A program made the position numbers and the translations under genes. This document shows, in pieces, positions 1 to 64,000 of a stretch of DNA of 64,000 bases (position 1 is the stretch's first letter; each line of letters opens with the position of its first letter). Where the stretch lies: IMG/VR virus record IMGVR_UViG_3300037808_001516, positions 1 through 64,000 of that record; one strand, written 5' to 3'. The stretch is from a virus. The notes under the pieces are model-generated. The model was not told where the DNA came from and made no database searches. It was given only the letters and a program-made list of their open reading frames with translations.

Positions 1-119
1 ACAAAGATATCGCAGAACACCTTTCTTTACCTCCAGTAAAAATTCACTGCTCTGTTTTAGCTGAAGACGCTATAAAAGCAGCGATTAAAGATTACAAATC
101 TAAAACCAAATCAGAATAA
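1..119 (+). CDS. iscU: Fe-S cluster scaffold IscU, C-terminal part (5' end outside window)
   Basis: Frame from nt 3 reads KDIAEHLSLPPVKIHCSVLAEDAIKAAIKDYKSK*, containing the LPPVK HscA-binding motif and the HCSVLAEDA motif of IscU. Confidence 0.93.
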   Translation, partial: KDIAEHLSLPPVKIHCSVLAEDAIKAAIKDYKSKTKSE

Positions 120-144
120 CTAATTAAGAAAGGAGGTGAACACT

Positions 145-225
145 ATGAGTGATACACAAACATGCAAATGCTGCAAGTGTTGTCAGTGCACAAAGGAATG
201 TTGTACTGAGGGCAGCTGCAAGTAA
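145..225 (+). CDS. Cys-rich metallothionein-like micro-protein (26 aa), not in ORF track
   Basis: MSDTQTCKCCKCCQCTKECCTEGSCK*; 9 Cys in CxC/CC motifs; strong SD (AAGGAGGTGA) just upstream; hairpin downstream. Confidence 0.75.
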   Translation: MSDTQTCKCCKCCQCTKECCTEGSCK

Positions 226-235
226 ACAAAACTTT

Positions 236-268
236 ATACCGCCTCTTCTGGGGCGGTATTCTATTTAT
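236..268 (+). terminator. Probable intrinsic terminator hairpin
   Basis: ATACCGCCTC-TTCT-GGGGCGGTAT stem-loop followed by T-rich tract. Confidence 0.6.
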
Positions 269-270
269 AT
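261..270 (+). promoter_or_regulatory. Candidate phage late promoter (CTATTTATA)
   Basis: Same motif recurs upstream of ORFs at 2109, 3668, 31046, 41224; variant CTAATTAA at 120, 11938, 61929. Confidence 0.5.
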
Positions 271-288
271 TGAACAGGAGACAATAAT

Positions 289-720
289 ATGCCAAAATTT
301 AATGGACAAAACAAAAAGAGAATTGACCCTCGTTATTTTTTAAACGAGACAACAAATAGAGATATAGATGAGAGCGCTGAACGTATAGGTCTTGATGCAT
401 CATTCGAAAATTTAAGATCAGGTTTACTTGATATGACGGACGAGCCGCTAGAGGATAACCAGAGAGAGATAGTGGACACACTTCTTAAACAGTTAGATAA
501 ATATAAATGCGGAAGAGTACAGGTTGATCAATCGGTTCCAAGCTTGAATCCACAAGATATTGAACAGCTCGCATCCCTTGCCGGTAATAATCTTCCTAGA
601 TTTTTTGAAATCGCTAATGAGATGCAAAAAGCAGATAATCCAAGTGCATTTTCCGATACCGACGGAGACGGATCCAGCGACAAAGAAGAGTTGATGCAAA
701 TTGCCAAGAACTTAAAATAA
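289..720 (+). CDS. Hypothetical phage protein, C-terminal DxDxDG Ca-binding-like motif
   Basis: 143-aa ORF, SD AGGAG; ends with DTDGDGSSDKEEL. Confidence 0.7.
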   Translation: MPKFNGQNKKRIDPRYFLNETTNRDIDESAERIGLDASFENLRSGLLDMTDEPLEDNQREIVDTLLKQLDKYKCGRVQVDQSVPSLNPQDIEQLASLAGNNLPRFFEIANEMQKADNPSAFSDTDGDGSSDKEELMQIAKNLK

Positions 721-1028
721 GGGGGCGTACAGGTTTCGACAGGGTAAGGAAAATAATGTGTGCAAGGATGTGTGGGTAGGCACAGTAAAAATACCCAAAA
801 AAATAAACGCAAACGATGACGTTGAAAACTTCGAGGATTATGCGCTCGCCGCATAACCCTTGAGGAGGTCCCCAAATACCTCTTTAATCCAACATTTGGA
901 CTTGTTACTTTATATTATTATATATTTGCTACTTAATGGCTGTCTAGGGCCAGAACTAGACTAACCTTGTGAACGACACACTATTCGAGATGCTTTGGAC
1001 GGGGGTTCGACTCCCCCCGCCTCTACCA
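721..1028 (+). ncRNA. ssrA: tmRNA, proteolysis tag (A)ANDDVENFEDYALAA at 809-856
   Basis: 5' GGGGGCGTACAGGTTTCGAC; 3' T-arm GGGGGTTCGACTCCCCC and CGCCTCTACCA; G3.U70 Ala identity pair; tag ORF GCA AAC GAT ... GCG CTC GCC GCA TAA. Confidence 0.95.
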
Positions 1029-1104
1029 CTTTATAAATTCACACAACTGACACATAACTATTTCCAATATCGTGTATACTTATATCGATTACAAGGAAAG
1101 AAAA

Positions 1105-2040
1105 ATGTTAGAAATGATTTTGCCTCTTATAGGCCTTACCCTCGCCGGAGCATCAGTAATAAGCAATGATGCGGTCCAAACCCTCGGGACTTTTATGGTC
1201 TCAAATAAAAAAACAGAATGGTGGAAACTTTGGTTGCCGGCCGCTGCAATTCTCGTAACAACGATTTTATATAGTTGGATAAACTATAACGGAGACATAT
1301 CCTACGGAAGGTTGGAGAATATACCTTACGTAAAGGTCCAGTGGTATCATGCGCTAGCGCCAGGTGTGCTATTGTTGTTAACTCGACTTGGAATACCTGT
1401 CTCTACTACTTTTCTAGTACTCTCAGCATTTGCTTCAAGTGTTGTCTTTGAAAAAATGCTAATCAAAAGCATGCTAGGATACACTGTTTCAGCAGTTTTC
1501 GCCTATTCTCTCTGGATGGGCCTTTCCAGACTTTTAGATGAGAAAAAGAAAGTAAAAAAAGACCAAGAAAAATATTGGAGAGTGGCTCAATGGTTCACAA
1601 CGGGATTTCTTTGGTTTACATGGCTTACTCATGACCTGGCAAACATAGCCGTGTTTGCTCCAAGGCAGATGTCGGGAATTTATGTATCAGGAGTAATCGT
1701 TCTCCTTGTGTCCTTGTTGGCATTTATGTTCTGGGAAAAAGGAGGAAAGATACAAGAAATAGTTACCAGCAAGTCTTCTACCTCTTATGTTCGTTCCGCA
1801 ACTATCATCGACGCAGCATATGCTTTTGTCCTTTTGTACCTCAAAGAGATGAATAACATACCAATGAGTACCACTTGGGTCTTTGTAGGGCTTCTGTGCG
1901 GCCGAGAACTCGCCATAGCGACGACTTACGGCCGTAAGATAAAGAGAGTGTTTCCTATGATAGTAAAGGACTTCCTAAAGATGCTCCTGGGCCTCGCGGT
2001 GTCTGTGGTTATTATTGTAATGATACAGACGGCAACATGA
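1105..2040 (+). CDS. PiT/PHO4-family inorganic phosphate transporter-like membrane protein
   Basis: Multiple TM helices; duplicated PiT-like signatures SNDAVQT...IPVSTT and HDLANI...IPMSTT; ATG at 1105 follows AAGGA (track start 1072 is GTG). Confidence 0.7.
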   Translation: MLEMILPLIGLTLAGASVISNDAVQTLGTFMVSNKKTEWWKLWLPAAAILVTTILYSWINYNGDISYGRLENIPYVKVQWYHALAPGVLLLLTRLGIPVSTTFLVLSAFASSVVFEKMLIKSMLGYTVSAVFAYSLWMGLSRLLDEKKKVKKDQEKYWRVAQWFTTGFLWFTWLTHDLANIAVFAPRQMSGIYVSGVIVLLVSLLAFMFWEKGGKIQEIVTSKSSTSYVRSATIIDAAYAFVLLYLKEMNNIPMSTTWVFVGLLCGRELAIATTYGRKIKRVFPMIVKDFLKMLLGLAVSVVIIVMIQTAT

Positions 2041-2094
2041 ATGTTGAGAAGATTACCGTTTCAGCGCCAAATTGAGTTTTAAGCTTCAATAACA

Positions 2095-2104
2095 CTATTT
2101 ATAA
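2095..2104 (+). promoter_or_regulatory. Candidate late promoter (CTATTTATAA)
   Basis: Recurrent motif directly upstream of ATG 2109. Confidence 0.5.
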
Positions 2105-2108
2105 TGTT

Positions 2109-2777
2109 ATGAAAATTATAATGGAAAATTGGAAAAAATATATAAAAGACCTCGTCGTAAATAATCCAGTCTCTTCCTGGTTAGAAGATAATCAACCAGA
2201 ATTCGTAAGAATACAAAATTTCGCAATATCTAAAACAAATACTTTTTTCTTATGGACATCTAAGGGACCTCAAAGAAAAAAAATCCAAAACAAGGTGATT
2301 TCCACAAAAGGAACACCAGAAGAGGCCCGGGCTATAGAAAGGTTGAGATCTTGGGACGATAATGCCTACAAATCAAATGCGTTCCGTCACATATTGACAT
2401 CGTTAATGATCTCACACAGATCTTTCGGACCAGAAGCCACGCGTATCGCCGGATATGGAAAAGAAGCTATAGATCTGCTTTTGAAAAACCTGCCCAATGT
2501 GATACCATCGACAAAAGTACTTCAAGATTCAGAGGTCGATTCCAACAACAACGAAGTGGGAATTCAGTTATCAAAAAGATTTAATCATATAAGTCCAGAT
2601 AAAATGAAAGATGAAGAGTATGTTAAGGCTGTTTTGTATCGTATAAAAGAGGGCGAGTTTTGGTTAGATCCAGAGGAAGACCCCCAGGGTCAGGACGGCG
2701 ATCTTACTAGCGCATCTATCATAAAATACAAGGACCTGGTTAAATTAAGAGATCGAAAGAAAAAAAGACAATCATGA
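2109..2777 (+). CDS. Hypothetical protein (NAFRH...D..NN motif; MKIIMENWKKY leader)
   Basis: 222-aa ORF; ATGA overlap with next gene. Confidence 0.65.
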   Translation: MKIIMENWKKYIKDLVVNNPVSSWLEDNQPEFVRIQNFAISKTNTFFLWTSKGPQRKKIQNKVISTKGTPEEARAIERLRSWDDNAYKSNAFRHILTSLMISHRSFGPEATRIAGYGKEAIDLLLKNLPNVIPSTKVLQDSEVDSNNNEVGIQLSKRFNHISPDKMKDEEYVKAVLYRIKEGEFWLDPEEDPQGQDGDLTSASIIKYKDLVKLRDRKKKRQS

Positions 2778-3634
2778 ATCTTATAAAACCAATCGTTGGT
2801 GAAACTCCTCTTATTAAAATTTCAAGTAAAATCTATGCAAAACTGGAAACCTATAACCCAGCTGGAAGCGTAAAAGACAGAATGATAACTTACGTCGTCG
2901 ACCGCGCTCGCCTCTTCGGAAAAATTCATGACAACTCAATACTCTGTGACGCAACAAGTGGTAATACTGGGATTGCTCTTTCAATGGTTGCTGCATCTAT
3001 GGGTTTGCCTTGTTTGATATTTATGCCGTCAAACATGTCAGAAGAGAGGAAGCAAATGATTAGAACCTATGGTGCAAAAATAATAGATGCACCTGATGAT
3101 GATTTTGCAGGGGCAATCGCAATGCGGGATCAATATCTAAAGGCAAACGAGAATGCCTGGTCGCCGATGCAATTTAGTAACCAGGAAAATGTTCTTTGCC
3201 ACCAAAACCAAACAGCACCGGAAATACACAAACAAGTAATTGAAAGAAAATATCTCTGGTCCGCTTTTATTCACGGTGCAGGTACGGGAGGCACAATGGA
3301 AGGCGTAAGAAGATATAAAGAAGTTCAAAACCTTAGAACAAAATTGTGTTTAGTGCAACCTGCAGAGTCTCCACATGGCATCCAAGGCATTGCGGACGGA
3401 AAAGACTTTTTATTTAACTCTGAAGATGCCGATAAGATAATGATTATAAAGACAGAGGATGCAATCAATAGGGCTAAACAATTTGCCAGAGAAACTGGTA
3501 TATTGGTAGGTATATCATCAGGAGCAAATATATTAGCATCAGAAAGATATGTAGAAAACAGAATAATCTCGGGTATAGTTGTGACCATGTTGTGTGACAG
3601 AGGTGAACGCTACATGTCCATTTACGGAAAATAA
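2774..3634 (+). CDS. cysK: Cysteine synthase (PLP-dependent O-acetylserine sulfhydrylase family)
   Basis: GETPL, KLETYNPAGSVKDR (PLP Lys), ATSGNTG, GAGTGGT, HGIQGI, GISSGAN, DRGERY motifs. Confidence 0.92.
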   Translation: MNLIKPIVGETPLIKISSKIYAKLETYNPAGSVKDRMITYVVDRARLFGKIHDNSILCDATSGNTGIALSMVAASMGLPCLIFMPSNMSEERKQMIRTYGAKIIDAPDDDFAGAIAMRDQYLKANENAWSPMQFSNQENVLCHQNQTAPEIHKQVIERKYLWSAFIHGAGTGGTMEGVRRYKEVQNLRTKLCLVQPAESPHGIQGIADGKDFLFNSEDADKIMIIKTEDAINRAKQFARETGILVGISSGANILASERYVENRIISGIVVTMLCDRGERYMSIYGK

Positions 3635-3636
3635 CA

Positions 3637-3646
3637 CTATTTATAT
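3637..3646 (+). promoter_or_regulatory. Candidate late promoter (CTATTTATAT)
   Basis: Recurrent motif upstream of ATG 3668. Confidence 0.5.
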
Positions 3647-3667
3647 TAGACGTTCCGGAGAATAAAA

Positions 3668-4198
3668 ATGAAGATAAACATTATTTTAGAAAAAAAAGAA
3701 AAAGACTTCACACAACATATGATGTTCGACCCTAATTCTGACGACAAGAAAGAAGCAGAAAAAGTAGAAGACCATGAAGAGATGGCAGAGAAAGGCTACA
3801 CTCATGTCGACCCTGAAGAACTGCGTAAAGTCCTCAAGGACGAAGGCGGAGCGTCAGGTATGGACCCGTTCTTAGAAGCACTTCCAGATAGCGATGAGGA
3901 AGAAATAAAGAAAACCCTCGATGCAATGGAAGACGTTGGCCAACACGAAGACGGTGATTATATCCTTGATGATGATAAAGAGATTATTGTCAATATAATA
4001 AAGGAAGAAATACGTTTTGTTCTGGAGAAAAGAAAGAAGCGCAAAAAGAAGAAAAAATCAAAAGGCAAGAAAGACGCATGCTATCGTAAAGTAAAATCTA
4101 GATACAAAGTCTGGCCATCTGCATACGCCTCTGGAGCACTTGTTAAGTGTCGCAAGGTGGGAGCAGCAAATTGGGGCAACAAGAGTAAAAAGAAATGA
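3668..4198 (+). CDS. Hypothetical phage protein, acidic N-half and basic C-terminal DACY..VK..YKVWPSAYASG..VKCRK domain
   Basis: 176-aa ORF; motif familiar from large-phage hypothetical proteins; possible internal head protein. Confidence 0.7.
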   Translation: MKINIILEKKEKDFTQHMMFDPNSDDKKEAEKVEDHEEMAEKGYTHVDPEELRKVLKDEGGASGMDPFLEALPDSDEEEIKKTLDAMEDVGQHEDGDYILDDDKEIIVNIIKEEIRFVLEKRKKRKKKKKSKGKKDACYRKVKSRYKVWPSAYASGALVKCRKVGAANWGNKSKKK

Positions 4199-4665
4199 AA
4201 AAACAAGAACTCATTCAAATTATAAAAGAGGAAATCGAAGCTGTTTTACTTGAGAAGTGCCAGAAAGGTTATAAAACCCACCCTACAAGAAAAACAAAAA
4301 AAATGTATGGCAAAACATATCGTAATTGTATAAAAGCGGATGAGTCCAAAGAAGTGGAAGAGTCAGACGAGGTTTTGGGAGAAGAGGGATTGCATCAATG
4401 GTTTGACGACAAAGATGCCGACGGTCAAAAAGGTTGGGAACAGATTGGCGGAAAATATGATGGAAAACCGTGCGCCAAGCAACCTGGCCAAAAAACAAAG
4501 CCAAAATGTGCATCACCAGAGAAGGCAGCAACAATGTCTAAAAAAGAGAAAGAATCAGCTGCCAGAAGAAAAAGGGCAAAAGATGGTAATCCAAATCGCC
4601 GCGGCAAAGCAAAAAATGTGAAAACAGATTCTAGCCGTAAAAAAACAAAAGGAAAAAAATCATGA
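4195..4665 (+). CDS. Basic hypothetical phage protein, possible internal head protein
   Basis: 156 aa; leader MKKQELIQIIKEEIEAVLLE; Lys/Cys-rich. Confidence 0.7.
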   Translation: MKKQELIQIIKEEIEAVLLEKCQKGYKTHPTRKTKKMYGKTYRNCIKADESKEVEESDEVLGEEGLHQWFDDKDADGQKGWEQIGGKYDGKPCAKQPGQKTKPKCASPEKAATMSKKEKESAARRKRAKDGNPNRRGKAKNVKTDSSRKKTKGKKS

Positions 4666-7385
4666 AACTGAACGAATTCGTAAAAATGTTTAAGAATAAC
4701 TCTCTTTATAGAGAAGATAAAGTTAACGAAAGAGAAGGATCATTTTTATCGGACCTAGACTCAGATTCAATTAGCACTCTAGATAGAATGCCGTCTTTTG
4801 ATCTCAAGAAAGAACCAGGAAGCACCACTTCTTTCAAGGATTCCCCACCTTCTTCAATGAAAACAGATGATGATGAAACGCCTGAAGCTGAAGAGACAGG
4901 CTACACTTCGTGTTTCTCCCAAAAGGGACACAACTTGACTTTTCAAGATGCTGCTTTTCTAGTGTATGGCTACGCCAGAGACAATAGCCTAATCGACTAT
5001 CCAATCACGGACTTCGACAACAGAAGTGAGTTTACTGGAAAACAGTGCACACCGGAATTCGTAAAGGTCATAAAAATCGTACAAAGAGATCTCGGAGTAG
5101 AAAATGATGGAGTGATAGGTAATATTACAATATCTAACATCGAGAAAAAGAATAGTGGAAATGAAGACAAGCCCGCCACAGCTACGGTGATCGCAGCCCC
5201 AACCAGTACTAGTAACGCCGGAAGAACAATTTCTATTATAGGTAAAAGAGGGTGGACACACGGATCGGCTGGGAAACAGAGTAATGTAATACCCGGTATA
5301 ATTAATTCTGTAAATGTTCAAGATATTATGATGTCTTCCGGACAGTTTACGCTTGGAATGGCTAGGCCATCTACAGCATGGGGCAACCCAGTTCTCGCCC
5401 AGGTTATGATCGCTGCAGCGGAATATGCCCAAAAGTTTAAAAACCCGGAAAATGACAATTCCGGCAAGATTGATCTTGGAAATGTTGGATACAAGTATGG
5501 TGGACCAATATCGACAAGTACTTCACACCAGGTCGGTTTGGATATAGATTGCAGTTTTTATAGAAATGATGGAACTTCTAGGTGGTTTATGGCGCCTCAA
5601 GACTTCAAATCTTTTGATGTTGATAGGAATGTTGCATTTATGCATTACTTAGTTAGTGCCGCAAACCCAGAACTAACTCAATGTTTTGTTTCGAATGAAA
5701 CTTGGAATTTATTGACAAAAGCAGTCGAAAATTCTAGCGATCAAATAAAAACTATGTTTAAATTACTTCAGTCAAAACGTGGATCCCGCGGTGGCGTTAA
5801 CCACTTCAAAGATCATAATAATCATTACCACATTAGATTGAAGCATCCAGATAATTCAATAACACTCAAACAACTAAAGGATAAAATAGGTCAAGAAGAA
5901 TTCGATAAACTAGTCAAACAGTCTTTGTCTAACAGTCTTGTAAACATTAGCCGAGCTGGAAAGTTAGATATTGTAAAGAAAGATAAAGCGTATTCAAAAT
6001 ATTACGATGGCGCCATTGATGAGTTCTTAAAAGATCGCCCCGGAATGACCAATATCGCAAAGAAATACAATGTTGGGATAGAATCCTGGAAAAACACAAC
6101 AGAAGATTTGGCTTCGTTAATAAGGGTTGATCCAGAAGAAATAAACAAATTAACTCGAAAAAAAGTGATAAATTTTCAAAAAGCAATTGGCATCAAGCCT
6201 GACGGCGTCGTCGGAGGAGATACTTTAACCGCGATGGCTTACATTTCAGACGCAAGTGCCAAGGGATTGATGGAGAGTAAAGAAGGAGTCGGCTCATCAA
6301 ACAAAATAGATCTTGTAGGGTTTATGAAAACCCCAGCATATAGGGCAAGAAAGAGAAAAATATCCAACACAATAGATAATAAATTTAAAATTAAAAAAGA
6401 TACAACTTCGAAGGATAAGGGTGAAGGCTCTATTGTTGATCTCTTGAAAAGCACAGCGCCCTCAAATTTCGGGTTTGTCGTGGGTACTATTGACGGAACA
6501 ATACTGGCCTCACATAATGAAGATAAAATGTTCTATGGAGCATCTAGTAACAAGACCATGGCAGGCCTTGTTCAACTAATAAAATTTGAAAACGACAAAG
6601 AAAAACAACTTGACGATGGAGAACTTCGAGGGCTGCTGACATACGCAAATAGGGTGCCTCCTTATACTGGTGCAGATTCCAATAGAGTTAACAGATCTTT
6701 AACGGGCATAAAGAAGTTCGAGGCAACATCTCTTCGAACCGGCAAAACATACACCAAGCACCCACATTACAGAAAAGGACAAAGACCGAAAATAGGCGTC
6801 ATCAATGGAGAAGACGTTAAGAGAATAGCTAAAATATTTGATATTAATAACGGAAAGTTCCGATATGGAGGTGCGAGAAATAAACAAACTCCTCTAGATC
6901 AGTTTAAACTTTTCGCAGGACTGGCAAGAATAGACACGAAAAACTTTAAAGATCAAAAAGAAAAACAATATTACAATGAACACAAAGATGCTTTTGATAG
7001 AGTAATTAAAATTACCAAAGAAAGGACAAAGTCCCAATACAAGGGAGGAAAAGGCTGGCTTCAAGATACTGGTATATACAGATCAGGAACTGAAGGTGTT
7101 TGGATGAAAGGCGGCCAAGCTGCCGGCGCCGCAAACATAGCCTTCGCATTTGAAGGAAAGTATGTTGTTTCTGTATATTCTAAAAGCATCAACAAAGCAA
7201 TAACTGAAGATTCTCCCGGCCCTTTTGCTGGAGATGACAAACACTTTGACAAGCAAGGTTTCCTACGAGATTTAGATATAGTCTCCAAAATAGTAGAAGA
7301 ATTAATGAAAAGACACGTTTTAAAGACCTTGGAGGAATCACTGAAAAGTGTAATAAGAATAATTATTGAGAGGAAAGTTAAATGA
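4662..7385 (+). CDS. Multi-domain peptidoglycan hydrolase: PG-binding domains + MepA (M74)-like endopeptidase + serine beta-lactamase/DD-peptidase-like domain
   Basis: DGVIGNIT and DGVVGGDT PG-binding motifs; SHQVGLDID...HNNHYHIR (MepA); FYGASSNK (SxxK) ... KGG. Confidence 0.65.
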   Translation: MKLNEFVKMFKNNSLYREDKVNEREGSFLSDLDSDSISTLDRMPSFDLKKEPGSTTSFKDSPPSSMKTDDDETPEAEETGYTSCFSQKGHNLTFQDAAFLVYGYARDNSLIDYPITDFDNRSEFTGKQCTPEFVKVIKIVQRDLGVENDGVIGNITISNIEKKNSGNEDKPATATVIAAPTSTSNAGRTISIIGKRGWTHGSAGKQSNVIPGIINSVNVQDIMMSSGQFTLGMARPSTAWGNPVLAQVMIAAAEYAQKFKNPENDNSGKIDLGNVGYKYGGPISTSTSHQVGLDIDCSFYRNDGTSRWFMAPQDFKSFDVDRNVAFMHYLVSAANPELTQCFVSNETWNLLTKAVENSSDQIKTMFKLLQSKRGSRGGVNHFKDHNNHYHIRLKHPDNSITLKQLKDKIGQEEFDKLVKQSLSNSLVNISRAGKLDIVKKDKAYSKYYDGAIDEFLKDRPGMTNIAKKYNVGIESWKNTTEDLASLIRVDPEEINKLTRKKVINFQKAIGIKPDGVVGGDTLTAMAYISDASAKGLMESKEGVGSSNKIDLVGFMKTPAYRARKRKISNTIDNKFKIKKDTTSKDKGEGSIVDLLKSTAPSNFGFVVGTIDGTILASHNEDKMFYGASSNKTMAGLVQLIKFENDKEKQLDDGELRGLLTYANRVPPYTGADSNRVNRSLTGIKKFEATSLRTGKTYTKHPHYRKGQRPKIGVINGEDVKRIAKIFDINNGKFRYGGARNKQTPLDQFKLFAGLARIDTKNFKDQKEKQYYNEHKDAFDRVIKITKERTKSQYKGGKGWLQDTGIYRSGTEGVWMKGGQAAGAANIAFAFEGKYVVSVYSKSINKAITEDSPGPFAGDDKHFDKQGFLRDLDIVSKIVEELMKRHVLKTLEESLKSVIRIIIERKVK

Positions 7386-8143
7386 AAAAAATAAATATCA
7401 ACATAACGGAGGGCAGCGGATGCAATACTTGCAGCGCTCCTGCAGACGATCATGGTTCAGAAGGAGCGAGAATGCACCGTACAACGCTAGCGCACCTTAT
7501 GGCTGACGTCAAGGTATTACTCGGCATGATAGACGACGGAGACGACCTCCCTGAGTGGTTGGAGACGAAAATAACAAAGGCCGGAGACTATATGTCATCA
7601 GCAGCGAGATACATTGCAGGCACTGAAGCTAGGGAGCATGGACAATTAGAAGAAAAGAAAAACTGTGGTTGCGGACAAGACCCATGTATCACATATGGCC
7701 TGCAGAATGAGAGCGTAATCGAAGAAGATGTGTTCTGCGAGGTAGACATATACCCAGAGCTTCACGAAATTTTACAGGATGCAATAACAGAGGACAATGA
7801 ACCTGCGTGCCCCGAATGTCTATATGAAATCATGGTGGATGCTTCTTGCGACTGTTCAGAGATGCTATCAGAAGCTGAATACAGAGGGCGGAAAGTAAAG
7901 TTAAACAAGCCCATGCGCGGAGATGTCAAAAAGTTCAAGGTTTTCGTCAAAGATCCTAAGACAGGAAATATAAAGAAAGTCAATTTTGGACATGGTGGCT
8001 CTTCAGCTAAGAAGAAGGGAGAAAAGACTATGAGAATCAGAAAGTCAAACCCGAAGGCTAGAAAGAATTTTAGAGCAAGACACAATTGCAAAAACCCCGG
8101 ACCAAAAACAAAGGCTAGATATTGGTCTTGTAGGAAGTGGTAA
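7382..8143 (+). CDS. Modular hypothetical phage protein (LPEW..KIT.A.DY module, Cys clusters, basic AEYRGRKV...RYWSCRKW domain)
   Basis: 253-aa ORF overlapping previous stop. Confidence 0.7.
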   Translation: MKKININITEGSGCNTCSAPADDHGSEGARMHRTTLAHLMADVKVLLGMIDDGDDLPEWLETKITKAGDYMSSAARYIAGTEAREHGQLEEKKNCGCGQDPCITYGLQNESVIEEDVFCEVDIYPELHEILQDAITEDNEPACPECLYEIMVDASCDCSEMLSEAEYRGRKVKLNKPMRGDVKKFKVFVKDPKTGNIKKVNFGHGGSSAKKKGEKTMRIRKSNPKARKNFRARHNCKNPGPKTKARYWSCRKW

Positions 8144-8146
8144 GAT

Positions 8147-8902
8147 ATGTCCAGAAGAAACAAAGTTGACGTAGAGCAGATTGGATGGGATGAACAGATA
8201 AGAGAAGACATTTCAATATCTGGAAGCCTAACAATCACAGGTTCTATGTTTATAAACAACCTAGGAAGCGACAGTAATGTTTTACTAGTAGGGCCCTCCG
8301 GAGAGATATCTTCAACCAGTACTTTGCACATTGATGAATCGAACGGCCGTGTTGGTATGAATACGACCTCTCCGCAAGAGCAGTTTCATATTCACGGAAA
8401 CAACGCAACACTTAGATTGGGCAATGGAAATTCCACAGGTGAGCATTCGGTAAAATTAGAACTATCAGAACAGTCTAATGCCGATGGCAATATGAATTAC
8501 GGATTTAGCTTGGGTTATGACGGCTCAACTAATGATTTTGAAATAAGAAAATACGCAAACAGTACTGTCGGTAGCACCCAGATGTCTATCGATAGAACGA
8601 CAGGCATTATGACCATGACCAATCCAATAGGCCTGACAGTCGTTGCATCGAACCCATCTACAGTGGGTAATATAGCACACATATATGCCAAAGATGTATC
8701 TACATCTGCTGAAGTCTTTGTTCAAGATGAGGCTGGCAATGTAACCCAGATATCCCCCCACAACACCGAAGGCGAATGGCAATACTTTTCTAAAAATGTA
8801 AAAACAGGAAAAGTGGTAAGAGTCAATATGGAGAAAATGATTCGCAAACTCGAAGAGATCACCGGCGAGTCCTTTATAGAAGAATGGGTAGAAAAAGTAT
8901 AA
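8147..8902 (+). CDS. Putative virion fibre/structural protein
   Basis: Beta-rich ISGSLTITGS and GRVGMNTTSPQEQFHIHG repeats typical of tail-fibre-like proteins. Confidence 0.55.
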   Translation: MSRRNKVDVEQIGWDEQIREDISISGSLTITGSMFINNLGSDSNVLLVGPSGEISSTSTLHIDESNGRVGMNTTSPQEQFHIHGNNATLRLGNGNSTGEHSVKLELSEQSNADGNMNYGFSLGYDGSTNDFEIRKYANSTVGSTQMSIDRTTGIMTMTNPIGLTVVASNPSTVGNIAHIYAKDVSTSAEVFVQDEAGNVTQISPHNTEGEWQYFSKNVKTGKVVRVNMEKMIRKLEEITGESFIEEWVEKV

Positions 8903-8909
8903 ATAATAC

Positions 8910-8938
8910 TTGACATATGAAATATAATCCTATAATAT
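8910..8938 (+). promoter_or_regulatory. Sigma70-type promoter for tilS
   Basis: TTGACA at 8910-8915; TAATAT at 17-nt spacing (8933-8938), overlapping TATAAT at 8931; ATG follows at 8945 with no SD (possibly leaderless). Confidence 0.6.
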
Positions 8939-8944
8939 ATTACT

Positions 8945-9547
8945 ATGATAAGAATAATAGGTAAAATCCCTCATAACCTAACCGTAGCTTGTTCTGGTGG
9001 TATAGACTCAATGGTTGTAGTACATTTTCTTCTTCAAGGTAAAAAGAAAGTTAACTTAGCTTATTTCAATCATGACACTCAACATTCTCACAAAGCTCAA
9101 GAATTTGTAGAAAACTATGCAAGTGATAACAATCTAAATCTAGTTATAGGTAGTGTCAAAGGCCGCAAGGGGAAAAGATCCTTGGAAGAGTTTTGGAGAG
9201 ACGAACGTTATGATTTCCTGCAGCGCGTTAGCAGCAACTATATTATTACTTGTCATCATCTCGACGATTGCGTAGAGACTTGGCTGATGTCATCTTTTCA
9301 TGGTCAATCGAAGTTGATACCTTATCACAGAGGTGGTAATGTTTACCGGCCGTTTCTTATGACTACTAAAAAATCAATAAAAGAATATGCAGAAAGAAAA
9401 AAAGTTTCTTGGATCCAAGACCCCTCAAACCAAAAGACGAACTTTATGAGAAATCATGTTAGGCACAACGTGATGCCTCAAGTTTTGGTAGTCAATCCGG
9501 GATTAAGAACCACAATACGTAAAAAATTGATTGAAACTTACTTGTAA
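8945..9547 (+). CDS. tilS: tRNA(Ile)-lysidine synthetase, minimal (catalytic domain only)
   Basis: PP-loop SGGIDS, HHLDD..ET, RPFL, DPSN, RNHVR; adjacent to CAU tRNA. Confidence 0.88.
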   Translation: MIRIIGKIPHNLTVACSGGIDSMVVVHFLLQGKKKVNLAYFNHDTQHSHKAQEFVENYASDNNLNLVIGSVKGRKGKRSLEEFWRDERYDFLQRVSSNYIITCHHLDDCVETWLMSSFHGQSKLIPYHRGGNVYRPFLMTTKKSIKEYAERKKVSWIQDPSNQKTNFMRNHVRHNVMPQVLVVNPGLRTTIRKKLIETYL

Positions 9548-9571
9548 AATCTGTTATAAATATATGTATAA

Positions 9572-9648
9572 GGGCCTATAGCTCAATCGGTTAGAGCATC
9601 TGTCTCATAAACAGAAGGTTTCTGGTTCAAGTCCAGGTGGGCCCACCA
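9572..9648 (+). tRNA. tRNA with CAU anticodon, most likely tRNA-Ile2 (lysidine-modified)
   Basis: Cloverleaf: GGGCCTA/TGGGCCC acceptor with C4-G69 and C5-G68, anticodon arm TCTGT-CTCATAA-ACAGA, TTCAAGT T-loop, encoded CCA; directly downstream of tilS. Confidence 0.9.
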
Positions 9649-9668
9649 ATCAAACTAAGGAGAAAATA

Positions 9669-9848
9669 ATGATTGTAGAAAAGTTGAAGAACATTTTAGA
9701 GGAATTAGCGCATGCCGAAGAAGATGCAACAAAGAGTGAAGAAGGAAATGCGTCCGCTGGTAGGAGAGTAAGAAAAGCTTCCATGTCAGCCATTAGGGAA
9801 CTGAAGGAACTTAGGAACTTAGTATTGCAGCAGATAAAGGGAGAATAA
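9669..9848 (+). CDS. Histone H1-like (Hc1-family-like) small DNA-binding protein, not in ORF track
   Basis: 59 aa MIVEKLKNILEELAHAEEDATKSEEGNASAGRRVRKASMSAIRELKELR...; SD AAGGAG; GN.SAG.R.RKAS motif. Confidence 0.65.
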   Translation: MIVEKLKNILEELAHAEEDATKSEEGNASAGRRVRKASMSAIRELKELRNLVLQQIKGE

Positions 9849-10486
9849 TGAGGGACTATTTTTGGGGTGAAAAGAAAGATGACCAACCGCAGGATCCGAT
9901 GTCTGTACATGAGTTTGCGTCGGAAACAAAAGGACACGCTTCAACAGACAATAATGTTGTAGACACTCTTCATAACAGAATATATTTTTATTCTGGCGTC
10001 ACGAGACCAAAAATACTTACTTTAAATAAGAGTATATTTAGTTTAAACGTTAATATGCTTTCGAAAACCGGACCATTACAGTATGAGCCACCTCCAATTA
10101 TCTTGCATATAAACAGCTATGGCGGCTCTGTGTTCGCTGGGCTCGCTGCCGTTGACTACATTAGGAATTCAAAGATACCAGTACACACAGTTATTGATGG
10201 ATGCGCAGCCTCCGCTGCAACGTTAATGTCTTGTGTGGGATCCCATCGCATGATGCACAAAAACTCGTGTATGTTAGTGCATCAATTGTCTGGTGTGATG
10301 TGGGGTAAATTCCAAGAAATGCAAGATGATATGGAAAATTCTGAAATGTTAATGGAGAAAATCAAGAACATCTACAGAGAGCACACAAAAATACCAAAAA
10401 AAGAGATGGATAATATCCTAAAGCATGATATTTGGTGGGAAGCTGAAAAATGCCTGCAGTATGGATTGATAGACGAGATTATATAG
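9848..10486 (+). CDS. clpP: ClpP-like serine protease
   Basis: HINSYGGSV, GCAASAAT (Ser), MLVHQ (His), HDIWW.AE...YGLIDEI (Asp). Confidence 0.85.
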   Translation: MRDYFWGEKKDDQPQDPMSVHEFASETKGHASTDNNVVDTLHNRIYFYSGVTRPKILTLNKSIFSLNVNMLSKTGPLQYEPPPIILHINSYGGSVFAGLAAVDYIRNSKIPVHTVIDGCAASAATLMSCVGSHRMMHKNSCMLVHQLSGVMWGKFQEMQDDMENSEMLMEKIKNIYREHTKIPKKEMDNILKHDIWWEAEKCLQYGLIDEII

Positions 10487-10801
10487 ATGAGTGGTAAAAA
10501 AGATAAAACTTTAAGAGAGTATACCATTGATGAGTCTCACGATGTGATAGTTAAACATCTCGGTACCGAACAGAGTAAGAATATGCTGGACTTCAAAAAT
10601 CACAGGAAATATAATAAACTAAAAAACACATATAGGTTTACTGTCAATATTATATCGTTAAATTTCCTAACAAGCATCATGAATGATGAAGAAGTCGCAA
10701 GCGTACATTTTAGCCCTTCTATCCCACCCCCAGGCACTGGCTTTGATGGAACATCGTTAAGGTATAAAGTTTACGTTGAATATTACGAAAAGGAGGATTA
10801 A
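10487..10801 (+). CDS. Hypothetical protein
   Basis: 104-aa ORF abutting clpP. Confidence 0.6.
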   Translation: MSGKKDKTLREYTIDESHDVIVKHLGTEQSKNMLDFKNHRKYNKLKNTYRFTVNIISLNFLTSIMNDEEVASVHFSPSIPPPGTGFDGTSLRYKVYVEYYEKED

Positions 10802-10804
10802 GAG

Positions 10805-10981
10805 GTGCCAACATTAAGAACAATACAGAATAGATTACAAAAAATTAAAACTGAAATAATGGAAATTGAAGCTTCAATCGAAAGAGCAGAGACGGCCGGA
10901 AAACCTCACTTTGCAAATAGACTCAGGATGATGATAGAGAAGAAGCTAGAAAAAATCAGTTCTTTATCAGAGGAAGAATGA
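10805..10981 (+). CDS. Small coiled-coil hypothetical protein (58 aa), not in ORF track
   Basis: GTG start after AGGAGG; MPTLRTIQNRLQKIKTEIMEIEASIERAE... Confidence 0.5.
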   Translation: MPTLRTIQNRLQKIKTEIMEIEASIERAETAGKPHFANRLRMMIEKKLEKISSLSEEE

Positions 10982-11720
10982 TCTCTGTCTTACCAGTATA
11001 CATTTGAATTACTTCATATAAAAATAATGCACTAGCATGCCAGTTAGTCATTATGGTTACGTGGTGGAAATTGTGTGCCGCCCACAGAACGCCCACCATT
11101 TTATTATTCATATCTAAAATGACAGACCCTGAAGAACCGCCAACCGCAGGTACTCCGACCATGGCATTCGATGCATCAATGTCTCCGCTAAATATTCCTG
11201 TTAGGATTGGCATCACTGGAGGGTGATATATACCTGCCGGCGATCCTAGATAATATACTTCTTGTCCCGCTTTCGGAGCAAACATTGAAAAATCAACACC
11301 GGTTTCTCTAAGTGTGGGTACCCAAAGAGCACACATATCAACGCTTCCCATCCCATTGTCGTGAGTAGCTTTTATTACGTGCGCTTGGTGTTGGTTACCT
11401 TTGTAATCTACAACGCTTACTTCTTGTTGATATTTTGAGATCCTATTTTCGTCAACCTCTGATTCGCAAACATGTCCCGCCGTGATAACTATTGTTTGAT
11501 CTTCAATCATGTTGACCACCATTCCACTTCCCATAGACATATATTCGCCCGTAGGACACATAGCTACGTAATCCGGCAAACATTCTAATATTTTGACTGT
11601 GTGTAATATTTTTACATAACTTTTTATTGGAGGATCGACCTTTCTTTCAAGATTTATCGTAGTACAACTAAAAATCAGTGGTAAAAATAAAATAAAAATA
11701 AGTTTGCTTTTATTCAACAT
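10956..11720 (-). CDS. Trypsin-like serine protease with lipoprotein signal
   Basis: N-terminal hydrophobic stretch ending IFSC; TAGHVC, VDMCAL, GGSSGS catalytic triad. Confidence 0.82.
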   Translation of the reverse strand: MLNKSKLIFILFLPLIFSCTTINLERKVDPPIKSYVKILHTVKILECLPDYVAMCPTGEYMSMGSGMVVNMIEDQTIVITAGHVCESEVDENRISKYQQEVSVVDYKGNQHQAHVIKATHDNGMGSVDMCALWVPTLRETGVDFSMFAPKAGQEVYYLGSPAGIYHPPVMPILTGIFSGDIDASNAMVGVPAVGGSSGSVILDMNNKMVGVLWAAHNFHHVTIMTNWHASALFLYEVIQMYTGKTEIILPLIKN

Positions 11721-11768
11721 ACATAATAAATATATATGAAAATAACTTTTCGTTAAAAGGAGTACAAA

Positions 11769-11945
11769 ATGAATATCATACTTACGGCCCTAACAATAAC
11801 TACTTTAGCCATCTGCGGGCCAGGAAAGAACACAATCAAGGAAGATTTAATTATTAAAAAAAATACTAATTCCGCATCAGAAAAAACAATTCAATATAAA
11901 AAGGTACCTACCAAGTGGGTAAAAATGCCTAAAAAATCTAATTAA
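11769..11945 (+). CDS. Small hypothetical protein with signal-like N-terminus (58 aa)
   Basis: SD AAAGGAG; MNIILTALTITTLAICGPGK... Confidence 0.45.
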   Translation: MNIILTALTITTLAICGPGKNTIKEDLIIKKNTNSASEKTIQYKKVPTKWVKMPKKSN

Positions 11946-11977
11946 TAGTGCTATTATAAAACAGAAAAGGAAACATT

Positions 11978-13294
11978 TTGGCTAAAAAAACTTACGTACT
12001 AGATACAAGTGTTTATTTGACAGATTCTAACTGCATAAATTCATTTGGAAACAACGACATCGTCATACCTCTCAAGGTTCTAGAGGAAATCGACAAACAT
12101 AAAAAAAGACAAGATTCGGTTGGCTCACAGGCTAGATCGACAATACGATCACTCGATGCACTTAGAGATAAGGGCAGTCTATCTAAAGGGGTCCGTATTG
12201 AAAAGGGACTAGGAATCATAAGAGTTTCTTCCTATAATCCATTGTGCCTACCAGACGATTTGGATCTGGAAGATCCAGACAACCAAATAATAGCTACAGC
12301 GCTTTCAGAGCAAGAGATTGCCCCTAAATCAAGAAAGCTGGTGGTTGTATCACGTGATATTAATATGAGAGTCAAGTGTGATGCGTTGGGTCTACTTACT
12401 GAGGACTATAATGCTGAACAAGTCGTACATAATGCTGAGGGATTGTATACTGGTAGAGCAGAGATACTTGTGGATGAACAAGAAATCGATAGGTTTTATG
12501 CAGGTGATGAAATATGGATGGATCCTGAAGAACACATCTTAAGCCCTAATCAGTTTATAATGCTGATATCTAACTCAAATGATAAAAAGACAGCTTTAGC
12601 AAAATTTGAGAATTATAACAAGCCGCTTCAAAAGATTGTAAAGAGCAATAAAAAGATTTGGAGTACTGAACCTAGAAACAAGGAGCAACAATTTGCATTT
12701 GAGCTTTTGCTGGATCCCAACATACCAGTCGTTTCTTTAGTTGGAAAAGCCGGCTCCGGCAAAACATTACTAGCACTAGCCTCAGGATTGGAACAAACGT
12801 TTGGAAAGGGAGCCTTGTATAAGAAGATCGTAGTGACAAAGCCAGTGGAACCGGTGGGTAAGGACATTGGTTTTCTTCCGGGCTCAATGGAAGAGAAGAT
12901 GTTGCCCTGGCTGGCCCCAATACAGGATAACCTTCAGTTTCTTATGGGGGATGACAAGGCAACACTAGAACTTTATATGGAAAAAGGTCAGATAGAAGTA
13001 GAAGCGATGACATTTATCCGCGGTCGATCAATATCAAACGCATTTATTGTAATAGATGAAGTTCAGAACATGACACAGCATGAAATTAAGACCGTACTGA
13101 CAAGGGTAGGAGAAGGTACCAAGATCGTCCTTACAGGCGACATTGAACAGATAGATAACGTCTACATAGATGCAACTAACAACGGCCTCTCGTACGTTGT
13201 AGAACGTCTCAAAGACGAACAGATAACAGGACACGTAACACTATTGAAGGGAGAGAGGTCAAAGGTGGCCACGATAGCAGCAACAAAACTATGA
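11978..13294 (+). CDS. phoH: PhoH-family ATPase with N-terminal PIN domain
   Basis: VLDTSV and D..I...SRDINMR PIN motifs; GKAGSGKT, IGFLPG, RGRS, DEVQN, GDIEQID. Confidence 0.92.
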   Translation: MAKKTYVLDTSVYLTDSNCINSFGNNDIVIPLKVLEEIDKHKKRQDSVGSQARSTIRSLDALRDKGSLSKGVRIEKGLGIIRVSSYNPLCLPDDLDLEDPDNQIIATALSEQEIAPKSRKLVVVSRDINMRVKCDALGLLTEDYNAEQVVHNAEGLYTGRAEILVDEQEIDRFYAGDEIWMDPEEHILSPNQFIMLISNSNDKKTALAKFENYNKPLQKIVKSNKKIWSTEPRNKEQQFAFELLLDPNIPVVSLVGKAGSGKTLLALASGLEQTFGKGALYKKIVVTKPVEPVGKDIGFLPGSMEEKMLPWLAPIQDNLQFLMGDDKATLELYMEKGQIEVEAMTFIRGRSISNAFIVIDEVQNMTQHEIKTVLTRVGEGTKIVLTGDIEQIDNVYIDATNNGLSYVVERLKDEQITGHVTLLKGERSKVATIAATKL

Positions 13295-13560
13295 AAAATC
13301 CAGATTTATTAAAAGAAGTAATACCAACAGAGTCAGAGTTAAAAGAGATAGTAGTTAATTATGTTGGAAAAGTCATAAACCCAGAAAGTGATGAAATTAC
13401 CGTGGAAAATATTATTGATGTGTTTGCGGAACAGTTTCCAGAGTTCTTACTCGTGTTGGCAGAAGAGAACTGGGTAAATGGATACACTCAAGCATTAAAA
13501 GATACGGAGTACGTGGATGACAAAAGTAGAATACATAAAACAGAAACAACTGCAGGCTAA
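13291..13560 (+). CDS. Hypothetical protein
   Basis: 89-aa ORF, ATGA-coupled to phoH. Confidence 0.65.
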   Translation: MKNPDLLKEVIPTESELKEIVVNYVGKVINPESDEITVENIIDVFAEQFPEFLLVLAEENWVNGYTQALKDTEYVDDKSRIHKTETTAG

Positions 13561-14185
13561 ATCGTTTAGAGTAGCAGGTATCGAAATATTCATAAAAGAC
13601 GAGGTAAAAGAGAATGTATCTGTTAGGAAAGTAGTAGAAAAACTTTATTCTTTGATTCCTCGGGCCCTGCTGTTGAACGTAAGGTCAATACACATCGGAC
13701 AATTCTCAGAATTAAAGAGCAGAAATTTGCAAGCCATGTATGAGAATTCAACTATATTTGCGACAAACGAACAAAGCTCAAACGAAGATCTTCTAGATGA
13801 TTTGATACACGAGGTGGCTCATTCTGTTGAAGAACTATATTCAAGCTTTATATATGACGACGATCAGATAAAAAAAGAGTTTCTGCAAAAAAGAAAACAA
13901 ATGTGGATAACTTTAAAGGGCAAAGGTTTCGAAATAGAGCTGGAAAAGTTTTTGAACGTTAAATATGTGGAAGATTTTGATATGTTTTTATATAAAGAGG
14001 TTGGATATCCTTTATTGTCTTCCGTGGTAGCTAGTTTATTTTATTCGCCATATGCAGCAACTTCTTTGAGAGAGTATTTTGCAAATGGCTTCGAATCGTT
14101 TTTTATGAACAAGGACATTGGCAGATTAAAGAATATCAGCCCAACTTTATATAAAAAGATTTCTAAATTATCAATGAGGAGTTAA
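13517..14185 (+). CDS. Putative zinc metallopeptidase (HExxH, anthrax-LF/Pro-Pro-endopeptidase-like)
   Basis: IHEVAH plus downstream YAATSLREYFANGF. Confidence 0.55.
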   Translation: MTKVEYIKQKQLQAKSFRVAGIEIFIKDEVKENVSVRKVVEKLYSLIPRALLLNVRSIHIGQFSELKSRNLQAMYENSTIFATNEQSSNEDLLDDLIHEVAHSVEELYSSFIYDDDQIKKEFLQKRKQMWITLKGKGFEIELEKFLNVKYVEDFDMFLYKEVGYPLLSSVVASLFYSPYAATSLREYFANGFESFFMNKDIGRLKNISPTLYKKISKLSMRS

Positions 14186-14190
14186 AGGGA

Positions 14191-14523
14191 ATGTTTAAAG
14201 AACAAATAGTGCAAGAAAAAGATATATTAAAAATTACGATCTCAATTCAAAGAAGGGTGCACGCCATAGAAAAGAAAGTAATTTACACCGGTGATCATAG
14301 AGAACTAATACCCGAGGACCTACTTGGAAAGGTAAAACTTATCTTTTCACCTGAAAAGAAAATATCTAACATGAATAAAGAAAAGTACACAAATATTGGC
14401 ACTTGGACTTACGAGATAGAGAAAAGTGAACCAGCAACTAAAAGCCGTCGAATTAGAAAAACAAAAGACTCGACAACCTCTTCGAAACGTGGTACAATAA
14501 GGAAACCAACTAAAAAAGAGTAA
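14191..14523 (+). CDS. Hypothetical protein, basic C-terminus
   Basis: 110-aa ORF. Confidence 0.6.
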   Translation: MFKEQIVQEKDILKITISIQRRVHAIEKKVIYTGDHRELIPEDLLGKVKLIFSPEKKISNMNKEKYTNIGTWTYEIEKSEPATKSRRIRKTKDSTTSSKRGTIRKPTKKE

Positions 14524-14526
14524 TAA

Positions 14527-15309
14527 ATGTCAGAAGTAAAAAGAATTAGCTTTTCGGAACTTAAGAACTGGAAAGAATGCCCACACAGACACAAGTTGAT
14601 CTACATAGACAAGCTTCCATATTTCTCCGGAAACGAATACACTGCTTTCGGAACAGCCATTCATGCGGTTTGTGAAGAGATAGTGCCAGACAATTCTAGG
14701 AATGCTATGGAAATCTTTGAATTAAATTTTATCAAAGAACTTACACAACTTAAAGACGAGGGACATCAACTTAACGCTGAGATGGTCAGCGACATGAGAC
14801 AGCAAGCTAAACCAATTTGTGAACAGATAATTCCAGCAGTAAAAGATCATTTCGGTGAGTTTGAAGTTGTGTCGGTTGAAGAGCAATTGCTAGAGCCGAT
14901 GGATGATATCGAGTCTTACGGAAAGAAGTTTAAGGGGTTTATTGACATGGTGATAAAGACACCAGACGGAAAGCATCATATCATAGATTGGAAAACTTGT
15001 TCATGGGGTTGGTCTCGCGACAAGAAGTCAGATCCCATGACTACATATCAGTTAACATATTATAAAAACTACTTTTCAAAAAAGCATAAAATAGACCCTA
15101 AGGATATAGAAACGTATTTTGTACTACTTAAGAGAACAGCGAAGAAAGATAATGTAGAAGTGCTGAGAACTACATCTGGTCCAAAAAAGACATCAAATTC
15201 ATTAAAAGTTTTGCAAAATGCTGTTATAAACATAGAGAAAGGTCTTAAAATTAAGAATCGCCTTAGTTGTAGATATTGTAAATTTCACAAAACGGAACAT
15301 TGTAAATGA
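14527..15309 (+). CDS. PD-(D/E)XK nuclease, Cas4/AddB-like with Fe-S-type Cys staple
   Basis: ISFS...CP, GTAIH, GFID, IIDWKT, QL..Y, C-terminal CRYC....HC. Confidence 0.82.
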   Translation: MSEVKRISFSELKNWKECPHRHKLIYIDKLPYFSGNEYTAFGTAIHAVCEEIVPDNSRNAMEIFELNFIKELTQLKDEGHQLNAEMVSDMRQQAKPICEQIIPAVKDHFGEFEVVSVEEQLLEPMDDIESYGKKFKGFIDMVIKTPDGKHHIIDWKTCSWGWSRDKKSDPMTTYQLTYYKNYFSKKHKIDPKDIETYFVLLKRTAKKDNVEVLRTTSGPKKTSNSLKVLQNAVINIEKGLKIKNRLSCRYCKFHKTEHCK

Positions 15310-16562
15310 CAGAAAAAAAGAGAATTTTAGTTATAGCGGATTCCCCGCTAGTACCTTCTGGTGTGGGTACACAGACAAAATATATGATAGAAGCTATGGT
15401 CAGAACAGGAGAGTTTAAATTCTTTTGTCTCGCCGGCGCCATAAAACACGCAGATTATAGAACAGTCAAGGTTTCTCCTTATGAAGAAGATTGGCAAATA
15501 AAGCCTGTTGACGGCTACGGAAACGAACAGATAGTAAGACAAATAGTGCAAGATTACAAACCAGACGCTATCTGGTTTATGACAGATCCCAGGTTCTATG
15601 TATGGCTTTGGGAGATGTCTTCTGAAATAAGAAAAAACGTCCCTATGATATATTATCACGTTTGGGACAATTATCCCTATCCCAACTATAACAAGAAATA
15701 CTACGACGCAAATGATATGATTTGCACAATCAGCAAAGTTACGGATGACATAGTGAGAACAGTTTCACCGGACGTCCAGTGCGTGAGAATCCCGCACTCT
15801 GTTGATACTAATATCTTTTGTGATAAAGGACCCACAAGCAGATCTGAAATGAGAAAGAAAATGGCATCAGACCATGAAGGTAAGGTGATATTTTTTTGGA
15901 ACAATAGAAACGCCAGAAGAAAACAATCTGGATCTTTGATATTTTGGTTTAAAGACTTTTTGGATAGGGTTGGACATGACAAAGCAATATTGGTGATGCA
16001 CACAGAACCGAAGGATCCCAACGGCCAAGACTTGGAGGCCATATTGGAGAACTTAGGGTTAAAGGACGGACAGGTTCTGTTATCGACACAGAAGATGCCA
16101 CCAGAGGACCTGGCTAAAGTTTATAGTGCCTGTGATTGTACTATTAATATTTCAGATGCAGAAGGTTTTGGTCTGGCTACTTTAGAATCTTTAGCCTCTG
16201 AAACTCCCATAATTGTAAACATGACCGGAGGATTACAGGAGCAAGTGACTGATGGCGAAAACTGGTTTGGCATTGGGTTGGAACCATCCTCTAAAGCAAT
16301 TATCGGATCTCAAGATGTTCCGTACATTTATGAAGATAGGCTTAACGGAGATCAGGTTGTAGACGCCTTAGAAAGGTTTATAGGACTTTCGAAAGAAGAA
16401 AGAGAAGAGATGGGAAAACAAGGAAGAAAACATGTTTTAGAAAATTATGGTTTTTCACAATATTCAGGATTGTGGTATCAGGCGTTCCAAGACGTGTTCA
16501 CTCGCTGCGGATCTTGGGAAAACAGAAAAGGATATAAGCACTGGAGTTTTGAAGAATTATGA
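15306..16562 (+). CDS. Glycosyltransferase, GT4-like
   Basis: SGVG N-terminal motif, RNARRK, EGFGLATLES. Confidence 0.85.
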   Translation: MTEKKRILVIADSPLVPSGVGTQTKYMIEAMVRTGEFKFFCLAGAIKHADYRTVKVSPYEEDWQIKPVDGYGNEQIVRQIVQDYKPDAIWFMTDPRFYVWLWEMSSEIRKNVPMIYYHVWDNYPYPNYNKKYYDANDMICTISKVTDDIVRTVSPDVQCVRIPHSVDTNIFCDKGPTSRSEMRKKMASDHEGKVIFFWNNRNARRKQSGSLIFWFKDFLDRVGHDKAILVMHTEPKDPNGQDLEAILENLGLKDGQVLLSTQKMPPEDLAKVYSACDCTINISDAEGFGLATLESLASETPIIVNMTGGLQEQVTDGENWFGIGLEPSSKAIIGSQDVPYIYEDRLNGDQVVDALERFIGLSKEEREEMGKQGRKHVLENYGFSQYSGLWYQAFQDVFTRCGSWENRKGYKHWSFEEL

Positions 16563-17854
16563 TTAAAGTATTATTAGAGGCACCAATACTAACTCAGTCT
16601 GGATACGGGGAACATTCTCGATTAGTATTCAGATCACTACAGTTAATGGAAAACGTGAGAGTATATACGAACCCACTAAATTGGGGGCAAACGTCCTGGG
16701 CAAGCTCTATAGAACCAGAAACAAAAGATCAGATTGATAGATCACTTGAGAGAATGTCAGAGTATATCCAAATATCAAACAACGCTGGACAAAACCCATC
16801 TTTCGATATGCAGATACATGTCGGCATACCCTCAGAATTTGAAAAGAAGGCCAAGTATTCTGTTATGGTCACAGCTGGTATTGAGACGGATAGGGTGTCT
16901 CCTGAGTGGATTGTCAGAACCCACAGAGGAATTGACAAGATCATAGTCCCATCCGAGCATTCAAAGTTGGGCTTTACAGAAACAAGTTACGAAGCACTCA
17001 ATCAATCCACCAATCAGAAGACGATTTTAGAATGTTCGTGTCCAGTGGATGTAATTCCCTACCCTGCTAAGGAAGTCTCACCGATCACCTTAGATTTCGA
17101 AACAGACACTGATTTTAACTTTGTCTCAATCGCTCTGCTCGGCCCTAGGAAGAATCTCGAAAATATGCTAAGGTGGTTTGTTGAGGAGTTCAAGGACGAA
17201 AATGTCGGACTGGTACTAAAAACAGGTCAGGTTAAAGGATCCCCGGCGGACAGAGACAGGACAACTAGACACATCAGGAATGTATTGGCAAATCATGTAG
17301 ATAGAAAGTGTAAGGTCTACCTTTTACACGGAGACTTGGAAGAAAACGAGATACACTCGTTGTTTACCCGCGATGACATTCACGCATATGTTACTGCGAC
17401 TCATGGAGAGGGATATGGATTACCCGTATTCGAAGCAGCCTGCGCCGGATTGCCAATAGTCGCGACGAACTGGTCCGCACACACAGAATTTTTGACGGCT
17501 CCGTATAAAGAGGGTGGTAAAATTAAAAACAAGAAATTGTTTGCAAAGGTAGACTTTGATTTAAACAAGATCCCAAACCACGTAGTATGGAAGGATATAC
17601 TAATAGAGGGATCCCAATGGGCCTACCCGAAAGAGAAATCATTCAAGGAGCAGATAAGAAAAGTTTACAAGAACCACGGCATGTACAAATCTTGGGCAAA
17701 GTCCCTACAGGAGAGCATTAAAGAAACTCACGAGAAAAATAAGATATTGACAGCGATGTTAAATTCTGTGATGACTACAATTCCAGATGGTGAAAGACAG
17801 ATTCTGTTGTCTCCAGACGACGCCCCACAAGAGGATGTGGTGGTATTCGAGTGA
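16559..17854 (+). CDS. Glycosyltransferase, GT4-like
   Basis: SGYG, RKN, HGEGYGLPVFEA motif. Confidence 0.85.
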   Translation: MIKVLLEAPILTQSGYGEHSRLVFRSLQLMENVRVYTNPLNWGQTSWASSIEPETKDQIDRSLERMSEYIQISNNAGQNPSFDMQIHVGIPSEFEKKAKYSVMVTAGIETDRVSPEWIVRTHRGIDKIIVPSEHSKLGFTETSYEALNQSTNQKTILECSCPVDVIPYPAKEVSPITLDFETDTDFNFVSIALLGPRKNLENMLRWFVEEFKDENVGLVLKTGQVKGSPADRDRTTRHIRNVLANHVDRKCKVYLLHGDLEENEIHSLFTRDDIHAYVTATHGEGYGLPVFEAACAGLPIVATNWSAHTEFLTAPYKEGGKIKNKKLFAKVDFDLNKIPNHVVWKDILIEGSQWAYPKEKSFKEQIRKVYKNHGMYKSWAKSLQESIKETHEKNKILTAMLNSVMTTIPDGERQILLSPDDAPQEDVVVFE

Positions 17855-19452
17855 GCAGAGTACATTTTATAGCAGACTTCTTTTCAGACGAAGTCTCAGG
17901 AGGAGCAGAATTAGTAGATTCAGTTTTGTGCAACTTTCTCACAAGTAGAGGTGTGGATGTAATAAAATTAAGATCTTTCGATACAGACAGTATAAAATTA
18001 TCACTATCTGAAGAGTCGTACTACATAATTTCTAATTTTACGGGCATGAGTGATGAGGTAAAGGACTTATTGAAAAATTCAAGGTACTCTATTTTTGAAC
18101 ATGATCACAAATATTTGACAACAAGGGATCCGTCGTTATTTCCAAATTTTCAAGCGCCAAGCAATGCAATAATAAACAGAGATTTTTACGCTCACGCTAA
18201 TAGGGTGTTTTGCCAATCAAAGAAACACAAGGAAGTAGTGGAGAGTAACCTGCAGTTGAACAACATCGTAAATCTAGGATGTAGTCTATGGTCAGAAGAA
18301 GAGTTAAATTGTTTAGAGTCCGCTCTAGAATCTGAAAAAATAAACAAAGCCGCGATTATGCAGTCTCATAATGAAATAAAAGGACAGGCAGAATCGGTAC
18401 AATATTGTGAAAAAAATAATGTTGATTTTGATCTATTACCCGGTATGCCATACGGACAGTTTGTTAGTGCACTAGCTCAGTATGATAAGATAGTTTTTTT
18501 CCCAAAAGTCTTAGAGAGTTTTAGCAGGCTAGCAGTAGAGGCTAGAGTTTTGAATTGTTCACTGGTGACTAATAACCTACTAGGATGCACTTCAGAACCA
18601 TGGTTCAAGCAAAAGAAGGGCAGAGAGTTATTAAGCTTCTTAAGAACAAAGAAAAGAGAGATATTAGAAAAGATATTTCAAGAAGTATCACCAAGAAATC
18701 AGTTTGACAAAGAGGGGATTACAGTCATATTGAATTCCTATAGAAGGCCTTATAACCTTGAGATGCAGATAAAGGCGATCAGAGAGCAAACAGTTAAGCC
18801 GGCTCAGATCTGGTTGTGGGTAAATGCACATGAAGATAACGAGAACTTTGATTATAGCAAACTTGACGTAGACAGAATTTTTAATAATGATCACAACTGG
18901 AAGTTCTATGGTCGCTTTGCAGCTGCATTGTTGATAGACACGGAGCACGTAGCAATCTTCGATGATGACACCGTCCCCGGAAATCAATGGTTTGATAATT
19001 GTTTGTCGACAATGGCTACACAGCCCGGAATCCTAGGTTCTGCCGGCGTAACTTTGAATGACAAATTCTACGTACAACATGATCGATGTGGGTGGCCATC
19101 ACAAAATTCGGAAACGACAAGAGTGGACCTTGTCGGTCATGCATGGTTTTTTAAAAGAGAATGGTTGCAATACCTCTGGAGGGAAAAACCAACAACATGG
19201 GATAACGGAGAAGATATACAATTTTCATACTTAGCACAGAAATATGGAAATATTCAAACTTTTTGCCCACCTCATCCTCCTAATAACAAAGCCTTACACG
19301 GTTCAATACTTGGCAATGAATTAGGCATCGACAACAAAGCGACATCTACAAACAACGCAGTGTCGCATAATCAGTTCTTTAATGAAAGAGATGTCTGTGT
19401 TCAAACAGCGATTAAAGGTGGTTGGAAAACTGTCAGGGAGATAAAGGTTTGA
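17851..19452 (+). CDS. Two-domain glycosyltransferase (GT-B-like N-half + GT-A-like C-half)
   Basis: GGAE...ESFSRLAVEA; then TVILNSYRRP...IFDDD...GEDI. Confidence 0.7.
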   Translation: MSRVHFIADFFSDEVSGGAELVDSVLCNFLTSRGVDVIKLRSFDTDSIKLSLSEESYYIISNFTGMSDEVKDLLKNSRYSIFEHDHKYLTTRDPSLFPNFQAPSNAIINRDFYAHANRVFCQSKKHKEVVESNLQLNNIVNLGCSLWSEEELNCLESALESEKINKAAIMQSHNEIKGQAESVQYCEKNNVDFDLLPGMPYGQFVSALAQYDKIVFFPKVLESFSRLAVEARVLNCSLVTNNLLGCTSEPWFKQKKGRELLSFLRTKKREILEKIFQEVSPRNQFDKEGITVILNSYRRPYNLEMQIKAIREQTVKPAQIWLWVNAHEDNENFDYSKLDVDRIFNNDHNWKFYGRFAAALLIDTEHVAIFDDDTVPGNQWFDNCLSTMATQPGILGSAGVTLNDKFYVQHDRCGWPSQNSETTRVDLVGHAWFFKREWLQYLWREKPTTWDNGEDIQFSYLAQKYGNIQTFCPPHPPNNKALHGSILGNELGIDNKATSTNNAVSHNQFFNERDVCVQTAIKGGWKTVREIKV

Positions 19453-20444
19453 TTTTAATAAGTTTCGGAACCCGACCAGAGTGGATAAAAGTAAGGCCAC
19501 TTATTCAGAAGTTTGATGGAAAAATTCCATACAAACTGTTGTTTACAGGGCAGCATGAGAGCCTCTTGTCAAAGGTGAATGATCAAGCAGATCTAGTTAA
19601 ATTAGATATAAAACAAGGATCCAATAGGTTAGACTCCATAGTCGAATCTGTGATGAACCTAGATCACATCTTCGAGGGAATAACTTCCGTACTTGTTCAG
19701 GGAGACACCACCTCTGCTTTCTCTATTGCACTCGCTGCTTTCCATAGGAAGATAAAAGTTATTCATCTCGAAGCGGGACTGAGAACGTATGACAAGAGGC
19801 AGCCTTATCCAGAAGAGTTTAATAGGCAATCTATTTCTAGAATTGCGGACATTCACTTGTGCCCAACAAGCACGTCAAAAGTATTTTTAGAGAATGAATC
19901 AACTCAGGGCAAGATTGAAGTTGTAGGGAATACGGTATTAGATAACCTTGTAGATTTAAAGCCTACATATTCAAACAAAGTCGTAGTGACAATGCATCGA
20001 AGAGAGAATCACGATATTATGGACAAATGGTTTGCAGAAATAGACAAACTAGCACAACAAAATCCAGATTTAGAGTTCATAATACCCTTGCACCCAAACC
20101 CAAACGTTCAAAAGTTCAGAGATTTGCTCAAGAGTGTTAAAGTTGTTGATCCAATGGAGTATGAAGAGTTTGTTGCTCTTCTTGCCGAGACAAAATTTGT
20201 AATTACCGACTCCGGAGGATTACAAGAAGAAACTAGCTTTCTATCAAAGAAATGTATTGTCTGCCGGCAGAAAACGGAAAGACTAGAGGGTATTGATAGT
20301 TTTGCCTATCTGTGTTCAGAACCGTCAAAACTTCAAGGTTTGTTTGAAAAAGTAAATCATGATCACATCCCTACTGGAAAGTGTCCATATGGCGACGGAG
20401 AAGCTGCATCTAAAATCTACAGGATTCTAAAAGATGAAGTATAA
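19449..20444 (+). CDS. wecB: UDP-N-acetylglucosamine 2-epimerase (non-hydrolysing)
   Basis: GTRPE, TGQH, QGDT, HLEAGLRT, PEEFNR, HRREN, TDSGGLQEE, PYGDG; TTG start at 19449 likely. Confidence 0.92.
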   Translation: MILISFGTRPEWIKVRPLIQKFDGKIPYKLLFTGQHESLLSKVNDQADLVKLDIKQGSNRLDSIVESVMNLDHIFEGITSVLVQGDTTSAFSIALAAFHRKIKVIHLEAGLRTYDKRQPYPEEFNRQSISRIADIHLCPTSTSKVFLENESTQGKIEVVGNTVLDNLVDLKPTYSNKVVVTMHRRENHDIMDKWFAEIDKLAQQNPDLEFIIPLHPNPNVQKFRDLLKSVKVVDPMEYEEFVALLAETKFVITDSGGLQEETSFLSKKCIVCRQKTERLEGIDSFAYLCSEPSKLQGLFEKVNHDHIPTGKCPYGDGEAASKIYRILKDEV

Positions 20445-21210
20445 AAAAGATTTTTTTAATTTACTGGCAAAACTCCGTTCCGGTGAAAATTTTGCATATA
20501 CTAGGTTTTCCGACGGAGAAATTTGTGTTATGCAAGACCAGGAACTTCGGCTAGCATCCGACCACGTAGTCGTGGGTCCAAAAATTTATGGTTTCGGATA
20601 TTCAGAAGATGACCACAAGCACTATGATCCAAACAAGCATGGTTTTTTGAAAGACGCCCTGATTGATGCCTACAAATTTAAACACAAAGACTATTACGTT
20701 GGGGGCATATGCAACGGCTGCACCTGCGCATCTAAGGAGTTTGCATCGTGGATGCATGATCTCTATGGAGAGGTCGACGATAATTTGACTTCTACAAACC
20801 TCTTGGTTAATTCAAATTACCCACTGTTTGTTCAGAATTTCATACCTATTCTTAAAGGAAAGAAAGTCGTGCTAGTGTGTAGTGAAAATGCAAAGATTAA
20901 TCAAATGGGATTTGATATTATAAAAGATTTTAGAGTGGGAAAGAATTGCATAGTTAATGACCACCATCTGATTGAGGAGATCTCTCAATGGATTTTTGAA
21001 AACGAAATTGAGGACCATGTGTTTTTGTTTTCTGCTAGCAGTCTAAGTGAAGTTCTTATACACAATCTATTCAAGTCCAGCCAAGACAACACATATATAG
21101 ATATCGGAACCACCCTTCACCCATATATGGGCTTGGATATAGCACGTGACTACTTAAAAGCATACCATCACAACCTGCCACACCCAGACTTGAGAAGCTC
21201 CTGTGTGTAG
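20434..21210 (+). CDS. Putative GT-D-fold glycosyltransferase-like protein
   Basis: RFSDGE N-terminal motif and IDIGT C-terminal motif; glyco-cluster context. Confidence 0.5.
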   Translation: MKYKKDFFNLLAKLRSGENFAYTRFSDGEICVMQDQELRLASDHVVVGPKIYGFGYSEDDHKHYDPNKHGFLKDALIDAYKFKHKDYYVGGICNGCTCASKEFASWMHDLYGEVDDNLTSTNLLVNSNYPLFVQNFIPILKGKKVVLVCSENAKINQMGFDIIKDFRVGKNCIVNDHHLIEEISQWIFENEIEDHVFLFSASSLSEVLIHNLFKSSQDNTYIDIGTTLHPYMGLDIARDYLKAYHHNLPHPDLRSSCV

Positions 21211-21601
21211 TGCGAACAAGAGGTTGGTTAAAAACGAACAAAAATATTGGCCATTTATAAGAAAGCTTAGAAACGATAAGAGAGTCAAAGAGGGGTTTGT
21301 CTCTCAGCAACACATATCAGAAGAGGATCATGAAGATTTTATGAAAGATCATGGTGATAAATACTACATTTGTTTAGTAGGAGACGTGCCGGCAGGTTTC
21401 GTCGGGTCCATTATGGGAGACATAAGGGTAGCAACTGATCCCTGCTATCAAGGCAAGGGTGTGGGAAAATTTATGATTTCCGAAATATTGTTAAAATTTC
21501 CTGATTCATATGCTAAAGTTAAGACAGAAAACAAGGCCAGTCTTGCTTTATTTGAGTCTTGTGGTTTTAAGAAAAAATATTTCATTTTAGAGAGAGAGTA
21601 A
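21203..21601 (+). CDS. GNAT N-acetyltransferase (sugar N-acetylase, PseH-like)
   Basis: YQGKGVG acetyl-CoA motif, N.AS..LFE.CGF. Confidence 0.78.
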   Translation: MCSANKRLVKNEQKYWPFIRKLRNDKRVKEGFVSQQHISEEDHEDFMKDHGDKYYICLVGDVPAGFVGSIMGDIRVATDPCYQGKGVGKFMISEILLKFPDSYAKVKTENKASLALFESCGFKKKYFILERE

Positions 21602-22221
21602 TGCTCCATAATCCATACAAAATAGTTAAGATGTTTGAAGAAGAAGTTGCGCATTATACTGGCGCCCCACTAGCAGTTTCAGTGAACAGTTGTACCAACG
21701 CCTTGTTCCTAGCATGCAAATGGAACAAGGTAGCCGGTAAAGAAGTTATACTACCGAAGAGAACTTACTTATCACCGCCACAGTCTGTTTTACAAGCTGG
21801 CGGCGACCTGGTGTTTGAAGACAAAGAATGGGAAGGCATATATCAATTGAAGCCGTTTCCGATTTACGACGCAGCAAAGCGATTGACATCTAAAATGTAC
21901 ATACCTGGTACAATGATGTGTTTATCTTTTCACATAAAGAAACACCTAAAAATAGGGAAGGGCGGCATGATACTGTTGGACGACCCCGAAGCAGCGAAAT
22001 GGCTAAAAGCCAGAAGATACGAAGGTCGCACTGACGGATTAAGATATCACGAAGACCAAATATATGAAGAAGGTTGGAACTTATACATGACACCAGAACA
22101 AGCGGCCAGGGGTCTTACATTAATGCAAAACTACCCAGAACATGTTCCAGATATTCCAGAGGATCCACCATATAGAGATTTGACTGAGTTTGAATTATTT
22201 AAGAACATAAAGGTTTTATAA
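21601..22221 (+). CDS. DegT/DnrJ/EryC1/StrS sugar aminotransferase, short form
   Basis: FEEEVA, NSCTNAL, DAA, SFHIKK (PLP Lys), GGMI. Confidence 0.8.
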   Translation: MLHNPYKIVKMFEEEVAHYTGAPLAVSVNSCTNALFLACKWNKVAGKEVILPKRTYLSPPQSVLQAGGDLVFEDKEWEGIYQLKPFPIYDAAKRLTSKMYIPGTMMCLSFHIKKHLKIGKGGMILLDDPEAAKWLKARRYEGRTDGLRYHEDQIYEEGWNLYMTPEQAARGLTLMQNYPEHVPDIPEDPPYRDLTEFELFKNIKVL

Positions 22222-23759
22222 TGAAGATAGCGCTTTGTTTACATGGATATTACAATAGTTCCGGAGGGCCCGAGTCTGGTAATTTTGGATTTGATTACTT
22301 GAACAAGAACGTAATCTCAGGAAATGACGTCGATGTGTTTGTACACAGTTGGGACCTGCCAGCAGAAGAAAGAATCCTTCAAAGTTACAAGCCGACTTCG
22401 AGTTTATTTGAGGCTCAGTCTGATTTTGAAGAGGAGCTTTCCCGAATCGACTCAGAGTGGTTTGAAGAAGGTTTTGACAGATCTCAAACTATGTATCGAA
22501 ATTCAATATATCAAACATTTAGCTTTTTATATTCTAGAAAGGCTTCTGTGGAGTTGAAAAAGAAATACGAAGAGGAAAATGGGTTCGAGTACGATTGCGT
22601 GATCCTGTGCAGGTTTGACCTAGGTAGCAGAGGCAAGGAACACCCTCAGCTTTTTTACGCGACAGACATGGAGTTTAATTTGAGTGCTGATCTTGATAAA
22701 CTGCATATGAAGTATTGGAACCAATTTAATTGGGGCATTGCCGACCACTGGTTCTATTCAAACAGTAAAACTATGGATCAAGTAGCTGGACTGTATGACA
22801 AGCTAGAGAGTTACTATCACAAAGACAGTGATTATGTAAGAGCAGTAACAGAAGCCTGGCCAGAGAGCAATAGTGATAATGAATTTTCAAATGAATTGTT
22901 TTTAAAAAACAAGTCTGACAATTTGGTAAAGTTTGAAAAGTGGCACTGTGTCGACAATCATAAACTGTATAAGTGGTTTTTTTATGAAACGGGCCTGTCA
23001 AAGCGCATTGGTTTCGGGGACCCAAAGACACAAGAAAATAAAGACTTTTCAATAATCATGTATAGTCACAGTAGTTATTCTGACGCCTGGCCTATGTTTT
23101 TCGGACAAACAGATAAATATTTTAAAGATCACAAGAAATACATTTTCTGCGATGATGATTGTTCAATAGTGCCGGATGATTGGGTTTGTGTAAAATATGA
23201 TGAAAGTCAATCTTACAATAAGAGGGTTGCTTCTTGCTTGGAACAAGTAGATGAAGAGATTGTCATTTTTCATCACGAAGATATGCCGTTGTATTTAAAG
23301 CCTAGATTTGACGAACTGAACAGGCTCAGTTGTATTCTGAGGAGAGAAGGTATAGATTTTGTAAAGCTTCTCCGCGGAGGCATAACAAAAGATGATCCTC
23401 CGTACAAATTTTACACGAACTTGTACAAGATAACAGATGGTGTTCATTATATGGCAGTACAGCCAGCTTTATGGAAGAAGAGCAGCTTGCAAAAGGTGTA
23501 TGAAAAATCAAATGTATCCCACATTAGAGAATTTGAGACCCTGGCATCTTCTGTTTGCTTGAGAGAAGAGATCAGAGGTGTATATAGTTATTCCGGTGAA
23601 CCGAAGGCCGGACTCTATCATTATTCCTCAAGGACTTATCCATATGTAGCAACCGCAATTTCCGCTGGAAAATGGAATACAAAAGAATATAAAAATGAAT
23701 TGATGCAACTATCCAGAGAATACGAAACAGACTTACAAGAAAGAGGTACAAATGATTAA
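22221..23759 (+). CDS. Two-domain putative glycosyltransferase-like protein
   Basis: MKIALCLHG...VDVFVHSW...YDCVILCRFD domain followed by a second domain with HHED; glyco-cluster context. Confidence 0.5.
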   Translation: MKIALCLHGYYNSSGGPESGNFGFDYLNKNVISGNDVDVFVHSWDLPAEERILQSYKPTSSLFEAQSDFEEELSRIDSEWFEEGFDRSQTMYRNSIYQTFSFLYSRKASVELKKKYEEENGFEYDCVILCRFDLGSRGKEHPQLFYATDMEFNLSADLDKLHMKYWNQFNWGIADHWFYSNSKTMDQVAGLYDKLESYYHKDSDYVRAVTEAWPESNSDNEFSNELFLKNKSDNLVKFEKWHCVDNHKLYKWFFYETGLSKRIGFGDPKTQENKDFSIIMYSHSSYSDAWPMFFGQTDKYFKDHKKYIFCDDDCSIVPDDWVCVKYDESQSYNKRVASCLEQVDEEIVIFHHEDMPLYLKPRFDELNRLSCILRREGIDFVKLLRGGITKDDPPYKFYTNLYKITDGVHYMAVQPALWKKSSLQKVYEKSNVSHIREFETLASSVCLREEIRGVYSYSGEPKAGLYHYSSRTYPYVATAISAGKWNTKEYKNELMQLSREYETDLQERGTND

Positions 23760-24276
23760 GCTAGTTATTTTAGATGTCGACGGCGTTTTAACAGACGGCC
23801 GGAAATATTATGATGAATCGGGAATGCCAAAGGCAAAGACATATTGTGATAAAGATTTTACAGCCATAAAAAGACTTAGAGGGGCGGGATTAAGCGTTTG
23901 TTTTCTATCCGGTGACGATTTTGTAAACAAGTCAATGGCAAAGAACAGGAACATTGATTTCTATTCAGCAAGAGGAAAAGATAAGGCGACCTTTGTAAAG
24001 GAATTTGAGTCCAAATATGAAACCACTGCAGCTGATATGGCTTATGTTGGCGATGACCTGTTTGATAGCAGTATATTAGAGAAAGTTGGGTATGCCTTTT
24101 GTCCGTCTGACGCATGCCTTGAAGTCAAAAAGATATGCGGTCTAAAAAACATCCTACCCCAACCGGGCGGCCACAACGTTGTCATGAACCTGGTAGAGTT
24201 GCTTCTAGAAAGGGGTCTAGTTCCGGATGCCACAATGGAGCAAATTGAAGAATTAGATAGAAAAGAAAAGTTTTAA
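23752..24276 (+). CDS. KdsC/YrbI-like HAD phosphatase
   Basis: DVDGVLTDG, SG, K, YVGDDLFD. Confidence 0.85.
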   Translation: MIKLVILDVDGVLTDGRKYYDESGMPKAKTYCDKDFTAIKRLRGAGLSVCFLSGDDFVNKSMAKNRNIDFYSARGKDKATFVKEFESKYETTAADMAYVGDDLFDSSILEKVGYAFCPSDACLEVKKICGLKNILPQPGGHNVVMNLVELLLERGLVPDATMEQIEELDRKEKF

Positions 24277-24980
24277 TGATCAACGTTGCACTATTGGGTA
24301 AGAAATATCAAGACTGTATTTTTTATGTAGAAAACTTATCAGTGGGAGAGACGAACCTTTCTTCGGAACCTTACAAGACTCTCGGAGGTTGTTATAATTT
24401 GCTGAAGGCGCCCATTGACACGGTACAGTTTGACATCCACACAAAAGGGTCCAAAGACGCTTTTATAATAAGTGAATCAAAATCAAGCACACGCACATCC
24501 ATAGTGGTAAACCGATCTGAGTCTTATTATAGTAAATCACTCATAGATACCATTAATCAAAACTATAACTGGGCTCACACATGTTATATCGATGATATCG
24601 AAGATCCACAGCCTCTCCTTGGACTGACAATTGATTTTAGTATAGACTTTTGTACTTTAAAATCTCGTCAAAGATTCCAGGAAATTATAGATAAAGCAAC
24701 GGTGGTTTTTGACTCTAGAGAAAGAAAATCTCTATATGAGAAGATTAACACCAAAACCCCCATAGTATTTCATGACCAAAACGGCATAGAGGTTAACATA
24801 AACGGTGAAGTTTTACTTGATTCACAAGTGGAGCCTATTTTAAATTTAAATGTCAATGGTGCCGGCGACATGTATGCTGCAAATTTTATTAAAAATTATT
24901 ACAAGTATGGTATAATTAAGTCAGCCAACATGGCGATGATATCAACAACACATTTACTCAAAAAAGGACTAAACAAATAA
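24276..24980 (+). CDS. PfkB-family carbohydrate kinase-like protein (divergent)
   Basis: N-terminal GG and C-terminal NVNGAGDMYAA. Confidence 0.6.
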   Translation: MINVALLGKKYQDCIFYVENLSVGETNLSSEPYKTLGGCYNLLKAPIDTVQFDIHTKGSKDAFIISESKSSTRTSIVVNRSESYYSKSLIDTINQNYNWAHTCYIDDIEDPQPLLGLTIDFSIDFCTLKSRQRFQEIIDKATVVFDSRERKSLYEKINTKTPIVFHDQNGIEVNINGEVLLDSQVEPILNLNVNGAGDMYAANFIKNYYKYGIIKSANMAMISTTHLLKKGLNK

Positions 24981-26141
24981 ATGAACAAGAAATTTAACTT
25001 ACTATTACCTATTGCTGGAGCAGCAAAGAGATTTTCCGATGTAGGCTACACAATGCCAAAGCCTTTGATTATGGCAAACAATAGGCATATTATTGACTGG
25101 TCTATGGATTCCGTCAAGCTGGACGATTGCAATATAATTTTTGTTGTTAGAGCCGAGCATGTTTATAATTTTTCTATTGATGAAATTCTAAAAGAAAAGT
25201 TTGGAGAAGATATAACCATTGTCGTCTTAGATCACATGACCCGCGGCTCAGTGGAGACGTGTTTGGAGGCAAGGAAATTTATTGAGAATGATATGCCGCT
25301 AGTAATTTACACACCGGATGTATATTTTCAGAACCAACTGGACCCGGAAACTATAGACCCCAATCTAGATGGGTTCATATTAACTTTTAAGGCAAACAGT
25401 CCAGCCCACAGCTATGTTAAGCTTGACAAGAGAGGTCTTGCCACAAAGACAGCTGAAAAGGAAGTTATAAGCCAAGATGCAGCTGTCGGTGTATATTATT
25501 ATAAGACAGGTGACATGTTTGTTAAGTACGCCGAAAGATTAATTCACAATGACATAACCGTTAAGAACGAATTTTACCTTTGCCCAATGTACAATCTAAT
25601 GATTCAAGACGGCTTAAAAATAAAAACCAAAAGCGCAGAAAAAATGCATGTACTAGGGACTCCGTCGGAGTTAGAATTTTTTACTAACTATGTGGTTCAG
25701 CGATTTGGCGAGAAGCCAGTCGCTTTGTGTTGTGATCACTCTGGATATAAATTAAAAGAAGCGGCAAAAAAAGTCTTAGATGCTAACAGGGTTCCTTACA
25801 TCGACTTTGGAACTCTAATGAACAAGAACTGTGATTATAACGACTACGTATCTCAGGCAATGCAAGCGATCGAATCTAAAGTCTGCGATTTCGCAATGGG
25901 CTTTTGCCGCACTGGCCAGGGCATAAACATTCTTGCTAACACGTCTAAGGATATCAGAGGCGCCTTGGTCTTCGATGAGTATACGGCAGAATATTGTATA
26001 CGACATAATTGCGCAAACTTTTTCACAATTCCAGAGAAATACGTTGATAAAGATGAATTAGATCGAATGGTAAAAATATGGCTCACCTCTAGTTTTGACG
26101 GCGGCCGCCACATGACTCGAATGAAGAAGACGATAGGGTAA
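24981..26141 (+). CDS. Fusion: sugar-phosphate nucleotidyltransferase + RpiB-type sugar-phosphate isomerase
   Basis: PIAGAAKRF...PKPLI...EK...GVYYY...LGTP; then DHSG, DY.DY, CRTGQG, RHNCAN, GGRHMTR. Confidence 0.82.
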   Translation: MNKKFNLLLPIAGAAKRFSDVGYTMPKPLIMANNRHIIDWSMDSVKLDDCNIIFVVRAEHVYNFSIDEILKEKFGEDITIVVLDHMTRGSVETCLEARKFIENDMPLVIYTPDVYFQNQLDPETIDPNLDGFILTFKANSPAHSYVKLDKRGLATKTAEKEVISQDAAVGVYYYKTGDMFVKYAERLIHNDITVKNEFYLCPMYNLMIQDGLKIKTKSAEKMHVLGTPSELEFFTNYVVQRFGEKPVALCCDHSGYKLKEAAKKVLDANRVPYIDFGTLMNKNCDYNDYVSQAMQAIESKVCDFAMGFCRTGQGINILANTSKDIRGALVFDEYTAEYCIRHNCANFFTIPEKYVDKDELDRMVKIWLTSSFDGGRHMTRMKKTIG

Positions 26142-26152
26142 AGAACAAATTG

Positions 26153-26924
26153 ATGACCCACGAGTACAAGTATGAGGAAGTTACCACTCTAATTCAAGGT
26201 CCCTTGAACGAAGTTGGTCTGAGCCATATAGAGACTTATTCAGAATACGGCCCCCGTGGTGGTTAGTTCTTGGAGCGACCCAGACTTCGACAGTCTTTTG
26301 GGGTTCATGAGGCACACCCCCGGTGTCAAGTTTATTCTTACTACATTACCAGACATCAAAAAGACAACACACTGTCTTATGGACAGTACTTTTTACTGGG
26401 CAATATGTTCTATGTACCATGGACTCAAAAATGTAGAAACTGAGTATGTCGTAAAGACCAGAATGGACGAAGCGTTTTCGGGACTAGAACCTTTCATTGA
26501 TCCTTTCTTACTAGACGACAAGAAGATGGTGTGTGGGAACATATTTGTTCAAAAATTCGACAGACAACAGTTTCACATAGGGGACCACGTTTTCGTGGCA
26601 AAAACAGAAGTGCTATTGAGAGCAACTAAACAACTTAAAGATATATATGAAAATAAGATACCATCAGAAACTTGGGCACAGCAAGGCCCTTACTCTGCAG
26701 AACAGGTGCTCGCTTTTGCATTTTTGAAAAATAGTGGTATTCCGGTCCCTCTTGTAATCAATGGCACTGCACCCCCTTCAAACCGCGAAGTGTTCTGCAA
26801 TAATTTTCACGTTGTTGATGTTAATGAGGTAGAAAGTTTCACTCTTCGATGGAACCACAATGAACAAACTTATAAAGATAAATTTGTGAACCCTCACGGA
26901 GTCACAACTATGGAGGACATTTAA
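26153..26924 (+). pseudogene. WavE-like LPS/glycan synthesis protein split by a frameshift in a C5 run (26251-26255)
   Basis: Frame A: MTHEYKYEEVTTLIQGP...YGP then TAG at 26264; deleting one C gives continuous GPVVVSSW...GLKNVETEYVVKTRMDE...GDHVF. Confidence 0.6.
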
Positions 26925-27574
26925 TGAAAAAAGACCTAAAACTTCACAAGAGACTCTTGAAGCTACTGTATGAACACAACGAAGAACACGTTGGCAGTTG
27001 TTTTTCTTGTGTAGATATAATAGATGAAATATTTGAGAAGAAAGCCCCACGAGACATTTTTGTATTATCTAACGGTCACGCCGCATACGCACTTTACAGC
27101 GTCTTAGAAAAACATTATGATCACATAGATGCTGACGAGCTGGTAAAGAAACATGGAGGTCATCCAAACCGGGATGAATTAAATCACATCTACTGTTCTA
27201 CCGGCAGCTTAGGGATGGGAATTATGATGGCAGTCGGCAGAGCCTTGGCGGACAACACAAGAACTGTTCATGTAATGATCAGCGATGGTGAATCAACAGA
27301 GGGTTCAGTCTGGGAGGCTTTAAGATACATAGAGGAAAAGAAGGTCACAAATATTGAAGTTCATGTCAACGCCAACGGATATGCGTGTTATGATGAGATG
27401 GACATAGATTACCTAGAGAGGAGATGTAAAGCGTTTATGCCAAGAATTAATTTCCACAGAACAACATCTGAAACATTTCCTTTTTCATTTTTGCATGGTC
27501 TAGATGCGCACTACATTAAGATAAACGAAAATCAATACAAAGAGGCTAAGGAGGTGTTGGAAAATGAGCGTTAG
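26924..27574 (+). CDS. Transketolase-like protein, N-terminal ThDP-binding subunit
   Basis: HVGSCFS, LSNGHA, GHP, STGSLGMG, SDGE.TEGSVWEA...N. Confidence 0.87.
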   Translation: MKKDLKLHKRLLKLLYEHNEEHVGSCFSCVDIIDEIFEKKAPRDIFVLSNGHAAYALYSVLEKHYDHIDADELVKKHGGHPNRDELNHIYCSTGSLGMGIMMAVGRALADNTRTVHVMISDGESTEGSVWEALRYIEEKKVTNIEVHVNANGYACYDEMDIDYLERRCKAFMPRINFHRTTSETFPFSFLHGLDAHYIKINENQYKEAKEVLENER

Positions 27575-28043
27575 AAAAAAGTTTGTACAACTACTTCATG
27601 AAAAAATGAAGGTAAACAAGGATGTAGTACTAGTTTTAGGTGACTTAGGTTATGGGCATTTCGACAAAATAAGAGAGCAATTTCCAGATAGAGTGTTCAA
27701 CCCCGGGGCAGCCGAGCAGCTTATGTTGGGCATGTCGTGCGGCTTAGCTATGGAAGGCAAGATCCCCGTATGTTATTCTATGACACCGTTCGTGCTTTAC
27801 AGACCCTTTGAGGTAATAAGAACCTACATTGATCACGAAAAAATTCCAGTCATATTGGCTGCCGGCGGCCGCGGCAAGGACTATGGCGCCGCAGGCTTCT
27901 CTCATTGGGCGACTGATGACAAAGAGCATCTGTCTGGATTCAAAAACATTTTAAAAACCTGGCCATCAGAATCTAGCTTAGAGGATGAGTTCGATTCGAT
28001 TATTGAAAGCAGGGTACCGTATTATGTTAATTTGTCAAGGTAA
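27564..28043 (+). CDS. Transketolase-like protein, pyrimidine-binding subunit (no C-terminal domain)
   Basis: DLG, FPDRVFN.G.AEQ.M...GLAMEG, GFSHWATDD. Confidence 0.85.
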   Translation: MSVRKKFVQLLHEKMKVNKDVVLVLGDLGYGHFDKIREQFPDRVFNPGAAEQLMLGMSCGLAMEGKIPVCYSMTPFVLYRPFEVIRTYIDHEKIPVILAAGGRGKDYGAAGFSHWATDDKEHLSGFKNILKTWPSESSLEDEFDSIIESRVPYYVNLSR

Positions 28044-28057
28044 AAGGGGGAGAGAAT

Positions 28058-28183
28058 ATGGTAGTAAGTGATGATAATAAATTCACATTTGTTTGTATAG
28101 CGAAAGCAGCCCCCGCAGAAAAGTTTACCAATAATCACCTCTGGGGCGCCCATGCAAACTACCCATATTATGGGGGTTTTTGA
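28058..28183 (+). pseudogene. 41-codon remnant with sulfotransferase-like N-terminus
   Basis: MVVSDDNKFTFVCIAKAA resembles the Sulfotransfer_2 start (MIISH..KFIF.HIPK.A); has an SD and is TGATG-coupled to the next gene. Confidence 0.35.
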
Positions 28184-28623
28184 TGATACTCATATCACAC
28201 AGAGGCAACACTACCGGAGAAGACCCGCAAGAGAACAAGCCAAGCTTTATCGACCAAGCAATTAAGAAGGGCTTTGATGTAGAGGTCGACGTTTGGTTGA
28301 AAGATAAAGATCTTTTTCTAGGTCATGACAATCCACAATACCCTATTGACTTGCAGTTTTTAAAATCCCGCCCTTTGTGGTGCCACGCTAAAGACTTTAA
28401 GGCGTTAAATTTTATGTTGGACAATAATATAACTTGCTTTTGGCATGAAGAAGATCAGTATACAATAACCAGTAATAATCAAATATGGACTTATCCTTTA
28501 AAAAAAGTTGAAAAAAGAAGTATAATTGTCTGTAAGACGCTAGAAGATTCTAGAGAATATGCAAAAAGACATATTTTTGGAATTTGCAGTGATTATGTAG
28601 GAATCATCGAGGAAAAGAAATGA
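28183..28623 (+). CDS. Short glycerophosphodiester phosphodiesterase (GDPD)-like protein
   Basis: ISHRGN, EN, DVEVDVW, LGHD, WCHAK, GICSD. Confidence 0.72.
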   Translation: MILISHRGNTTGEDPQENKPSFIDQAIKKGFDVEVDVWLKDKDLFLGHDNPQYPIDLQFLKSRPLWCHAKDFKALNFMLDNNITCFWHEEDQYTITSNNQIWTYPLKKVEKRSIIVCKTLEDSREYAKRHIFGICSDYVGIIEEKK

Positions 28624-29567
28624 AGCTGGTAGTTATCACCGGGTGCCTAGGGTTTATAGGTTCACAAATTACAAGAGACTGTTTAGAGAATGGATTCAAA
28701 GTTTACGGAGTAGACAGTCTCACCTATGCTGCAAACACTGGTTTGCTAGAGATATTCCTGCAGAACAAAAACTTTAAATTCTGCAAAGAAGATATAGCAG
28801 ATTTAGAAAATATTCCAGATTGTGATTTTGTAGTAAATACGGCAGCAGAAACTCACGTTGGAAACAGTATAATTGATAGCACTAATTTTATTAAAAGCAA
28901 TATTATTGGTGTGCAGAACATTTTAAACTTAATAAGAAGAAAGCCTAGCAACGTATCAAACCCTCCAAGATTGATACATTTCAGCACTGATGAAGTGTAT
29001 GGAGATTTAACCTCTGGAAGCCATACCGAAACAGACTTATTGAACCCGAGTAATCCCTACTCCGCTTCAAAAGCGTCCGCGGACCTGTTAATTAAATCTT
29101 GGGCTAGAACATATAACATACAATACAACATCCTAAGACCAACAAACAATTATGGGGAATACCAATATCCAGAAAAATTGATACCACTGGCTGTCAAACT
29201 CCTTCAGAGGAACTTGAAAATAAGATTGCATGACCATGGTGAACCAATAAGAACTTGGCTGCACGCAAAGGATACTTCATCGGCAGTAATGACAGTGATG
29301 GAAAAAGGAAAAGCTAACGAAATATATAACATTTCAGGAGGCTTTGAACAGAAAAATATTGAAACAGTTAAAAAAATAATAAATTCTTATGATGATAACT
29401 TAGATTGGAAAGAACACATTGATTTAAACCATGAGCGCCCGGGCCAGGATGTAAGATATTCCCTGGACGACTCTAAATTGAGAGAACTCGGCTGGAAGCC
29501 TAAATGTGTATTTGACGAGCAGATATCAAGCATAGTCGAATTTTATAAAAATAATTTTATATGGTAA
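28620..29567 (+). CDS. rmlB: dTDP-glucose 4,6-dehydratase
   Basis: TGCLGFIG, LTYA, AAETHV, STDEVYG, PSNPYSASKA, NNYG..QYPEKLIP, RPGQD.RY. Confidence 0.9.
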   Translation: MKLVVITGCLGFIGSQITRDCLENGFKVYGVDSLTYAANTGLLEIFLQNKNFKFCKEDIADLENIPDCDFVVNTAAETHVGNSIIDSTNFIKSNIIGVQNILNLIRRKPSNVSNPPRLIHFSTDEVYGDLTSGSHTETDLLNPSNPYSASKASADLLIKSWARTYNIQYNILRPTNNYGEYQYPEKLIPLAVKLLQRNLKIRLHDHGEPIRTWLHAKDTSSAVMTVMEKGKANEIYNISGGFEQKNIETVKKIINSYDDNLDWKEHIDLNHERPGQDVRYSLDDSKLRELGWKPKCVFDEQISSIVEFYKNNFIW

Positions 29568-29580
29568 AAAGGAGATAAAA

Positions 29581-29787
29581 ATGAAATTATCAAATCAAGC
29601 AATGGGAGCCATCATGATGGCTTTACAAAAGTCTTTGTTGGAACAAAGCGACATAACACCGGTACTAATGGATTTCAATTTTGAGGTCGGAGAAGACGAA
29701 GCACTAATCGTACGCAACCCACCGAAATTTCAAATTGGAAAGGACACTTTTCATCCCGAAGTCAAAAGTACTGTCGGATCTGATTAG
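29581..29787 (+). CDS. Hypothetical protein
   Basis: 68-aa ORF with SD AAGGAG. Confidence 0.65.
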   Translation: MKLSNQAMGAIMMALQKSLLEQSDITPVLMDFNFEVGEDEALIVRNPPKFQIGKDTFHPEVKSTVGSD

Positions 29788-30035
29788 TGCCAGTTTATTG
29801 TTATAAATGCAAGGACTGCAGCGAAGAATTTGAAGTAAGACACAGTATGAGTTTTGAAGATCAAGCCTGTCTATTTTGTGACAGTAAGAATATATTCAAG
29901 CTTCCGTCTATGAGCAAGAGAAAAGTTGAACAATCAACCAAAAAGCGCGCCGGCATGGTGGTAGATGAATATATCGAAAACGCAAAAAAAGAAATTAAAC
30001 AACAAAAAATAGACCTAAGAACAGAGGAGATGTAG
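29787..30035 (+). CDS. FmdB-like zinc-ribbon protein
   Basis: MPVYCYKCKDC...FE...CLFC. Confidence 0.75.
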   Translation: MPVYCYKCKDCSEEFEVRHSMSFEDQACLFCDSKNIFKLPSMSKRKVEQSTKKRAGMVVDEYIENAKKEIKQQKIDLRTEEM

Positions 30036-30036
30036 C

Positions 30037-30330
30037 ATGTGGTTTGCCCTTTTTATAATCAGCGCGAGCTTAAATTTATTGGCAATTTTTTATATAAGGT
30101 GGTTAATAAAAGTTATTTCTACGATTAATGAAGACGTCAAGTCGGTTTCTAGCTTGGTTACGGAGTTCGCTGAACACACTAAAAGTGTATATGAGTTAGA
30201 AGTTTTTTATGGAGATGAAACTTTAAAGTCCCTCATGGTACATGCCACGAAATTGTCTGAGCAGCTGAGTGATCTAGACTTAGTTTTAAATGAAGAAGAG
30301 GAAGAACAACTTGGAACAGAAGAAGATTAA
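30037..30330 (+). CDS. Hypothetical membrane-anchored protein
   Basis: N-terminal TM helix, acidic tail. Confidence 0.6.
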   Translation: MWFALFIISASLNLLAIFYIRWLIKVISTINEDVKSVSSLVTEFAEHTKSVYELEVFYGDETLKSLMVHATKLSEQLSDLDLVLNEEEEEQLGTEED

Positions 30331-31018
30331 AAGAAAAAGAAGACCCCGGACGAAGAACAATTACTTCACTAAAGTTCATGAGGACGCAATAGTAAAGTAT
30401 GCTCTCTCTTCCAGTAGGGAAGAAAAATCAAAACTGTATATTTCTCTGATACAGCCTGCTTTTGATGAGATGGTGAATAAGATTATATTCACTTACAAAT
30501 TCAACAACCTACCAAACATAGACCCACTACGTGATGATTGTAAGATATGGCTAACAACAATATTGGATAAATATGATCCAAATAAGGGCTCCAAAGCATT
30601 TTCTTATTTTTCAGTTGTGACAAAAAATTGGTTCATCCACAAAGTAAAAAAGAACTCAAAGGACTTAAAGAGACAAGTATCATATGAACATATCGTACAT
30701 AACGGCGGGCCCGACTCCTTAGGTACCTCAAGTAGCAAGGTAGAATATGTAGAACAGAGGGAACAGGCTGAGTTCTGGATGTGTTTGTTGACCCAGGTTG
30801 ACAAATGGGACACTGGAAACTTAAAAGCTAACGAGAAGGCAGTACTAGAGGCTGTAAAAGTCCTGTTGCATAACATAGAGGATATAGAGATATTTAATAA
30901 AAAGGCTGTCTACCTCTACTTGAGAGAGTTGACTGGGCTGAATACAAAGCAGGTGGTTAACAACTTAAATAAATTAAGAGAAAAGTACAGAACTTTTAAA
31001 CACAGGTGGGATAAGTAA
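30290..31018 (+). CDS. Putative phage late-transcription sigma factor (T4 gp55-like)
   Basis: NYFT...AI..Y, KYDPNKGSKAFSYFSVVTKNW resembles sigma region 2 (gp55 NPFAYFT); precedes structural module. Confidence 0.65.
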   Translation: MKKRKNNLEQKKIKRKRRPRTKNNYFTKVHEDAIVKYALSSSREEKSKLYISLIQPAFDEMVNKIIFTYKFNNLPNIDPLRDDCKIWLTTILDKYDPNKGSKAFSYFSVVTKNWFIHKVKKNSKDLKRQVSYEHIVHNGGPDSLGTSSSKVEYVEQREQAEFWMCLLTQVDKWDTGNLKANEKAVLEAVKVLLHNIEDIEIFNKKAVYLYLRELTGLNTKQVVNNLNKLREKYRTFKHRWDK

Positions 31019-31034
31019 TAATTTTTACGAATTC

Positions 31035-31044
31035 CTATTTATTT
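31035..31044 (+). promoter_or_regulatory. Candidate late promoter (CTATTTATT)
   Basis: Recurrent motif at the start of the structural block. Confidence 0.45.
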
Positions 31045-31045
31045 T

Positions 31046-31339
31046 ATGGCAAAACAAAACTTAGAAAAATATATTGAAGACGCGACAAAGAATATAGTTG
31101 ACGACCGGGCTGCAACTAAAACCTTGCTCATGACGGTTATGAAATACATGCAACTGGGAGACGATCGTCACAAAGAGGTGGGATTGATAGCAGCCAAGTA
31201 CTTAGAAACATTACAAAGATCTAACGAACAATTGGTTAAACTTGCAGCGCTTCTTCAAAAACAGGATCGTAGCACTGACGGTATATCCGACTCAGACAAG
31301 CAAGAGTTATTTGATCTGATAAACGACTCCGAGGAATAA
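31046..31339 (+). CDS. Conserved-type hypothetical phage protein
   Basis: 97-aa helical ORF (AKYLETLQRSNEQLVKLA). Confidence 0.65.
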   Translation: MAKQNLEKYIEDATKNIVDDRAATKTLLMTVMKYMQLGDDRHKEVGLIAAKYLETLQRSNEQLVKLAALLQKQDRSTDGISDSDKQELFDLINDSEE

Positions 31340-31343
31340 TGCC

Positions 31344-32144
31344 ATGACAAGACCAACAAACATAGATACGGCCGTCTCTAAGAACAAGAGCCCGATTCAA
31401 AACCGCGCCGGCACCCAAAATATATTCGACAAAATGAGATCTTTCTTTGCTGATGTAAAAAAGAAAGATGCCGAGCAAGGAACAGATGGAAAATTTTATG
31501 GATATGTGTTGTATAGCAATAAGTTAACGGTCGACCAATTTAAAGAGTTATTTAAAAATAATAAAGAATTTATGACAGATGTCATTGTTGATGGGTCCGA
31601 CGGAACAGACACCAAGCCCTCTGGAGAAGTTGTCGAAATGTATGTATACGTCCCGCAAGTTTCAGACTTTCTACCAGAACCGGACATCAGCCTTCTGAAT
31701 AAGTTCATATCTCTCAGGAAAGACGAAAAAGTATTAGAACTCCTAAAAACGCAGAGAGCAGAGTACGCAGCCCTTGAAGGTCTGAACTCAGAAGGGCCCG
31801 CCACAGCACAATCCAGCGCCCCTTCAGGCCCGTTGCCAGCGTCATCCCCAATTAGCACAGAGGCTAGAAGAGTTAAGAAAAATTCGGAAGCACAAAGGAT
31901 ATTTGAAAAACTTAGAGAATCTCTGAACATTATAACCATGTATCCTAAAGTCTACAAATACACTGAAAAAAGTGAATACTATGCCCCTGGAACAGCTTGC
32001 GAGGTGGAGTTTCCAAACGACGTCCAGAAATCAATGTTAACTATGGGATATGGAATTTATAAGAAACAGCTATCTGGCAAGATAGTTTTTGAAAATGAAG
32101 ATGCCGGCGCCTTAGATAGATTCGTTGATCGGAGTTTTTCATAA
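31344..32144 (+). CDS. Hypothetical protein, possibly baseplate hub-associated
   Basis: 266-aa ORF directly upstream of spike-like gene. Confidence 0.55.
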   Translation: MTRPTNIDTAVSKNKSPIQNRAGTQNIFDKMRSFFADVKKKDAEQGTDGKFYGYVLYSNKLTVDQFKELFKNNKEFMTDVIVDGSDGTDTKPSGEVVEMYVYVPQVSDFLPEPDISLLNKFISLRKDEKVLELLKTQRAEYAALEGLNSEGPATAQSSAPSGPLPASSPISTEARRVKKNSEAQRIFEKLRESLNIITMYPKVYKYTEKSEYYAPGTACEVEFPNDVQKSMLTMGYGIYKKQLSGKIVFENEDAGALDRFVDRSFS

Positions 32145-33172
32145 TGAAAAAGACAGATAAAAAATTTCACATTGAAGACGAGTTCTTTAAATCTGGATAT
32201 AACGGACAAGGTCCAAATCCGCTCTATGAACCAGTCCCAAACTTTTCAAGCCGACCCGGCGACGAGATCTTTCAGCCTGCAATAAATAACAACACGATTA
32301 TAATCTTAGGTCGCGACCGAGACCCATTCAGGGAAACAAAGGAAGGTGTCAAAGAAAAACACGCGAACAATCCTATCGATATAGAAACAGTGTCGGGATA
32401 TTCTGACTTTATGGGCGCAGGTGCCATCGACATGATTGTTGGTAGAGGCGCCCCATATGCCGTTCCAGGTGTTGGTGACTACCCCAATAGCTTGCCGCCC
32501 CTCTACCTAACCAAGACGGACAATAATTTAAGATCGGTTAGATTGAGAGACGGAGAGTTCCACCCTGGGTATGTAATGGATGCCGCTCGAATTTACATAA
32601 GTCAAATGTGTGATATAGACGAATATTTCGCACTTAAGAACACAGAAGATATAACGGTAGACCAAGGGCCGAGTTCTGCAATAATCCTTAAAGGGGACAG
32701 GTTGAGGATGCATTCTCGAAGAGACGTTAAGATAATCGCCGGCGGAGACAAAGACACGCCAACTGACTCAAACGGCTTCTCAATTCGAGAAAGAGGAAAA
32801 ATACATCTAATAGCCGGCAACGGAAGGTATGGTAACCAGCAACCTATACCTGTAGGTACGAACCTTGTAGCATGTTTGAATGATATTATAGAAAGTATTC
32901 AGTCAATCTCTACAATTTTAGAGAATGTGGTAGTTGCTCAAAAAGAAGTCAATGCTGCACTTAAAGGACACGTTCACGGCACCGGCGCCGGACCCACTAC
33001 ATCACCAGATCCAATTTTGCAAACATATTGTTTGAATGCTGATTTGGGAATGATTAACGACCTTAGACAGTTAATTTCTGAAAAAACAGTAAACACTTTA
33101 GCGATAGTTAATAATTACTTAAGCCCTGCAGGCGCCAAATACGTGAATAGTAGATACAACACTACGACATAG
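32144..33172 (+). CDS. Putative baseplate central spike (gp5/gpV-like)
   Basis: IILGRDR, DAARIYISQ, beta-strand region, C-terminal HVH metal-binding tip; context. Confidence 0.55.
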   Translation: MKKTDKKFHIEDEFFKSGYNGQGPNPLYEPVPNFSSRPGDEIFQPAINNNTIIILGRDRDPFRETKEGVKEKHANNPIDIETVSGYSDFMGAGAIDMIVGRGAPYAVPGVGDYPNSLPPLYLTKTDNNLRSVRLRDGEFHPGYVMDAARIYISQMCDIDEYFALKNTEDITVDQGPSSAIILKGDRLRMHSRRDVKIIAGGDKDTPTDSNGFSIRERGKIHLIAGNGRYGNQQPIPVGTNLVACLNDIIESIQSISTILENVVVAQKEVNAALKGHVHGTGAGPTTSPDPILQTYCLNADLGMINDLRQLISEKTVNTLAIVNNYLSPAGAKYVNSRYNTTT

Positions 33173-33181
33173 GAACATAAT

Positions 33182-36100
33182 ATGGCTTTTAAGATAGACA
33201 TTGAACATAGAGGCCGGTTTTTAACGTTCGGACCTAGATTTAAAGGCGAGACCGGGAAAGACATTTTCGCCGCCAAGGTGGCATTAGGAATACTCCGGCC
33301 AATTCCAGCCGCGTCTGAAGAAGAAAATAGCATAGAGCTTGGTACTGAGCTGTCTTATGATTCTAATATCCCCTTGGACGAGCAGAAGTGGTTCGATTGC
33401 TCAACTGGTTTGGGCGTTGACTTGGCAAAAGCGACAAAATTCGACACAACCTTGGAAAATGCTTTAATAAAATTTCAGTTAGATAATCAGTTTCTAATAA
33501 CCTCTTATTATTTTGAGAAATTTGGATATTTAAAGTTGCTCAACGCAGCAACAAATGACAAGACTATATTTGAAGCAGAGATAGCATCACAGATCTCAGT
33601 TTCCATGGGGTTATTCGAATCAGAATTGAGGACACTTGGCGAGGCTACTATCGCGATTATGCACGGATGGCTACCTGGAACCCGATTAGCGACAAACACC
33701 TCTTACACGCATGACGACAGGGTCTATTCAAACTCCAATATCTATGACGGTAGACTTCCCACCGTATTCGACTTGGTTCCTATCGGAATATATAACAACT
33801 TACTAGATCCAGAATATTCTCAAAACTTTGCTTCACTGCTCCGATCAGGTCTCGCAATACCCGGGACTTTGGCAAAGTCAGCAATCGCAAACGGCCCCCG
33901 AGATGGCGAGAGTTTTATGGAATGGCTTTCTAGATCAATGGAATCTAACAGGGCATGGGCATCCACACTTGGAGACGAATTCTTAAATTTTGAATATGGG
34001 TCTTTGCAATATTACCCCGTACTCACCGCGAAAAGTTCTTTATACACCGCTGCGAGTCAAGTAGTGGACTACTATTTAGAAAATGATTTATTTTCACAGA
34101 CTCTGTCGCAAGAGGAATTAAACGAACAGGCGAGAAGGGCTATCTATCCAGATCCCTTTTCGAGAGAGGATGTTTTCATAATAGATGGAACAAGGTTGGG
34201 GATATATACCGACACTGAATATTTTCTACGCGCAGAAGGTCCTCTGCCACCAGCATCGCTTCAAGAGGAGACTCAAGAGCAGCTCGAAGAGAGGGCGTTA
34301 AAAACAGCACTAGACAAATCACAGAAACCTGAAATATGGTATTTTCTCAAAGATGACGAAAAGTTTAAACAAACTTACCCTTCTCGCGACCGTTCATCAG
34401 ATGCATCATCTGGCCCGGACCATTCGGGAGATTATCCTTCTAGAATTACATTAAGTATGTCAGCCAGCTTACGAGAAAATTATGGTGACCTGTACTCTCC
34501 ACATGGAGACACTACAGGTTTCAAGAAAGAAAACTATTGGGTCTTGACAGCTGACGAAACAATAATTGAAGCTGGAGACAATCAAAATAAAGCACAGCAT
34601 TGGAGAGTGTTAGAGTCATCAAACGCCTCAAACCCATTGATAAGGTTTAAGGAATTTATCACGCCTTCCCTGAGACCAGGACAGAGCTATAGGGCTTTGT
34701 TTGAAATTAATAGACAAAAGTTTGAATTAATTACAGATGGAGAAGGTTTCGAGCAGCCCCCAGAATCCGCCACTCTAGATGTTGACCCAACATCCGAAAA
34801 TGTTTGTTTAGATCAAAATTCAGAGCAAGCAGAGCGCGCTTACGAAGAGTACCGATCACATGCCATAAAGAGAAGAAGAGAGATGGTTCGAAAAATCAGG
34901 GAGGCTGTGAGAAGTAATGACGGCTCTAGGACAACTGTTAATCTCGGCGTTCTTGGCGACTTGGACCTGGGAGGGTTTAATAATTTAAACATGGACACGC
35001 AAAGCGATTACGAGGTAATGCAAAAGGTGGCTCAAGTTTTACCAGGACAAGAAGCAATCGACTTTATCACTGGCTTTTCCGCAAGTACCAAAGACAGAAA
35101 ACTTAATAACCCTGACAACGACACAAACAACCTATCGATAACAGTGGAAGAGTTGAAGGAGCGCGTCGACAAAGCAGCAGAAGACCTAAGAGAGGCACAA
35201 GACATAATTACAAGAGAAAGAATAAAATTTGAAAAAGGGACAGACTTTAATGGTCAAAACGAAGCTGCACAGCTAAGTGCTTTTTTTACGGACACAATCG
35301 ACCGAGAATTCGGAAAAAAGTACAAAAACTTATCGAAGGAAGAATTGTCAACATCACTAGATTTTAGCTTTAGGGCCACCGGAGTAGGCCTGTTAGGTCA
35401 CCGGTCAGGTAAAGACGTTACAAGCTTCGCCGGCAATAAATCAGCCGGACTGAATGAAGTTGAGTCGAAAAAAATATTCACAAGACCTCGTACAAACAAC
35501 TATCTGTCTTTAATAAAAGATATGACTGCTGCACCAAAATTTTCGGGTTTTTTCGATGATTCTAGAAACTCATGTAAAGACTTAGGCATCAATATTGACA
35601 AAATTACTGCGTATGCTTTTGTTACAAAATATACCTCCGGGCTAAAGGCTGCCGCAAGAAAAGAGGAAGACTTTTCATTTAAGAGTTGGTTCGAAAATAA
35701 TGTCACAGACCCAATAAAGGAGTTCGGCGCCACCTCAGCACAGAATTTTGAAGATTCCTTCGATCCTGACAACTTCCCTGAAGACGCGGCATTAAGAGCC
35801 CTAGGCCAAGAGTGTGATCTAGAAAAGGTATGGTTAGGAGCCCTTGACAAGCTTGATTTAGTATCTCTACTATGTGATTATATCAAGTGTATTAAGCTAC
35901 CTCCTTTTGATTTTAAAGCCCCCGATTTCAGGCTTCCTCCCCTACCTAAGGTTCCTATATTGGGATGGTATGCTGGTTTTTATAAATTTGTAAGGGACAA
36001 TTATGAGCAGATATTAACTAGGCTAGCCTGTACCGCATCCAAGATGATAATAGACAAGCTAGCATTCCCGTTCTGTGAAGAACAGTTGCAAGACTTTATC

Positions 36101-39100
36101 CAAAATGATCTATTGTCGAAAAACCAGTACGCAAAGCAAGCAGTTATTGAATCGCTGACACGAACCGGAGTACCTGATGCAGACAAGGCGAAAGACTTCT
36201 TCGATGCAACATCCAACATCCTGACCGGCAGAGAACTTTGTTATATATTTAAAGGGAACATGCCAGACGATGCAACAATGTCTGCAATAACAAGGATGGC
36301 TGCAGCCACCGGAGTTTCGGAATACCTAGGAACTCCAGAAGACGTTATCAACTTTTTTGGTGTAGTTGGAGTGTATTTGCCTGACGAAATATGTGACCAG
36401 TTGAATAATCAAACTATTGTTAGCCCGACTAACTGTGATGATACAAACGATCTATTAAGAGGTGTAAGAAATAGACTACAAACAGGTGATGCCACTCTTT
36501 CGGATGAAGAGATAAACAGAGTTGTGAATTCTGCGGAACAAAGCAAACAAGAAGAAGCGGACAGGTTAAAGTCTTTTCTCGATAATGGTTTCAGCGGCTT
36601 GGTACCACCGATATTTCAGTATGGAAATGAAAGCGCTCCAATGTCAGACTTTCCAGAACACTTTAAGAAGGAACAAGAGAAGACAGCAGAGTCCATCTTT
36701 TCAGTACCTAAAAAAGCCTACAGCGAGGGGTTGGCTCAATATGTTCCAGCTATGTACGTAGGAAGCCCAGTTGATCTATGGCCATACGATGAAAGGTATG
36801 ACCAGTGGCAAGTATTGAGGCTTGAGTCTGCCCTGGAGCAGTTGAGGGTGTACGCGGAGACGATGGACCCCATCACCGGTTTCAACCCAAGACCAGAGTC
36901 TCAATGGGCTTCTTTGCATACATTATATGAAGTTGAGATTATAAACACTATACCAGGGAATCTAATTTCAGAAGATAAGAAAGCGTCTTTGCAAATTCTA
37001 GAAGGGACAGAGAATTCTAGTAATCCTGATTACATAGTTCCTCATGATACTGAGATTTTTAATCCACAAAGAAATAGCTACACAGGAAAGCTTGATATAC
37101 AAACCAAACGGAATTCAGTGTTGGTCCACAAGAGAAAGATTGCCGGCATGGACACTAAAGAGAATATCGAATTCGCACTCATCGGCTTAGAGGATGTAAT
37201 AGACAGATACGATAAACGAGTCAGACGAACTTCAGACGGAAAACAAGATAGACTCAAACGACAACGAGAGCCTTTTTTGACACAAAGGACAGAGCTGAAA
37301 AACTTGCTTTATCGACTTGAACAAAATCCCGAAACGGACTTGTCTCAAGCCGGAGTGGTATCTTACGAATTTTTTATGGCCTATCAGCAAAATATAAACA
37401 GTGAAGAAATTGAGAATTATACCGATGATTCAGGGAACAGACTTCAATTTGCACTTATACCATGGTTGGTCACAGGCCCAGATGAAACGGGCTCCGAAGA
37501 TTATCGAGTACACTCCATGGACTACGAATACAGTAAATTCTTGCGAGAGTACCTCGAAACAGACGCGAATTTGATTTCGTCAGCGGACTGTGTCGAGCGT
37601 ACAATGTCCATCGAATACAACGCGTACGGCATACCGAGCTTTTCGTACGACTGTGTGGAATACGCCCCAAAACCAAACTACGGAGAACTTAAAGAAAACG
37701 GTAAGAGAATTTTTGATACTCCCACTGCAGCTGCATACTTTAGGCTAAACTTCAGTCGCACTGGAGAAGATGACGCCAATGCAAATATTCAAACGGCTAT
37801 AAATGCTGTGTCGCAAAGAATAAATGATTTGTCATCTAGAATAACGGAAATAATCACCAATAGGCCTCCCATATCCGATGATCTTTTACTTCCAGGCCTT
37901 GAAGAACTCTTAGATCAAAGATCAGAAATAGCTTTAGAATCATCAGACAGCACCGCTGAGACCGTAGCATCCAGCGGTCAGCAATTCTCACTTGAATTTA
38001 GAGCAACTACAGCATACTCTCCGAAGATTACTTTGAGAGAGATGACTGCCGCGGAAGGAAAAGACAGGTACGACATGATAATTGAGGGAGACTTTTTCAT
38101 TGGGCTTGATCTGGAATCAGCCAGTGGACCCGCAGGAAGAGAGGTCTACAGTTATTGCAACCAATTACCAGACGCATATACACACCCAAGACCGCAAATG
38201 CGCACCCAAGAAGATTTCTTTTCGTCAAAAAGACATAGATTTTCAAATATGCTGATTGATAAATTAAAGTCTAATTTTTCATATCAGAGACAGAATACTA
38301 ACAATCAATACTTTGAAACTGAATTCACAAGTGGCGAGTTTTACAAGAGAACGACAGAAGCAATCATAGAGTCTCTTTTAGAAGAGCTATCTGAATCTTA
38401 CTTGTTTGAATCGGAAGAAGTCGAGAGACTAGATAACAGAATAGTTGGAAAAAGACAGAGGAGTACTTGTGTATCAAACCGATTCTCATTCGGTGATGCA
38501 TCAGTGGTTGCTTTCAACAAGGCTATACTTGGAGATGTCTCGACTGAAATAGCAAAAGAAATGGCAAAACCAGAAAATGCACCGGAAAATTATGATTTTG
38601 ATTCCCCATCTGCATTTGACAAGGCGATGCAAAATTTAGCATTCAAAGGCTTTATTAAAACGTGCTTGATGGATATTTTACTGAAAGGTGGATTGGCTTA
38701 TTCTAGGTGGGACGTCGAGCCGATAGTGGAAGAACAGTTTTTTATAGATTATGCGATATCTTATGTTTTTAACGAACTTCAGAGTAGTAGTGAATTGAAA
38801 GATTCTTGGAGGATAAACATTGAAAATGTAACAGGGATATCCAATAGCAAGGTTGCTCTTGATACTTTGGTGAAACAAGAGTTGATAAGATTGCCAAACT
38901 ATTCGAAACAGATCTTCAACCCTGAAAACAATAGTACAAATTTCTATAACTGGTTCCTGGAGGAAAAGACGTCACACTTTCACGTATCTAAGTTCGCGGA
39001 CTCTGAATCTCAACCATATTCGCCCCACATCGCGAAACATATAAATAGAATTTACGATAACCAAAACGAGAAAGTTTTTATACAAAACAAACCTGAATTT

Positions 39101-41161
39101 GTGGTGGAGCATTATATAGAAATCACAGGATCTCAACTTGTAAGTCTGTATTTAGATGTTTCCGGAGCATTTGATCTACCCCTTTCATTGGTCGATGACA
39201 TATCTGACACGCTTATTTTGAATGTAATAGATTTTGCTATTGCAACTCAACTAATTGATCCAGATGCCCTGATGAACGCCATTGAGCAGAACTTCGGAAA
39301 GATAAGTCAAGGATCTAGGATTGTCCTTGTAGAACCGGTGAATGATTCCGCTGACGACGTCCGTTTCATCGGCTTTGATCCAAACGCCGATCCTGGAGAA
39401 CAACAGCAGGAGGTAGATGATGAATATAACCAATTCAGCAAAGCCTTGAGGAATATTCCAGGCATATCTGAAGATGAAATCGCAAGCAGATCTGCAATCA
39501 TGAGGTCGTTTCAAGTCACAGCCAAAACTACTGATCGGGGTGAAGGTGATAATCCTGTAGTTTTTGCGATACCATTAGTGGAGTATAAGAGAGAGCTAGA
39601 CTTTGAGGATTGCTATTCAATTAGAAACTATAGTCTAGACAGTTTCACCGAAGCAATACCGTTTATGATCCAAGAGATGACGAAAAGCGAAGACTATGTT
39701 CTGCTGCTAGACAATATCTTTCCAACAAGGAGACTGATGTCTATGGCCTCTGTGTTTTCTACAAGTGTAGTATCGGGGTATAATAACATGCCAACGATCC
39801 TTACTCCAACAAAATCTTCTCTTGCATCATTGGTGAACACACTGGGATTAGGCAGGAGACAGAGAGCAGAACTTCAGACTCTTTCTCAAGAAGAATTTGT
39901 AAAACAGTTCACAGAAAACTTCCCAACAGACGAGTCAAATTGTATTGATTTTCCCTCTGGACTTGAGGATATGTTTAAAAAGTTCTTTGAAGAGTTGTTT
40001 AAGTTGATCCGCCAAATGCCATCTATAATCTTTAGAGGAGTAGCAAACCAGTTGGACCCTGCTTATAAGGAGATGAGGCAGCATTACATAAATTGCGATA
40101 TAAATCACCTGACCTATAGAGGTTTAAGACCAGCCGGCACAGGAGATTATAAGATAACAAATGGTTTATACTTGAAGGGCACACCGAGATTAAAACCTAA
40201 CCCGGAACTTCAAGAGTATGAGGGTAAAAATAAAGGAAAGTACGTTCCGCTTACTCTGGGGTTTGCGTCTGACTTAACGTATGCACTCGGCGCCATACCG
40301 AATTTTTCCATCTTTGGCGCAAGATTAGGCATATCTATAGCGAAGCTGGTGACTTATATCTATGCTGGAAATCGACCATTCTTAGATCCTTCTTCCTATT
40401 TTAAAATCCCCTGTGCAGACATAGATGTGGGAGCGTGGAGAAATAAAGGCAAATACGATGCAGGTATCTACGGCCGTTATGGGCACCCTCTTTCTCCTTT
40501 TACACTATTGGCGCTGGCAACGCCTCAACTTGAGGGGGACAAGAGAGCGAAAGAAGCAAACTGTCAAGTACCACTTCCAGAGTGTGTGGAGTTGAACACG
40601 GGCAATGCGCCACCACCAGAGATCCCAAGGGAAGACCGGGATTATCATCGACCTCCTGGGTCAAGCATCGGATCCGGCGACGGAGACGGTCTTCTGGACG
40701 AGGATATACAAAACCCTGACATCATGGGAGGACCCGAGTCAGATGATACACGTACGTTAGACTTTGAAGACTGTCGCGAGTCGTGGGAAGCCCGAGTAGA
40801 AACTGGAAACCAGGATAGGTTAGTAGAGTTGTTGGACGATACCGCGCGGATCGAAATCATGCTTTTAGGTCTCAGAGAGAATGGATATGACTCCACCGAC
40901 CCAGCAAGGCCTGTTGATCTTGAAGGTCCATTCGCTGATTATAACTCAATGACGATTCAACAACTTCTAGAAGCAAGGGACTGGTATTTTGATACGATCA
41001 ACGAGATAAAATCGTCTTACAGTGAATTAGAGCTGCAGTGTGCATCCGCTGATGAGTACATTGAGTACACCGGCGCCCAAAGCTTAATTGTTATGTCACT
41101 TTTATCAAAAGTGGAGCGAAACCGCGAGGAACAAGCCAGAAGCAATGACCGCAGAAGGTGA
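33182..41161 (+). CDS. Very large (2659 aa) putative virion structural protein
   Basis: Uninterrupted ORF between spike-like and gp25-like genes. Confidence 0.7.
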   Translation: MAFKIDIEHRGRFLTFGPRFKGETGKDIFAAKVALGILRPIPAASEEENSIELGTELSYDSNIPLDEQKWFDCSTGLGVDLAKATKFDTTLENALIKFQLDNQFLITSYYFEKFGYLKLLNAATNDKTIFEAEIASQISVSMGLFESELRTLGEATIAIMHGWLPGTRLATNTSYTHDDRVYSNSNIYDGRLPTVFDLVPIGIYNNLLDPEYSQNFASLLRSGLAIPGTLAKSAIANGPRDGESFMEWLSRSMESNRAWASTLGDEFLNFEYGSLQYYPVLTAKSSLYTAASQVVDYYLENDLFSQTLSQEELNEQARRAIYPDPFSREDVFIIDGTRLGIYTDTEYFLRAEGPLPPASLQEETQEQLEERALKTALDKSQKPEIWYFLKDDEKFKQTYPSRDRSSDASSGPDHSGDYPSRITLSMSASLRENYGDLYSPHGDTTGFKKENYWVLTADETIIEAGDNQNKAQHWRVLESSNASNPLIRFKEFITPSLRPGQSYRALFEINRQKFELITDGEGFEQPPESATLDVDPTSENVCLDQNSEQAERAYEEYRSHAIKRRREMVRKIREAVRSNDGSRTTVNLGVLGDLDLGGFNNLNMDTQSDYEVMQKVAQVLPGQEAIDFITGFSASTKDRKLNNPDNDTNNLSITVEELKERVDKAAEDLREAQDIITRERIKFEKGTDFNGQNEAAQLSAFFTDTIDREFGKKYKNLSKEELSTSLDFSFRATGVGLLGHRSGKDVTSFAGNKSAGLNEVESKKIFTRPRTNNYLSLIKDMTAAPKFSGFFDDSRNSCKDLGINIDKITAYAFVTKYTSGLKAAARKEEDFSFKSWFENNVTDPIKEFGATSAQNFEDSFDPDNFPEDAALRALGQECDLEKVWLGALDKLDLVSLLCDYIKCIKLPPFDFKAPDFRLPPLPKVPILGWYAGFYKFVRDNYEQILTRLACTASKMIIDKLAFPFCEEQLQDFIQNDLLSKNQYAKQAVIESLTRTGVPDADKAKDFFDATSNILTGRELCYIFKGNMPDDATMSAITRMAAATGVSEYLGTPEDVINFFGVVGVYLPDEICDQLNNQTIVSPTNCDDTNDLLRGVRNRLQTGDATLSDEEINRVVNSAEQSKQEEADRLKSFLDNGFSGLVPPIFQYGNESAPMSDFPEHFKKEQEKTAESIFSVPKKAYSEGLAQYVPAMYVGSPVDLWPYDERYDQWQVLRLESALEQLRVYAETMDPITGFNPRPESQWASLHTLYEVEIINTIPGNLISEDKKASLQILEGTENSSNPDYIVPHDTEIFNPQRNSYTGKLDIQTKRNSVLVHKRKIAGMDTKENIEFALIGLEDVIDRYDKRVRRTSDGKQDRLKRQREPFLTQRTELKNLLYRLEQNPETDLSQAGVVSYEFFMAYQQNINSEEIENYTDDSGNRLQFALIPWLVTGPDETGSEDYRVHSMDYEYSKFLREYLETDANLISSADCVERTMSIEYNAYGIPSFSYDCVEYAPKPNYGELKENGKRIFDTPTAAAYFRLNFSRTGEDDANANIQTAINAVSQRINDLSSRITEIITNRPPISDDLLLPGLEELLDQRSEIALESSDSTAETVASSGQQFSLEFRATTAYSPKITLREMTAAEGKDRYDMIIEGDFFIGLDLESASGPAGREVYSYCNQLPDAYTHPRPQMRTQEDFFSSKRHRFSNMLIDKLKSNFSYQRQNTNNQYFETEFTSGEFYKRTTEAIIESLLEELSESYLFESEEVERLDNRIVGKRQRSTCVSNRFSFGDASVVAFNKAILGDVSTEIAKEMAKPENAPENYDFDSPSAFDKAMQNLAFKGFIKTCLMDILLKGGLAYSRWDVEPIVEEQFFIDYAISYVFNELQSSSELKDSWRINIENVTGISNSKVALDTLVKQELIRLPNYSKQIFNPENNSTNFYNWFLEEKTSHFHVSKFADSESQPYSPHIAKHINRIYDNQNEKVFIQNKPEFVVEHYIEITGSQLVSLYLDVSGAFDLPLSLVDDISDTLILNVIDFAIATQLIDPDALMNAIEQNFGKISQGSRIVLVEPVNDSADDVRFIGFDPNADPGEQQQEVDDEYNQFSKALRNIPGISEDEIASRSAIMRSFQVTAKTTDRGEGDNPVVFAIPLVEYKRELDFEDCYSIRNYSLDSFTEAIPFMIQEMTKSEDYVLLLDNIFPTRRLMSMASVFSTSVVSGYNNMPTILTPTKSSLASLVNTLGLGRRQRAELQTLSQEEFVKQFTENFPTDESNCIDFPSGLEDMFKKFFEELFKLIRQMPSIIFRGVANQLDPAYKEMRQHYINCDINHLTYRGLRPAGTGDYKITNGLYLKGTPRLKPNPELQEYEGKNKGKYVPLTLGFASDLTYALGAIPNFSIFGARLGISIAKLVTYIYAGNRPFLDPSSYFKIPCADIDVGAWRNKGKYDAGIYGRYGHPLSPFTLLALATPQLEGDKRAKEANCQVPLPECVELNTGNAPPPEIPREDRDYHRPPGSSIGSGDGDGLLDEDIQNPDIMGGPESDDTRTLDFEDCRESWEARVETGNQDRLVELLDDTARIEIMLLGLRENGYDSTDPARPVDLEGPFADYNSMTIQQLLEARDWYFDTINEIKSSYSELELQCASADEYIEYTGAQSLIVMSLLSKVERNREEQARSNDRRR

Positions 41162-41199
41162 TAAGTGCAAAGGTGTTTATCAAAATAAATGAATTATGA

Positions 41200-41209
41200 C
41201 TATTTATTT
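41200..41209 (+). promoter_or_regulatory. Candidate late promoter (CTATTTATT)
   Basis: Recurrent motif upstream of gp25-like gene. Confidence 0.45.
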
Positions 41210-41223
41210 TTGAGGTTTGAGTA

Positions 41224-41748
41224 ATGCCATTTAATCATTTTATACCACAAAGAAGTGAAGAGATGCTGAAAGTACAATATCAGCCACTTTTCCCTTTGCA
41301 GTACGACGGACTATTTGGTCCATATAAACCAGTATCGTCTTTGAGAGATTCTATACAAAAAGACTTTGAATATTTATTATTAACTAACCCAGGAGAGTGG
41401 CCGATGAACCCCGACCTGGGCATAGGAGTGAAAAGATATCTTTTTGAAACGTTCGGATCTCCAGAGATGAACAAGATTCAAGAAAGGATAAGGGCACAAC
41501 TACAGAGATATTTGCCCTTTCCGTATATACAACTGTTCAGTGCAGCGTTTGAATCAGACCCAGAAGAGCAGGATCAAGGCTATGCAAGTTTGGTTATAAA
41601 GTATGCAATATTGGACGACTTGGTGAGACAAATAATTGTAACCCAAATGGGGGTCAATGTTACAGACATCCAGGTCAACAACAGATTTCCTGCAGGCGCA
41701 CAATCCCGGTACCCGACAATAAGCAGCAATATGAGGACGATTAGATGA
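41224..41748 (+). CDS. Baseplate wedge subunit, gp25/GPW-like
   Basis: LLLTNPGEWPMNPDLGIG...YLFE motif. Confidence 0.85.
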   Translation: MPFNHFIPQRSEEMLKVQYQPLFPLQYDGLFGPYKPVSSLRDSIQKDFEYLLLTNPGEWPMNPDLGIGVKRYLFETFGSPEMNKIQERIRAQLQRYLPFPYIQLFSAAFESDPEEQDQGYASLVIKYAILDDLVRQIIVTQMGVNVTDIQVNNRFPAGAQSRYPTISSNMRTIR

Positions 41749-43550
41749 CTACAAACAACAACAGAGGCGTCACGGACGCAAACTATACTAGTGTAACTTT
41801 TGATGAAATAAAAGAAAGACTTTTAACACATGCCAAATCTCGATATCCTGACACATATAGAGATTTTAACGCGTCGTCTTTTGGATCGATGATGTTCGAC
41901 TTAGTGGCCATGATGAGTGAGCAATTAAACTTTTACGCAAATTATGTAGGGAATGAGTCGTACGTCCAATCCGCGTACACCATGTCCGCATTAGAAAAAC
42001 TTGGGTCCGAAAACGGAGTAGATGTAAGCAATGCTATAACTTCCTACGGCACTGTCAGTATATATACTGCAATACCCGCCGACGCAGTCTTGGGAACAAT
42101 AGATAGTTCATATACTCACAGGATCCTGAAGGGTGCGGTATTCACAACTCCCTCTGGCGGAAGATACACTTCGACTCAAGACGCCGTCGTCGACTTGGGG
42201 TCTACGAACATTATAGGTACAACATTCTCAGACGACGATTCGAGAATTACGTACTTTGTATACAAGGTTGATGTTCCTGTTGTATCTGGTGAAGAAAGAA
42301 CGACTACATTAAATATTGGAACATATAGAAAGTTTTTAAAATTTGAAATAAGTGACTTAACATTATCGAATATAATAGATGTAGAAGATTCAAACGGAAA
42401 CAAATATTATGAGACTTCAAATTTAGCCCAGAACGTTATTTACAAGGAGTTGCCAAGTAGAGATAATAACGATCCGACGGTACCGTCGAAGCTAGTACCA
42501 ATGCCCGTACCAAGAAGGTTTACAAAGGAAATTAATAATGGACTCACCAGTCTCGTGTATGGCTTCGGATCCGAAGACGACCTAAAGGTTAAAAATGTTG
42601 CAAACCCAAATAAGATAGCAACTCAACAACCCGGAAAAGAGTATGTTACAGATAATGTATTTGACCCCGCACAATTGCAATCTACTGACAAATTTGGAGT
42701 GGCTCCACAAAACACAACCTTGACAATAAAATACAGGTCAAACACAACAGAGAACTCAAACGCACCAGTAAATTCTATAAACGGCATCTCCTCAGCACAG
42801 ATTATTTTTGAAAATGAAAATAATCTGGATGCCGACAAAGTTGCTTTTATAAGGAATAATATCGCTGTCACCAACAGTGAGCCAATAAACGGAACATTAA
42901 AATTTAACACGACCCAGGAAATATCCCAAAGAATAAAAGCATCTTTAGGTTCTCAATCCCGCGCAGTCACTCTGCAGGATTATGTCGCATCAGCCTATTC
43001 TATGCCTGCAAGCTTTGGCGCGCTAACGAGAGCATCAATAAGCAGAGATACAAACGACCTGAAAAGGAACTTGAACATGTATGTGATTTCACAAGACGTA
43101 GATGGAAATCTTCAACAAGCCAGCGCGCCATTAAAAAATAACCTTAAAACTTGGTTAAATTCAGTTAGAATGGTGACTGATACTCTAGACATCTTCGATG
43201 CAAAGATAGTGAACGTTGGGTTGGAGATTGACATTGTCGTGGACCAGAGAACTAACTTCTCTACTGTCTTGTCGGAGGTCAGAGAAAAGCTCTTTGACGA
43301 ATTAACTCTGGTGAGACCAGAAATCGGGCAGCATTTTTCGGTCGGCGATGTAGAAAAGATACTAAGTAAAATACCTTATGTTGTGAGGTTTAACAGTGTA
43401 AAAGTAGTGTCAAAATCGGGAACAGGATATTCGGACATAAGATACGACATTGCAACCAACATATCACCAGACGGCGGTTTGGTGTACATTCCGGAAGACT
43501 GTATCTGGGAAATTAAAAACGCATCAGATATAACAGGGAAGGTTCAATAA
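41745..43550 (+). CDS. Baseplate wedge protein, T4 gp6-like
   Basis: F..IK..L...YPDTYRDFN.SS.G; RAVTLQDY motif; follows gp25. Confidence 0.82.
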   Translation: MTTNNNRGVTDANYTSVTFDEIKERLLTHAKSRYPDTYRDFNASSFGSMMFDLVAMMSEQLNFYANYVGNESYVQSAYTMSALEKLGSENGVDVSNAITSYGTVSIYTAIPADAVLGTIDSSYTHRILKGAVFTTPSGGRYTSTQDAVVDLGSTNIIGTTFSDDDSRITYFVYKVDVPVVSGEERTTTLNIGTYRKFLKFEISDLTLSNIIDVEDSNGNKYYETSNLAQNVIYKELPSRDNNDPTVPSKLVPMPVPRRFTKEINNGLTSLVYGFGSEDDLKVKNVANPNKIATQQPGKEYVTDNVFDPAQLQSTDKFGVAPQNTTLTIKYRSNTTENSNAPVNSINGISSAQIIFENENNLDADKVAFIRNNIAVTNSEPINGTLKFNTTQEISQRIKASLGSQSRAVTLQDYVASAYSMPASFGALTRASISRDTNDLKRNLNMYVISQDVDGNLQQASAPLKNNLKTWLNSVRMVTDTLDIFDAKIVNVGLEIDIVVDQRTNFSTVLSEVREKLFDELTLVRPEIGQHFSVGDVEKILSKIPYVVRFNSVKVVSKSGTGYSDIRYDIATNISPDGGLVYIPEDCIWEIKNASDITGKVQ

Positions 43551-44665
43551 TGAGTATAAAAAGATATGTTGCAAATAAAGACAATACTATAACAAACGCA
43601 TTTAAAGAAAATCTACAAACACGCGCCACCGAAGCAAACATGGGTGCTTCTGATATAATTGAGGTTTTTTCAATTTATGGCCAGGCATCGACATCTTCAG
43701 CCGAGCAGGCTAGAATACTAATCGAATTTCCAGTTTCTCAGGTTGTTTCAGATAGATCAGCTTCCAGGATTGCAGCCTCTGGCAGTGTAAGTTTTGTTTT
43801 AAAGTTGACAAATGCTGAACATTCCTTTACCACCCCATCTGACTTTACTTTGAGTGTGTATCGTCTCTTAAATCCCTGGACAGAAGGTACAGGACTAGAC
43901 ATGGAAACCTACACAGATACTGGTGTAAGCAGTTGGACTTACAGAGTCTCTGGTTCACAATGGAGCGGCGCCGACGGGAGTTTCGCGGATAATACGCGAT
44001 CGGATGTGGCTTTTGAATCGGGAACAGAGAATCTAGAAGTAGATATTAGTGACATTGTAGAAGACTGGATTGATGGAACAGCAAATAATTATGGCCTGTT
44101 GATAAAGCTGTCAGGATCCGCAGAGAATGTTGTCGGAGGCGCCGACCCAATCGCGGAAAAATCTTACTACACAAAGAGGTTTTTTGCAAGACAATCTCAA
44201 TATTTTTTCAAAAGGCCAATAATCGAAGCGAGGTGGGATAGTTCTTCAGTACATACAGCCTCTCTTCCAAGTCCTTATGTTAGAGCGGACGAGTACTTAT
44301 ATAAAATAACGAATTTTAAATCGTCGTATAAGACGTATGAGAATGTAACATTTAAGGTGAATACAAGAAACAAAGACTGGCAACCAAACGTCTATACTGT
44401 TGCCACGAACAAAGCACCCGTTGACTTGGTTGATGAATCCTATTATAAAATTAGAAGAGTGGTGGACAATTACGTAGTTGTTGATTATTCAACTGGAAGC
44501 GCGCCAGCGTATTCCAAGCTATCATACAATGCGACCGGATCCTATTTTGATTTTGATATGTCAAATTTAGAACCAAACTATTTATATGAAATAAGCTTTT
44601 TAAGAAGAAACGAAAACGATTACATCGAACAGAAAGAGAAATTTAAATTTAGAGTTGATCCATGA
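43550..44665 (+). CDS. Virion protein with DNRLRE/CBM96-like beta-sandwich domain
   Basis: RILIEF...WTEG...VDISDIVEDWIDG.ANNYGLLIK motif. Confidence 0.55.
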   Translation: MSIKRYVANKDNTITNAFKENLQTRATEANMGASDIIEVFSIYGQASTSSAEQARILIEFPVSQVVSDRSASRIAASGSVSFVLKLTNAEHSFTTPSDFTLSVYRLLNPWTEGTGLDMETYTDTGVSSWTYRVSGSQWSGADGSFADNTRSDVAFESGTENLEVDISDIVEDWIDGTANNYGLLIKLSGSAENVVGGADPIAEKSYYTKRFFARQSQYFFKRPIIEARWDSSSVHTASLPSPYVRADEYLYKITNFKSSYKTYENVTFKVNTRNKDWQPNVYTVATNKAPVDLVDESYYKIRRVVDNYVVVDYSTGSAPAYSKLSYNATGSYFDFDMSNLEPNYLYEISFLRRNENDYIEQKEKFKFRVDP

Positions 44666-47600
44666 CAGACTACAGAGCAAAGACAGAGAAATCAAAATCA
44701 TCCGATAGAAAAGAAAAATTCTTTACTAGAAGAAATATCCCCTCGGCTAACGAGAACCGTCAAGGTTTAACATCAAAAGAGCAGGAGTCGGACGGTCTAA
44801 TAAAGAAGACCAGAGATATTACAAACAAATATAGACCCGACATCATTGTAAAAGACCCAAGCACTTTCGCGTTCTTTGGCAGTGCTAAAAAATACTATGA
44901 AGACGCTTTCTCCAACATTGTTAATTATTATCCGTTTGACGGATCAAGAAAAGAAATATTGGAGTGGTATGAGACAGCAACATCAGTCGAGATTGGAATG
45001 CTACACAATCATTGGCCATCATATGTCGGCCATGTCTCGATCGATTCACAACAATATATAAGTTTTTATAGTGGCCCTCAATCAATTGCTGAGTCAGAGT
45101 ACATGGGAGCATACACTCGCGGAGAGACGGGACTGAGACTGGATCCCTCCAAAGGAAATACAGTTGAGTTTTGGCTGAAGAAGGGCAGCTGGTCTATTCC
45201 GGAAGAAGTAGTGTTTGACATAGGGTCATACCCTGGAAAGGTCTCCGCTGCAAACGGTGGCCAGTTTAAGTTATATCTTTCAAATTCTTCTGGCTCACCA
45301 TTCCACGTGGACTATAGTATCGGTACAACCGGAATTTCTGCAACAAACATAGGGTCGTCTAATATTACAACTAGCTCTGTCGGAGACAGTGCTTGGCACC
45401 ATTATGCGCTTAAGGTTCACCAAGAGGATAGTAAACTTCATATGAAGTTGTACGTGGACGGTAAATACGACTCTCTTACGACTTCTTCTGTGGCTACTAT
45501 GGGTAGCGTCGACACATATATGTCCGGCCGCATTGGCGCCGCTCAAGCCGACACCACAGGATCTTTATCAGGATCCATGGATGATTTTAGGTTTTGGAAA
45601 GGGAAGAGAACGTCAAAACAAATCAGTAGATTTTTCGACCAAAAAGTATTTGCTAGCGAAAACTTAGAGGAAACCTATGAGACTAAATTGGGATTGTACT
45701 ATAGATTTAATAAGCCAGCAATAGCTGATACCGAGACAGATAGATTAGTTGTAGATTACTCCGGAAACGACATCACTGGTCAAATATATAAATACGACAA
45801 CACTGTGAGGGTAGCGGAGTCCGCAATAACAATATCCCCATACACTTCAGCATCAGAATTGCAAGACCCCCACCTTGAGGATAAAAGCAGCGCCGTACAG
45901 GATCTGAAGGTTGATTTGGTAAATATAGGAGAATCTTACGACATAAACAACGCTTCTAATTTAAAAAATTTCGTACCAGAATGGGTCTTTGACAACAACA
46001 ACGATGGACTTTCTAATCCAGACAGTCATGTGTCTATATTGTTTCATCTGTTGGCATCTGAATTTGACGAGATCAGACAAAAGATCGATGGCATCAAGCT
46101 TGAAAAATTACCCAGATACGAATCAATTACTCAAGAAATTACAAGCCACGAAGACTTTTCTCAGTTAGGAATGTCGTCAAGCTACATGCAAAACAACTTT
46201 TTCATCGGATGTGATGATAGTGGAGAAATATACGCTCCATCTTTAGGTTCTCATGCTGAATTTTCAGTCAGGAAATGTGAGAACGTCGGATTTAATGTTG
46301 TTCAGAAGCCCTTGTCGAGCGTAGATCCGAATGATGAACAGGATCTTAAGGTCGCGCAAGTATCAATAACGAAGCCATTCGAAGAAATAAGAAGAGCGAT
46401 TCTTGAAAATGTATATTCATCAGCTAAGTATATGTTAAAAAGAAAAGGCACCGCCACAGCTTTTGGCGCGGTACTAAGATCATATGGCGTTGATGAGGAT
46501 CTAGTGTCTCTTAACATCTATGGAAGAAACTCTGAGACTTTTATAGACAACTCAAAATTAGATACGGCCATCGACGAAAGAAATAGTGTCTATTTTGGAG
46601 AGAACCTGAATTCGACAATATTTCTATCGTCATCGGATAACGAGGAAAGAACTTACCTACAAGCAGACACGGATGAAACAGAATATACATTTGAAGGCAC
46701 ATTCATGTTTCCCTCCTTTCGAGATAAGCAGCATGATACAAACACCTCGTCTATCTTTGGTGTTTCCGAGGTTTCTGCTATTAATAACAACCTGACAGCG
46801 CCCGCAACCAATAATGCTGATTTTGTTGTCAAAGTGGCGAAGGACAATCTTTCTTCTGACGATGCCAAGTTTATCTTGACGTCTCCCGCAGGAATCATAT
46901 CAGATCTGGAATCAAATGTATTTAGAGATGTTTATGATAATTCTCGATGGAACATAGCCCTAAAGGTTGTAAAGGATCTAGATAACAAATTTGTAAGCTC
47001 TTCCGCGGCAACGTACAAGGTAGAGCTTGTAGGTCACAATCACATATTGGATACACTCCAAAATTCGTTTAGCATCACTTCGTCTTTGACCCAAGCCGAA
47101 TATGAAAACTTCCGAAGCGCACATAAAACAATCTTTATCGGCGCACAAAGAACCAACATAACAGGATCAGTAGTTACTTCGACTGACATCAAGGTTGTGG
47201 ACTTCAACGGATGGAATGACGACCTTTCATTAGACGAGCTGAAAGTTAGATCTATGACACCATCAACCACTGGTAGAGACAATTCAGATACTTACAGAGA
47301 AAACTACAACACGGTAAATAAACTGAAAGATAAGAACAAGATTTTTTCAATTCAGTTTGATGCTATATCTGCCTTATCATCGGAAAATACTTTGGTTGCC
47401 GTAGATGCAACCTCTGGATCCGTAGACCATGTGGCAAGGTATGGACAATTAATTGGAAACAAGTATCCAGCAAAGTCCACAGTGTTCTCCAAAAACCTAA
47501 CAAATGTAATACAGAGGGAGTACTTGCCGGTTGTGAGAAACATTCCTCTTGGCAACGACCATGGAGAACAGGGAATACAAACCAAGGCAGCAGAGATAAA

Positions 47601-50600
47601 CAAGTTTGACCTCTCTTCCAGACCACAGAGTAAGCTACTTTCTTTTGAAAAGAGTATGTACCAAGCAATTTCAAGAGAGATGGTCGACTTTGTGGGAGGG
47701 CTGTTGTCATTTAACAATCTGATAGGTGAGCCAGTAAACAAATATAGGAAGAGTTATAAGATGTTAGATCATCTACGTCAAAAATTCTTCGAAACGGTGG
47801 AGAGCGAAAATCAATTCGAAAGATTCGTAAGTTACTTCCGGTGGATCGACAAGTCTGTAGGACACTTCCTAGATCAGATGGTTCCCGCAACCGCAACTAC
47901 CAACACAGGCATAGAAGATGTTATAGAATCGCACGCACTAGAAAGAAACAAGTACGACCACAAGGCACCATTTGTGGAGAGAAAAGAGTATGACTCGGGA
48001 CTTGAGACTAACCTTTTAGCTATAAACGAGCTTCTTTATGACTGGGAGCACGGCCACAATTCTGACAGCGAGGCTGATCATTGCTTGTGGCAGAAAGACA
48101 GGAAAGAGAGGACGGGAGATAGAGAGACCATAAGAAAAGTCTTAACCACTGTGGTCTCAGGATCAACCTATGTTACCAGAAACCTAGTAAAGCCGTATCG
48201 ACACACTATAGATAGGCAAACTCTATTGAACATAGGGTCAAACAGAAACGCAAACAAGAATAAAGATTTATATAAAATAGTCAATGAGGGTAAAGAGATC
48301 TCCATATCTTCAAGCGATATTTATGAATTCAAGCAATGCAACGATGTAATAAACCCGCAGCAAGAAAAGATATATTCAGCGAAGACTAACACGACAACAA
48401 CAGATAGTTACCTTGACGCAGATTCAGACATGATTCTACCGTTCAGTTTATACAGCTCTTCAGTTGGTGTAGATTTCGAGAATTTCAAGCAAAACCTAAA
48501 GATAACTAACAACCATGACGGAACGCCTTCGTTACAAAGTCCATTCGTCAAGAGTCTCGTCGGAGGCATGCCTCATAGGAGCGTCAAATTTGGCACTGCT
48601 GACGCTGACCGTCCCGAAGCATACGATGTATCATCTTCTGCAAATACACTCACCATAAAGCAAACCTCGGCCCCTAAGTCCATGTTTCACCGTGATTTAG
48701 GAGGAGCCCGGTTCTATCACATTGGAAATGTAAAAACCACAGAGACTCCCTTAGTAATCGGAAATTATTCTAAAGACTATGAAATTGTCATGACCAACGG
48801 CCGTTCGTTGAACAACAATTATTTGGTAGAGAACGAAGGTCTAAATTTGACAGGCGGTATTTCACAGGGCCTGTATGTTCCAGCTATCACCGAGTTTGAA
48901 GTTCCTCAGAGGCCAGCGCGAGACCACGTCATAGTTAATCGCTTTAACGCGCCAGGAGGAGCAGAATCATCAACTCCACAGGGCATGAACAGGGAATCCT
49001 TAGAGTACTCAGTGTACAGTACTGTAAATTACAGAAACGGCGTGGTTCGATACATAGAAGATTTCCTGTCAGAAGAACACTCAGAGCAATTCGGATACCG
49101 ATCCGGCAGCACGACACAAGCTTCTAGACACATGACGAATAGAAACACCGGCAAAAAGACGGGGTCTTTAGGTCAAGAGCTGGAATACGACAACAACTAC
49201 GTCCAGCACGAAATACCACAAAATGATTTTGGATATTCTTGGGTGACGTCATCTGCAAATGAAAGCGTATACAGTTTTCTAAATAAGAATGAAAACACCG
49301 GTCATCAACATTTGCTTAACATATCTGGAGCCCTGAAATCATCTCAGACGATAACTTTCTTGGGAACCTCAGAGTTGACGCCAAACTTAGACTTTGTGAA
49401 TTTAAATACCTTTACAACTAGAAGTTTGACGTCTGATGTGAACATGCTGACAAACAACTCTGCAGACTTAAACTCAATCGTACTTAATCGCCAGGGACCA
49501 TACGGATGGCCATCTTGGAAACAATTAAAGGGAGAGCAACATCCCATTACGAAAGCACACAAGAAAAACAACAAGCTTTCGGTTGTTTATCGTACACACA
49601 ATTCAAAAAAATATGCTTTTGTGGATTCTATTAAGGGTGATTATGAGTTCGACTTCAAAGACACAATTGACATTAGCGACACTAACACTTCCGCAAGATT
49701 GGTTGACAACTATGATGAGATGTATATTACATCTAAGTTCAATCCATTGAACGTAAACTTAACTAGATTTGACAACACCAGTATCAGTTTAGAAAATCTA
49801 GATTTGGCAATTCGCTCGGCCATCGGTGTACCTATTTTAGCAGTAAACCAATTATCTCAGCATCACATGTGGACAAACGATGAATACTATTTGGGAACGG
49901 TTTTGCGTGACGCATCCAGACATAGCGATGGACTATCTTTTGATGAAGAAGATGAGTTCATGATGTTTAGCCCTGAAGGGGCCCTGAGTGAGGATGAGCA
50001 AGCAATGCTGTCAACTGCGCTTGGTGGTCTACGCGAGTCGGCCGCCGTGTCTATGCGTGCCACAGTACAAAACAAAATAACAGGCTTCGCTCAAAGAAAG
50101 TTTGAAAATTTGGTAATAGCAGGAGTGCAAAACCCAGAAATATGGTCAAAGTATATTGACCATGACAAATATGTTTCAGAGACTAGTTTTGCAGTTCTTA
50201 AGAATTTTCTTACGGAGGGTATTACCTCAAGAACAATGAGAGAGTTGAACTACATAGAGACAATATATCCGAGAGAGATAAATACCTACAAATCAAAAAT
50301 CAGAGCTAGGGATAGCTTTGATTTCTTTGGATGGAATAGTACCAGGTCTAATAGACAGTTAATCTTAACTGGAAACGTTTCTTACGATACTCCTCTGATC
50401 GAGAACTCAGATGTCCGATTGTTTTTTCCTCAATCTGCCTTGGCCGAAGAAAGAGAGTTTAAAAAGTCGTTTTACAATACGGTGGAGATGGTCGATATAA
50501 ATTCAACGGGATCAGATGCTTCGACAACGTCTAGCACACACATCACGGCTAGCAGCTGGGTCCTTGATTCTCGTGAAACTTTTACTGGCTTACCGTTGAA

Positions 50601-53600
50601 TATAACATCTTCATACTTCACAGAAGGGGATAATTTCCTTAGGTCCCGATCACAGGGCACAAGGGGAGAAGGCATTTTACAAAACGATTACAGTATTTTT
50701 GGATTAGGATATAATGGACTTCGGGGTGCACCTCCGATATCACCAGTATATAACAGAAGAATACCGCAGATTCACGGAAACAACTCTTACTTGGCTGGTG
50801 AGGCGAAATACGAAGCCGCCGCTACTCGAACGGGCCCGTTTTACGATTCATATCAAGACTACGCCGAAGGTTTAAGATCCGCAGGTCAGACATATTCGCT
50901 GATTCCTGAATTCCGAATGCACAAAGTTATAGAAGATTATCTTACAACCGTCGATTCTTCGAAGTTTGCAATTGATGAGTTCCTAGAATTAACAGGGACA
51001 GTATACCACACATCTTCAGGTAACCTGTCAGTTGGAACGCAGTTTTTTGAAACATACTCGATGACTGATTTTATGAAATATTTTCAAGTTGTGAAAGATG
51101 ATATCGAAAATGAGAATCTTGGACTGGCTCCTGGCAAATTAACATTAAGGTGTCAAGCCGTGAAAAGATTTTTGCCTTATAGAGGATTCTATCCAGCAGA
51201 AAGAGTCGTCCAGATATCCGAAGTTTTCGACAGGAGTTATCTTCGACCCGGGTCATATGGTTCAAAGTATATTGAAAACGATTCTATAAAAGAAGATGCA
51301 GCTAAATCTTATCTAGATTTAAGAATTGAAAATTCAAAAGCTCAAGCAATAAAGCCGCTTATGGCGCCTGGTGTGTTAATGAATTCGATAAAAACTGGCC
51401 TCGCGGTTGATTATCCGATATTCAGCTCATCAGTAGATACTGGTGTGAGTTATATTTTCAACAATCATATCACATCAGCTCTAGACGACTTTTCTTTGCT
51501 TTCTCTCGGAACATCAACCGCTTTCACCGGGTCCCTAATTAACTCGTCTGTAGATGAAGGCATACCGAGAGTTAGCGGTACTCTGGATTACAGAGTGTCT
51601 TTTGAAGATTTGTTATATCCACACCGCATTTGGGATCAAATTGTTTATGACAACGAACCACACCCAAGCGCGAGTATGTTGCATGGGACAACAGATCACC
51701 TTAAGGTGCTCGACCGTCCACCACGATTTGGAAACATCGATAGAGATATGTCTACTCAGTATGGCGCAATGAATTTTGAAACGTCAGAAAATGCATTTGC
51801 AATTTCTATGCTGCCTTTCACATTAGCTACTAATAATTTTTGTGCAGAAACTGTAAATTTCTTCTTGGAGGACGGAGTGTTGAATACTGCTATTTCGGCC
51901 CCGGGTGCACAATATTTTGATAACTTGACCTACAAGATGAGAGTGCATCTCGCGAACGAAGACACAGTCATGTACGATAGACACTCTGCTTTCGGCCCAC
52001 CAGTAGACGAAGGCAATCCAGAGATCACTACGTATAACCTGTCTAGCACAAAGATTTACAACGATGACGGTACCGCCGCCTCGGCTTCCGTGTCTTTCGC
52101 CGCTTCTACGGCTAGACCCCTCACTGAGATTCCAACAGAGGTCACGGCGTCGTCTCTTACTGTACTAAATGCTGTATTTGACTCTTTTCCAGGTTTTAGC
52201 TTCGAGTCTGCAAACTCTCAAACCGTTAATGTAAAATATTACGATTCAGAAAACTTTGTCGGAGATAACATAAAGTTTAAGTTTGGAGAAGCTTACACTA
52301 GTGCAACTCAAACATTTCTAAGTACAGCTCTCCAGCACCCAAGAATCACCATTTCTGGCGCCGCTGGCCAGCACAAATTTAGATTTTACAACTCCAACAC
52401 TTCGGGCGGTACGCAGTCGGACCTTTCGGATACTGCTTATGTCAATGTTTATGATACTAGCGCCGGCGCCTTACGCGATGGTTCAGAAGTCGCTCAAGAG
52501 TTTTTCACAAAGTTTGTGTCAATACCTGTAATGAGCCAATCTTTTGCAGCTTTCTTGGGCACCGGCGCGGACGCCGGGAAGCTTAACTTGTTCGGACGAA
52601 CTAGAAGTATAGATTCGGACATATCGATAACATCAGACATATCAATCGCCGGATTTAGTCATTATGACGACACATCCACAAAATTCATAGCCAGAATAAC
52701 AACAGGTAGCAACTCAAATGGTCATACGTCTGGGGATTACGGAACAGAGCAAATAAACTTTTCTTCTTCTGCTACATCCACTTCATGGGCTGCTCGTCTG
52801 GCTGCGCTGGATTCCTCAATTAGCAGATACGTTAATATTGGCGCCGCAGAGCCATTGTCTGCCGCTACAGTCGCTACGGCAACTAGGGACGCAGTTTTGG
52901 CCTTATCGTCTTCAACTGCCGCCTATCAGATTTCTGCATCAATCGGAGCCTCTTCCAACATTGTGACCTTGAGAAGACTAGACTCAGGTTCGCAGGGAAA
53001 TGTTCCGATAGGCAACCCAGGAGAAGCTGTTTCTGCAACTGATCTAGTTTCTTCGATCAGTACCAGTTTCGCCGGCGGTGCGCTACAAACCATCGCCGGA
53101 AAAGCAGATGTTTTTACTCCAACTACTGCGATTCAATCCGGATCTCATGGACATTTACCATATGTGCCACCCTTTTTAGATCCGAATACTAGCCCTTACG
53201 CAGAGTTAAGTTTTACACCAGCTAGCGCTGGAGAATATACGATTCCAGAGGTTCTAAATGACCTGCAAATAACATATTACAACATGCCTGCGCCGTCAAA
53301 TCAGTCAGAAAACATTAATTACAACGCAGCAATGGTGCTTTCTGCATCCATAGACTTTAAGAATCACATAAAGTTGCGAAGCGATCACACTAATACGAAC
53401 GTCGGATCAAATACTGTCGACCCAAACTCCGTTGATTTAAACAGATGGGTGATTAGACCCAAATGGGAAACTCCAATAATCGATTTCTCATTTGTCACAG
53501 CCAGCGCTATCAATCTGAACGATAACAGCGAGCAGCAAGTTTCGGGATCTCCATGGAAAACGAGATACCAGTCAAATTACTATGAAACGTTAAAGACATC

Positions 53601-55020
53601 CAGTGTTCCTTACCTGACGGCTTCTACTGGAATGTGGCACCAGAGCGGAAATCTTCTTGACGAATTAGCCCAAAAGGGATATTACATGGTCGTCGAAGCT
53701 GGAGATCAGAAAAACCCGGACAGGTTCGCCGCGAAAGACCTGGCAACTAAAGTTGGATTCTTGGATGGTTCTGAATCTAGCAAGAGGATACGTTTAGGTA
53801 ATCTTGCAACTGAAAAAACAGTGTGGGAGTCAGTAGTAGCGATCCCCTTTTACAATGATCCTAAGCAAGGTATTAAGTTCTTTAACCTTAACGCCGAAGC
53901 TTATCGCGATGCTACAAAACTAAACCATATAAACATGATAAGGCACTCAGCCAGAGTTTCTGATAACTCACTGGACCAGAACACTAAGAAACAGCTGAAT
54001 CAACTGTACGACAACTTCCTTAACACCCCCGGTACAAACGCCGCGGAAAACATAGCCTATCAGCTCAGAATGATGGAAAAATTTATTATACCGCCTCAAT
54101 TTGATTTCTTGTCTAACAATGTTGATTGCGCCGATGTGGCACCGTTTGTACAGTACATCTTCCAATTTAGCGGGAAATTCACAGATAAAGATTTAGCTAG
54201 TATGTGGCAAAACTTATATCCCAACTCAGAACAGGGATCTGGAAAAGCAAAACATTCTTCTCCATATCCAAACTCAGGACAACCGTCGGGTATATCGCTA
54301 GACTATCCAGATGTAGAATACGTTTCTGGATTTTTAGACACAGACTCTGTCGGAATATTTCAGGGAATGAGTTCGAATTATGAAGATACTTCTGAATTTT
54401 TGGAAAATGAAGTACGATGGCTCGTATTCAAAGCGAAGCAGCGAGGTACCTCCCGATACGATACCATTGTTGAGAAATCTGTATCCAAAAACAACCACTA
54501 TGATCTGATATCTGTCAATGGCAGAGAGATCAGCGCGGAAAGCATGAAGTCAGCACAATTGAAGCCACAGTTTAACTGGCCGTATGATTATTTTTCCCTA
54601 GTTGAATTGGGCAAGATTGAGTCCAAAGTAGATTTTTACGACGACATCAGAACCGTAGGAGTACCTAAAGAGAGTCCTCGCAGATTAGAGAAAGAAAGAG
54701 GGAACCAACAAGCGAGTCCACCGAAAACACCGGCTGTTGGCTCAACCTCTTCATCGACCTCATCTTCGAGTTCAACCACAACAGTCGCTACATCGATGGT
54801 ATTCAGGGAAGTGTTGCTAGAAGACACAACGACGCCCTCGACGAGGATATTTAATATTACTGGTGGCACGGTGTCGTCAGGTACTGAACAGTTGTTTGTA
54901 AATGGAGTTCTGCAATCACTAGGCGGCACAAACGATTATACGATATCGGGCAACACTGTGACGTTTACCTATGATTTGGATGATGGAGATTCTGTCGTAA
55001 TCTCTTATGTTAAAGACTAA
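44662..55020 (+). CDS. Giant (3452 aa) baseplate/virion protein with LamG (ConA-like) domains
   Basis: TVEFWLK, WHHYAL, LYVDG, GSMDDFRFW LamG motifs; LKRKGT wedge-type motif; C-terminal LFVNGVLQ...DYTISG module. Confidence 0.72.
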   Translation: MTDYRAKTEKSKSSDRKEKFFTRRNIPSANENRQGLTSKEQESDGLIKKTRDITNKYRPDIIVKDPSTFAFFGSAKKYYEDAFSNIVNYYPFDGSRKEILEWYETATSVEIGMLHNHWPSYVGHVSIDSQQYISFYSGPQSIAESEYMGAYTRGETGLRLDPSKGNTVEFWLKKGSWSIPEEVVFDIGSYPGKVSAANGGQFKLYLSNSSGSPFHVDYSIGTTGISATNIGSSNITTSSVGDSAWHHYALKVHQEDSKLHMKLYVDGKYDSLTTSSVATMGSVDTYMSGRIGAAQADTTGSLSGSMDDFRFWKGKRTSKQISRFFDQKVFASENLEETYETKLGLYYRFNKPAIADTETDRLVVDYSGNDITGQIYKYDNTVRVAESAITISPYTSASELQDPHLEDKSSAVQDLKVDLVNIGESYDINNASNLKNFVPEWVFDNNNDGLSNPDSHVSILFHLLASEFDEIRQKIDGIKLEKLPRYESITQEITSHEDFSQLGMSSSYMQNNFFIGCDDSGEIYAPSLGSHAEFSVRKCENVGFNVVQKPLSSVDPNDEQDLKVAQVSITKPFEEIRRAILENVYSSAKYMLKRKGTATAFGAVLRSYGVDEDLVSLNIYGRNSETFIDNSKLDTAIDERNSVYFGENLNSTIFLSSSDNEERTYLQADTDETEYTFEGTFMFPSFRDKQHDTNTSSIFGVSEVSAINNNLTAPATNNADFVVKVAKDNLSSDDAKFILTSPAGIISDLESNVFRDVYDNSRWNIALKVVKDLDNKFVSSSAATYKVELVGHNHILDTLQNSFSITSSLTQAEYENFRSAHKTIFIGAQRTNITGSVVTSTDIKVVDFNGWNDDLSLDELKVRSMTPSTTGRDNSDTYRENYNTVNKLKDKNKIFSIQFDAISALSSENTLVAVDATSGSVDHVARYGQLIGNKYPAKSTVFSKNLTNVIQREYLPVVRNIPLGNDHGEQGIQTKAAEINKFDLSSRPQSKLLSFEKSMYQAISREMVDFVGGLLSFNNLIGEPVNKYRKSYKMLDHLRQKFFETVESENQFERFVSYFRWIDKSVGHFLDQMVPATATTNTGIEDVIESHALERNKYDHKAPFVERKEYDSGLETNLLAINELLYDWEHGHNSDSEADHCLWQKDRKERTGDRETIRKVLTTVVSGSTYVTRNLVKPYRHTIDRQTLLNIGSNRNANKNKDLYKIVNEGKEISISSSDIYEFKQCNDVINPQQEKIYSAKTNTTTTDSYLDADSDMILPFSLYSSSVGVDFENFKQNLKITNNHDGTPSLQSPFVKSLVGGMPHRSVKFGTADADRPEAYDVSSSANTLTIKQTSAPKSMFHRDLGGARFYHIGNVKTTETPLVIGNYSKDYEIVMTNGRSLNNNYLVENEGLNLTGGISQGLYVPAITEFEVPQRPARDHVIVNRFNAPGGAESSTPQGMNRESLEYSVYSTVNYRNGVVRYIEDFLSEEHSEQFGYRSGSTTQASRHMTNRNTGKKTGSLGQELEYDNNYVQHEIPQNDFGYSWVTSSANESVYSFLNKNENTGHQHLLNISGALKSSQTITFLGTSELTPNLDFVNLNTFTTRSLTSDVNMLTNNSADLNSIVLNRQGPYGWPSWKQLKGEQHPITKAHKKNNKLSVVYRTHNSKKYAFVDSIKGDYEFDFKDTIDISDTNTSARLVDNYDEMYITSKFNPLNVNLTRFDNTSISLENLDLAIRSAIGVPILAVNQLSQHHMWTNDEYYLGTVLRDASRHSDGLSFDEEDEFMMFSPEGALSEDEQAMLSTALGGLRESAAVSMRATVQNKITGFAQRKFENLVIAGVQNPEIWSKYIDHDKYVSETSFAVLKNFLTEGITSRTMRELNYIETIYPREINTYKSKIRARDSFDFFGWNSTRSNRQLILTGNVSYDTPLIENSDVRLFFPQSALAEEREFKKSFYNTVEMVDINSTGSDASTTSSTHITASSWVLDSRETFTGLPLNITSSYFTEGDNFLRSRSQGTRGEGILQNDYSIFGLGYNGLRGAPPISPVYNRRIPQIHGNNSYLAGEAKYEAAATRTGPFYDSYQDYAEGLRSAGQTYSLIPEFRMHKVIEDYLTTVDSSKFAIDEFLELTGTVYHTSSGNLSVGTQFFETYSMTDFMKYFQVVKDDIENENLGLAPGKLTLRCQAVKRFLPYRGFYPAERVVQISEVFDRSYLRPGSYGSKYIENDSIKEDAAKSYLDLRIENSKAQAIKPLMAPGVLMNSIKTGLAVDYPIFSSSVDTGVSYIFNNHITSALDDFSLLSLGTSTAFTGSLINSSVDEGIPRVSGTLDYRVSFEDLLYPHRIWDQIVYDNEPHPSASMLHGTTDHLKVLDRPPRFGNIDRDMSTQYGAMNFETSENAFAISMLPFTLATNNFCAETVNFFLEDGVLNTAISAPGAQYFDNLTYKMRVHLANEDTVMYDRHSAFGPPVDEGNPEITTYNLSSTKIYNDDGTAASASVSFAASTARPLTEIPTEVTASSLTVLNAVFDSFPGFSFESANSQTVNVKYYDSENFVGDNIKFKFGEAYTSATQTFLSTALQHPRITISGAAGQHKFRFYNSNTSGGTQSDLSDTAYVNVYDTSAGALRDGSEVAQEFFTKFVSIPVMSQSFAAFLGTGADAGKLNLFGRTRSIDSDISITSDISIAGFSHYDDTSTKFIARITTGSNSNGHTSGDYGTEQINFSSSATSTSWAARLAALDSSISRYVNIGAAEPLSAATVATATRDAVLALSSSTAAYQISASIGASSNIVTLRRLDSGSQGNVPIGNPGEAVSATDLVSSISTSFAGGALQTIAGKADVFTPTTAIQSGSHGHLPYVPPFLDPNTSPYAELSFTPASAGEYTIPEVLNDLQITYYNMPAPSNQSENINYNAAMVLSASIDFKNHIKLRSDHTNTNVGSNTVDPNSVDLNRWVIRPKWETPIIDFSFVTASAINLNDNSEQQVSGSPWKTRYQSNYYETLKTSSVPYLTASTGMWHQSGNLLDELAQKGYYMVVEAGDQKNPDRFAAKDLATKVGFLDGSESSKRIRLGNLATEKTVWESVVAIPFYNDPKQGIKFFNLNAEAYRDATKLNHINMIRHSARVSDNSLDQNTKKQLNQLYDNFLNTPGTNAAENIAYQLRMMEKFIIPPQFDFLSNNVDCADVAPFVQYIFQFSGKFTDKDLASMWQNLYPNSEQGSGKAKHSSPYPNSGQPSGISLDYPDVEYVSGFLDTDSVGIFQGMSSNYEDTSEFLENEVRWLVFKAKQRGTSRYDTIVEKSVSKNNHYDLISVNGREISAESMKSAQLKPQFNWPYDYFSLVELGKIESKVDFYDDIRTVGVPKESPRRLEKERGNQQASPPKTPAVGSTSSSTSSSSSTTTVATSMVFREVLLEDTTTPSTRIFNITGGTVSSGTEQLFVNGVLQSLGGTNDYTISGNTVTFTYDLDDGDSVVISYVKD

Positions 55021-55031
55021 GGAGTAAAGAA

Positions 55032-55880
55032 ATGGCATTCTTTAATAAGAAAGAAGAAGTTATAGATATAAAGCTTACGCAATTTGGAAAAGACCTGTTA
55101 GCCCGCGGCATTTTTAAACCCGCTTTCTATCAGTTCTTCGACGATGACGTAATCTACAATTCCTCACTTGCGGGAGTATCAGAGCATCAGAACGAATCTG
55201 AATCTCGTATACTTGAAAATACACCAAAGCTGAAGACCCAGGCATTAACACTCGGTGTGGAGTCCCGCTTTCACGTAGAGCAGACCTTGATATCTTCTGG
55301 AGAGCGCAACACGTTTACTGTGATCAATAGAGCAGCAAACCCATACGTTCAGGACAGAATTTTGTTGTACCCGTTGGCGTCCCAAGAAACATCAAATCAA
55401 TCAGCGGCAACCTTTACAATGAGAGTTCTGGGTTCGAAAATGGAACAAGGAGTGGATCCATATGTTACAGAATTAACTGGCTCCGGTATCCTCAAGAGTA
55501 TTCCTCAGATAAACGTCAGCGCAAGTTTCAAGATGACAGAGGATAGAGAAGAGTTATTTGAGTCTCCCACGATGATAAACACTGAGGCGTTTTTTGATTT
55601 GTCCTCTAGAGAGACCGTTTTCGCCGACGGATCTAAGATTACGGTTGAGGGCAACCCAGTTATAGTTGATTTGGAAGAGTTAAATGTTTTCTTCGGGTTA
55701 GACAACTTTGAACTCGAAATCTATGAAATAACCGAAAAGAACAAGAACAAAATATTAACCAGGATAAAAGACCTAGAGGACGTTAACGGCTTGTTTCATA
55801 TAAAGACGGATTCGGATGTAGAAGAAGTTGAAGCGAAAACCGGAAGAAAAAGTAATTACTACAGGTCTAGAGAGAATTAA
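55032..55880 (+). CDS. Putative baseplate/tail structural protein
   Basis: FFNKKEEVIDIKLTQFGK.LLARG...FFDDDVIY; N-terminus resembles 61968 protein. Confidence 0.6.
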   Translation: MAFFNKKEEVIDIKLTQFGKDLLARGIFKPAFYQFFDDDVIYNSSLAGVSEHQNESESRILENTPKLKTQALTLGVESRFHVEQTLISSGERNTFTVINRAANPYVQDRILLYPLASQETSNQSAATFTMRVLGSKMEQGVDPYVTELTGSGILKSIPQINVSASFKMTEDREELFESPTMINTEAFFDLSSRETVFADGSKITVEGNPVIVDLEELNVFFGLDNFELEIYEITEKNKNKILTRIKDLEDVNGLFHIKTDSDVEEVEAKTGRKSNYYRSREN

Positions 55881-55882
55881 CA

Positions 55883-58800
55883 ATGAGTAACACAAGTTTT
55901 CCAATTTTAACAACAAAAAGAATAGTTATATCAGAAGGATATGAATCTATTCCTGGTGAAGCCTCGACACGATCAGGGGGCTATGTAGATGAATCAGGGG
56001 CAAACATAATAACAGAGGTAGTAGACCAGGCCCCAGCAACACTTAGAGAATTTACAAAAGTAAAGGTAGAGTTTCTTTTAAAGTCCAGAGAAAATACGAG
56101 TCTTAGCAAATGGTTTTCTGACACCTACAAGAACAATGAAGCGTTTTCGCAGTACGCAGAATATTTGAAAGTGTACTTTATGGCACTTGATGATTCATCA
56201 GACATCCTCGCCGGCTACTTGCAAGACCCTTCGAGTAGATATAGAGCACTCAAATTCTTGCCGAGTGTGTTCGCTCTATCTGGAGAACCTATGCCCAAAG
56301 CCGCAGTCAACTCGATCACGTTCGCTGAAATCTTGCAAAATGAAAAGTTCACTACGACACCAGTCTCGGACACATCAGATTATTATGAACACGATATATA
56401 TGCAGAGATTGAGATGGATATCTCCAATTTAAGCATGGAGTCCACAAGCAAGGTGCACTTAATTGGGTTTATGCACATGGACGTGGAAAGCTACGCTCGC
56501 GACAAAGGACTCTCATTGTTGCCAGAAGAGCCCCACGCTGTTGAATCTATAGGCGGAGAATTAATATATGATCTTCTTTTGGAAAGATCAGATTCTCTGG
56601 AGGTTCCATTCAATAGAGAGTCTCTCTACCTCAATTCTGAACCCTACTATGGGCCATCACACTATCACAGTGAAGACAACCCAGGTCCCGACGGATACGT
56701 TGGATACATGGCAGGGTTCCCCGGGGATGATATGGGCCCCACCCTTGATGTTGTTACATTGAGAAACTACAAGGTGATATCCAGCATATACGACCATCAG
56801 GACGACCCATCAGTTTTCGGACTAGGTCCTATGTCATCTGAACCTGCATCTTCTACGGGTGCAAGCCTGGAATCTTATCTCGGATCCGTCTTAGATAGAG
56901 AAGATCTTCTAGACGCGTCTCGACGCATGGTGGAACTCGTGAGAGCATCCAGCTATGCGGAGTCTAAATCAAGAAAGAATTTTATGAAAGGTACGGATAT
57001 ACCTGCAACGTTCATTAACTCTGTGTCCTCACTGGATCCCATCACCGGAGAAATAACAAACGAGGGAAGCCACCACGCTAGTGTTGTTGGGTTGGACTAT
57101 TTTAAACTGGTGCGAGATATGTCGAACTATGGAAACATCATCAATTTTCATTTTGACAATGGCAACATACCGTTGGTGGAGAGTTTACTGGAAGATAGCA
57201 AAATCATAAATGTCGAAGTTCTGCGGGACAGAGTAACAAATAACCCATACAGCTTTAACGATACTGATTCTCTAGATTACAAGATATACGATACAAACGA
57301 ACCAAGCGTAAGAATGGTAAACACTCAGGATGCTTCACATTCATACGCCTTCAATCAACCAGACTCACAACCACGCATACGCCCATTCGCCGGCCGTCTA
57401 ATCCCTGCATCAACTCATCTAGCCAGTATAAGGGAAATAGATCTGATGAGTTTAAACGCAAGCTCCGGACTGATATCTTCGGTTCCGGGCCACAACAGGT
57501 TCTTTCACATAAAAGATTATGATCTGTTTCATAATGCGCAGTTTGGAAAATACAAGTACCGCTTGAAGTTGACGCTGATAGATGGAGTTTATAAAACAGT
57601 AAGTTTAATGCTGCGCCAACTGGAGCACTCATACCGTAAAATAAACGAATACTTCAACGAAGCGTCCCAGCCGGTGATCAAAAACTCGCAAGGAATTTAC
57701 GTACAAGGCAATTATGACTATGACGTGAATGTTTTCCATCAATCTTTTAAAGAGAGGGATTATTCCCTTACGATCCAATTGGCTAAGAGATCTTACGCTT
57801 CGGCCGTAGAATTCTTAACAGGCAATCGCCCTTCTGAGGCAAGACTGTTCTCGATCGAGGGCGCCCTAGCACCAGAAGTAGCAAACCTTGAAACGATAAG
57901 ACATATGAATGCAACGATTCAAAAATTAATACTGGCCATGAGAAATATACTCAAGGCGAACGGGGATTCTTCAAATTCTGAAGATCTCAAGAAGAGAGGA
58001 AAAACATATACTCCGGCCTCCGGTCCTGGTCGTAAATCAAGAACCATAGAAGTTACAGTAAAATGCCCGGACGTCATCTCTGCGCTGCCAGAAGGCACCA
58101 TTGTTGCAAATTATAGCAACCACCAGATAGAAGACGAAGATGGGAATGACATCACACCAGATTTACCTAACTTAGGCCTTCAAGACTATTTGGACAGAAT
58201 CTCCATAATGCAGGATAGGTACGCGCTCGACTTTTTGCTACCATCCTCATATTCGTCGTTGAGTTTCTCACCATATAGCGTGGCACAGTACGATGTTCAA
58301 TCAAGAAGGTTTGCACCCATTAACAACGAAAACAGGATTGAAGGCGTATCACAAATGGGATCATCGACAATTGTTTCATCTTATGTTTCATACCAGAACT
58401 CTTCAACACAGGAAAAGATAAATTCCGAAATCCTGGTAAACATCGCAAGATCCCGGGATAACATCCTCTCGTCTTTTACAAAGAAGCCTCCTTCAGACCT
58501 CGTGTATCAAGCATTTACATCAGCCGGCGTAGTTGTGAATATGCTGGGTACTCCTCTGTCAACTGGAGGACCTTCCACGAAATCAAATAACAGTAGCAAG
58601 GCCAAGGAGAAACTAAAGGATGCTCTAGATCAAGCGGACAAAGACAATTGCTTAGAGCTGTCAGACGGTTTAAAGTCGGCACTACAAAATGCTGCTTACA
58701 ACGGCGTGACGAGAAAAGAGGTCATGACCACGGCAGAGTCTGGATATGCTAATTTAAACGGTATTATCAATGTAATTGGCAACACTTATGATAATATGTT

Positions 58801-59137
58801 GAGCTTGGTGGGATCATTGCAGAATGCAGCTGCCATCTCACCCAGTGCCGCTAATAAGCCCACAACAGAGGAGCAGAAATTTCTAAACAATGTTGCAAAA
58901 TCCCGCCGGCGCCTCAATAATTTCGGCCTAAAAAGATATGATTTGTATGGTACCGACGCCGCCGAACTCTATGTTGTTGCTCCGGGGTCACCTTCAATAA
59001 AGTTTACTTTAGCGCAGGCAACAAAATGGCGCATGCTAAAAACACAGGCAGATGCATATTTACTTGTGATGGCAAAACCCACAAAAAAAGAGGATGCGGT
59101 AATTCACGTTAACAGTGGATACTTGCTTAGGATTTAA
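55883..59137 (+). CDS. Large putative structural protein (1084 aa)
   Basis: Long ORF in structural module. Confidence 0.6.
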   Translation: MSNTSFPILTTKRIVISEGYESIPGEASTRSGGYVDESGANIITEVVDQAPATLREFTKVKVEFLLKSRENTSLSKWFSDTYKNNEAFSQYAEYLKVYFMALDDSSDILAGYLQDPSSRYRALKFLPSVFALSGEPMPKAAVNSITFAEILQNEKFTTTPVSDTSDYYEHDIYAEIEMDISNLSMESTSKVHLIGFMHMDVESYARDKGLSLLPEEPHAVESIGGELIYDLLLERSDSLEVPFNRESLYLNSEPYYGPSHYHSEDNPGPDGYVGYMAGFPGDDMGPTLDVVTLRNYKVISSIYDHQDDPSVFGLGPMSSEPASSTGASLESYLGSVLDREDLLDASRRMVELVRASSYAESKSRKNFMKGTDIPATFINSVSSLDPITGEITNEGSHHASVVGLDYFKLVRDMSNYGNIINFHFDNGNIPLVESLLEDSKIINVEVLRDRVTNNPYSFNDTDSLDYKIYDTNEPSVRMVNTQDASHSYAFNQPDSQPRIRPFAGRLIPASTHLASIREIDLMSLNASSGLISSVPGHNRFFHIKDYDLFHNAQFGKYKYRLKLTLIDGVYKTVSLMLRQLEHSYRKINEYFNEASQPVIKNSQGIYVQGNYDYDVNVFHQSFKERDYSLTIQLAKRSYASAVEFLTGNRPSEARLFSIEGALAPEVANLETIRHMNATIQKLILAMRNILKANGDSSNSEDLKKRGKTYTPASGPGRKSRTIEVTVKCPDVISALPEGTIVANYSNHQIEDEDGNDITPDLPNLGLQDYLDRISIMQDRYALDFLLPSSYSSLSFSPYSVAQYDVQSRRFAPINNENRIEGVSQMGSSTIVSSYVSYQNSSTQEKINSEILVNIARSRDNILSSFTKKPPSDLVYQAFTSAGVVVNMLGTPLSTGGPSTKSNNSSKAKEKLKDALDQADKDNCLELSDGLKSALQNAAYNGVTRKEVMTTAESGYANLNGIINVIGNTYDNMLSLVGSLQNAAAISPSAANKPTTEEQKFLNNVAKSRRRLNNFGLKRYDLYGTDAAELYVVAPGSPSIKFTLAQATKWRMLKTQADAYLLVMAKPTKKEDAVIHVNSGYLLRI

Positions 59138-59139
59138 TT

Positions 59140-61902
59140 ATGACACAAATTATAGACCCGTGCAGTAGAGTGGAAGTCCCCGACGCCCCAGACCAGGGAC
59201 AAGGCCCTAATCCTGTTTCGACACGATCTCTTGAGATACCACCAGCCGCGTTCCCCGTTAGGCAGTCTGAACCGATAGAACAGACAACTGTCAGAGACAG
59301 CGCACTCATAGAGAAGTACTTGTGGAATGACCTCTCAGACACAATAGACCTCCTCAGATACCCTCAGCAGGCAGTGAGATTGACAAGTTGGCAAGAGAGG
59401 CCAGAGTTTTTAGACTCATTCCGGTTCGTCGCCGGCAAGAACTGGAGATTTGAAAATGGTAATCTAGTTTTTTACAAGAAAGACTTTAAAGCGTCGACGC
59501 TAAAAGGAGTACCCTTTGACTTGCAGACTAGATTTGTAGGAAGCGATCAATCCGGATTGGAGACATGTGAGATAACATTGACACCGGATTTCCCAATATT
59601 TCGAGGACTCCTACAACAGAACAATAGGTTTTCCTTGTCAGAATCGTCGATAATCTTTAACGCTCCTCAAAACTTTCATGCATACGTGTTCGGCACAGGA
59701 CCTTTTGAAGTGCCTCTAATATCAGACACAAATAACTGGAAATACGATTTTTGCTTCAAAGCTCCCGCAGCTTTTTTTAAATCTGAAGTGGATCGCTCAA
59801 GTGTACCGTTAGTAGAGGGAGTATCTATAACTTCTCATTACTTGGGCCTACCTGTAAATGAACCATCCGAAGAAGCAAAAGAGTTGACTAAGTATAGCGC
59901 ATATAGATTTTATGAAAACTCTTTAGACCCAACTGTTCCCGCAAGAGTAGCGGAAGACAGCTCCCAAGTCTTTTTTAATCACGAAATCGTAAACGATATA
60001 ACAGCGCACGCCACTAGTCAAGGTGCCATGAGTTCTTTATTCTCGACAGAACAAGGACAAAGCGTCTTAAACAATCATGTACGGATAACCCTTGACACTA
60101 GTCAGAAGGTGAAGAAAGAAGATTCATTCGCTGCAACCTTAGCTGCAGGCAACCACACCCGCGCTTTCATGAATTTTTTGGTGAACAGTGATGTAGAACT
60201 CAACGCCGAAAATAGGTTTGTTCAAATTCTAGATCAATCTAGACTAGGGGGAAATGTTAACAACAAACAAATCGTAAACTATGAGCCTAAGTCCTACGAA
60301 CAAAACAAGCCCGGAGAATCTGACAATAATTTTAACGAGCACTATGGGTTTTCTGTATATGAATTAACAACATCGCTGTCGGACAAGCAATATTCAAGAA
60401 GCCCGATACCCTATGATCGATCGAACTACGCTCTCTCTTTTAGTCAATTCGATGGCGCGGACCAGCGATTGATCGATATCAAAAACACAAAGAAAAGAAC
60501 ATTTGATTCGATATTAAGTGGTGATTTAGCGCACAGCGAGATTATCGCATATAGAATAGAGAAATCAAACTTAGAAGGAGACACTCTACAGAATTTTTAT
60601 TTCTTCAACAGCTACGATGATGATGCTTTAGACTTTATAGACACACAGGTATTTTATAACAGGGAATATACATATAGAATCTATGCGATTAACGCGGTCG
60701 TAGGAAATAAGTATAAGTATGTAAAATATTACGATAATAGTTATATCGACGACATCTACTCTTTTGCAAATGAGTCTCCTTATAAATTTTTGGCACTTAA
60801 CAAGGCTGTCGTCAGTTTTATTGAGACTCCATTTTTTGAACAGCAAATAGTCATGATCGACAAGCCCCCTCTCTTTCCTCAGGTAGAAGTTGTCCCATTT
60901 TTTCAAGAAGTGGACCGAATCGGGTTTAGATTGACACCAACATATGGATCTGTAATAGAAAAGCCAATACAAATAATTGCATCAGATGAGCGGAAGATAG
61001 CCGCCATGCAGAGTAATTCTGTGAATTTTTCTGAAACAGAGTCGGAGTCTGAAAGGTTGGTTCACTATTCGAGCGACAATCCCCCAACAGAATATGAAGT
61101 TTTGTTAATTCAGCAGCCTCCTAGTTCATATCAGGATTTCGCAACAGCGCAGAGGTTCGCCAAAGAGACAAGCTATAATTCTGGTTACATGGAACTGAAC
61201 CTTGAACCTAATAAAAGATATTACATGGTCTTTCGAGCCGCGGACAATGCCGGAATATCAAATCCCAGTTCAGTCTACACCATGGTGTTGAATCTACACA
61301 CAGACGGTATTTTCGTGGAGTTCGATGAGTACGAGATGCAACCAAACGATTCGGACATTCCAATGACGTTTGAAAGAGTTCTAAAAATAGATCCATCTCC
61401 CGAGCAAATGTCAGTTGATTTTTCAGAGCAAATACAGCAAGAGGGTTTTTATGCCACTGCACCTTCGGTTTCTGACTTGCAGCTTGGCATAGAAGAAAAT
61501 AAAGTCTGGACTAAAGATTATAAATTTCGATTAATATCGAGGACGACAGGAAAGGCAATTGACCTGAACATTAACTATGGGTATGACATTGTACAGCCAC
61601 CAGTCTCATCTAACTATGCGCTTAACTTTGATGATATTGAGATTTTTGACAATCAAGGGACATTAGTGGAAAGAGAGGGAGAAGTCCACGGCGGCCTGTC
61701 TGGGCTCCCTGTCGAGTCTGAAAATCAGCAAAGCTCGACCACGGAATATGATGAGGAAGGAAATCCCGTAAGAAGTACCGTCAGGGCAAACCCCGAATCA
61801 GTCAGAGAAAGGCTGGCCCGAGAAGAAAGGGAGCGCAACATGGAGAGCATTCGCAGAGATGATGCAACTAATACGGGCCCGACAAGAATATATGAGTATT
61901 AA
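59140..61902 (+). CDS. Large putative structural protein with FN3-like segments (920 aa)
   Basis: FIDTQV.Y...YTYRIYAIN and LEPNKRYYMVFRA.DNAG.S.PS motifs. Confidence 0.6.
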   Translation: MTQIIDPCSRVEVPDAPDQGQGPNPVSTRSLEIPPAAFPVRQSEPIEQTTVRDSALIEKYLWNDLSDTIDLLRYPQQAVRLTSWQERPEFLDSFRFVAGKNWRFENGNLVFYKKDFKASTLKGVPFDLQTRFVGSDQSGLETCEITLTPDFPIFRGLLQQNNRFSLSESSIIFNAPQNFHAYVFGTGPFEVPLISDTNNWKYDFCFKAPAAFFKSEVDRSSVPLVEGVSITSHYLGLPVNEPSEEAKELTKYSAYRFYENSLDPTVPARVAEDSSQVFFNHEIVNDITAHATSQGAMSSLFSTEQGQSVLNNHVRITLDTSQKVKKEDSFAATLAAGNHTRAFMNFLVNSDVELNAENRFVQILDQSRLGGNVNNKQIVNYEPKSYEQNKPGESDNNFNEHYGFSVYELTTSLSDKQYSRSPIPYDRSNYALSFSQFDGADQRLIDIKNTKKRTFDSILSGDLAHSEIIAYRIEKSNLEGDTLQNFYFFNSYDDDALDFIDTQVFYNREYTYRIYAINAVVGNKYKYVKYYDNSYIDDIYSFANESPYKFLALNKAVVSFIETPFFEQQIVMIDKPPLFPQVEVVPFFQEVDRIGFRLTPTYGSVIEKPIQIIASDERKIAAMQSNSVNFSETESESERLVHYSSDNPPTEYEVLLIQQPPSSYQDFATAQRFAKETSYNSGYMELNLEPNKRYYMVFRAADNAGISNPSSVYTMVLNLHTDGIFVEFDEYEMQPNDSDIPMTFERVLKIDPSPEQMSVDFSEQIQQEGFYATAPSVSDLQLGIEENKVWTKDYKFRLISRTTGKAIDLNINYGYDIVQPPVSSNYALNFDDIEIFDNQGTLVEREGEVHGGLSGLPVESENQQSSTTEYDEEGNPVRSTVRANPESVRERLAREERERNMESIRRDDATNTGPTRIYEY

Positions 61903-61928
61903 AATAGAGCAATAATAAAACTAAAACA

Positions 61929-61939
61929 CTAATTAATAG
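61929..61939 (+). promoter_or_regulatory. Candidate late promoter variant (CTAATTAATAG)
   Basis: Identical 11-mer at 11938-11948 upstream of phoH. Confidence 0.45.
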
Positions 61940-61967
61940 TGATTTCATTTAATAAAGGAGCAAAATA

Positions 61968-62972
61968 ATGGCATTTTTGGACAATTCCGGCGATATTATT
62001 CTTGACGCCGTCTTGACAGACCTCGGAAGAAAGCGTCTGGCAGCAGGAAATTTTAGAATTTCTAAGTTCGCGTTGGGAGACGAGGAGGTTAATTATAATC
62101 TTTTTAACTCAACTGACTCTAGAGGTTCTGCATTTTACGATCTTGAAATTATGCAGACACCAGTCTTGGAGGCATTCACAAGCGACCAGTCTTTAATGAA
62201 GACAAGGTTAATGAGTTTTGCTAGAAACAATATACTTTACATGCCTATGTTAAAGATAAACAACAAGTCGGAAAATCAATCAAGCCAACCAGACAGTGCC
62301 ATTCAGGGCTTCACTCTCATGGCGGACAAAGACACTGTGACGCACGATTCTGGAAACGATAGAGGACATAAGCCCGGATTTATTAGTGGAATGATGGGAG
62401 ACTCAGCACAAACAACGACTCACATAGCGATCGATCAGGGCATCGACTCCGGTGATGACGGACTAAACATAACTCAAACTCTCGACCCAGGACTGCTTGA
62501 GACAGCATTCGTAGTAAAGGTCGACCACAGAATATTGAGACTAGAGTCTTACACTGGGGAGTCCACTTACAATACGCTTACAAATCAATTCATCGATGAC
62601 GATGCCATAGCTACATACTACATAATGCAAGGGCAAGAAGGCTCTCCGATCTTAGGACCTAGAGAAGCAGGCTTCAGAATGAGGTCTGATCTTAGAGATT
62701 CTAATACCACTGAATTGACTACTATCGGCGGCCACGAGATGTTCGCTGGCCCCCTTGGTAACGTCTTGCGCATTGTACCTAGGGTTTCCAATTCGGCTCA
62801 ACAGTCTACGTCTCTTTTCACGGAACTTGGGGCCTCGAAGACAAATCTAGCGACCCGAACCGGAGGAGCGAATATGAGCAATTACAGATACATAGATACC
62901 GTAATGAATATTACAGGTATGACCACCGGGTACTCAATTGACGTACCGATAAGAATTATAAAGAAAAGTTAA
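61968..62972 (+). CDS. Putative baseplate/tail structural protein
   Basis: MAFLDNSGDIILDAVLTDLGRKRLA...FALGDEEVNY; SD AAGGAG. Confidence 0.65.
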   Translation: MAFLDNSGDIILDAVLTDLGRKRLAAGNFRISKFALGDEEVNYNLFNSTDSRGSAFYDLEIMQTPVLEAFTSDQSLMKTRLMSFARNNILYMPMLKINNKSENQSSQPDSAIQGFTLMADKDTVTHDSGNDRGHKPGFISGMMGDSAQTTTHIAIDQGIDSGDDGLNITQTLDPGLLETAFVVKVDHRILRLESYTGESTYNTLTNQFIDDDAIATYYIMQGQEGSPILGPREAGFRMRSDLRDSNTTELTTIGGHEMFAGPLGNVLRIVPRVSNSAQQSTSLFTELGASKTNLATRTGGANMSNYRYIDTVMNITGMTTGYSIDVPIRIIKKS

Positions 62973-62986
62973 ACTAGGAGATTAAA

Positions 62987-64000
62987 ATGGCAAATTCTTT
63001 TTTCAAAACACTGACATCCGCGGACCGCACTCAATCACGCACTTTGTTGCACGAGAACATTCCAATTACGGGAACACTACTATCTGGAACTTACAATACC
63101 GATTCCGCAGGAAGAGAGGTTAACGTAAAAGTTTTTTCTCACGGAATGTTTCAGTCTGTGTATGATTATCCATACGCCAGCTCTTCAGCGAATCATATCC
63201 TAGATTTAGCCGCAGGGTTCAGCACCGATGCAAGTTCGGTCTCTTCTTCTGCAACTGCAGCAGCTGCACAGGCGCCGAAGAAGGTAAACATATACAATCA
63301 AATGGCACAGGTACTGGTAGGGTATGACACGGGAAGCAACGTTCGAACATTCGATATTGATGGTAACTTCGCCGACACCGGCACTAAGCATCATGACGTA
63401 ATATTCGTAAACTTTTCTAGGCTCCTTGTTAAGGATGAAATAAAGAAGGGTAGCTTCTCCATAGTGTTAGGCACAGGCTCAGCCTATGCAACGCCTTTCA
63501 GCAACACCCTCACAGTGTCTGACACTGGAGCCGCGACTTCATACCTGTCCAACTCACCTGCAGGTGAGTACGGTTTATTGAAGAGTGGATCCACCAATGT
63601 TGGATTGGTTTACTACCAGGCAGGCGTTGCTGTCTTGACAGGGTCAGTTTTCGGAACGGGATCAAACATGACGTCCACCGGGACTAAAATAGAAGGGTTG
63701 CTGACAGGGTCTTCAATAAACGCAACCGCAGATGCAGTAAGACACAGAATACAGAATATATCCTTCAACAATACAACCGAGCTTAATTCTACAATATTCT
63801 TCTGTAGAGCTAATCACAATGAGTTTAATTACAGTTCTAATCCCACTTATTTGAGTGGGAGTAAGATTGTGGTGAAGGACAATGAGCCCCTTAATCTGCC
63901 TAGATCGTATGTGACAACTGTGGGATTATATTCTCCAGACAATGAACTTATGGCTGTAGCTAAAGTGTCTGAGCCTCTACGCAAGGATCCAACCAACGAA
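62987..64000 (+). CDS. Putative tail/baseplate structural protein (3' end outside window), not in ORF track
   Basis: SD AGGAG; MANSFFKTL...; ends YVTTVGLYSPDNELMAVAKVSEPLRKD, a tail-collar-like motif. Confidence 0.7.
   Translation, partial: MANSFFKTLTSADRTQSRTLLHENIPITGTLLSGTYNTDSAGREVNVKVFSHGMFQSVYDYPYASSSANHILDLAAGFSTDASSVSSSATAAAAQAPKKVNIYNQMAQVLVGYDTGSNVRTFDIDGNFADTGTKHHDVIFVNFSRLLVKDEIKKGSFSIVLGTGSAYATPFSNTLTVSDTGAATSYLSNSPAGEYGLLKSGSTNVGLVYYQAGVAVLTGSVFGTGSNMTSTGTKIEGLLTGSSINATADAVRHRIQNISFNNTTELNSTIFFCRANHNEFNYSSNPTYLSGSKIVVKDNEPLNLPRSYVTTVGLYSPDNELMAVAKVSEPLRKDPTNE

Follow-up and report, generated by a model that had tools for sequence, protein, structure and literature searches.

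Gene content and conservation of the cassette

The window, a stretch of 64,000 nucleotides from a virus, contains eight plus-strand ORFs between positions 23752 and 29567, which abut or overlap each other except for two gaps of more than 100 nt. Together with the gene immediately upstream they encode the following products:

22221..23759, +: 512-aa protein with two DUF7796-like halves, putative transferases
23752..24276, +: KdsC/YrbI-like HAD phosphatase, 174 aa; proposed terminal (omega) phosphatase of a sugar bisphosphate
24276..24980, +: shortened PfkB-family sugar kinase, 234 aa; proposed anomeric (C1) kinase
24981..26141, +: fusion protein, 386 aa, of a sugar-phosphate nucleotidyltransferase (NT; residues ~1–240) and a Cys-type RpiB isomerase (~245–386)
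26256..26924, +: WavE-like protein, 222 aa; putative transferase, accessory
26924..27574, +: mini-transketolase, ThDP (PP) subunit, 216 aa; accessory
27564..28043, +: mini-transketolase, Pyr subunit, 159 aa, without C-terminal domain; accessory
28183..28623, +: minimal GDPD-fold phosphodiesterase-like protein, 146 aa from ATG (147 aa from the TTG at 28180 that starts the listed ORF, 28180..28623)
28620..29567, +: RmlB-like NDP-hexose 4,6-dehydratase, 315 aa; island neighbour of the cassette

The original prediction had described a tight block encoding a HAD phosphatase, a PfkB kinase, an NT-RpiB fusion, a WavE-like protein, a two-subunit transketolase and a GDPD-like protein. The dense packing is borne out, and all six identities hold by profiles, folds and motifs. 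A consensus scan for promoters and terminators gave none above shuffled controls.

A fixed core of four genes, coding for the KdsC-like HAD, the short PfkB kinase, the NT::RpiB fusion and the 146-aa GDPD-fold protein, was found across 58 distinct viral loci, counted as distinct fusion sequences out of 76 viral loci (L005–L082 minus two duplicates). The phosphatase gene lies at most five genes and the kinase gene at most two genes upstream of the fusion, each in 54 of 55 loci, and the GDPD-like gene is present in 43/45. This co-occurrence is far above chance expectation, and catalytic residues are kept in all four core proteins. As expected from the original prediction, the genes thus form a conserved cassette in other viral genomes; many uncultured phages share it, and so do, with the same gene order, the two cyanophages in culture, Bellamy and SynMITS9220M01. 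The GDPD-like protein, whose central place had been missed, is core rather than peripheral. Genes for the WavE-like and DUF7796-like proteins occur in 22/45 and 35/45 loci, respectively. The surroundings encode glycosyltransferases, a sulfotransferase-like protein, C- and O-methyltransferases, an aminotransferase and a dehydratase, and the block is best explained as the variable end of a glycan-biosynthesis island (~15.3–29.6 kb of the window) in a T4-like marine myovirus. Since only ThyX, and no ThyA-like gene, was found in the genome, DNA glycosylation of the RB69 type is argued against.

Protein families of the cassette and its cellular relatives

The HAD phosphatase matches the KdsC subfamily (TIGR01670, E 6e-24) with 84.7 bits, under the cut-off of 107, and its DxD and GDDxxD motifs (D8, D10, K78, G100, D101, D102, D105) are at least 95% conserved among 62 homologues. 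The 234-aa kinase reaches only E 0.03 against the Pfam PfkB profile, which is below threshold. However, its AlphaFold2 model (pLDDT 96.4) retrieved ketohexokinase (5e-13), acarbose kinase, ribokinase and HldA in Foldseek (E 5e-13 to 3e-10, probability 1.0), and the GAGD and N-terminal G..D and G..N motifs are invariant in 44 homologues (G8, D13, G37, N41, G195, G197, D198). The high-confidence predicted fold and the conserved catalytic motifs together confirm its PfkB identity. In locus L080 an APH-like kinase takes the place of the PfkB kinase, a non-orthologous displacement by a family that is reportedly also used by a phage arabinose pathway.

Both domains of the fusion are recognized by Pfam, the NT by PF00483 (25.5 bits, above cut-off, residues 12–185) and the isomerase by PF02502 (121 bits, residues 247–383). 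The protein collection contains 1252 homologues; 118 of the best 120 are 378–392 aa long, against 282 and 362 aa in the other two. Wherever the RpiB domain occurs in the viral loci examined, it is fused. Against C. thermocellum RpiB (3he8) it aligns gap-free, with DH, C-x-T-G, HN and GGRH..R conserved, so its catalytic motifs, like those of the kinase, are intact, and by this alignment the active site is of the canonical pentose/hexose-phosphate isomerase type. An invariant Arg directly follows the catalytic Cys (CRTGQG versus CGTG), which may point to a substrate carrying an additional anionic group and counts against the reading favoured below. The NT domain scores best against sugar-1-P nucleotidyltransferases (rmlA_long, archaeal GlmU), and the closest relative of known structure, 4evw, carries the name nucleoside-diphosphate-sugar pyrophosphorylase. 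Paralogous nucleotidyltransferases with other partner domains exist in the same islands (HAD_2::NT; NT::HAD beside an APH-like kinase; GDPD::NT::cupin), and in some relatives a small cupin is fused to or adjoins the NT (P0122; cluster c44).

The GDPD-like protein has no match to Pfam GDPD even at E 1 in its 147-aa form. Its structural model (pLDDT 97.5) nevertheless places GDPDs on top in Foldseek (1v8e at 1.7e-4, 1zcc; probability 1.0), and the HR, EN, ExD and HD motifs are invariant in 47 homologues (H7, R8, N19, E35, D37, H49, H69, H89). Modelled fold and conserved catalytic motifs again confirm the identity. This protein is the most faithful partner of the NT family in both cells and viruses: pairs of NT and small GDPD-like genes are present in SAR11, SAR86, Prochlorococcus, Bacteroidota, Lachnospiraceae, CPR and archaea, where they are accompanied by a HAD_2 domain and sometimes form one protein. 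Fusions to the NT were found in P0122 and P0131, and others to DUF7796-like or methyltransferase domains. The GDPD-like protein of the window shares 45–52% identity with the small cellular orthologues among the best-ranked blastp matches, and the NT family shows 35–45% identity between phage and cellular loci. Searches of the cellular NT/GDPD loci gave no hits for RpiB or a PfkB-like kinase, and the single hit for a KdsC-like HAD lay inside an FkbH protein. NT and GDPD-like protein are an old pair present in cells, a new finding that the original prediction had not anticipated; no description of it was found in a search of the literature on GDPD and nucleotidyltransferases in polysaccharide gene clusters with a phosphatase.

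The transketolase subunits match PF00456 (PP, 5.9e-10) and PF02779 (Pyr, 2.3e-12) above cut-off. Among solved structures, the split transketolase 6yak/6yaj comes closest to them (PP versus 6yak 1.1e-14, Pyr versus 6yaj 2.9e-14), and conserved residues include H52, H77, H80, D121, G122, E123, N149 and N151 in PP and E51, H114 and D118 in Pyr. The pair is found in 12/45 loci, always one or two genes downstream of the fusion (16/16 rows), and is accessory, outside the cassette core. Taken alone, the WavE-like protein matches PF07507 at E 8e-4, below cut-off; its family profile links to the sister cluster c53, which matches WavE at 7.9e-11, and full-length WavE-like proteins adjoin the cellular NT/GDPD pair. 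The 512-aa protein has no Pfam hit. Its halves match separate adjoining genes in relatives, and its profile links to DUF7796-type clusters. The RmlB-like protein matches TIGR01181 (E 1e-95) with 320 bits, under the cut-off of 365. Other lineages have a Gmd-like enzyme at this position, and one of these two 4,6-dehydratases lies directly 3' of the GDPD-like gene in 25 loci.

A predicted route to a nucleotide-activated sugar

Most likely, the cassette converts a common sugar phosphate to a nucleotide-activated sugar for glycan building. In our reading as a whole, island context included, to which we assign a probability of about 0.55, the four-gene core would make an NDP-aldose, predicted to be an NDP-pentofuranose, as glycosyl donor. 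Firstly, the RpiB domain would convert a ketose phosphate from central metabolism to the aldose omega-phosphate, the most economical assumption being ribulose-5-P to ribose-5-P. Secondly, the PfkB kinase would phosphorylate C1 and the HAD phosphatase strip the terminal phosphate, in this or the reverse order. Finally, the NT domain would form the NDP-aldose, which the WavE-like and DUF7796-like neighbours could take as glycosyl donor. Where encoded, the mini-transketolase might supply pentose or heptulose phosphates to the first step. The GDPD-like protein is not predicted by this four-step scheme; it may act with the NT, either re-opening a sugar 1,2-cyclic phosphate from a labile donor or handling a phosphodiester made at the transfer step, and chemistry that goes further than activation alone is suggested by the DUF7796-like and methyltransferase domains to which it is found fused. 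No published pathway matching the enzyme set was found in the literature.

A 5-phospho-pentose as starting compound locks the furanose ring, hence the predicted NDP-pentofuranose, for example NDP-D-ribofuranose, and an isomerase of the RpiB type lets us predict a ribo rather than an arabino product. Ribose-5-P is abundant in cells, however, so that it is not evident why a fused RpiB would be needed, and we know of no NDP-ribofuranose that serves as glycosyl donor. In addition, the 4,6-dehydratase next to the GDPD-like gene would fit a hexose or heptose pyranose better than a furanose. Among the papers retrieved on ribofuranose in glycans, PRPP is mentioned many times. We consider a pentofuranose (ribose) product at least as likely as a heptose or octose; a hexose or heptose is possible.

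According to the original prediction, C–C extension by the transketolase may lead to a higher-carbon NDP-sugar. Sedoheptulose-7-P or an octulose phosphate would be made, with RpiB taking the part of GmhA, PfkB that of HldA/HldE, the KdsC-like HAD that of GmhB and the NT that of HldC/HddC. Four activities do pair one for one with the heptose pathway, HldA is among the kinase fold matches, KdsC-family phosphatases, by their family names, act on the terminal phosphate of 8–9-carbon sugars, the transketolase lies one or two genes behind the fusion in all 16 rows, and 4,6-dehydratases often come after the cassette. Nevertheless, this product appears doubtful. The transketolase is missing from 33/45 loci, so the cassette does not require a higher-carbon product; the RpiB site, with its phosphate-binding R/H/R, aligns to a pentose-phosphate isomerase; and the Gmd-like neighbour matches true GDP-mannose dehydratases at E 4e-83, far better than 7us5, a heptose dehydratase of known structure (E 7e-23). 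Furthermore, SynMITS9220M01 separately carries a gene labelled D,D-heptose 7-phosphate kinase in its GenBank record (annotation only), which would make another route to this heptose superfluous. Of the original prediction, cassette, motifs and activation logic stand, C–C extension as a core step does not, and a higher-carbon product is not supported.

Slightly less probable still is that the NT activates a pentulose, pentose or polyol phosphate at its terminal, non-anomeric phosphate for phosphodiester-linked transfer, with the GDPD-fold protein making, trimming or editing the phosphodiester. Such a route would resemble those via CDP-xylulose/CDP-arabinitol and CDP-6-fructose/CDP-glucitol. It would suit the tight NT/GDPD partnership and the GDPD::DUF7796 fusions, a Woesearchaeota locus that encodes two NTs, an FGGY kinase resembling xylulokinase and a bona fide GDPD (PF03009, 8e-21), and the fact that pentulose-5-phosphates are products of both RpiB and transketolase. 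On the other hand, the NT resembles sugar-1-P enzymes, no reductase is conserved in the cassette, and the universally conserved kinase and phosphatase would be left without a role.

Auxiliary metabolism, in which RpiB and transketolase support nucleotide synthesis by strengthening the pentose-phosphate pathway of the host, was proposed for viral rpiB in marine viromes, where K01808 RpiB is enriched on cyanophage scaffolds (PMC4022391). The canonical-looking catalytic motifs of both enzymes would agree with this, but we regard it as very unlikely: RpiB is fused to the NT in every viral occurrence examined, has a dedicated kinase and phosphatase beside it in 54/55 loci and sits within glycan islands, and the transketolase never occurs away from the fusion. 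Least probable is the YerE-type alternative of the original prediction, a two-carbon branch added to the RmlB 4-keto-6-deoxy sugar: in the window and close relatives one island does contain the transketolase pair, an RmlB-like dehydratase, a DegT-like protein and a GNAT, but the pair adjoins the fusion and not RmlB, has DXS and true split transketolases as its nearest relatives and keeps the His/Asp of the sugar-phosphate type, and occurs without an RmlB orthologue at ≥60% identity (none in L008; only 26–44% matches in L015, L017 and L079).

Relation to known pathways

The order isomerase, C1 kinase, terminal phosphatase and NDP transfer, proposed originally by analogy to heptose synthesis, fits the cassette best, and its closest analogue appears to be the experimentally backed phage UDP-D-arabinofuranose pathway. 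AfhE of phage HY126 is reported to be an arabinose-5-P kinase and UDP-arabinose pyrophosphorylase, and AfhF a Mg-dependent phosphatase that acts after an arabinose-5-P isomerase and turns Araf-1,5-P2 into Araf-1-P (PMC13326640); homologues are reported there from RB69 and DLP3 (PMC13326640 and preprint). Both systems are phage-encoded, start from ribulose-5-P (assumed for the cassette) and combine an isomerase, a C1 kinase acting on a 5-phosphate sugar, a HAD phosphatase taking the 5-phosphate and a nucleotidyltransferase to which one of the other activities is fused. By the same description, the HY126 enzymes are SIS/KdsD-type, APH-like and GmhB-like, whereas the cassette uses RpiB-type, PfkB-type (except L080) and KdsC-like enzymes; the NT is fused to the kinase in HY126 and to the isomerase here; the cassette adds the GDPD-fold protein; and the HY126 context is DNA hypermodification, in contrast to glycan islands in a genome where no ThyA-like gene was found.

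Other likenesses exist in cells. The ADP-/GDP-glycero-manno-heptose pathways (GmhA; HldE or HldA/HddA; GmhB; HldC/HddC) follow the same four-step logic, and their anomeric kinase HldE/HldA is also of the PfkB family. Beyond this superfamily, however, none of the four cassette proteins is orthologous, and the cassette lacks a SIS isomerase, a GmhB-type HAD and a cytidylyltransferase-like HldC domain. Type II phosphomannose isomerase/GDP-mannose pyrophosphorylase (AlgA/ManC type) likewise joins the first step, a ketose-aldose isomerase, and the last, a PF00483 nucleotidyltransferase, on one polypeptide and obtains the 1-phosphate from a separate enzyme; but its isomerase domain is a cupin instead of an RpiB fold, and it is used with a mutase in place of kinase and phosphatase. 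In the tagatose-6-phosphate pathway, LacAB (RpiB family) is followed by LacC (PfkB family) acting on a sugar phosphate; LacC phosphorylates the ketose C1 in a catabolic route, whereas the cassette continues with phosphatase and nucleotidyltransferase in a biosynthetic context. The cellular HAD_2::NT and GDPD-like pair, finally, shares the NT family, the small GDPD-fold protein and the WavE-like and DUF7796-like neighbours with the cassette, but has a beta-phosphoglucomutase-like HAD_2 domain instead of RpiB, PfkB-like kinase and KdsC-like HAD.

The virus and its glycan island

The viral record comprises 143,905 bases, of which the window covers the first 64 kb, and has a CheckV completeness of 79%. 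The virus is a T4-like myovirus, which encodes gp25 (41224–41748) and PhoH within the window and the T4-type portal, gp23, sheath and terminase elsewhere on the same record. It is not a classical cyanomyovirus. The record encodes DNA polymerase III alpha, GroEL and ThyX, no photosystem gene was seen in it, and the proteins closest to its baseplate protein come from Microcystis phage Mel-JY01 and Flavobacterium phage immuto (28–30% identity). On either side of gp25 lie giant ORFs (33182–41161 and 44662–55020; 2659 and 3452 aa) that have no Pfam match and presumably encode baseplate or fibre proteins. Two ClpP-like protease genes (9848–10486 of the window and 129225–129914 of the record) are present in this single phage genome, alongside a class II ribonucleotide reductase, UvdE, GroEL and DNA polymerase III alpha. 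Furthermore, the PhoH-like ATPase (11978–13294) has a PIN domain at its N terminus, and a 222-aa ORF (13517–14185) has a weak, sub-threshold Pfam match (E 5e-4; 20.2 bits vs. a cut-off of 27.4) to the anthrax lethal factor N/C-terminal domain family.

Features of the glycan island
15306–29567: entire island, including two GT4 proteins, a WecB-type 2-epimerase, a GT-D-like protein, a GNAT protein and DUF7796-like proteins
21601–22221: short DegT/PseC-like aminotransferase (206 aa)
22221–23759: 512-aa ORF, two DUF7796-like proteins fused
23752–29567, + strand: block of eight ORFs encoding a HAD phosphatase, a PfkB-like kinase, a nucleotidyltransferase (NT)–RpiB fusion, a WavE-like protein, two transketolase subunits, a GDPD-like protein and an RmlB-like dehydratase

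Islands of "LPS genes" in pelagimyophages and cyanomyophages are noted in general terms in the accessible part of an earlier study (PMC7029224). The ORFs of the block adjoin or overlap, with two gaps exceeding 100 nt. A DNA-level search with the block against GenBank phages gave no match, and a promoter and terminator scan yielded nothing exceeding shuffled controls. The matched family profiles of the DegT/PseC-like aminotransferase span 359–440 positions; its short length is kept in relatives (197–222 aa), which indicates a conserved short form and not a fresh truncation. In most relatives the two DUF7796-like halves are separate neighbors of approximately 270 and 245 aa, and a similar fused form (528 aa) was found in one further viral locus only (L009).

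The NT–RpiB fusion and its conserved partners

The gene identities proposed in the original prediction are upheld: Pfam and NCBIfam directly detected the HAD phosphatase, the fusion and both transketolase subunits, and the PfkB-like kinase and the GDPD-like protein were recognized by predicted fold and conserved residues. In the 386-aa fusion, the RpiB domain exceeds the cut-offs of PF02502 (121.4 vs. 24.7 bits) and TIGR00689 (110.7 vs. 88.3), but stays below those of the equivalog models TIGR01120 (97.5 vs. 138.65 bits) and NF004051 (110 vs. 135), and is a divergent RpiB. It aligns without gaps to the solved structures 3he8, 1o1x and 1nn4, and every catalytic and phosphate-binding residue is kept. 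D252, H253, C309, T311, H342, N343, R376, H377, and R380 are invariant in eight fusions, as is the sole deviation in the site, CGTG to CRTGQG. Among these motifs, we take Cys-x-Thr, Asp-His and His-Asn to be catalytic and Arg-His-x-x-Arg to bind phosphate. The NT domain is recognized by PF00483 (25.5 bits vs. a cut-off of 21.2), has 4evw as the nearest solved chain (E 2.8e-16) and is far from any equivalog model (rmlA_long, 34 vs. 320 bits). The protein collection contains 1252 homologs of the fusion; 118 of the best 120 are 378–392 aa long, and the other two measure only 282 and 362 aa. Full-length versions with 50–52% identity occur in the cultured cyanophages Bellamy and SynMITS9220M01, in the same gene order as in the window (HAD, PfkB-like kinase, fusion).

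The kinase itself remains below the Pfam threshold (PF00294, 14.1 bits vs. a cut-off of 25.8, E 0.03), and its SynMITS9220M01 ortholog reaches 25.4 bits (E 1.1e-5). Its predicted model (pLDDT 96.4) has a ribokinase-like fold (Foldseek E 5e-13, probability 1.0) and matches ketohexokinase, acarbose kinase, ribokinase, and HldA. G8, D13, G37, N41, G195, G197, and D198 are invariant in 44 aligned homologs; these presumably belong to the catalytic GAGD motif and the sugar-binding N-terminal G..D and GG..N motifs. The active-site motifs of both RpiB and PfkB, whose loss would have spoken against the predicted pathway, are therefore intact. The HAD phosphatase scores below the cut-offs of the KdsC/YrbI model (TIGR01670, 84.7 vs. 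106.95 bits) and the KDN-9-P phosphatase model (82.7 vs. 180), and keeps the DxD nucleophile, Lys and GDDxxD motifs (D8, D10, K78, G100, D101, D102, and D105, each at least 95% conserved in 62 sequences). At two viral loci (L047, L077) a TylF-type O-methyltransferase gene separates the PfkB-like gene from the fusion, and at a third (L074) the KdsC-like HAD is itself fused to a methyltransferase; both arrangements hint that the sugar is methylated in some lineages.

For 76 further viral loci ORFs were called and the proteins clustered, with counts based on 58 distinct fusion sequences. The supposed pathway genes accompany the fusion in these other genomes as well, as the original prediction implied.

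Genes accompanying the fusion at viral loci
PfkB-like gene, at most two genes upstream: 54/55
HAD gene, at most five genes upstream: 54/55
GDPD-like gene in the locus: 43/45
GDPD-like gene immediately 3' of the fusion: 15/45
Transketolase N subunit: 12/45
Transketolase Pyr subunit: 12/45
WavE-like gene: 22/45
DUF7796-like gene: 35/45

These counts define a core of HAD, PfkB-like kinase, NT–RpiB fusion and GDPD-like protein. The exceptions are L026, which has no HAD gene, and L072 and L080, which have no GDPD-like gene. L080 also lacks the PfkB-like gene, but here an APH-like kinase occupies the kinase position, a non-orthologous displacement supporting the view that a kinase is needed at this point. 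Other NT architectures in the same islands are HAD_2::NT, NT::HAD beside an APH-like kinase, and NT::NT. At five loci (L058, L059, L064–L066) a second activation module, consisting of an APH-like kinase, a 342-aa NT::HAD and a GDPD-like gene, adjoins the first.

The transketolase is an add-on of the closer relatives of the window. Its PP and Pyr subunits (PF00456, 39.1 vs. 22 bits; PF02779, 47.4 vs. 27) are just 216 and 159 aa long, compared to about 620–680 aa for full-length one-chain transketolases and about 309 + 341 aa for the split 6yak/6yaj; no family of the transketolase C-terminal domain was reported for them, and the Pyr subunit aligns only with residues 37–171 of the 341-aa 6yaj chain. 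The cofactor motifs are kept (D121, G122, E123 ... N149, N151) and E51 is conserved, which we assign to the ThDP/Mg motif and to the catalytic Glu, respectively. The WavE-like protein is sub-threshold (PF07507, 19.2 bits vs. a cut-off of 27), it is placed among its wider relatives through profile links, and a literature search on WavE yielded no functional information.

The GDPD-fold protein and cellular relatives of the pair

Against Pfam PF03009, the GDPD-like protein gave no GDPD match at E values up to 1. Its predicted model (pLDDT 97.5), however, has GDPDs as top Foldseek matches (probability 1.0; TM-score on the query 0.59–0.66). Among 47 aligned homologs H7, R8, N19, E35, D37, and H49 are invariant and E18 and D50 at least 90% conserved; we assume that these represent the catalytic and metal-binding HR, EN, ExD and HD motifs of GDPDs. 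The barrel is strongly reduced (146–147 aa vs. about 220–250). PF03009 does recognize the positional equivalents at a Woesearchaeota locus (8e-21) and at a CPR locus (2.7e-7). A shallow search for longer homologs, of which 16 were surveyed, revealed the fusions GDPD::NT::cupin (P0122), HAD_2::NT::GDPD (P0131), GDPD::DUF7796-like (P0130, P0134) and methyltransferase::GDPD (P0123, P0127, P0132). The ESM Atlas provided generic names only; the virus-only GDPD-like family that it suggested was contradicted by the scan of cellular genomes.

Peptide patterns specific for the fusion gave 119 matches in 185,579 bacterial and archaeal species genomes, none of which was confirmed. With the NT-domain alignment alone as query, at least 593 cellular relatives were obtained, the best 80 being 35–45% identical and affiliated with Pelagibacteraceae, SAR86, Prochlorococcus, Legionella, Lachnospiraceae, Bacteroidota, CPR bacteria, and archaea. 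In 75 of these 80 loci the NT ORF was called; it is fused to a beta-phosphoglucomutase-like HAD_2 in 47 of the 75 and has a separate HAD_2 at most two genes away in 14. A GDPD-like gene lies within three genes of the NT in 47/75 and directly adjacent in 33/75, and the small cellular GDPD-like proteins ranked top by blastp share 45–52% identity with that of the window. No RpiB or PfkB-like match occurs in these best 80 loci, and the one match to a KdsC-like HAD is located inside an FkbH protein. In a quick IQ-TREE run, the NT domains of the fusions form virus-only groups, and a neighboring clade (support 92) consists of interleaved cellular and viral HAD_2::NT proteins. At several Pelagibacteraceae loci (L090–L103, L107) the GDPD-like gene and HAD_2::NT make up a unit of two genes next to housekeeping genes; L090 has the pair flanked by gyrB and lepA, together with a methyltransferase gene. 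A WavE/c8-like or DUF7796-like gene is sometimes found alongside the SAR11 unit. One Woesearchaeota contig (L099, 1530–5478) encodes in a row a xylulokinase-like FGGY kinase, two tandem NTs belonging to this family and a Pfam-positive full-length GDPD.

The analysis thereby brings to light a conserved, sometimes fused pair of an NT and a GDPD-fold protein. As the latter is paired or fused with the NT whatever the supply route, it probably acts on the substrate or product of the NT or at the transfer step. Related PI-PLC enzymes open cyclic phosphates, and the GDPD-fold protein might re-open the 1,2-cyclic phosphate of a sugar after its release from a labile donor. Alternatively, it might handle a phosphodiester formed on transfer, as suggested by its fusions to DUF7796-like proteins.

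Candidate products and known activation routes

The conservation of isomerase, sugar kinase, sugar phosphatase and NT as one unit most likely reflects the logic of nucleotide-heptose synthesis. We consider it somewhat probable (approximately 0.55) that the cassette follows the general scheme in which an isomerase, a C1 kinase, a phosphatase and an NT yield an NDP-sugar. Of the heptose-like logic in the original prediction, this four-step unit stands, whereas C–C extension by transketolase is not part of the core. Within the scheme, we slightly favor a pentose over a hexose or heptose. Given the canonical RpiB site, the most economical prediction is that ribulose-5-P would be converted via ribose-5-P, ribose-1,5-bisphosphate and ribose-1-P to NDP-ribofuranose. 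Three observations disfavor a pentose: the RpiB site carries an additional, invariant Arg, ribose-5-P is an abundant cell metabolite, and at 25 loci the gene immediately after the GDPD-like gene encodes a 4,6-dehydratase (Gmd-like in 14, RmlB-like in 11). The Gmd-like enzyme may belong to a separate pathway at the island edge; a test for a heptose dehydratase identity was negative, and the enzyme resembles true GDP-mannose dehydratase rather than the solved heptose dehydratase.

A wider reading that includes the cellular loci is doubtful as a whole: NT and mini-GDPD would constitute an undescribed sugar-donor system of cells (SAR11, SAR86, Prochlorococcus, gut anaerobes, archaea) and marine phages that makes a labile furanosyl nucleotide, e.g., NDP-D-ribofuranose. 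The GDPD-fold enzyme would have a non-hydrolytic or repair function, re-opening a sugar 1,2-cyclic phosphate or transferring or editing a sugar-phosphate diester, and the phages would have rebuilt the supply from RpiB, a PfkB kinase and a KdsC-like phosphatase. If true, NDP-D-ribofuranose would be a PRPP-independent ribofuranosyl donor.

A higher-carbon (heptose or octose) NDP-sugar is rather unlikely, being weakened by the accessory nature of the transketolase and by the RpiB site. Activation of a terminal phosphate by the NT would better account for the GDPD-like protein, but would leave the kinase/phosphatase pair idle and is unlikely, too. In the accessible part of a virome study, viral rpiB is enriched in marine viromes and read as a pentose-phosphate/nucleotide booster (PMC4022391). 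Such a plain AMG role in the pentose phosphate pathway is very improbable here, because at the viral loci examined the RpiB domain exists only as the C-terminal half of the NT fusion, inside the cassette. Viral rpiB can accordingly be re-read as part of a sugar-activation cassette, an interpretation that rests on these loci and not on the scaffolds of PMC4022391 themselves. The branched sugar originally offered as an alternative, made by transketolase from the RmlB product, has scarcely any probability, as it fails on gene positions: where found, the transketolase always lies one to two genes past the fusion (16/16 rows). RB69-type glycosylation of the DNA is unlikely, as the incomplete record yielded ThyX but no ThyA-like gene.

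The cassette suggests that abundant ocean phages make a sugar nucleotide, which may be new; the cultured carriers Bellamy and SynMITS9220M01 make this question directly testable. The four-step logic as such is already known, but in the literature reached no published description was found of this enzyme set, the NT–RpiB fusion or the NT/GDPD-like pair. The cassette works like the ADP/GDP-heptose system without being a member of it: models of the heptose-system orthologs (SIS, GmhB, HldE) had no match in the block, and HddC matched at E 0.0011 with 18.7 bits vs. a cut-off of 300. According to the accessible part of its description, phage HY126 has an arabinose-5-P isomerase that draws on ribulose-5-P, AfhE adds a phosphate to C1 of arabinose-5-P and, at a later step, produces UDP-arabinose, and AfhF removes the 5-phosphate (PMC13326640). 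As far as described there, this is the closest precedent, a phage pentose route sharing four activities with the cassette of the window; here, however, the activities derive from other families, and the NT is fused to the isomerase instead of the kinase. The cassette would be another case of phages rebuilding four-step sugar activation from non-orthologous parts.
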